A DNA stretch of 29,517 nucleotides. Source: a virus. Lineage: Duplodnaviria; Caudoviricetes. Made by a program: the position numbers and the translations under genes. The notes beneath the pieces are model-generated. The model worked only from the letters and a program-made list of their open reading frames with translations, was not told the origin of the DNA and searched no databases. Of the stretch, positions 1 to 29,517 are shown piece after piece. Every line of letters begins with the position of its first letter. Within the stretch, counting starts at the first letter, position 1. The stretch is taken from the IMG/VR virus record IMGVR_UViG_3300036943_000184, positions 1-29,517 of that record. One strand, 5' to 3'.

Positions 1-280
1 CGTCTGCTGAAGTATCAGTTCCGCCAGTATTGTTGATAACGGCATCCGCGGCGATAGAAAACTCAGAGGTTCGATCTACCAAGGCGGCAGTGGTGGTAGT
101 TACCTCAATAACCGCTACTAAATGGTCTTCCTTTTTAATATCGGCTACGGTAAGATTCCCTGCGGCACCGCCATCAATTGCGGCCATCTTTACGAACCCT
201 TTGTTCTCTGCACCAAAAGCCCGACGGACAATCCGTCTCCATATCGGGCTTGATCTTTTCATTCGGTCTTTAAGAATCAT
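1..280 (-). CDS. Putative virion structural/head-associated protein, truncated by the window edge (absent from the ORF track)
   Basis: Manual translation from ATG at 280: MILKDRMKRSSPIWRRIVRRAFGAENKGFVKMAAIDGGAAGNLTVADIKKEDHLVAVIEVTTTTAALVDRTSEFSIAADAVINNTGGTDTSAD, open to the edge. AGGAG SD upstream; directly follows the MCP; Ala/Thr/Gly-rich. Confidence 0.7.
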   Translation of the reverse strand, partial: MILKDRMKRSSPIWRRIVRRAFGAENKGFVKMAAIDGGAAGNLTVADIKKEDHLVAVIEVTTTTAALVDRTSEFSIAADAVINNTGGTDTSAD

Positions 281-297
281 TGATTTCTCCTCAATCA

Positions 298-323
298 ATG
301 GGGAGTGCCAAAGCACCCCCCAT
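298..323 (-). other. GC-rich hairpin between MCP and the next gene (RNA stability or attenuation element?)
   Basis: Minus strand reads ATGGGGGGTGC-TTTG-GCACTCCCCAT, an 11 bp stem with one G:U pair. No U-tract follows on the minus strand. Confidence 0.45.
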
Positions 324-341
324 CAGTTCTTTTTGCTACGA

Positions 342-1739
342 TCAGAACCAACCAAGGTTGGACGGTGAGATGTTCTTGATATAGGCGTGCTGTTCGTTCT
401 TTTTCAGAGCGAGCGCACCAAACAGAAGCATCAGGAACGGATACACAGCCGCGTTGGTGGGATACAGATCAAACTTCATCAGAGGCAGGAACTGAAACCA
501 CTCAATCGCGTCGTAAATCTGATCCATGGTCAAAACAAACGCCTGCGAAGTGCCGGGAAGATCGGTGTTGTCATCGGTAATAACGGTCGGGTCTCCGGTG
601 TAGGCAACAGTTTTCATATACCGACAATCGTCAGCACTACCGGCATCCTTTTTGGAGCGGTACACTTTGAGAGCCGTCGGTACAATAGCACCCGGGCCGA
701 TACTCATGGTAACATTTTCACCCGCGACAGCGGTAGTAACCGCAGTACAAGTCAGCGGAGTACTGTCCCCATATTTATTCACCGCAACTATCTTGTAGTA
801 GTACTCTCCGAGGTCTGCGGCAGTAAAACTGGAACCAGCATCGACACCACCAGCGGCGGGAGCTACGTCCTCAGTCGGAACATTCGGGCGGGTCGTGGTA
901 AGCGTAGACGCTACCGGAGTACTCCCCTCTTTGATGAATACATCATCAAGAAGTTCCATCTCACCGAACGGAGTCGGGTATCGGTTGAAAACCGTAGAAC
1001 CTACGGACTGCCCCGCCTGAAAGCGAATACGGTCACGGAGAAGGTTCTGAACATCCTGCATAACCATAGTACTCATCAGCATCAGAGACGCTTTTCCATA
1101 GTTGTCACGGATGACACGGGATGCTTCGTTGGCTTTCTTTTCAAACTCGGCACTGTCAGCGGCGGCACCGCGAACATCAAGAATGTTATCGCTGCCGGTG
1201 ATCTGTGCCAGAAGGCCGTCGGGCTGTTCGGATACATACGCAGAGTTACCATAGAACATTGCGTGCTCTACGTTGCGGATTATCCACAAAGCACCAGCGT
1301 TTTGCTCAATTGTCAGGGCATTCTCGATCATATTTGAAAGAGTCGCCTGAAGGGAGGCTTTCCGCATAGTCTGAAGATACTTTGCATTTTTGTACACACG
1401 TTCGATGGTCTGATCCGCTTCAGTAGAGGTGCCTTCTTCAGCTACCCACGCACCGTCGAACGATCCAACTGCACTTCTCTTGTCCCACTGGTGAACAGGA
1501 GAGGGGATCGGTTTCTTTTTGATTCTCTGGAAAAGACGGGCCTCATCCTGTACCCACAGAACATTTACCAGAGTATTCTCCAGCGATTCAGGAATAAGGG
1601 CACGACCTCCGGTGTAAGCATCGGCATCAACCCCGGTACCGGCAGTCAAAGCCTTCTGGAGTTCCTGAAGAACAGCCACATTACCCATATCGCCGAACCC
1701 ACCGCTTCCGACGGGAAATTGGTTTGGATTGAGAATCAT
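342..1739 (-). CDS. Major capsid protein, SPO1/Twort-like
   Basis: 465 aa. N-terminal LQKALTAG...GGRALIPESLE motif, FYGNS..PDGL core, and an Fn3/Ig-like insertion (YYYKIVAVNKYGDS...VYRSK...ITDDNTDLPGT) typical of this MCP family. Follows protease and scaffold genes. Confidence 0.92.
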   Translation of the reverse strand: MILNPNQFPVGSGGFGDMGNVAVLQELQKALTAGTGVDADAYTGGRALIPESLENTLVNVLWVQDEARLFQRIKKKPIPSPVHQWDKRSAVGSFDGAWVAEEGTSTEADQTIERVYKNAKYLQTMRKASLQATLSNMIENALTIEQNAGALWIIRNVEHAMFYGNSAYVSEQPDGLLAQITGSDNILDVRGAAADSAEFEKKANEASRVIRDNYGKASLMLMSTMVMQDVQNLLRDRIRFQAGQSVGSTVFNRYPTPFGEMELLDDVFIKEGSTPVASTLTTTRPNVPTEDVAPAAGGVDAGSSFTAADLGEYYYKIVAVNKYGDSTPLTCTAVTTAVAGENVTMSIGPGAIVPTALKVYRSKKDAGSADDCRYMKTVAYTGDPTVITDDNTDLPGTSQAFVLTMDQIYDAIEWFQFLPLMKFDLYPTNAAVYPFLMLLFGALALKKNEQHAYIKNISPSNLGWF

Positions 1740-2434
1740 TAGTTTCCCTCCTTCTTTATGAGATCGGCAATTTTCCGATCAAGAACATCATTGCTCTTGA
1801 ACAGTAGACCTTTATTGATCCGGCCTTCGATCATGTTCGCTTCCATCAGATCAAGCTTTCCGCTTCGGAGCCATTCCCGGGATTTTATCAGCACGGTGTT
1901 GTTGTCAACATCGACTGCTCCATCAGCCCCTTCGAATCGGCTTTTCTGAAGACGCTTTACAGAGCGACTTCCAACAGGCTGTTCACCCATCGATTTGACC
2001 ATCTCCCGAGTTGACTTCTGAAGCTGTGCGCTGGCCGCAATGACCTTAGCCTGACTTTTAATCATGCTTTCGGTTTTGCCAATACGCCTTCCAACAGACT
2101 TCTGAAGCTGTGTGATGGATTCATCGATAGCTTTCGCAAGCTGGAACAGAAATGGTTCGACATCCATTGCCGCCGCCGCTTCGGGGTCTTCGGCAAGAAG
2201 GTCGGGAATGGACTTCCGATATTCGTCTTCGTCCTCTTCCTCATCCACTTCATCCTCTTCCTCTGCTTCTTCCTCATCTTCCTCTTTCGGAGGGGCTTTC
2301 TTTGCTTTCTTCAGCTCCTCGTCCTGTTCGAGGCCCAACGACTTTTGGAGGTCTTCCAATGCGTCGTTGAACCCCTTCTCGATGAGTTCATCATCCAGAA
2401 GAACTTCGTCAGCTACGCTTTCATTATCTTTCAT
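1739..2434 (-). CDS. Capsid scaffolding protein
   Basis: Lies between protease and MCP. Acidic tract, coiled-coil character, and 11 hydrophobic-x-K-[S/A] motifs (LQKS x4, LKKA, YRKS, LAKA, MIKS, MVKS, LIKS, LFKS). Confidence 0.75.
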   Translation of the reverse strand: MKDNESVADEVLLDDELIEKGFNDALEDLQKSLGLEQDEELKKAKKAPPKEEDEEEAEEEDEVDEEEDEDEYRKSIPDLLAEDPEAAAAMDVEPFLFQLAKAIDESITQLQKSVGRRIGKTESMIKSQAKVIAASAQLQKSTREMVKSMGEQPVGSRSVKRLQKSRFEGADGAVDVDNNTVLIKSREWLRSGKLDLMEANMIEGRINKGLLFKSNDVLDRKIADLIKKEGN

Positions 2435-2461
2435 TCGTAGCTACCTCCACTAAGATATTTT

Positions 2462-3262
2462 TCACCGCCTTCCCCCGACAACCGCGGGTATTTTACGAGC
2501 GATGTAATTTACTATTTTTATGGCTTCATTACCCTCATAACCATGGTCATATACAAAATTGAGCATATCATTATAGCTGTTTACCTGCCCCCGTCGTATA
2601 GACTGAAGAAGGTCACTAAATAATGATCGCAAGTCTGCCATATTGATTTCAGATGCGGGTGAACCCTGAAGGCTTTCAGGCGTGAGTGCCCGACCACCGG
2701 TAAAGGTTGCCGCGTTCACTCCACCCCCCGCCAAAAGTGCTTTGGCAAAAGCCTCAAATGGAACCACCTGAACATTTCCGAGTGTCCCATCATTGACGGG
2801 TTTATGGGTTATCGCAATTTCGTCCCACACTACTTGCTGTATTCTCTTCGATGCTTTCTGAAGAATGCCACCGCCAATAGATGCTCCTAATCTACGTGCA
2901 CCGGATTGTATGTTATTCCACACTTTCTTGGCAATATCATTCTTTTGATACAAAAAACCCTTCACCAACGTTCGTCCGGTATCTGTAAAGCGAACATCCA
3001 ACGGCTCTCCAATAATGAACCCGGGGTCATTGGTAATTTTGTGCTTATGATCCCAAGACAGGACACCATGGGTAAGGTAATAATCAGCGGCTTTCTTCAA
3101 GGCCCCCATTTCTACCGTTTCACCATCCTGGTCTTCCATTTCATTCGAGGCTTCAAGATATACCACCCACTGCCCTTTCTCCTCAGCACCTTTTATAAGT
3201 ACCGCACCGCCGAAAGGACTGTAGAACGGGTTTTTCAGTTGCTCTACATCTCTGCCCATCAC
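2462..3262 (-). CDS. Prohead (capsid maturation) protease, HK97/U35-like
   Basis: Motifs ASNEMEDQDGE, LSWDH (His), IIGEP, GASIGG (Ser), EIAITHKPVN; position upstream of scaffold and MCP. Confidence 0.88.
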   Translation of the reverse strand: MMGRDVEQLKNPFYSPFGGAVLIKGAEEKGQWVVYLEASNEMEDQDGETVEMGALKKAADYYLTHGVLSWDHKHKITNDPGFIIGEPLDVRFTDTGRTLVKGFLYQKNDIAKKVWNNIQSGARRLGASIGGGILQKASKRIQQVVWDEIAITHKPVNDGTLGNVQVVPFEAFAKALLAGGGVNAATFTGGRALTPESLQGSPASEINMADLRSLFSDLLQSIRRGQVNSYNDMLNFVYDHGYEGNEAIKIVNYIARKIPAVVGGRR

Positions 3263-3275
3263 AAAGTCTCCATAT

Positions 3276-3356
3276 AAAAAAATGTCCGTTGACAGTATAG
3301 GCTAACCGGGTGTGGGGGACGGTCTCACCTTATATGTCAACGGACTCTTTGGCCTC
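3276..3356 (-). promoter_or_regulatory. Structured leader/terminator-like element with tandem GAG-n-CC boxes downstream of the Com-like gene
   Basis: Perfect 11 bp inverted repeat GTCCGTTGACA (3284-3294) / TGTCAACGGAC (3335-3345), followed on the minus strand by A then T7 (3276-3282). GAGGCC-AAA-GAGTCC (3356-3342) overlaps the 5' foot of the stem. Confidence 0.55.
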
Positions 3357-3361
3357 TATAT

Positions 3362-3805
3362 TTATTCTATCACAGCTATCTGTGGGGACACAACTATTTT
3401 ACCACATTTTCTACATTTTACTTCAATCATTGCTTTCTCAAGATTTCTCCCCTTAAAAAGCAATGCGCCACAGTTTCCGCATCGAAACTCATCCAATGTA
3501 GCGTTGTGGCCTACCATAAGCTTCATGCCCCCGATATTATCGACCATGGATTTATTCGCCACTTTGTGCGCCCTTTTTTTCCAATCGGGGTTCTTTTCTT
3601 TCCATTCAGATACCGTCTGATTTTTTTTCTTTCTGGAACTGCTATATTTGGGTTTGTACTCCCCTGTTCGGGCCATACGTTTGTAGATTCCCACTACATA
3701 CTCCCAATCTTCAGCGTGACCCTCTTCCTCAGCCCGCTCTTTTGCACGTTTCCATTTCTCTTCGTCAAACGGCTCTCCGTATACGGTCTTCCAATTCGGA
3801 GGCAT
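3362..3805 (-). CDS. Com-family zinc-finger regulator fused to a small N-terminal helical domain
   Basis: C-terminal FRCGNCGALLFKG...IEVKCRKCGKI matches the Mu Com pattern. N-terminal DEEKWKRAK...DWEYVVGIYKRM is a separate helical module. Confidence 0.75.
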   Translation of the reverse strand: MPPNWKTVYGEPFDEEKWKRAKERAEEEGHAEDWEYVVGIYKRMARTGEYKPKYSSSRKKKNQTVSEWKEKNPDWKKRAHKVANKSMVDNIGGMKLMVGHNATLDEFRCGNCGALLFKGRNLEKAMIEVKCRKCGKIVVSPQIAVIE

Positions 3806-3814
3806 GATCCAATC

Positions 3815-4075
3815 TTACTCCTCGTCGAATAAATCAGGAAATGCTTGTTTGAAATCAGCATACTCGGGCGTACCCAATGCATTCGAGGCGAGATACTTTA
3901 TCGCCGCTTTCATAACCACGATCGGGTCTCTTACTTTTTTTGGTACACGCTTTACTGATTCTTCGTTTTCAGTGGGTTTGGGCTCCTCACTTTCAGTGGG
4001 TTTGGAGGCCTGTACATCCATACCCACCTCATTGATTTCCTGATCTTTCGTCTTTTCTTGCTCTGCTTTCATCAT
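3815..4075 (-). CDS. Hypothetical protein
   Basis: 86 aa, GAGGGAG SD, fits the operon packing; short KPTE repeat. Confidence 0.65.
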   Translation of the reverse strand: MMKAEQEKTKDQEINEVGMDVQASKPTESEEPKPTENEESVKRVPKKVRDPIVVMKAAIKYLASNALGTPEYADFKQAFPDLFDEE

Positions 4076-4116
4076 TTCTCCCTCTCAAAATAATTATATA
4101 CTAATAGTATACCATA

Positions 4117-6225
4117 CTATTCTTCCCAAGGAACAGGTTTTATAGTTGATTCGTATTCATCCGGCCTTTTCTGCATAGCCTCTCCACGTTTCATAGCTTG
4201 ATCCATAGCCGCCCTTATCTTTGCATCCCACGACTCAAACCCCGGAATATATCGTACCCATGTACATCGACAGTTCTTTACAACTATTCCATTGCAAGTA
4301 TACAATCCATATATATCATCGGTCAGATCATATACACACCCGCTATACGAAGAGGTCTCGGTATGTTGGATTTTATCAGAGATGAGAAAGGAAGGAGACT
4401 CCCAAGCTATCCCCCTAAACTCTCTCAGACTGTCGTCAAAAGATACCTCGCTGGAGAACCTATATATAAACTCTCGGCTGAGACTGGAATGAGTCGCACC
4501 GCCTTCCGAAAGCGTCTTATCGAACAACACGGCATCATCCTCAGAGACATTTCGGAAAGCAACAAAATCCGAATGTCCGAATGCACCCCGGAGGGGTGGA
4601 AGAAGCTCACCATGAAGGCGCGTATTGCGAAGAGAGGAAAACCAGTCCCTATAAAGACTCTTCAAAAGATCGCTGTCAGCCGAAAGGCCAAAACGGAATC
4701 TAACGCTGTCGATGAGTCTCTGATAATTGAGCTTCAAGAGTAAGGACTCGATATCACCCCCCAAAAGGCCATAGGTATTTACAATATCGATTGTTTTATC
4801 CATGAACCGTCCATCACCGTGGAGACATTCGGAGAACGATGGCACAACCATGGGAGGCACTATGCTCGTATGCTTCGCCGATGTAAAGAAATCCTCGATC
4901 AGAATATCTCCTTGATAATTATTCGGATTGATGTCCTCCATCATTCCCTCAGCATCGGTACTTTTGAGTATGTCCATTCCCTCATGGAGGAACTTCGCCT
5001 TTACAAATCCAAAGGGAGTCAGTATAGGGTGATTCTCGGTAACGGACAAAACGCTCCCACTCTCAGTAATTATTTCAACGACCGGGCCTTCATAGAAGCC
5101 CTTCATGGCGGTACTGGGTAACGCGGAGGTAATCGACTGCCCCGGCAATATAGCGTGTGGATGTTGAGCGCCGGCAGCTACCCACCAATTCCTTCTCGGT
5201 CTTCCGTAATTACTTTTATTCGGCCAAATGGCAGTGTACGTCTCTCCATTCACCTTTACTTTATCTCCCCCGCCAGACGGGGGTGCATCAAGTACCACTA
5301 CAATTCTACCATCTACTTCACCTCTACACCACGGGCACGCTTCGGTAGCCGATACTCCACGCATGAAAACAACCTCACCCTCTTCAGCATTCTCTAACTC
5401 AGTTAATATCTGTCCATTGTTTTGAGAATTGGCAATCTCCGTCTCCGCAATCCTGCGCCAATCACGATTCATCTCCCCAAAGTTATCAAATAGCCTTTCG
5501 CCAAGCTCTCCGGTAGAATGACGATTTGTTATAGAATCCTGAATAGTATCGTGGATTTTCTTGAATTGTTTTTGTGGCAACTCTACAATCAACTCTGCGG
5601 CGTGTTGCGACGCAAAGGTTTTAGCATTCTTCCATTGCGGGCTGTTCATCTTTGCCAACGTGTCATCTATCTGTGATTGGATCGACGAATAGCCAAGCTT
5701 GATTGCAGTATCAATTGGCATGCCTTTAAGTATCTTTCCGAGAGCTAGCGCGTGCAGGGCGATCCGCTCATCCTCCCCAGCATATATATAATTTAATGTT
5801 TTCAAAATGTCTCTTTTAATAATCTTCCACTTTGCATTCGACAAAGGTTTTCCATTACTCGGGTCTATAAAGATTCTATTATTTAATACAAAAGTGTTTT
5901 TTGGAAGTGCTTTCTCCAGTCTGAACCATTGGCTCATCATAGCCTCATAGAAATCCAAGAGGCCCCGCTCTACCCTGTTTTTGCTCATTTTCTCCAAATC
6001 ACGTACTGATTTGAATGGTGATATCTCTTTTTGCTGCCTCTCGGAATCGTAACCAAGGGCTTTCGTAAGGGCAGATATTCCGGCCTCAAACTTAGCCCCC
6101 CTATGAAGGTGTACATTTCTGATTTCTATTAGACAATTTTTTTCTTCAGACTTCATACAAAGTTCACACACGCCCGCGTCCCCTTCCAGAAATAAACGAA
6201 CAGTAAGATCGATAAAGCATTGCAT
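4117..6225 (-). CDS. MuF/SPP1 gp7-like head morphogenesis protein containing an intein (true start may be slightly downstream)
   Basis: NRDWRRIAETE, ACPWC, and an HPH|CRC motif split by the intein; these are MuF hallmarks. Confidence 0.85.
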   Translation of the reverse strand: MQCFIDLTVRLFLEGDAGVCELCMKSEEKNCLIEIRNVHLHRGAKFEAGISALTKALGYDSERQQKEISPFKSVRDLEKMSKNRVERGLLDFYEAMMSQWFRLEKALPKNTFVLNNRIFIDPSNGKPLSNAKWKIIKRDILKTLNYIYAGEDERIALHALALGKILKGMPIDTAIKLGYSSIQSQIDDTLAKMNSPQWKNAKTFASQHAAELIVELPQKQFKKIHDTIQDSITNRHSTGELGERLFDNFGEMNRDWRRIAETEIANSQNNGQILTELENAEEGEVVFMRGVSATEACPWCRGEVDGRIVVVLDAPPSGGGDKVKVNGETYTAIWPNKSNYGRPRRNWWVAAGAQHPHAILPGQSITSALPSTAMKGFYEGPVVEIITESGSVLSVTENHPILTPFGFVKAKFLHEGMDILKSTDAEGMMEDINPNNYQGDILIEDFFTSAKHTSIVPPMVVPSFSECLHGDGRFMDKTIDIVNTYGLLGGDIESLLLKLNYQRLIDSVRFRFGLSADSDLLKSLYRDWFSSLRNTRLHGELLPPLRGAFGHSDFVAFRNVSEDDAVLFDKTLSEGGATHSSLSREFIYRFSSEVSFDDSLREFRGIAWESPSFLISDKIQHTETSSYSGCVYDLTDDIYGLYTCNGIVVKNCRCTWVRYIPGFESWDAKIRAAMDQAMKRGEAMQKRPDEYESTIKPVPWEE
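4277..4319 (+). promoter_or_regulatory. Candidate sigma70-type promoter(s) for the antisense endonuclease gene
   Basis: TTTACA(4277-4282)-N18-TACAAT(4301-4306) and TTGCAA(4292-4297)-N16-TATCAT(4314-4319), both inside the intein coding sequence. Confidence 0.4.
4363..5121 (+). pseudogene. Antisense-nested HTH + Vsr/DUF559 (EDxHD-like) endonuclease gene inside the intein, with one in-frame TAA at 4741-4743
   Basis: Track ORFs 4198..4743 and 4819..5121 share a frame. AGAGGT SD lies 6 nt before ATG 4363. HTH-like VVKRYLAGEPIYKLSAETGMSRTAFRKRLIEQHGIILR, then ELQE*GLDITPQKAIGIYNIDCFIHEPSITVETFGERWH. Confidence 0.75.
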
Positions 6226-6544
6226 GAGTAGGAATTAACTTCTTTACAAATATACCAGCACTTGCCGGGTTCCTATTCATTTCTTTGATAAGTTCCTCAC
6301 CCGGTCTACTACGCCCATGCATAGCACACCACGTATCAAAACGGTCTCCATATCCGAGCAGCGTCCCCCCACTAAACTCAGTGGCAATCCGAATAATATC
6401 GTCAAGCTCTTCATTCGTTTTATTCGCTATCTCATTCCGTAAAATGAATCCGCGTTCAGCAGCAGTTAATTGCTTTCTACCCGTTTTCGATCGGTAATCT
6501 ATGTACTGCTCAATAAGTTCAAGCGACTTCTTTTTCGTTTCCAT
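6164..6544 (-). CDS. Hypothetical protein
   Basis: 126 aa, overlaps its neighbours in operon fashion, GGGGA SD. Confidence 0.6.
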   Translation of the reverse strand: METKKKSLELIEQYIDYRSKTGRKQLTAAERGFILRNEIANKTNEELDDIIRIATEFSGGTLLGYGDRFDTWCAMHGRSRPGEELIKEMNRNPASAGIFVKKLIPTHAMLYRSYCSFISGRGRGRV

Positions 6545-7457
6545 AATCCCCTGCCTTATCTAGAAACTTTCGATACCCCGCGGAGTGCTCCATTCTAAAT
6601 ATGAAATTATTTCGCGTCCGTACACTGCTTATTTGATTCAATAGAAACGCCTTCGCATAAGCATACGGTATTTTGAATTGTACAACCGCACTGTAATATG
6701 TCTTCGAACCTTCTTTCTTCCCCTTCTGCCGTACCATAATAGTAAGACCGTCTCCATTATATTTCAGCTCCATATCCTTGGCTTTTTTTGGAAGGTACCA
6801 TTTTTTTCCTGATTTGGGTTTTCCTTTCAATACCTTGGCATTTTTATTTTTAATCATGCGTCTAACATGCTCTGTAGATAATTCGCCAGTAATGTCCCAC
6901 CCCCCAACCCTTTTCTTTGCGGCGGATAATATAGACGGCTTGACTACAGGAAGCTCAGTAGAGTGCTTTCCCTCTTTGTAATCATAATATACATTCCCCT
7001 TCTTACTGATGACTTTCGTCTTCAGCTTCGTTTTTGGTCTTGTACTATATGTATTTTTTAGTTTCAACAGTGACCTTCCAAACATATCAAGCACGCTCTG
7101 TTTTTCTCCGGGGGTAGCATTGGCCCGTCGCACCCGATCGACAACATCTTTATATATACGGTGTGCCTGAGACGCATCGTTATTTTTTATATCTTTGACT
7201 AACCCTTCAAAACTAAATATACCTCGACTTTGTAAAACATCGTCTACAATTGCCCCAAGACTACTTGCCATCGAGTATTCAAAATAGCTCTGAGCAGATT
7301 CCTTTTTTGCTTCTATCTGTTCTTCAGTAGTTTTAGTCTCGGCAATCTTTATCCACTTCTTACCAACTTTTTTATACTTATTCCCATCGGCCCATGTTCT
7401 TACTGTGTTTTCCGGGAGTGCTTTTGCTTTTGTTATGGTATATATCATTGATTCCAC
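6519..7457 (-). CDS. Basic hypothetical protein with a short leader, ITKA motif and a 'P-G/N-T...KK...KW' module; candidate virion cargo
   Basis: MESMIYTITKA|KALPENTVRTWADGNKYKKVGKKWIKI; GGAGG SD. Confidence 0.7.
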   Translation of the reverse strand: MESMIYTITKAKALPENTVRTWADGNKYKKVGKKWIKIAETKTTEEQIEAKKESAQSYFEYSMASSLGAIVDDVLQSRGIFSFEGLVKDIKNNDASQAHRIYKDVVDRVRRANATPGEKQSVLDMFGRSLLKLKNTYSTRPKTKLKTKVISKKGNVYYDYKEGKHSTELPVVKPSILSAAKKRVGGWDITGELSTEHVRRMIKNKNAKVLKGKPKSGKKWYLPKKAKDMELKYNGDGLTIMVRQKGKKEGSKTYYSAVVQFKIPYAYAKAFLLNQISSVRTRNNFIFRMEHSAGYRKFLDKAGDYGNEKEVA

Positions 7458-9247
7458 GGAGCGTCCTCCTCCCGATGTAACGGATAATTAAAAGTAGCTT
7501 CCATTGCCTTTATTCTATCGGTGATTTCAGACTTTACAAAGGGAATAAGATTCATTTCTGCCATCTTAGCGTGTACAACTAACCCTCCCGCATCATTCTT
7601 CGACTTACTGACTATTTCCAATGCGGGTGCACGTACAATAACCTCTTCTTCATCATCATACTCTCCAACCCCACTACTAATTATCGCCTCCATAAACCCC
7701 TGATTTTCTCCCGCCTCAATCAAATTGGCTACATCAACCCCTACAATGGGGTTATCTTCACTATTGTCAATCACAAGAAGAACCCTAGTAACCCCTTGAA
7801 ACTTCCTACTCGCGATTTCTTCGCTATGGGTAAAAGACGCCAGTCCAATTGGAATTACATCACCTATTTTACCTTTCTCCCATTCATCATTTCCAGTCCC
7901 ACGGTATAAAAACTCATCCTGTATCTTTGACATCTTTGCTTCAATGGTAGCAACAATAGGATTAAATGACCCAGACGGTTCATCTACATTTCCTACCTGT
8001 GCGGCAACTCTTCGCTCATTATCCAACGCCTTCGCATCCTCTCGGTTTTCATTAACACTTCCCCGAACCCATCGACCAACTATTTCTAAATCCTCATAAG
8101 ACCAAGCCTCTCCATAATCATCAAGAATAGAGACATCCTCAGTCATTGCGCTTTCTGCTTCCTCTGCCGCATCTTCCTGTATCCGCTTTGCGACATACAG
8201 ACCCATATCGCCCTCATAAGCAAACGCTATAACTGCCGCCCCATACATATATGTATCAGCCAAACTAGGGTATTCAACATCAAAATCGTCAGCATCAAAC
8301 ATCTCAGAAGTTAAATCCTGACCTGCGTCTTCAGCCCATTTCAGAATATCATCTTCATAAGCGGCTATATCGTTGTAGTCATTACTTGAAAGGGCCTCCT
8401 GTATAGTATCAATATTCCTCCGTAACGTTTCTGCCGAATCAAGATCAATATTTTGTTGAACTGCCAGTCTGACGTCATCCTCCTCATATATTGATATGTC
8501 ACGCCGAACCCTTGATACATCATTGCCCGTTTTCATGTCCCAGTTTTCTTCAACCCAGCTTTTTACAGTTTGATAATCCGTTCCGGTAAGTTTAGAATAC
8601 CCATCCTCCTCGTTAAAGTCTCCTTGAAAAAAATCTGCGAATATTGATCTGATCTCATCATCACGCTCTTCATCAGTGAGTACTTTTGTCGGCTCAGTAT
8701 AACTATAGGTTTCGGGGTCTGAACCGGATAAGGGAACATCTGTAATTTTATCCCTTGAATCCAAAAGCTGCTGCATCCCTTTTTCAGTATACTGTATAGT
8801 TCTATTTTTTAACGATTCTATCGCTTCCTCGGGGGAATACTCCCCCGGTCCAACTCGTAAACCAGTAGTCAACTCCGATACTACATACTTCGGGCCTATA
8901 GTTTGGGATTCTTTATCCATGGCCAAATGGCATACAAACGTAGCCCCCAGGTACCTAAATACCGAATGGATATATTTTGAGGGTACCTTTGTTCTTTGTT
9001 TGTTTCCGTAGGTATGCTGGATATAAAATCCATCCGGCATATTCTTTATATCCCGTGGATTATCTGGAAGTTCTTGTTCAACCTGTCCTTGAGTTATTAT
9101 CGTCGGCCCCTCCGGGGGAGTATCCGCCTTTACATAAAAGGTCTGCATAAAAGTCTTTCCGTTTTTAGTAACCTGTTTTTTTACCGGAACCAGACCTGTT
9201 TTTGCTTTACTCAGTCTTGATGGACTCGTCCGTATTAGTAATTTCAT
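7445..9247 (-). CDS. Multidomain protein with C-terminal R-S-E clade ADP-ribosyltransferase domain
   Basis: FLYRGT (Arg), LASFTHSEEIA (Ser strand), YDDEEEVIV (ExE) in the right order. N-terminal leader ends in LSKA, followed by the GLVPVKKQVTKNGKTFMQTFYV module. Confidence 0.7.
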   Translation of the reverse strand: MKLLIRTSPSRLSKAKTGLVPVKKQVTKNGKTFMQTFYVKADTPPEGPTIITQGQVEQELPDNPRDIKNMPDGFYIQHTYGNKQRTKVPSKYIHSVFRYLGATFVCHLAMDKESQTIGPKYVVSELTTGLRVGPGEYSPEEAIESLKNRTIQYTEKGMQQLLDSRDKITDVPLSGSDPETYSYTEPTKVLTDEERDDEIRSIFADFFQGDFNEEDGYSKLTGTDYQTVKSWVEENWDMKTGNDVSRVRRDISIYEEDDVRLAVQQNIDLDSAETLRRNIDTIQEALSSNDYNDIAAYEDDILKWAEDAGQDLTSEMFDADDFDVEYPSLADTYMYGAAVIAFAYEGDMGLYVAKRIQEDAAEEAESAMTEDVSILDDYGEAWSYEDLEIVGRWVRGSVNENREDAKALDNERRVAAQVGNVDEPSGSFNPIVATIEAKMSKIQDEFLYRGTGNDEWEKGKIGDVIPIGLASFTHSEEIASRKFQGVTRVLLVIDNSEDNPIVGVDVANLIEAGENQGFMEAIISSGVGEYDDEEEVIVRAPALEIVSKSKNDAGGLVVHAKMAEMNLIPFVKSEITDRIKAMEATFNYPLHREEDAPWNQ

Positions 9248-9722
9248 ATGTCACCGCCCCTACTGTACTCTCTTCATTGGAATAGTCTTGTACCCATATA
9301 CTCCCAAGGATTCCCAACAAAGCAACAAATATCATAACCAATGCTGTCGCCCCAAACTTAGCAATAGCATGGATTTCTTTCTGAGCATTGTCGATATTCT
9401 TCTGTAACTGCTTTGTAGTATTACGGAACTCTATCGCTAAATCCCCCATACGAACATCCATCCCATTTATCCGGTCACCAAATCCATTAAAAACTTTGTT
9501 TTCCATCCGGCGTATCGTATCTGTATGCCTGTTCAAAATGTCAGAGTGCCCTTGAATAACAGTCACAATTGATGAGTGTTCCTTCAAAGCAGCGGTATTT
9601 TCCGAAAGCTCTTTATCTATTTTATCAAACCGCCCACTACATACAAGTTTATACTGCTGTCCACTTGTCAGATTTGTCCCATCCTGAGATTTTTTCCTTG
9701 GTGCCATATAATAATCTCCCAT
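9207..9722 (-). CDS. Coiled-coil protein with one C-terminal transmembrane helix
   Basis: Heptad-like region followed by FGATALVMIFVALLGILGSIWV. Confidence 0.65.
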   Translation of the reverse strand: MGDYYMAPRKKSQDGTNLTSGQQYKLVCSGRFDKIDKELSENTAALKEHSSIVTVIQGHSDILNRHTDTIRRMENKVFNGFGDRINGMDVRMGDLAIEFRNTTKQLQKNIDNAQKEIHAIAKFGATALVMIFVALLGILGSIWVQDYSNEESTVGAVTYEITNTDESIKTE

Positions 9723-10432
9723 TACTTGAAAAATCTCCCCACCACCAACCGAATTGCCTTTACAATATCCGCCAAAGTCATCGTAAACCGTACAGGATTC
9801 CCCGCTATCTCTACTTCTGTATAAAAGTCATCAGCGTCAGGGACATATTCGTACCCGCTTCCTGACATCACCGCCTCTCCTCGGGAATCGCCAGTAGTTT
9901 TTATCATATCGCTTTTTCCATTCTCTACAAATAGAATAGTATCCTGATGGTATTTTGTACCTAGTCGCATCAGCTCTTCTTTATTCGCGTCATGACACAT
10001 AACAAATAAACTCTCTTCCGGCTCTCCATATCTACCCTTAGCGGGGGTATACATAAACCCCTTATCTATCAAGTCTTGTTTTAGCTTCGCATCCCGCCTG
10101 CGTATCTGCGCATCGGACATATGTTTATCAGAGGAACGTTCAGGATTACGCCCTGCACTAATCATACAAAAAGTAGAATTATTAAGTAAATAATCAAGGT
10201 CCTTTCTGGATGATATATGCTTTGCTCCACCTTTTCCCGGATCGCGCCGTCGAAACATTGCCTTCAACCGTTCAGGAGTATGCACAACCTCTTCCGCCGC
10301 TATATGCGCATGTTTGCCAGTCGGTAGGCGATACACGTATATCCACTTACCGTTTTTTCCTTTGTACTTTCGCAAGTATTTCGCCTTCAAAAGATCGCTC
10401 TTTAATAGTTTTGCCAACTGTATTGCGTTCAT
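9722..10432 (-). CDS. DUF3293-like protein with leader and 'KY..K..GKW.Y.Y' module
   Basis: CMISAGRNP...LKQDLIDKGF...GRYGEPEESLFV...LMRLGTKYHQDTILF resembles DUF3293. Flanked by LLKS/LLKA and IVKA motifs. Confidence 0.6.
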   Translation of the reverse strand: MNAIQLAKLLKSDLLKAKYLRKYKGKNGKWIYVYRLPTGKHAHIAAEEVVHTPERLKAMFRRRDPGKGGAKHISSRKDLDYLLNNSTFCMISAGRNPERSSDKHMSDAQIRRRDAKLKQDLIDKGFMYTPAKGRYGEPEESLFVMCHDANKEELMRLGTKYHQDTILFVENGKSDMIKTTGDSRGEAVMSGSGYEYVPDADDFYTEVEIAGNPVRFTMTLADIVKAIRLVVGRFFK

Positions 10433-10433
10433 A

Positions 10434-10799
10434 TTATACTCCCTCTCGGTTATGCTCTCCGGGTATGGTGTGTAACTTTGCAGCAGTAATTGACTCTTCG
10501 GCCATCACTATCGCCCTCTCAAGAGACATTCGATCATTCAACGCTTGCTCATATCTATCTTTAAGATTGAAATATTTCTCATCCCTTTCTTTCGGTTTAT
10601 TAGACACATAAGGTTCAAGCCTCTTTTTCAGCCCTCTCAATTCATTGTTTATTCGCCCAATATGCTTAGACGCCGTATCGATTATCCATTCCTGTTCGCG
10701 GATAATCTCTTCGGACTTAACTCCAAGCTTCACCCTCTGTTTATCAAGTTTATTCGCACTCTGTTCTACTGTATCACGCACTTCTGGTCTCCTTTTCAA
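10434..10799 (-). CDS. Hypothetical coiled-coil protein
   Basis: 121 aa, helical, fills the gap between neighbours. Confidence 0.6.
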   Translation of the reverse strand: MKRRPEVRDTVEQSANKLDKQRVKLGVKSEEIIREQEWIIDTASKHIGRINNELRGLKKRLEPYVSNKPKERDEKYFNLKDRYEQALNDRMSLERAIVMAEESITAAKLHTIPGEHNREGV

Positions 10800-13700
10800 G
10801 TTTATTCAAAAGACCAAAAAACCCAGTATCGTCGGCACCAGAAACTCCTCTTGGGTTCCCCATAATACCCTGCTCACGACGCTTCGTTTCCAGAATATCC
10901 TCACCACGCATATCAAGAGGATTGTTTCCACTAAGTACATATGTATGAGTATCACGATTCTGGCCCTTTCTGAATACCCTCGCGTTCCGCTGCTCAAACG
11001 CCGAGTAGCTATCTGGAATATCAAGATGAAAAGTAACTGTACCCCCACCCTGCAAATTATGACCCGATTCAAGACTTTTAGTACCCACAATAAAGCGTAA
11101 AGGATCGTCCGGGTCATTGAATCTCTTCTTCAATTTTCGGACTTCGCTTGCCTTAGTATCCCCGTCTATAATCCCACAACATCCCTTTCCATACTCCCTC
11201 TCAAGCCGCGCTATTGTAGTTGCCGCCGCTTTCTTGACCGGAACTCCGGGCCTGGATACATGGATGACTGCTTTTCCTCCCGGATGCCGCTCATTCATAA
11301 TATTAACCATTTGAGTTAGCTTCGCATTATCCTGATCGCCACTATCAGTAACAATCTCATAATTTCTTGAATCACGCTTTGCCGCCGCACCGGGAACCTT
11401 TCTTTCTCGCTCCTCTCGATACAACCGTTCACTAGCCGCATATGCCTTTCTTTGTTGAGCGGTAAGGGGAACCCTAAACCGTTCCACCGTATTTTTAATG
11501 GGAAGGTTATTTTTTTGAGTATATGTCCACCGTGAAATCTCTTTTCTGAATGCATCATTGGCCGCATCAGCAAATATGCCCGTCCCTTGGTTTAATCCTT
11601 TATACCGTTTTTCAAAATCACTCATCGACCCCAAAGTATGGTCGGGGTCTATAAAATTGATTTTTCTGTATAGCTCCTTCTTTTTGTTTTTGATGTTCGT
11701 ACCGGACATTCCAATTTTGAGCGGAATATCAGAAAGCTCCATCAAACCTTTATATCGCCCCGACCCCCCAGTTCCGGCAGTCATTTCATGAATCTCATCC
11801 ACAACTACCATATCATATCCCGCATCCTTTAATGCTTGATAGTCTGTCCGTAACTGATCATGCCCAATTATCATAATCCCATCTTGCTTATATCTTTCCA
11901 ATCGAGCTTTTCGACTAAGACCCTCGTGCGCATATCGTACATTTCCCTGCTCTTCCGAATCGAGAAACGTTTTTCGCTCATCGTACATCTGACCACGAAG
12001 CTTTGCCGGAGTAACAATAAGAACCTTCTTCGCCCCCATATTCTTCATTGCTTCCATAGCCGCCGAATACGCCACAGCAGTCTTACCAAGCCCGGCCTCA
12101 AAATCCAACAATACATGCTTCTGTTCTTTGAAAAACCTCAAACCCGCCTCTTGTGCCGGGAGTAATTCAATACTATCTTTAATCCCCGGCGGCTTATACC
12201 CATCATTGGCAGAATAATTTTTTATACTGGTCAAAGTGTCTTCGGTATCTCTCAACTCGGCATTCTTTTTGAAGAACATATCAAGATCGTCCTTCTTTAT
12301 TTCCAATATAAGCCGTTTGCCTTTTCCCTGCTTTACCGTTTTGATGGAATAAGTTCCCTTTTCCAACCCGGCCTTCTTTGCCTTTTTCCGCGCCCGTGAA
12401 AGGTCTTTCCCTATATCCACTTGGACAACATCCCCCGGAGGGTCTTCCAATGCATTTATCATATGCGCAACTGCCCGAAGCGATCCTACAGCCGTACCGA
12501 GTGCCCTCTGCCCCGCGGTTATTTGCTTCAAAGCGTGGCCATTTGCCGACGCCATTGAAAGTATCGCCTCTGCATCTTCAGTATCTCGTGCAAGGTTTCG
12601 GAGCTCTTCCGCATTCTCAAATCGACGAGTACTTTCCTCCATTGCCTGATCGACAACCTTCTGGCGTTCGGTCTCTGCATAAGCTTCGAGTGCTTTTCGA
12701 ACTACCTCACCCTTACCATCCCGTTGTAATTTTATCGTTACTGCCCGTGCAATAGCCTCCAATCCGAGCTGTTCTACAGTCTCCGTCGAGAAAGTCGCAC
12801 CTACGCCATAGATATCCCCCAATAACCCATTCAATGCCGAAACAGAACCCTCATCCACATACTTTTGGATAGTCTGTGATTGCGCGTTTAGTTTGTCATA
12901 AAGGGCTATATTTTTCTGGGTCTCGATCTGATCCTTAATCTCTTTCTCAATATCTTCCAAGTCCTTCTTACTTACTCCGGCATATACTTCCCCGACTCTA
13001 AGGGTAGAAGGCACATCCGCAACTCCCTTTCCGATCTCTTTCATTTTTTTTCTAAACTGTCTACGGGCGGCAAGAATCTCTTTCGCTTTATCTGTATCAA
13101 GAAGCTTTTTCAACTCGTTCTTTGCATTCGGGTCTTCGGGCATGTAATCATTCATTAACGTATCGAGGGCCTGACGTTCTACATCCTTTATCTTTCTCTT
13201 AATCGCCTTTTCCACTTCTTTTTCAGTTTGGGTATCTACCTCTTTCTGAAACTGTTGTTCATCTATAGTCTTTGCTCTCTTACGCCCCTCGACCATTTCC
13301 TTCGCACGGTCTACCAACTCGGTCATCTCATTCGTAGTAATCTCATTTCGTATGTCTTCCTTTGACATACCAAGTATCTGGGTAACCTGTTCTGTATATA
13401 ATTCACGGGCTTCGCGCTTTGCCTTCAATTCTTCCCGATGCTGGCGTACATGCTCTGCCTTTTCCTCCGCTGTAAGTTCGCGGGTCTCTTCTTTTCGTTT
13501 CTCTTCAACTTTCTTCCGTTTTTCTTGATAACCTTCCTCAGTAAGAACCCTATCTATCTTCAAGTGATTGAGCTTACCTCCCGCACCACCTACTACGACA
13601 TACCCACCATCGGCAGTACCTTGTATAAGAACATGCGCTCCACGGATAGTCACCCATCTCATGCCCCGGGCCTTCACCTCATCGGGGCTATAATAACTCT

Positions 13701-15486
13701 TTGTCCCTGTAGCTTTTTCGAGCCCATGAAACCACCAAAATGGAATTATCTTTCGCCCCTCTTTCAGGTACCAAATCCCCTGATCGCTTTTCATTAGGGA
13801 CATATCTGGAATTATATATCCCATTGATTTTTCCATTGCATACACTACCTTATGATCTAACGCGCTGTCTAAGAATGAAGTCAACTGTGATTTGGGAACC
13901 AAATGAACACTCTCTGATTCCCACCCCATATCAGTAGGACGCCCCCCAACCCTTCGCCCTGTATAATACCGAGTAACTGAAGTAGTCCTTGCTACGTCAG
14001 TCAGGTATCCAGTTATCTCTACCTTTAATCCACTCTCTTCCCATGTTTCCTTTATGGCGTTCGCTTGCATAGAAAGTCCGGGGTCTACCTTTCCTTTTGG
14101 AAACGTATTTTGATACCCCCCAAACCCCCCGGCAGGAGACACTACCCATACCCGACCGTCCGGCTCTTCTACTACCACCCCTGAAGCTGTAGGCATCCCA
14201 GTAAGCGGCGCATCCGGCTCTTCTATATCATAGTTTTGCCCCTCCACATTTTTCCAACCCTCTTGTGATTGTGGGGGAGACCAAGAAGTAAACGGGATAC
14301 CGTTTAGCGCATTTGCAACCGGACTGTCGGTAGTAAATGACTCTACCTTGGAGGAGCTTTTCGCCTTTGTCAAATCTTTCAACGAATCAATTCGAAGCTC
14401 CATCGTTCTACGTAACTTCGGGTCATCTATTGCATGTAAAATCTGTTGTTTTTTTGCAAGAACTGTATCCACCTGATCTGCAATCTCCTCATCCGTCACA
14501 TCCTGAAATACTCTCCCAGCACCCATATACGGATTGCGCATTGTGGCTATCTCACCAACCTCTGCACCAAAGGAATCCCCCTTTGGCTTTCCTTGTGCTC
14601 GGTAACGCATTGAACCCCCATTATCAATCCGCCATGCCCTCTCGCCATCCCACAAAATATTATCTTCATCCAACCCAAGAACATCCCAATTACCAAGTAA
14701 CGCATCCGCAACAAATCCGTCCTTTAAGCTCTCTATCGCCTCATCGCGCTCTTCATAATCCAAATCCGACAGCGGTGTTCCCTCAATATACTCTGCCGCC
14801 TGTGCTATTCCATTTTCAGTGTCGACCATTTTTACTTTCGGTACCGGAACTCCAAGGATATTATAAATCTTATTAGCAACATATTCCTCTTTCAGATGTT
14901 CCGGGCTAGTAGACTGCTTCAACACAACCCGCTCCCCAGATAAAGACTGTGCTAAAATCGCACCACCAGTAGTTCCGCCAAGATTTTGAAGCTCATTATA
15001 AACAAGCTTCCTCGGCTTTCGTTTGGTATTGCCGTTATTCGGGTATACGTAATTCCACCTACCGTTTTTGTAGTACTTTTTTATGTACTTTGATTTCTCC
15101 AAACTAATTCCGCGTTTGATAATTTCCTCATTCAACGCCTCCAATCGAATCGCCGCAAGATTCACCAAACGTATTTTATTAGCGGTCTTTGGCATTTTAC
15201 TAAAACGATCAAGGTCATTTGAAGTTGATTTGAACTCGTCAATTAGTTTATCATCCGCCATAGTATGAAAAGATTTGAAATCTGGTTTTTGATTATATTT
15301 ATTCGATACCGAAACCCATTTTCCTTCAGCCACCTTTTTCCGGCCATGAGATACTGTTCCTATAGGCATTCGCTTTGCCTTTTCTATACCATCATTTTTT
15401 AAGTCATCTAATCCAATATGACCAATAGTATCATCCATATTAAAATTACCCTTCGTATCAATCAACTCACGCCTACCACTTTTCAT
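10774..15486 (-). CDS. Giant polyvalent protein: HipA/PI3-4-kinase-like domain + Nudix hydrolase + SNF2-like SF2 helicase (likely start 15486, not 15585)
   Basis: Kinase: LGGTTGGA, VLKQ, EEYVANKIY, DALLGNWD...DNI, RIDNGG. Nudix box: FPKGKVDPGLSMQANAIKETWEESGL. Helicase: EAGLGKT, VVDEIH, SGT, ESGHNLQ, QRNARVFRKGQ. GGAGG SD precedes ATG 15486. Confidence 0.85.
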   Translation of the reverse strand: MKSGRRELIDTKGNFNMDDTIGHIGLDDLKNDGIEKAKRMPIGTVSHGRKKVAEGKWVSVSNKYNQKPDFKSFHTMADDKLIDEFKSTSNDLDRFSKMPKTANKIRLVNLAAIRLEALNEEIIKRGISLEKSKYIKKYYKNGRWNYVYPNNGNTKRKPRKLVYNELQNLGGTTGGAILAQSLSGERVVLKQSTSPEHLKEEYVANKIYNILGVPVPKVKMVDTENGIAQAAEYIEGTPLSDLDYEERDEAIESLKDGFVADALLGNWDVLGLDEDNILWDGERAWRIDNGGSMRYRAQGKPKGDSFGAEVGEIATMRNPYMGAGRVFQDVTDEEIADQVDTVLAKKQQILHAIDDPKLRRTMELRIDSLKDLTKAKSSSKVESFTTDSPVANALNGIPFTSWSPPQSQEGWKNVEGQNYDIEEPDAPLTGMPTASGVVVEEPDGRVWVVSPAGGFGGYQNTFPKGKVDPGLSMQANAIKETWEESGLKVEITGYLTDVARTTSVTRYYTGRRVGGRPTDMGWESESVHLVPKSQLTSFLDSALDHKVVYAMEKSMGYIIPDMSLMKSDQGIWYLKEGRKIIPFWWFHGLEKATGTKSYYSPDEVKARGMRWVTIRGAHVLIQGTADGGYVVVGGAGGKLNHLKIDRVLTEEGYQEKRKKVEEKRKEETRELTAEEKAEHVRQHREELKAKREARELYTEQVTQILGMSKEDIRNEITTNEMTELVDRAKEMVEGRKRAKTIDEQQFQKEVDTQTEKEVEKAIKRKIKDVERQALDTLMNDYMPEDPNAKNELKKLLDTDKAKEILAARRQFRKKMKEIGKGVADVPSTLRVGEVYAGVSKKDLEDIEKEIKDQIETQKNIALYDKLNAQSQTIQKYVDEGSVSALNGLLGDIYGVGATFSTETVEQLGLEAIARAVTIKLQRDGKGEVVRKALEAYAETERQKVVDQAMEESTRRFENAEELRNLARDTEDAEAILSMASANGHALKQITAGQRALGTAVGSLRAVAHMINALEDPPGDVVQVDIGKDLSRARKKAKKAGLEKGTYSIKTVKQGKGKRLILEIKKDDLDMFFKKNAELRDTEDTLTSIKNYSANDGYKPPGIKDSIELLPAQEAGLRFFKEQKHVLLDFEAGLGKTAVAYSAAMEAMKNMGAKKVLIVTPAKLRGQMYDERKTFLDSEEQGNVRYAHEGLSRKARLERYKQDGIMIIGHDQLRTDYQALKDAGYDMVVVDEIHEMTAGTGGSGRYKGLMELSDIPLKIGMSGTNIKNKKKELYRKINFIDPDHTLGSMSDFEKRYKGLNQGTGIFADAANDAFRKEISRWTYTQKNNLPIKNTVERFRVPLTAQQRKAYAASERLYREERERKVPGAAAKRDSRNYEIVTDSGDQDNAKLTQMVNIMNERHPGGKAVIHVSRPGVPVKKAAATTIARLEREYGKGCCGIIDGDTKASEVRKLKKRFNDPDDPLRFIVGTKSLESGHNLQGGGTVTFHLDIPDSYSAFEQRNARVFRKGQNRDTHTYVLSGNNPLDMRGEDILETKRREQGIMGNPRGVSGADDTGFFGLLNKLEKETRSA

Positions 15487-17875
15487 ATTTCCCTCCATAT
15501 TTTCGGGCAAACTCTTGCATTCGTATATCCTGTGCCCTTGCCTGTATCTCTGGAGAATTGAACTTCTTTTCATCTTCTTTATCATTTCCCGTACTTAACT
15601 GTTTCATAAGTTTTCTTACCCCATCTAAACACTCACCCTGAAACGCGTCCATAATATGATCTGCTATCATTATACGAACAGAAACCTCTATACGATCGGC
15701 ATTCTCTGGGGTATCTGAATATATTTTTTTGGCGTCATTCACGAACTTATGATACAGATTCTCTCTAAGATTTTCAAACCCGGAATACCGGAATGTGGTT
15801 GATTTGGTAACGGCGACAATACTTTCAAGACCCGACATAATCGCCATTACAATGTCCGCCGGGCTCAACGTTATAGGCGGCTCTCCGGGAAAGGAGGGGT
15901 GATTATGAATTACGGTTGCACCACGAAGTCTGAACGCCTCATCTGCGGTAAACACTACTGAAGTATCCTTTCCACTTTTTGCCAAAATCTGGTTCCCATC
16001 AGAGTCAAATGCAAGTGCCCGTTCATATTTATTTCCGGTATACTTGAATATACTTTCCCGCGCCCGCGATACTAACTCTCTCAGAGGATCACCTGTACTC
16101 GCACGCTTTCCGGTCACCCGTTCCCATTTACCACCCCCAATCTTTTTCCACCTCGATCCATCCCTATGAGTAGTTATAGAACCCGGAGCCATCTTCTTTG
16201 CCTTTTCGATCCGTTCGGTAATTGCCATGATTGCTTCCATGAACTTATCAAACGTAGGCAGTCTCCCACTACTACTCAAAGTTTTAAGCACCGCTGAAAG
16301 GCTTAATAAATCACTTTGTGCCTTCTCCATAAAAACTTTCTTCGACGCATCCACAAAGTTGTCAGTAGCAATAGCCCCCCGTCCCATTCCAAGTTTTTCG
16401 TACAGCCTCTTTTCATAAAACCACATAACTGCCTGTACTTCTGAAGGAATAAGTCCCAACCTATCAGCTACCGTCTGCATTACATATTCAACATTCTTTC
16501 TCTCACCAACTGACATCCTGTCGTTGATAACTCGAACACGTCCTTTTCCAACCTCTCCAGTTTGTAGGCCCTCGGTCAATGTACCTGTCCACCTATAATA
16601 GGAACGAATCGCCCACCGGTCCACTGCAACTGCCCCTTCGGTACCGCGCATACTCTGATAAAACATTCCTACCTTTTCACCAAATATCATCGCATTAAAC
16701 GCCGCCTCATCTTTCTTCCCGCTGATCTTTGAACCGTATCCAGCATTCAAATCACCGACAGTAGAAACCCCATTCATGAACTGTACAAAACTGTCAACAT
16801 TCGGGAACATAGATAATCTTTTTTTGAACCTCTTCAGAAGAGCAGTACCGGCAATCGAAAAAGCTTCTTTTGTCCGTGGGTCCTTTACTGGTATTTCTCC
16901 CGTCTTGCGATAATGGTCATATACTATCACCGCATTTCGAAGATTTGGTGTAGGTGCTTGTGTAGGAGAGGTAATCGCCAAAATACTGAGAAAGAAATCC
17001 CACTCTACATCTCCTGCCAAATCAGGGTAATGGGTTATCAAAATAGAACGGGTTTCGTCCATCGCCTCTCTGTACCAGTCTTTTCCACTTTCCTCCCTTT
17101 TCAATGCGTACTCTACTTCCTCAGTTGCGATATTGATAATATCATACAGAGATGGTTTTTCTTTTCCCTTGAAAATAGCTTTTTGGAATGCAAGTATTTT
17201 GTCCACAGCCAATTTATCGTTCGGGGCATAATCAATCACCCTTCGCTGGTCTTTCATAATCTTGATTGTACTTTCTGGAATGTTTCGATTTTTTATTACC
17301 TCTGAGGTAACGGCTTTTTTCTTCGCCCGTTCTTTTTCCTCAGCTCTGGTACTCCCAACATACACGGTAGTCATAAAAGTCTTACCCCCACGAGTAACCA
17401 ACTGCCTCCGTGGGGTGAGACTTTTCTTCAGCTTCATACCCTTCCGATCTTTGAGCATCCGCTTGAATGTTGCCATGTCATAAGTACTCATACTTTGAAA
17501 GAACCCCGGCTTATCATATTGACGCAGATAGGCCGCCTTTGCTTCAGCAGCACTATTAAATCCGAGCATTACCTTGTCTTCATCGAACCTTTTTGTTTCG
17601 GGTATTTGTTGATGTACCACAAACACCTTTTCAGAATGGCTATTCGGACCGACATATACATCAACATGATCGCCGTCGGTGCCTTCGGTAAGCCGAATAT
17701 ATCCATACGCAATGTGCATAAAGGTACGCCATACATGTCCGGTAGCTTCTTCTATACCCTGACGATAACTTCCCCGTTCGTTTTCAATGCTTATAGGCAG
17801 CCCCTGAAAGGTTATATATCCCTGTAGTTTTCTGCTTCTCCAATCGGTCGCATTTGTAATGATACCTCTTGTCAT
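15473..17875 (-). CDS. Polyvalent protein: phage inorganic-pyrophosphatase-like (InPase) + helical glycosylase-like domain + JAB/MPN domain
   Basis: InPase: GLPISIENERGSYR...YGYIRLTEGTDGDHVDVYVG...FDEDKVMLGF. Middle domain: WY...AITSP...N...KVGMFY...AVDRWAIR...PSEVQAVMW. JAB: E...IHNHPS...LSPAD. Confidence 0.78.
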   Translation of the reverse strand: MTRGIITNATDWRSRKLQGYITFQGLPISIENERGSYRQGIEEATGHVWRTFMHIAYGYIRLTEGTDGDHVDVYVGPNSHSEKVFVVHQQIPETKRFDEDKVMLGFNSAAEAKAAYLRQYDKPGFFQSMSTYDMATFKRMLKDRKGMKLKKSLTPRRQLVTRGGKTFMTTVYVGSTRAEEKERAKKKAVTSEVIKNRNIPESTIKIMKDQRRVIDYAPNDKLAVDKILAFQKAIFKGKEKPSLYDIINIATEEVEYALKREESGKDWYREAMDETRSILITHYPDLAGDVEWDFFLSILAITSPTQAPTPNLRNAVIVYDHYRKTGEIPVKDPRTKEAFSIAGTALLKRFKKRLSMFPNVDSFVQFMNGVSTVGDLNAGYGSKISGKKDEAAFNAMIFGEKVGMFYQSMRGTEGAVAVDRWAIRSYYRWTGTLTEGLQTGEVGKGRVRVINDRMSVGERKNVEYVMQTVADRLGLIPSEVQAVMWFYEKRLYEKLGMGRGAIATDNFVDASKKVFMEKAQSDLLSLSAVLKTLSSSGRLPTFDKFMEAIMAITERIEKAKKMAPGSITTHRDGSRWKKIGGGKWERVTGKRASTGDPLRELVSRARESIFKYTGNKYERALAFDSDGNQILAKSGKDTSVVFTADEAFRLRGATVIHNHPSFPGEPPITLSPADIVMAIMSGLESIVAVTKSTTFRYSGFENLRENLYHKFVNDAKKIYSDTPENADRIEVSVRIMIADHIMDAFQGECLDGVRKLMKQLSTGNDKEDEKKFNSPEIQARAQDIRMQEFARKYGGKYEKW

Positions 17876-17950
17876 TCATTACCCCTCGCAACATCCAAAT
17901 CCTTTAACATCTTACTACCTCTTTTATTCAAGATAGATACTGCCTTCTTC

Positions 17951-18838
17951 CTATGTGATGTATTTCACAATTTCCATCTTTCCAGATGGCATTTCATACC
18001 ATGTCATCCGTAGTCCCGAGTTCGACACGGGCTTATACGTCGCCTGTCCATTCAGGTTTCGCCCCTGATCGAGTTTCCCCATCTGTAGAAATGCTTCTCC
18101 CTCTGAACCCAAAAACATACCCGACCACTTTGTCCCATCTTCTTGAATTAATACATAGCCTTCCTTCCGTAAGGCTTCTTGCATTTCACCGATAGGTATA
18201 CCATTATAGTAATTTCCAGGTAATGCACTGCGAAGCGCATTATTTAAACTTTTACGGGTTTTCGTAGTAACCTTTGGAGGATCAGGAACTTCAGAATAAG
18301 AGCCTACTCGGGGAAGATTCCGGCCTTCCAAAATCTCGGTTGCCCTCTTTATCTTTTGCCCCGAAGTCTCTCCGAGATCACCCCCTATTCTTGGTGACCT
18401 ACTCCCATATTCATAATGCCATTTACCGTCTTTGCCTCTCCAACGTTTTGTATACTTGGCTTTTTGAAGTTTTACAGCAGATACAATAGATTTCTTCATA
18501 ACTCGTTCCTGATCTTCAGTTGCAATTACATTACCATACCTCAAAGATTTTTTTCCCCGCCCACCAAGCTCAACTAAACGTCCGGTGGAACTATCAAAAA
18601 TACTATTACTTCCTTCCATTTGAGCGCTAAATCCTTCAAAAGTATCTTTCACGTCTCCAGATTTAATTGCGATATTATACGCTTTCCTTTTTTCTGAATT
18701 GGTCATCGACGGCCATTTCTTTGGTTTTGCTTTCAATTTTCCGTATTCATAGTGCCATTTTCCGTCCTTACCACGCCATCTTTTTGTGTATTTGGCCTTT
18801 AACAATTCAGTCGGTAAAAATATTTTTATCATTTCCAT
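17951..18838 (-). CDS. Two-part hypothetical protein; each part begins with the identical KAKYTKRWRGKDGKWHYEY module
   Basis: LLKA|KYTKRW... and LQKA|KYTKRW...; AGGAG SD. Confidence 0.75.
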   Translation of the reverse strand: MEMIKIFLPTELLKAKYTKRWRGKDGKWHYEYGKLKAKPKKWPSMTNSEKRKAYNIAIKSGDVKDTFEGFSAQMEGSNSIFDSSTGRLVELGGRGKKSLRYGNVIATEDQERVMKKSIVSAVKLQKAKYTKRWRGKDGKWHYEYGSRSPRIGGDLGETSGQKIKRATEILEGRNLPRVGSYSEVPDPPKVTTKTRKSLNNALRSALPGNYYNGIPIGEMQEALRKEGYVLIQEDGTKWSGMFLGSEGEAFLQMGKLDQGRNLNGQATYKPVSNSGLRMTWYEMPSGKMEIVKYIT

Positions 18839-19370
18839 ATATACTCCTTAAATGGTATCAATAATCCTGTAGCTCGCCATTTTCATCAAACCAATCATCA
18901 TAAAACCCTGACATATCCTCAGTAACTATATCTCTGTGCGTTATTACCACATTGGATTTTTTCTTCCATATATACCCCAGCCCCTCTTCATAGACATATG
19001 GTGGAACATCCACCTTCACGATCGTTTCCGTATTGTGGTTTACAATATAGGTAGATGTATGATAATCATACTCATTGTATAGAGTAAATGTTTCATACCC
19101 AAGATCGGACAACTCATCAGAAATAGCAGTCGCGATATCGTCACAAATGCCTCCCGAACCGTACCCTTCAGCGTACCCCTCATCATCCTGATCCCAATTG
19201 TTATAAACCACATTTGCTATGGAGGCTAACTTTGGAGCTACATCCTTTACATGTGCCATAATCGCCCGCGACTCTGTTGGAAGCTCATGCTTTACAGGTT
19301 TACGTACCCGAGGGTATTCATAATGCCACTTCCCGTCTTTTCCTCTCCATCGCTTGGTATACTTAGCTTT
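18407..19370 (-). repeat. Three dispersed 57 bp coding repeats (18407-18463, 18743-18799, 19314-19370) encoding an identical 19-aa peptide
   Basis: Same peptide in all three copies, with many synonymous differences. Confidence 0.9.
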
Positions 19371-19406
19371 TGATAAAAGCAACGATGTCGGTTTATATAA
19401 TATCAT
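18858..19406 (-). CDS. Putative papain-like (Cys-His-Asp) domain protein with leader and KY module (likely start 19406)
   Basis: MILYKPTSLLLSKA|KYTKRW...; GGICDDIATAI ... YHTSTY ... KVDVP gives a C-H-D order. Confidence 0.55.
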   Translation of the reverse strand: MILYKPTSLLLSKAKYTKRWRGKDGKWHYEYPRVRKPVKHELPTESRAIMAHVKDVAPKLASIANVVYNNWDQDDEGYAEGYGSGGICDDIATAISDELSDLGYETFTLYNEYDYHTSTYIVNHNTETIVKVDVPPYVYEEGLGYIWKKKSNVVITHRDIVTEDMSGFYDDWFDENGELQDY

Positions 19407-19962
19407 CGTCGCACTTCCTACATACCCATCCAGGGATATCAATAAACTGTCCGGGTACTGTATACCCCTCCCACTCATCAGGAAATAAATCCCATTTCGA
19501 GTCTTTCATTATCTCATCAACAAACCCGGAACATACCTCTCCCCACGCCTCATGATTAAAGGGAACCCATTTAATCCATTTCCAGAACCGACGTGTCGGC
19601 CAGATCAATGCCAATACAACCAGCTTCAAAATGTTGTATGGACGCGGCAAAGGAACGACCTTTTCAAGCTCTCTTTTAATCCTGTCCATACGCTCCGGGG
19701 TCGTCTCTAGTCTCCACGGAACCATACATATATCGGGCTCCGGTACATCTGATGGAAACCTTCCATATGTTATTCGTATCCCTGATTCCAGATTACCTTT
19801 TTCGTTTTTCCATACTGTACTCTCGTACACCGCCCCTTCGAATACTAAGGCAACGTGGGTATATGGCATTCCAGTAAAGAATACGATAGCCCGGGATACA
19901 AAATCCCGTGCCCAGTCTTCTTTCTTGTGGTATCTCCAGACAGCTATAGCAAGAGGTTCCAT
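19393..19962 (-). CDS. Permuted papain-like NlpC/P60 enzyme (YiiX/YaeF, C92-like)
   Basis: FTGMPYTHVALV...YES precedes PYN and EVCSGFV...TVPGQF, giving His before Cys. Confidence 0.75.
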   Translation of the reverse strand: MEPLAIAVWRYHKKEDWARDFVSRAIVFFTGMPYTHVALVFEGAVYESTVWKNEKGNLESGIRITYGRFPSDVPEPDICMVPWRLETTPERMDRIKRELEKVVPLPRPYNILKLVVLALIWPTRRFWKWIKWVPFNHEAWGEVCSGFVDEIMKDSKWDLFPDEWEGYTVPGQFIDIPGWVCRKCDDDII

Positions 19963-19983
19963 AGCGCACTCCTTTTTGGTACA

Positions 19984-20511
19984 CTATTTTTCAGGCGTAC
20001 TTGATCCGAGTTCAGACGGGTTTACAACATAGGTTTGCCTACCGAAGTTATCAAAGGCTTGGCTGCTCATACCCGATACTCCGGTATTATAATTTGAATA
20101 CGCCTTTTTCTGGCCAGCTTCACGCCCTTTATGGTCGACAGTTGCAGGCTGATGATCCTTTGCACTTTCCGGCTTCGGTGCCAGCATACGATCCGCGGCC
20201 ATCTTCGCCAGCTTCATTCTTTCAGCATGCCCCTCATAGGGAATCCTGCTCGTTATCCCATCTTTCACTGTTGACAGCTTGGCTGGATGCTGTGACTTTT
20301 CCATGTTGCCCGGAATGATAACCAAAGGGATGCTTGATTTGCTCATTTCTTCCTCCATATCTTCGTCTTCTTCGTCTTCATACTTGCGTTTCTTCTTCTT
20401 ACGGGTTGCAAGTCCCGTACCATCTGCCCTGCCCTTTCCTGGTCCCGCACCCTGCCCGTGTGGTCCCATTCCGTCCTGTTTATATACTCTTTTCATTTTA
20501 TACCTCTCCAA
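19984..20511 (-). CDS. Low-complexity hypothetical protein with MSKS/MEKS motifs
   Basis: 175 aa, GGAGAGG SD, Gly-rich, basic and acidic tracts. Confidence 0.65.
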   Translation of the reverse strand: MERYKMKRVYKQDGMGPHGQGAGPGKGRADGTGLATRKKKKRKYEDEEDEDMEEEMSKSSIPLVIIPGNMEKSQHPAKLSTVKDGITSRIPYEGHAERMKLAKMAADRMLAPKPESAKDHQPATVDHKGREAGQKKAYSNYNTGVSGMSSQAFDNFGRQTYVVNPSELGSSTPEK

Positions 20512-20538
20512 TTTTGATTGAGATAGCTGACCGTGTTA

Positions 20539-20790
20539 CTAATGTATTTTACCCGATTTTCTACCGATATAGGCGCACAACTTACGGGCACTATTCTCAG
20601 ACAATCCTTTCTCCTCCATCTGATATCTCATACAACCCTTGAATCCCCCCTTGAAAGTATTATCGGGGTTTATATAATCACTTTTTGCTTTTTGTAAATC
20701 CTCTTTAATCAAGTCATCAAGAATGTCCGCCGCCTCGATACCCTCTACCATAGATTTTCTCATGTCGCTCGGCTTCATTATCTTTGACAT
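20539..20790 (-). CDS. Small hypothetical head-module protein
   Basis: MRKS and LQKA motifs, then FKGC...GLSENSARKLCAYI. Confidence 0.65.
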   Translation of the reverse strand: MSKIMKPSDMRKSMVEGIEAADILDDLIKEDLQKAKSDYINPDNTFKGGFKGCMRYQMEEKGLSENSARKLCAYIGRKSGKIH

Positions 20791-20800
20791 TTCAATCCCC

Positions 20801-22330
20801 CTATTCTATAACGATCTTCACTGTACGCTCTTTCTTATCCGTCAATTTCTGAAAATCGCTTAATGATTTGCGCATCCCCCTATTCGCATTAGCAAACAAG
20901 TCTTCATCCTGCCCCGCTTCTTCCTCTGGACCCTCCTCTATTCCACCCCCACCTTCTGACATCATTTTCTCCTGCGCCTCTTGTTGTTTCGCCCCTAGAA
21001 ATATTTGTACAGCCTGTGGGTTCAATGGCATTTTCGACCAATCCTCGTCAAACGGTTTCAATTCATCCTCTTCCCGGATTTCATCAATACTTTTCCAACC
21101 AACGATCTGTTTGTTACGTATCTCTGCCTTCTTTTGCTGATCTTCACGCTCAATACCAACAAACCTAAATCGATACTTTTGTGTGCTCTTTCTGATTACT
21201 TTGTTAATGTGCTGTTCAATAAAAGATAGCATCGATGTGAGTCCACGATCCTTGGAATGTTGTATTCTTGGTTCAAGATTCTCCCCTATCAATGCCGTAG
21301 AGTCATCGGTCTTAATTCCCAGCTCGGCCAAATCCATTCCAAACACCGCGGCAACCAAAGATGATACAAACATCATGGTTTTATGATATTCCATATCACG
21401 GTTATTCTGTCCCAGGTTCTTAAAGTCCATTCCGACACCGTCTTTACCGCTTGGCAAAATAGGAATTGTCCATTTCGCCCCCGCGCCACTCATAGCCGCA
21501 TACCAGTAATTCCGTATTGCATCCATCTCCGAAGTTCCTATATCACCCATAACTGATATAAAACCCTTCGGCATTTTATCCTTGATAAGTTGATCGCGTA
21601 TGTAGTTATATCCAAATAGCAAAGTAGTAATAATATCAATGCACTGTTCAACTGGACTGTATCCATATCCTCGATGCTTCATATCTGTTCGCTTGTACTT
21701 ATAATCGAATATCAAATCCTCGTTGGTATACTCTTCATAAATCTTCTCTTCGATCATCTGTACAAACCGAATGCCCCTCTTAAACCGAGCCTCGTCGCTT
21801 ACTCGAAATATTGTCGCCCCATCCAAAGCCCAGAATGATACGACCTCACCTAATCGATTTTTCTGTACCTCGGTGGCGATTTGATCGATCTCGTATATAT
21901 CTCGAATCATCATACTTACATAATCTGCAAGGTCGTCCTCGCGATCTGAGTCGTAATGAAACCCCGTCTGCTCAAGAAAGGTCGCCAATTGTAAAACCTC
22001 CGCATCATCTATATCAGACCCCCTGAACTCATCTGTACGGTCTTCAATTTCGAACTTAAATCCTCTGTCCCCTTTTTCAGTAGCAAACTTAGTAAATGGC
22101 AACACCTGATCTATTCGGGCGTTGATGATTCCATTTATCAATGGTAGTTTTCCCGTTACTCTCCGCAACGTATCAAAGTTCATTTGTAGCACCCGCTCAC
22201 GCACACCATTCGCACCATGCCACAACCATTGCTGTACCCGCGGATCAACCAATTGACTTGTTAGTTTCTTAATAGTTGCGTCGGGGTTTACAAGCTCCTT
22301 CGAAGACTTCTTTTTTTTCTTCCGTGCCAT
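20801..22330 (-). CDS. Portal protein, SPO1/Twort-like
   Basis: 509 aa. Motifs WALDGATI, GYGYSPVE, MPKGFI, NRDMEY, VFGMDLAELG, SKDRGL, SIDEIRE; AAGGAG SD. Confidence 0.92.
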   Translation of the reverse strand: MARKKKKKSSKELVNPDATIKKLTSQLVDPRVQQWLWHGANGVRERVLQMNFDTLRRVTGKLPLINGIINARIDQVLPFTKFATEKGDRGFKFEIEDRTDEFRGSDIDDAEVLQLATFLEQTGFHYDSDREDDLADYVSMMIRDIYEIDQIATEVQKNRLGEVVSFWALDGATIFRVSDEARFKRGIRFVQMIEEKIYEEYTNEDLIFDYKYKRTDMKHRGYGYSPVEQCIDIITTLLFGYNYIRDQLIKDKMPKGFISVMGDIGTSEMDAIRNYWYAAMSGAGAKWTIPILPSGKDGVGMDFKNLGQNNRDMEYHKTMMFVSSLVAAVFGMDLAELGIKTDDSTALIGENLEPRIQHSKDRGLTSMLSFIEQHINKVIRKSTQKYRFRFVGIEREDQQKKAEIRNKQIVGWKSIDEIREEDELKPFDEDWSKMPLNPQAVQIFLGAKQQEAQEKMMSEGGGGIEEGPEEEAGQDEDLFANANRGMRKSLSDFQKLTDKKERTVKIVIE

Positions 22331-22350
22331 GCAAATATCTCCTTATTTAC

Positions 22351-22380
22351 AGTATATCATGAACCCCCGCCCGAAACCAA
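22351..22380 (-). promoter_or_regulatory. Candidate promoter for the portal operon
   Basis: TTGGTT-N18-TATACT with extended -10 (TGaTATACT). A similar TGgTATACT lies at 4106-4114 upstream of the 86-aa gene. Confidence 0.4.
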
Positions 22381-22411
22381 TACGCCTTTAATTACAAAAA
22401 GGCGGAAGCAT

Positions 22412-22440
22412 AAAAAAAGGGCACCCCCATCAGGGTGCCC
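22412..22440 (-). terminator. Intrinsic terminator
   Basis: GGGCACCC-loop-GGGTGCCC followed by T7 on the minus strand, downstream of 22475..22849. Confidence 0.8.
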
Positions 22441-22474
22441 CATAGCTCATTGGTATATTTCTCACTCTTTCAGA

Positions 22475-22849
22475 CTAACACAAGAGGGGAAAGATTAAAC
22501 GATCCGTCACCCCTCCCCCACTATTACCGGAATAATTGGACTCGGTTATTACAACAGAGTTGACCAAAAGGTCTTCACATAAATTGTGGTCAACAACTGT
22601 CATGTCGGCATTAACAAAATAAATATTAGCAAGTACATTGGAACTCGCATAGTCCACCTTCACGGTTCCAATCTCCATAACGAAGGCCCCACCTGAGACC
22701 CGCTCCGCAACGACCGGACCGACATCCATCTCAAACTGATTGATACTTCCGAAATCATCAGTACTTGCGACCGCCGTTCCACTTGCGAACAGTGCCAGTA
22801 CGAATACCAGCAACATCGCAATCAGGCGCATCTTACGTGTTCTAATCAC
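22475..22849 (-). CDS. Exported protein with Sec-type signal peptide
   Basis: Basic N-region, hydrophobic LIAMLLVFVLALFA, AVA|S cleavage-like site; GGAGG SD. Confidence 0.65.
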   Translation of the reverse strand: MIRTRKMRLIAMLLVFVLALFASGTAVASTDDFGSINQFEMDVGPVVAERVSGGAFVMEIGTVKVDYASSNVLANIYFVNADMTVVDHNLCEDLLVNSVVITESNYSGNSGGGVTDRLIFPLLC

Positions 22850-22878
22850 TTCATTATCCTCCTCCTATTTTAATATTT

Positions 22879-23274
22879 CTACTCTCCCCTATAGGGTACA
22901 TTTTTATTATATACCCACTTGGGTATTTGTGCAAGGTTATTATTTTTTAAACAAGGATAAACAACTCCATCAATATTTACCTTGGACTTTACCACCCCAT
23001 CAGACTCGACGCCCTGAATAGACACTTCTTTTACCAAAATACATTCTTTAGTGTTTGTTGGCATAATAGACTCAAGAACCCCATTCCCGGAGAAGAAATC
23101 AGTCATACTCAAATCCATTACTTCCGTCGTACCCCCGCCCGTAAACTCGGCAGTTACCCTCTTAGAACTGTGTTCCGACTGGGGGCGTGATCGGACAGTA
23201 AACGATACCAAACAAAGACACATACTACCCCCCGAACCCCTACGCTTCCATAAACTACCTATAACCATGGCCAC
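22879..23274 (-). CDS. Hypothetical protein
   Basis: 131 aa ORF co-oriented with neighbours. Confidence 0.45.
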   Translation of the reverse strand: MAMVIGSLWKRRGSGGSMCLCLVSFTVRSRPQSEHSSKRVTAEFTGGGTTEVMDLSMTDFFSGNGVLESIMPTNTKECILVKEVSIQGVESDGVVKSKVNIDGVVYPCLKNNNLAQIPKWVYNKNVPYRGE

Positions 23275-23282
23275 GCCCCTAT

Positions 23283-23630
23283 TTACATATTAGTTGGACC
23301 GGTCGATGGGGCTGTACTTGCATATGTGTAACTACTCCCCATCGTCGTATACCAATAAACCACCGGGATTCGAACTTGCCTCTTACGCTCCAATATGTTC
23401 CAATTCATTATATTATCATAGGCTTCCTTCAACCTCACAAACTCTCCGTGGTCCCCGCCAACATCCGGGTGCATTACTTTCGACAGCGTTCTAAACTCAT
23501 CACGTATATGCTTCTTGAATATCTCCAACCGCTCTGCCGCCTGCTTTGCTGTCATCCCCTCAAACATCTCCTCGACATCGGATTTCGTGTACCCAAATAC
23601 CCCCGCTGCAATATCCATATTCATATACAC
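23283..23630 (-). CDS. J-domain (DnaJ-like) protein
   Basis: IRDEFRTLSKVMHPDVGGDHGEFVRLKEAYD contains the HPD motif and flanking helices. Confidence 0.8.
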   Translation of the reverse strand: MYMNMDIAAGVFGYTKSDVEEMFEGMTAKQAAERLEIFKKHIRDEFRTLSKVMHPDVGGDHGEFVRLKEAYDNIMNWNILERKRQVRIPVVYWYTTMGSSYTYASTAPSTGPTNM

Positions 23631-23702
23631 CCCCTTTCACAACCGATACCGCCCTCATATACGGTCCCAAATACTGCAAAATATATTGCAATTCCATGTC
23701 TA

Positions 23703-24224
23703 CTAACTATCCCACCCCTCCCTTCGCTTTCGGATGGCTTCTTCTAAAATATTCCCAATATCTATAAGAATATCCCCCTCATACCCACTATAATTATTTA
23801 CACACAGTAGATAGGCTTTTCTCAAAGCAGCATTCTTCTGCTCGATCTTGGCTTGTAATCGTTTATTTGTCTTTTCTCTGAGTTGTTCTATTGTTTCTTC
23901 GGCAATCAAAGCTTTTCCCGCCATATCAAGCGCGTTATGCTCAGCTTTACCCCATTCATCTCTTATATGGGTAACCATATCTTTGAGGGCGGCGATCTCA
24001 TCAAGAGCTTTTTCGAACTCATTTTGGACAAGATGACTGTCCTCTATTCGTATTGCAATTTCTTCCTTGAGGGCGATAATTTCTTCATCGCGGGCATGGT
24101 ATCCGCATTCCTCGGCCATCTGCAAAGCTTGCACCATTTCATCATATTCTTTTCGTGCTCTATGAGCTTCTGGTAATTCTTGCACGTATTCTTTCAATGT
24201 CATTTGTCGGCATGGCTCATTCAT
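23703..24224 (-). CDS. Hypothetical coiled-coil protein
   Basis: 173 aa with repeated EI(I/A)ALK heptads; GGAGG SD. Confidence 0.6.
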   Translation of the reverse strand: MNEPCRQMTLKEYVQELPEAHRARKEYDEMVQALQMAEECGYHARDEEIIALKEEIAIRIEDSHLVQNEFEKALDEIAALKDMVTHIRDEWGKAEHNALDMAGKALIAEETIEQLREKTNKRLQAKIEQKNAALRKAYLLCVNNYSGYEGDILIDIGNILEEAIRKRREGWDS

Positions 24225-24427
24225 CAGTTGGCCTCCCTTCTCTTTATATTTCTTACAGTAAACGCATCATAATCCCCTCGCTTCTCTATCAATTCTGCGA
24301 TGCACCTACCACAGAGCAGTCCGCCTCCTTCTGGTTTATCCTTCGGCTTAATTTCCTCCCAGATGTCGTCTTCAACTATGAAATCTACCTTGTATTGTTT
24401 CCCACACCGTTGACACCTACAGCTCAT
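24224..24427 (-). CDS. Small zinc-finger protein
   Basis: CQRC...IW...GLLCGRCI. Confidence 0.6.
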   Translation of the reverse strand: MSCRCQRCGKQYKVDFIVEDDIWEEIKPKDKPEGGGLLCGRCIAELIEKRGDYDAFTVRNIKRREAN

Positions 24428-24724
24428 TCATCCCCCCGCTTTCGGGTTGCCCCTAGTTGACAAATATTGGTCAATTAGGGCAGTGTCCCCGATATAATCG
24501 GATATCGGTACAATCTCCTCCGGGGTAACGGTGATTTTAACCAGGGTTTTATCCGCCGTTCTTATGGCTTCTACCCAGATCACCCTACCGTCAACAATCC
24601 AGACTGATGTCACCTGGTAGTCATTGTGTCCTACCCGGATATCAACCTCATCTCCCACGGGGATATATTCGTCGTGCCCCGTCTCGACTTCTCTGCTTTT
24701 TAGTCTCCAGCTTACCATTTTCAT
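24428..24724 (-). CDS. Hypothetical protein
   Basis: GGAGG SD, translationally coupled to neighbours. Confidence 0.55.
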   Translation of the reverse strand: MKMVSWRLKSREVETGHDEYIPVGDEVDIRVGHNDYQVTSVWIVDGRVIWVEAIRTADKTLVKITVTPEEIVPISDYIGDTALIDQYLSTRGNPKAGG

Positions 24725-24930
24725 TTTTGTTCCTCCAATCGTTTATGGGTTTCCTCTCGCTCCCTGATTCTCTCAATCGTGTCGTCTAATTTCTCGACGG
24801 TTTCAGCTAGATGATTTCGATATTCAATCAATTCTCTCTGATCACACAGACCAAGATCGATTGTGGTTGACCCCTCTTCAATCGAAATATATGCATAATA
24901 TGTGCCAGCTTCTCTGATAGAGATTTTCAT
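24721..24930 (-). CDS. Hypothetical protein
   Basis: GGAAGG SD, ATGA overlap with the next gene. Confidence 0.55.
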   Translation of the reverse strand: MKISIREAGTYYAYISIEEGSTTIDLGLCDQRELIEYRNHLAETVEKLDDTIERIREREETHKRLEEQK

Positions 24931-24943
24931 TTGTCCTTCCTCC

Positions 24944-25261
24944 TTATGGCTCCGTGTAGATAAGAATAGCAGGTTCCATATTGGATAATGCCTCTTCCTC
25001 AGTCACTTCCCGTTCAAGATATGTTTCCATGTGGTCGATCACATCGTCTAATTCGGTATAAATCCGATCGCTCTCGGTATCGTACCACCATCCAAGTTCA
25101 ACTTTATATATCAACTGGCCCATCCACGTGAAACCATCGACGAACTCATCGGATGCTACACAAAAATGGATTTTCGCTTTAGGATTGGCTTTCTTTAGCT
25201 GTACCGCTTTTTCCAAATATCCTAACTGTGTCATTCTCATCTCCTTATATTCCAAAATCAT
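24944..25261 (-). CDS. Hypothetical protein
   Basis: 105 aa, ATGA overlap with the upstream gene. Confidence 0.55.
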   Translation of the reverse strand: MILEYKEMRMTQLGYLEKAVQLKKANPKAKIHFCVASDEFVDGFTWMGQLIYKVELGWWYDTESDRIYTELDDVIDHMETYLEREVTEEEALSNMEPAILIYTEP

Positions 25262-25617
25262 TTTCCATTAGTATTTTGTCCATTGTCAGTTATGAGTTTG
25301 TCACATTTATATATCAACATGTGTGCAAAATTAGCAACATCGGCGGCTTCATGCCGTATATTTTTCAACGTATTTTCATACTCCAGGTCTGTAAGTGAAA
25401 TTAGGCACAGTGCTATATTTAACTCATGCATTTCCTCTTTTAGTCGCTTCCATGCGTAATCAAAAGCAATATCTTCATATCCACTCTTATATGCATTGCG
25501 TTTTAGTTTCTCAACTTGTGCAGCATTTCCGGCCCGCAGGAGATCATGGTACTCTCCATCTGCTGTTTTCTCACCGGTCACGCCCGGATTCATATTAGAT
25601 GACTCCAGATTATCCAT
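25258..25617 (-). CDS. MazG-like all-alpha NTP pyrophosphohydrolase-fold protein
   Basis: RLKEEMHEL...IRHEAADVANFAHML gives the EExxE...ExxD pattern. Confidence 0.6.
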   Translation of the reverse strand: MDNLESSNMNPGVTGEKTADGEYHDLLRAGNAAQVEKLKRNAYKSGYEDIAFDYAWKRLKEEMHELNIALCLISLTDLEYENTLKNIRHEAADVANFAHMLIYKCDKLITDNGQNTNGK

Positions 25618-25736
25618 TATCCTTCCTCCTTATGGGTACTCTTCACCGGTTATGAGCTCATAAGCTGTCCTGAAAACAGACTTTGTGGTAGGACTTGTTT
25701 CTTTTCTTCCATTTTAATCCTCTCTATACTCTATAT

Positions 25737-25976
25737 TTACAAATAATCACTATTATCAGCAATATATTTACTGACTCTCTGATATGCTTGCTCTGTAGAT
25801 TTTTCATCAAAACCACGAAAACTCACTCTCGCAGGATAAACAGTTGAAATCCCACCATCATCCCCAATTTCAACCACTATAGCAAGACCAAATATATGTA
25901 GAAATTGGTTGATAATAAGTAGTAGCCCCGTTTCCCTGAACTCATCCCATGTAATTTTCTTAGTCATTATACCCAC
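25737..25976 (-). CDS. Hypothetical protein
   Basis: WDEFRETGLLLIINQFLHIFG...PARVSFRGF, reads like a real small phage protein. Confidence 0.55.
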   Translation of the reverse strand: MGIMTKKITWDEFRETGLLLIINQFLHIFGLAIVVEIGDDGGISTVYPARVSFRGFDEKSTEQAYQRVSKYIADNSDYL

Positions 25977-25983
25977 CTTCTTA

Positions 25984-26316
25984 TTATGAATGATCTTCCC
26001 CGGTTATGAGCCTGTAGGCTTCATAAAATTTTTCTTGTCCACTATCCGAGTTATATATATTTCGTGTAAAATCACTTTTTTCGGTAAGGCTAAGCTCATC
26101 CCATCGGCGGTGAACTGGTCGTGCAGTAAATCCAATATTTTTTTCTACATTTTCATCGGTATCTCTTTGATATTCCCCATAAAAATACTCCCCTGTAGCT
26201 TTATGTATATATTTACATAACCGCCCCTTGTCAGTTTCGGATATAGCAGATTTGGGTTCCCGCACATACCTTTCCCCATCGACGAATACCTCTTCGCCTT
26301 TAATCTCTATGTTCAT
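25984..26316 (-). CDS. Hypothetical protein
   Basis: GGAGGAG SD, 110 aa. Confidence 0.55.
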   Translation of the reverse strand: MNIEIKGEEVFVDGERYVREPKSAISETDKGRLCKYIHKATGEYFYGEYQRDTDENVEKNIGFTARPVHRRWDELSLTEKSDFTRNIYNSDSGQEKFYEAYRLITGEDHS

Positions 26317-26563
26317 TTTGCTCCTCCTGTGGTTTATCCAACACTATCTCTGCTACATGTATTATTTTCTGTACAAGTGCAGCGTTAGTGGCGTCGCCCG
26401 TCCTTAACGACTCGGCGCATTTTCTTACTTCATTTAATGCCTCATTTTTCCTCGATACTTCTCTTATTAACCTAATATTCTCGTTTACAAGTATCGAGAA
26501 TGCCTCCTGACATTGCTGATATTCATTCTCATATGTCTTTATCGTGGTACCTGGTATCATCAT
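26300..26563 (-). CDS. Hypothetical protein
   Basis: GGAGGG SD, helical. Confidence 0.5.
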   Translation of the reverse strand: MMIPGTTIKTYENEYQQCQEAFSILVNENIRLIREVSRKNEALNEVRKCAESLRTGDATNAALVQKIIHVAEIVLDKPQEEQNEHRD

Positions 26564-26603
26564 CTGTGTCCCTCCTCATTCATTCTGCTCCTCCTGTGGT
26601 TTA
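26312..26603 (-). repeat. 25 bp direct repeat carrying SD + ATG (26312-26336 and 26579-26603)
   Basis: TAAACCACAGGAGGAGCA(A/G)AATGAA, one mismatch. Confidence 0.75.
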
Positions 26604-26611
26604 AATGAAAA

Positions 26612-26992
26612 TTAAACAACCTGTCCTGCTACACGACTTCTGGCACGTTTCATGATTACCCCAATGATTCCGCTAACACCATGTCGTAATACAGTAGCAT
26701 GGGAATAGCCCAATGTCTGGAGTCGTTCAACAGCTTCTTCGGGGCTAACACTATGATACCGCCGAATCTCCTCAAGCTTTTTTTGTAGACTATCCTTCAG
26801 TTCCTCGTCGTCTGTATTGTCCAAAAAGGTCTGGAGAGATTTTTCTTCCAGAGTTGGTTTTCCCGCAAGACAACGTTTGAGGGTTCTTAATTCCTCTAAT
26901 ATGATATACTCTTCTTCAGTCAAAAATGTTTTGTTCATACTATTTCTCCTTTTTGTTGTATCCCAGGTTTTCATTGTATTTCTTTCCCCCAT
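26612..26992 (-). CDS. Hypothetical protein (true start probably MNKTF)
   Basis: AGGAG SD precedes the internal ATG near 26938. Confidence 0.5.
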   Translation of the reverse strand: MGERNTMKTWDTTKRRNSMNKTFLTEEEYIILEELRTLKRCLAGKPTLEEKSLQTFLDNTDDEELKDSLQKKLEEIRRYHSVSPEEAVERLQTLGYSHATVLRHGVSGIIGVIMKRARSRVAGQVV

Positions 26993-27104
26993 CCATCAAA
27001 TCCTTCGAAAAATATGTCCAACCGTCGTCCGGATTCTGGAGATTCAGTTTCAGCTATCTGATATTCTCCACACTTTGGGCATCTTACCTCTACTTCCACC
27101 ATCA

Positions 27105-27347
27105 TTATCCACTCTCCTTATTATCCTCATCCTTATTAAAACATGCTTTAAATACTTCTGTCGCACGCTCTTTCGCCTCTTGCGGGGTTCCCCCCAACGC
27201 TTCCGGGCCCTGCGCACCACATACCATACAACGCACTGTACCATGATAAAACAACTCACCAGGAACAGGTCTACACTGTGGCACCACACGACCAGACCCA
27301 CAAAACGGACACGTAATCGGATTATCGTCCATTGCTTCTCCTTCCAT
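27105..27347 (-). CDS. Lar-like (restriction alleviation family) zinc-finger protein
   Basis: CPFCGS...VRCMVCGAQGP...EAKERA. Confidence 0.65.
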   Translation of the reverse strand: MEGEAMDDNPITCPFCGSGRVVPQCRPVPGELFYHGTVRCMVCGAQGPEALGGTPQEAKERATEVFKACFNKDEDNKESG

Positions 27348-27429
27348 ACTTCATAAAGTTGTCCAGATGCCACACAAGCACTCAGAATACCACCCCTATT
27401 TGGAGGCATACCGGACATCTATATACATA

Positions 27430-27774
27430 CTACCTGCACACCCATTGAAGAGTCTTGAAGAGGTTTTTACGAACCCCTCCTATAGTCTTGTATGACTGTA
27501 CATACCTACCAGACCCCGAAAAATACCTTGTACCGCTTCGTGAAGACAACGACCAATAGTATCGAATACCGCCTTCACCGTCATCTTCTGAATGTATTGC
27601 CATCGATCTATACGGGTAACTCCTATCCATTATCCGATATACCCGATCGATCTGCATAGTATCCTCTACAAATCTCCACAATTCTTCTTGAGTCCTCGGC
27701 GGATCAATTGTTATCGCTTCCATGGCTGCCCCCAAAACACCCTTTTCTCGCTCCTTTTTTGGTAGCTCGGACAA
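27430..27774 (-). CDS. Hypothetical protein (start uncertain)
   Basis: Co-oriented ORF. Confidence 0.45.
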   Translation of the reverse strand: MSELPKKEREKGVLGAAMEAITIDPPRTQEELWRFVEDTMQIDRVYRIMDRSYPYRSMAIHSEDDGEGGIRYYWSLSSRSGTRYFSGSGRYVQSYKTIGGVRKNLFKTLQWVCR

Positions 27775-27892
27775 GCTCCTGTGGGCTGCTCTGAGATACT
27801 ACCAAACTACTTCCCCTGTGAACATGACGCTTTTTCCATCTTTTATTACCTCTCTGATGTCTACCCATAAAACCCCCTTTTTAATTATTGTA

Positions 27893-27964
27893 TAGCCCTG
27901 CCGGGAATTGAACCCAGGTATTTTGATCGAAAGTCAAATGGACTAACCACTATCCTACAGGGCC
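27893..27964 (-). tRNA. tRNA-Glu (anticodon TTC), CCA not encoded
   Basis: GGCCCTG-TA-GGAT-AGTGGTTA-GTCC-A-TTTGA-CT TTC GA-TCAAA-ATAC-CTGGG-TTCAATT-CCCGG-CAGGGCT-A folds into a full cloverleaf. Confidence 0.9.
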
Positions 27965-28038
27965 ATTATACCGCGATACCCGTGGTCGCGGCCCCACACA
28001 AGACACTACTCTAACGGGAGCTCCTTTCAGTCTCCCTA

Positions 28039-28359
28039 CTACTCTTCCCAAATATACACTTCCCCAATACCAATTGGTTGGTAGTTCTTCCACGGAACGG
28101 GACAACCAATACCCTGTATAGATTTACCCCGGCCATTTTTGCTTCCCCATACCTGTACAAACAAGGGCACACCAGTCTGTGAGTATTCTTTGAAAAACCG
28201 AAGATGGTATACATTATCGTCCCACACCACACACGGCTGTCCGGGTTTTAACTCCCCGGAACTACCGCTTTCCATGGTGGTTCTCTTTCCACCAATCAGT
28301 AAAACTCCGTCTTTGCATTCCATCCTTACCCCGGAGATTCTTATTTTTCTTACTCTCAA
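28039..28359 (-). CDS. Hypothetical protein
   Basis: Co-oriented ORF, start uncertain. Confidence 0.4.
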   Translation of the reverse strand: MRVRKIRISGVRMECKDGVLLIGGKRTTMESGSSGELKPGQPCVVWDDNVYHLRFFKEYSQTGVPLFVQVWGSKNGRGKSIQGIGCPVPWKNYQPIGIGEVYIWEE

Positions 28360-28499
28360 ATATACCCTCCTTTATGTTAATGAATAGCATGAGTATTCCA
28401 GCAATCAAGACTACAAATATGACTATTATTTCCAACACCATTACGAATACTGCCATAGAAAACCAACCCCCTATTTCCGACACTATATTTACTTCCTTT

Positions 28500-28916
28500 C
28501 TAACCATGATGGAGCAAAATCTCTTGGTTTATAGGTGATATAGGTGCCAACATAACCGTAGCAGAGAGTACGTCACCAGCCTCAATATCATTCCATCTAT
28601 TTGAATTGAGTATTTCAAAAAAATACAGTTTCAAACAAACCGCACGCTTGGGGAGAACCGAATAAAACAAGAAATTGTGAACTGTCTTTTTGAAAACTGT
28701 TGCAGAGAATATTCCCGGGTCTGTTGATACAATACGGACACGAGCCCCAATAAATCCAATCGATCTTTTCTTACCGTACCAACTAATTCTCATAATAACC
28801 CCCAAATCAGGGCATTTCCAAAGACCTGTAATATCATAACCATTTGACATCTCGAACACCTTCCAAAAAGGAAATATCTCCCCGATAAGATAGACTACTA
28901 CAGTCAGACCACACAA
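28500..28916 (-). CDS. Hypothetical protein
   Basis: Co-oriented ORF; probable start at the internal MSNGY. Confidence 0.4.
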   Translation of the reverse strand: MCGLTVVVYLIGEIFPFWKVFEMSNGYDITGLWKCPDLGVIMRISWYGKKRSIGFIGARVRIVSTDPGIFSATVFKKTVHNFLFYSVLPKRAVCLKLYFFEILNSNRWNDIEAGDVLSATVMLAPISPINQEILLHHG

Positions 28917-28975
28917 TAAATTATTTTTACTGACATACCGCCAGCATCATTATGCTTATATACTACCGACTTTGA

Positions 28976-29248
28976 TTACGTTATGCGTGTTGGATTATCT
29001 TTTTTTGCCAGGGCTGCAAATGCACTCGTATGATATATATTGGTAGCGGAAACCTGATCGACAGTCTCCTCTTCCTCATCGTCTCTATTCTTTCCACTCT
29101 TCTTCTTTCCATACTCATGAATCTTAACCAACTCACCATCATCGTTAAATACAAATCGCCTACCACCAATGTATTCACTTTTGCCCGTAGTACGCCCATG
29201 TGATTCCAATGCATTTGCAATCCACACCAGTTTTTCTCTATCAGTCAT
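28976..29248 (-). CDS. Hypothetical protein
   Basis: GGAG SD, overlaps the upstream gene. Confidence 0.5.
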   Translation of the reverse strand: MTDREKLVWIANALESHGRTTGKSEYIGGRRFVFNDDGELVKIHEYGKKKSGKNRDDEEEETVDQVSATNIYHTSAFAALAKKDNPTRIT

Positions 29249-29450
29249 CCATGTCTCCCCTAAAGTTCATTATCCGCTCTACCCCGTTTTTCTGACGGTA
29301 GGATATAAGAAGACTATCTCCTCGATGGAAAGCCCTGACAGTTTTTCCGTCCGTCATAACGAACTCTACCCCGAACTCCCTAGAATATGTTTCGATAGTC
29401 TCCAAATACCCACCATCATGCTGCTGTAGTACCCGAATCTTTTCCATCAT
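29241..29450 (-). CDS. Hypothetical protein
   Basis: 69 aa, co-oriented. Confidence 0.45.
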   Translation of the reverse strand: MMEKIRVLQQHDGGYLETIETYSREFGVEFVMTDGKTVRAFHRGDSLLISYRQKNGVERIMNFRGDMDD

Positions 29451-29517
29451 CGACTACCAACTGCTCCAAAGTCAGCATCAAATCGAATACCAACCCTGTC
29501 TATCGAACCCTCCCCCC

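Follow-up and report, generated by a model that had tools for sequence, protein, structure and literature searches.

Polyvalent proteins, as set out in the available text of Iyer et al. 2017 (PMC5512222), are predicted to be packaged and injected, and the proposed agents of their processing are an embedded zincin MPTase or C-terminal assemblin-like domains. For phage SPN3US, the accessible part of PMC10052503 reports that 13 of 14 protease cuts remove an N-terminal propeptide and that 42 head proteins are uncut. The locus described here resembles the polyvalent systems in that InPase, Nudix, SNF2, ART and putative kinase and JAB/RadC-type domains are shuffled near MuF and portal genes. It differs from that account in that a lysine motif, hairpin tags and cutting in trans by a stand-alone prohead protease are not named in the text of PMC5512222 available to us, and an embedded MPTase was not detected in our sequence.

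We analysed a 29,517-nucleotide stretch of viral DNA (IMG/VR record IMGVR_UViG_3300036943_000184), referred to below as the window. We consider it reasonably probable, on sequence comparison, that the enzymes encoded between portal and MuF, which bear a lysine site, are packed into the head as cargo, trimmed, cut at conserved borders and injected with the DNA.

Organization of the head module

The window contains a head module of the SPO1/A511 type, comprising portal, cargo genes, MuF, a protease of the gp21 fold, scaffold and capsid, with the following features:

20801..22330, minus strand: portal (Pfam PF04860), with a possible C-terminal site K488 and a chance site K381
20539..20790, minus strand: 83-aa ORF with sites K12 and K34
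19984..20511, minus strand: 175-aa ORF with sites K58 (kept in 1/1 homologues) and K72 (2/2)
19393..19962, minus strand: 189-aa ORF without site or tag; weak phrog_1128 match
18858..19406, minus strand: ORF listed as 206 aa, with a 13-residue leader, site, tag A (19308-19364) and acidic domain
17951..18838, minus strand: 295-aa ORF with leader, K14 and a first tag A (18737-18793), followed by a small module, K116/K126, another tag A (18401-18457) and a further domain
15473..17875, minus strand: 800-aa polyvalent protein with InPase, K151, tag C (17348-17422), K232, DUF7178-containing domain, K518/K558, tag B (16115-16192) and JAB-like domain
10774..15486, minus strand: giant polyvalent protein, listed as 1603 aa, with K69, tag B (15301-15369), K164, tag A (15034-15090), kinase-like domain, K407, Nudix, K586/K599/K624 and the SNF2 helicase part
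10434..10799, minus strand: untagged 121-aa ORF directly behind the helicase gene, with 12 homologues in related loci
9722..10432, minus strand: SAM lyase, 236 aa, with leader, K16 and tag A (10325-10381) at one end and site K225 ahead of a short hydrophobic C-terminal tail at the other
9207..9722, minus strand: 171-aa ORF with a hydrophobic segment, without site or tag
7445..9247, minus strand: 600-aa protein with leader, K14 and tag C (9125-9199), then an acidic middle, an R-S-E ADP-ribosyltransferase (ART) and tail site K572
6519..7457, minus strand: 312-aa basic protein with a 10-residue leader, site and tag B (7344-7418); related loci encode 19 homologues
4117..6225, minus strand: MuF-type minor head protein with intein; sites K55 and K105 and three intein-region matches
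3362..3805, minus strand: 147-aa ORF, Com-like zinc ribbon, with site K124
2462..3262, minus strand: prohead protease of the T4 gp21/assemblin fold (phrog_1028), with a copy of the capsid N-arm behind K174|A
1739..2434, minus strand: scaffold (assigned from its position and composition); 10 sites
342..1739, minus strand: major capsid protein of the SPO1/A511/phage-812 type; leader ends LQK29|A

The 206-aa and giant ORFs most likely start at 19406 and 15486, respectively. The 189-aa ORF probably lies outside the tagged set, and the 171-aa ORF is probably not cargo. Genomes of near relatives measure 87-96 kb, and their MAG labels are discordant (Thorarchaeota, PVC, Woesearchaeota, Thermoplasmatales), giving no single host.

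Capsid, scaffold and protease share a lysine site

The initial annotation had read the motif Phi-x-K-[S/A] as a prohead-protease site, noting that it ends the capsid leader (LQKA, K29) and recurs in the scaffold. In the A511 record the mature capsid starts at S24 after ALK23, which aligns with LQK29|A of the window, and the 439-aa PDB chain 9row falls 24 residues short of the 463-aa chain 5lii, corresponding to a start at S25 after VVK24 (phage-812 type). As capsid K29 aligns with these Lys|Ser mature starts, it is very likely to be cut by the prohead protease; the A511 site reads A-L-K|S, so that P3 is Ala there. A site occurs at residues 13-60 in 64 of 65 distinct capsid N-termini from related loci.

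The window scaffold contains 10 strict sites, where 1.0 was expected from 2000 shuffles, our measure of chance for all window ORFs. The reported richness is upheld, the reported count of 11 is not; K[SA] pairs number 12 in all, among them the non-strict AKKA and YRKS. Scaffolds of 47 near-clade representatives held 413 sites vs 50 expected and those of 22 far-clade representatives 146 vs 18.5, and the A511 scaffold had 2 vs 1.3. With Arg in place of Lys, the motif showed no excess in scaffolds (12 vs 15).

The protease matches phrog_1028 (E 7e-24), and T4 gp21 (5jbl) is among its top Foldseek matches (E 2.7e-4). H72, S128 and E148 are invariant, the first two across 33 sequences, and the segment behind K174|A repeats the N-arm of the mature capsid protein (41% identity, E 6e-10). 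K136 is also invariant, yet it ends the strand bearing S128, showing that a conserved motif can sit in a fold. Homologous mature capsid starts, scaffold enrichment and the gp21 fold all agree with the original reading: Phi-x-Lys followed by a small residue is, with high probability, the prohead-protease site in capsid and scaffold.

Leaders and conserved border sites in candidate cargo genes

Five window genes had been described as starting with a leader that ends in the motif, and a stretch resembling a Shine-Dalgarno sequence (-7.2 to -11.9 kcal/mol) precedes each of these starts. The leaders are short hydrophobic runs with a terminal Lys and are disordered in the AlphaFold model. Of 248 head-block genes, 65 carry a site within their first 22 residues, as against 18 of 257 controls (p=4e-9), which bears out the leader claim. 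Residue preferences at these sites match those of the scaffold (P3 L 6.0x and M 5.1x; P1' S 5.8x and A 2.4x). In the cultured phages PHB04 and Mecenats66, genes bearing helicase, methylase, InPase, Nudix and kinase domains begin with the same leader and site.

The sites quoted by the initial annotation in these genes were all recovered at the positions given: IEKA (15376-15387), LEKS (15091-15102), LTKA (14362-14373) and MEKS/LMKS/LEKA (13711-13836) in the giant ORF; LKKS (17420-17431), MEKA (16319-16330) and IEKA (16199-16210) in the 800-aa ORF; LSKA (9203-9214) and FVKS (7529-7540) in the 600-aa ORF. Its claim that motifs mark domain borders holds for conserved border sites but passed over giant-ORF K565, K793, K964 and K1452, as well as 600-aa K548, inside the ART fold, and 800-aa K633 and K691, inside the JAB-like domain. 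At 35 to 63% protein identity, border sites of the giant ORF are kept (K624 in 6/7 homologues, K599 in 2/2, K69 in 3/3), while interior matches decay (K793 3/22, K964 4/23, K1452 3/28); K407 is absent from its one covering homologue, and no homologue covers K232, K518 or K558 of the 800-aa ORF. Elsewhere, SAM lyase K16 and K225 are kept in 5/5 and 6/6 homologues, MuF K55 and K105 in 20/20 and 19/23, and K124 of the 147-aa ORF in 14/20; portal K488 is present in 3/6 covering homologues and K381 in 0/14, and each of the three intein-region sites in 0/5. On the basis of poor conservation and the AlphaFold model, K793, K964, K1452, K548, portal K381 and the three intein-region matches were rejected as chance occurrences.

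These patterns bear on an unlikely alternative, in which cargo is packaged and its terminal leaders and tails are clipped while the polyproteins stay mostly whole, their internal site-tag units being relics of gene fusion. Modules are separate or fused depending on the relative (InPase and helicase joined in loci L006 and L008; Nudix a gene of its own in Touem01 and Mecenats66), nearly every SPN3US cut is N-terminal (PMC10052503, available part), and the consulted portion of Iyer et al. 2017 has polyvalent proteins packaged or transferred without processing (PMC5512222). Retention of K624, K599 and K69 beside decay of K793, K964 and K1452 argues against relics, as does the frequent clustering of two or three sites at a module border, in some cases with no tag. 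Cutting into single enzymes is predicted, with slight preference, from the conserved border sites; complete cutting is the weakest step of the model.

Basic hairpin tags follow the sites

Ten window sites precede one of three basic beta-hairpin tags, designated A, B and C. The hairpin tags and the SAM lyase were absent from the earlier reading of this sequence. A site lies no more than 14 residues upstream of 33/37 copies of tag A, 21/49 of tag B and 5/7 of tag C (background 6% and 11%), counts that are not independent events since tag and site are inherited together; with P1' widened to S/A/G/H/T, tag B is preceded by a site in 44/49 cases. In 150 database proteins, found with a profile built without the site and including some seeds, a site precedes 162 of 199 copies of tag A (background 8%). 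For 42 of these proteins, sites inside Pfam stretches numbered 13 vs 20.8 expected, and those outside 267 vs 99.0.

Tags are confined to head-region genes in two near-complete genomes (4/117 and 5/101 ORFs) and are also fused to portal and MuF proteins. The basic hairpin is a more specific mark of cargo than the motif. Acb1, SAM lyase, ART, RelA/SpoT, PBECR2 and ddrB-ParB domains occur on tagged proteins; of 143 scanned, 98 lacked a Pfam match at 1e-4. The tags and the bodies of the 295-, 206- and 312-aa ORFs matched no family in Pfam, PHROGs, NCBIfam or Atlas; in locus L151, the C-terminal domain of the 295-aa ORF is a separate protein behind a leader and tag. Matches of the tags to cultured phages by tblastn were weak throughout (at best E 0.2), a His-type protein had no match there, tag profiles found none in loci L002-L005, and a DNA pattern for one His-type variant had no match in viral contigs. 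Cultured relatives consequently test leader and site, not these tags.

In another head clade the residue before tag A is His: [LIMF]-x-H stands before 19 of the 27 tag-A copies that have no Lys site, vs 7/172, a weak control in that the Lys clade, too, shows an excess of [LIMF]-x-H (113 vs 65). This switch weighs against a very unlikely reading in which capsid and scaffold are cut but the cargo motif is an uncut docking signal, its hydrophobic strand and Lys binding protease, scaffold or portal. The short, hydrophobic, Lys-ended leaders would suit docking, as would the wider choice of P1' residues (G, H, T) ahead of tag B compared with scaffolds, and targeting and processing residues are separable in T4 (PMC9026906, accessible text). 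Docking alone, however, sits poorly with P3, P1 and P1' preferences matching those of the scaffold and with leaders modelled as disordered.

Motif density alone does not predict cargo

Cargo ORFs of the window, 4917 aa in all, contain 32 motif matches vs 14.9 expected (2.1-fold, p=0.0005), and the 2081 aa of early ORFs contain 7 vs 4.1 (1.7-fold, p=0.12); cargo genes of near relatives are enriched 1.5 to 1.7-fold. Roughly half of the raw cargo-gene matches are chance. The per-residue comparison proposed in the initial annotation yields 6.5 vs 3.4 per 1000, rates that are only set side by side; the motif is real, and its signal lies in position and conservation, not in raw density. Raw density was rejected as a predictor of cargo, the motif alone being too common, and of the 14 genes that a leader-site criterion flags in genome G002, 9 fall outside the head block. 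We claim as candidate cut sites only conserved border and tag-linked sites, and not other raw matches.

That the cargo motifs are noise arising from the composition or helical periodicity of Lys-rich proteins, encoded by ordinary late or moron genes and never packaged, is scarcely credible: 14.9 of the 32 matches are indeed expected by chance and the block includes untagged, site-free genes, but the leader, tag, conservation and inside/outside-domain tests oppose it, as does the lack of enrichment in near-clade genes outside the head block (post-capsid 75 vs 83.6 expected, pre-portal 46 vs 40.2).

Domains of the candidate cargo

The domains agree with the proposal that these are effectors of the polyvalent type, although the kinase and JAB labels are motif-based. 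Pfam identifies NUDIX, SNF2 and Helicase_C in the giant ORF, whose kinase-like domain reaches PF09192 only below cut-off (E=0.002; 18 bits vs 24). The 800-aa protein matches PF18823 and PF23802, its InPase matches a DarB-like PHROG, and its C-terminus is JAB-like by HNHPS and SPAD motifs, with no Pfam or NCBIfam match; its structural neighbours in the Atlas are fused to MuF, portal or minor capsid proteins, all under the bar for naming. The SAM lyase matches PF23780 above cut-off, and the R-S-E ART was recognized by alignment, AlphaFold model and Foldseek; PDB sequence searches returned no ART or kinase homologue. Disparate conflict domains share single chains (Nudix with SNF2; InPase with DUF7178), and cargo genes sit with virion and packaging genes, their architectures shuffled among relatives.

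Proposed pathway

The enzymes share the Lys motif with capsid and scaffold, usually followed by a basic hairpin, and are thus likely to be packaged in the head. Homology to mapped Lys|Ser sites makes it very probable that the gp21-fold protease cuts capsid and scaffold after Phi-x-Lys. Gene position, polyvalent domains and tag fusions to portal and MuF make it quite likely that tagged proteins enter the prohead. Short hydrophobic leaders and tails would likely be removed, having docked like the T4 capsid-targeting sequence. Internal cuts, which we favour only slightly, would free modules that often start with a retained basic hairpin, which would bind packaged DNA or a head protein. We lean towards a role in early host takeover or anti-defence, in which the SAM lyase would act against restriction-modification, ART and the kinase-like domain on host proteins, and Nudix and InPase on nucleotides.

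More tentatively, a hydrophobic docking leader, an exchangeable protease site and a retained basic beta-hairpin may form a portable cassette that plugs any enzyme into unrelated phage heads; the protease would dice polyvalent proteins, each enzyme keeping its DNA-gripping hairpin into the cell, with the site swapping from Lys to His with the protease clade. If so, the tag would be a sequence code predicting injected anti-defence proteins, most without a known domain.

If correct, the model would explain how polyvalent proteins get into the head and whether cutting follows, by a rule checkable in cultured phages, for which Thermus Cumys, Lalka27b, Mecenats66 and PHB04 are suited. Tags would point to candidate day-zero effectors, and leaders could serve for loading proteins into SPO1-type heads. 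We found no description of Lys-site cargo tags in full-text literature, subscription papers and supplements (including that of Iyer 2017) aside, nothing on cleavage sites in the available parts of PMC5618024 and PMC12282133, and no virion proteomics of cultured relatives in the literature as accessible. Cuts after Lys look tryptic and would be missed by standard trypsin proteomics, which may explain the absence of reports.

Comparison with known systems

Like P1 DarA/DarB, for which available accounts describe large helicase/methylase proteins in the head and proteolytic cleavage of DarA, the locus encodes a large helicase protein; unlike them, this protein has no methylase domain, and no DarA or hdf homologue was detected in the window.

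The resemblance to T4 IPI-III and Alt, as far as the accessible text of PMC9026906 describes them, extends to a gp21-fold protease, a scaffold with many cut sites (predicted ones in the window) and short N-terminal propeptides ending in the site. An ART is cargo in T4 and probable cargo here, and T4 Alt loses both of its ends to trimming, the fate predicted for the window ART and SAM lyase. P1 is Lys here, whereas it is Glu in T4; the window leaders share a pattern and not one sequence, the cargo would keep a basic hairpin on the mature side, and sites also occur inside multi-enzyme proteins. With phiKZ gp175 and SPN3US gp245 the system would share one protease acting on many head proteins, a short motif and redundant sites (PMC10052503 and PMC9026906, available portions), but those jumbo phages cut after Glu and near-exclusively at N-terminal propeptides, and the near relatives here are of 87-96 kb.

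Herelleviridae (A511, Goe9, VL10, phage 812) have homologous capsid and protease, a Lys|Ser/Ala capsid leader, a protease with a capsid N-arm copy behind Lys|Ser, and scaffolds with 10 (SPO1-like Goe9) and 8 (Staphylococcus VL10) sites. In three of their records, the portal gene lies next to the protease gene or close to it and neither MuF nor a cargo block intervenes, whereas 17.5 kb separate portal from protease in the window; capsid identity is <30%, and the relatives' genomes of 87-96 kb compare with 125-170 kb in Herelleviridae.

The head module and its neighbourhood

The window is an entire virus record of 29,517 bases, and its head module reads as follows.

20801-22330, minus strand: portal
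minus strand, after the portal and before MuF in reading order: thirteen ORFs
4117-6225, minus strand: MuF with an intein
minus strand, between MuF and the prohead protease: two small ORFs
2462-3262, minus strand: prohead protease
1739-2434, minus strand: scaffold
342-1739, minus strand: major capsid protein

The capsid is related to those of SPO1, A511 and phage 812, and the predicted protease structure best matches T4 gp21, with herpesvirus proteases next. Its near relatives, 87-96 kb in size, are uncultured; distant cultured relatives include Touem01, Mecenats66, PHB04, Dolphis and Thermus phages.

Several other features were noted. The MuF intein (about residues 354-655), absent from many relatives, encloses a plus-strand ORF of 181 aa (4198-4743) with a basic, helix-turn-helix-like sequence, and the early region carries a tRNA-Glu(TTC) gene (27892-27965, minus). 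A 189-aa ORF with neither site nor tag (19393-19962, minus) has a His-then-Cys spacing resembling that of a permuted papain-fold enzyme. The small untagged gene downstream of the helicase gene (10434-10799, minus) also occurs in near relatives, and Cumys, PHB04 and Mecenats66 have 80-88-aa genes at this position; it is possibly an obligate partner. The first 45 residues of the 147-aa ORF (3362-3805, minus) also begin 960-1170-aa proteins located between MuF and protease in relatives (L026:5764-9285, L029, L031), and may be a fourth, helical cargo module.

The lysine motif in scaffold, protease and putative cargo

The initial annotation proposed that cargo polyproteins are cut by the prohead protease at Phi-x-K-[S/A]. 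All the sites it quoted are present, and each of its five leader starts is preceded by a ribosome-binding-like sequence; the scaffold has 10 strict sites, not 11. Compared with shuffles, the motif is enriched in the scaffold (10 versus 1.0 expected) and in the cargo ORFs (32 versus 14.9, p=0.0005), with 7 versus 4.1 in early ORFs (p=0.12). With 14.9 of the 32 expected from shuffles, about half of the cargo matches are chance; the cargo sites originally listed are the well-placed ones.

The A511 capsid cut was reportedly first mapped by Loessner and Scherer in 1995. The A511 GenBank record annotates the mature capsid from residue 24, giving a cut at A-L-K|S that aligns with L-Q-K29|A of the window capsid. 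PDB chain 9row falls 24 residues short of full-length 5lii and would therefore start at S25, after V-V-K24, as deduced from deposited lengths and alignments rather than from a publication.

Across related loci (representatives at 70% identity, mechanical ORF calls), the motif is enriched 8.3-fold in 47 near-clade and 7.9-fold in 22 far-clade scaffolds, 5.3-fold in proteases, 2.7-fold in near-clade MuF and 1.5 to 1.7-fold in head-block genes, versus 0.9-fold in post-capsid and 1.1-fold in pre-portal genes. Scaffold sites prefer L/M at P3 and S/A at P1′. Among Herelleviridae scaffolds, Goe9 has 10 sites and VL10 has 8, while A511 has just 2 (1.3 expected).

The N-arm of the mature capsid recurs at the start of the window protease's C-terminal part, after K174|A (2462-2750, minus). 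The proteases of A511, Goe9 and VL10 likewise repeat their capsid N-arm, possibly as an anchor for the protease within the shell. Protease K136 is invariant yet ends the catalytic strand in the predicted structure, so conservation alone is no proof of a cut.

Conservation and position of cargo sites

Sites were scored in aligned homologues as kept or lost (fractions give homologues with the site). Kept sites include MuF K55 (20/20) and K105 (19/23), SAM lyase K16 (5/5) and K225 (6/6), giant-ORF K69 (3/3), K164 (1/1), K586 (1/1), K599 (2/2) and K624 (6/7), and K151 of the 800-aa ORF (3/5). K10 of the 312-aa ORF is strict in 3/9 homologues and present in 9/9 when G/H/T is allowed at P1′. Lost sites are giant-ORF K793 (3/22), K964 (4/23) and K1452 (3/28), 600-aa K548 (0/9), the intein region (0/5) and portal K381 (0/14). 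For giant-ORF K407 the one homologue that covers it scored 0/1, and K232, K518 and K558 of the 800-aa ORF are covered by none. K572 of the 600-aa ORF scored 4/9 by BLAST columns, but its Lys is invariant across 8 aligned sequences. The predicted structure of this protein shows a disordered leader, a hairpin at residues 20-39, K548 inside an ART strand and K572 on a tail helix of low confidence.

A site falls within the first 22 residues of 65/248 near-clade head-block genes versus 18/257 control genes; the far-clade contrast (6/90 versus 4/138) is not significant. Similar short hydrophobic strands occur in the SAM lyase tail (9725-9757), the portal tail (20801-20830), the MuF N-terminus and the leaders, and the ends bearing them look removable. 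They are possibly a single docking strand usable at either protein end.

Basic hairpin tags follow the sites

Ten window sites precede one of three basic, aromatic modules of 18-25 residues with a mean charge of +4 to +6.

Hairpin tags in the window
Tag A: Y-x-K-R-W...G-K-W-x-Y-x-Y; five copies
Tag B: P-x-G-T-x-R...K-K...W; three copies
Tag C: L-V-P-V-K-K-x-V...K-T-F...Y-V; two copies

Profiles built without the site, from seeds picked after the pattern had been seen, found 93 copies in related loci and none in their post-capsid and pre-portal genes. A strict site lies upstream of 33/37 A, 21/49 B and 5/7 C copies (background 6%); with P1′ relaxed, the counts are 35 of 37, 44 of 49 and 6 of 7 (background 11%). 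In two near-complete genomes tags are confined to head-region genes (4/117 and 5/101 ORFs), whereas in one of them, G002, a leader site alone flags 14 genes, 9 of them non-head.

Searching 1.84 billion representatives with tag A matched 168 proteins. Among the 150 listed, a strict site precedes 162/199 copies; this set includes some seeds, and since tag and site are co-inherited the counts are not independent events. Pfam matches were found in 45 of the 143 proteins scanned (7 under 100 aa omitted), including ART-PolyVal, Kinase-PolyVal, InPase, ddrB-ParB, MuF, PBECR2, RelA/SpoT, Acb1, SAM lyase and GNAT. In 42 of these 45 (leaving out the one from the window and two uncertain matches), 13 sites lie within Pfam stretches versus 20.8 expected, and 267 outside, tags included, versus 99.0. 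At locus L175, a 940-aa portal protein (4991-7813) carries a fused tag A and is greatly extended at its C-terminus; the same phage has a 543-aa protease-like gene with 7 Lys sites.

A histidine motif in place of lysine in some phages

[LIMF]-x-H stands directly upstream of 19/27 tag-A copies that lack a Lys site versus 7/172 others, and no protein belongs to both the His-type set (18) and the Lys-type set (126). In one His-type locus, L187, tag genes lie between what we read as terminase and portal genes in another group of phages, probably the DUF7211 group. The 79 loci of this group yielded two distinct tag-A copies, both His-type. Its large head proteins, taken as protease-scaffold-capsid fusions by position and size, show no Lys-site enrichment (28 versus 36.5). 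The His motif is raised in these proteins (167 versus 68) but also in the Lys clade (113 versus 65), which makes its count a weaker control. His-site phages carry arrays of small Phi-x-His-leader genes, some bearing tag A, in the terminase-portal interval (L187:459-3182; L202:12992-17004).

Cargo identity and a possible packaging route

Window cargo domains above the Pfam cut-off are InPase, DUF7178, Nudix, SNF2/Helicase_C and SAM lyase; the 600-aa ORF ends in an ART fold (R-S-E), and putative kinase and JAB domains are assigned from motifs. The same domains occur in the polyvalent proteins that Iyer et al. 2017 (PMC5512222) predicted to be packaged and injected. Modules are shuffled between relatives, and genome G001 has a 2553-aa ORF with 21 sites. 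In PHB04 and Mecenats66, leader-plus-site starts occur on helicase, methylase, InPase, Nudix and kinase-bearing genes, some beyond the portal-protease interval. At another locus (L174:2862-8084), tagged leader-site genes are interspersed with genes for the neck and tail sheath, which shows that cargo genes can also occur outside the head block. The consulted passages of the Mecenats66 and Thermus phage papers contained no virion proteomics; the latter paper hypothesises that a DarB-like protein is packaged.

Motif, position, conservation, tags and domains were observed; from them we infer every biochemical step, by analogy with T4 as described in PMC9026906. A hydrophobic leader or tail would attach the precursor to the scaffold core. 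During maturation, cutting after Lys by the protease would then release the modules, which would remain in the head. Because the hairpin sits downstream of the cut, it would not be the signal that is removed. The charge of the hairpin points to DNA binding and ejection together with the DNA; attachment to a head protein is just as possible.

Searches of the open-access literature found no description of Lys cut sites in cargo proteins, of tags that are retained or of a swapped site. In SPN3US (PMC10052503), 13/14 cuts are N-terminal, and internal dicing is therefore the step with least precedent. The principle itself is already known from T4, phiKZ, SPN3US and P1, as is Lys|Ser capsid maturation from Herelleviridae.
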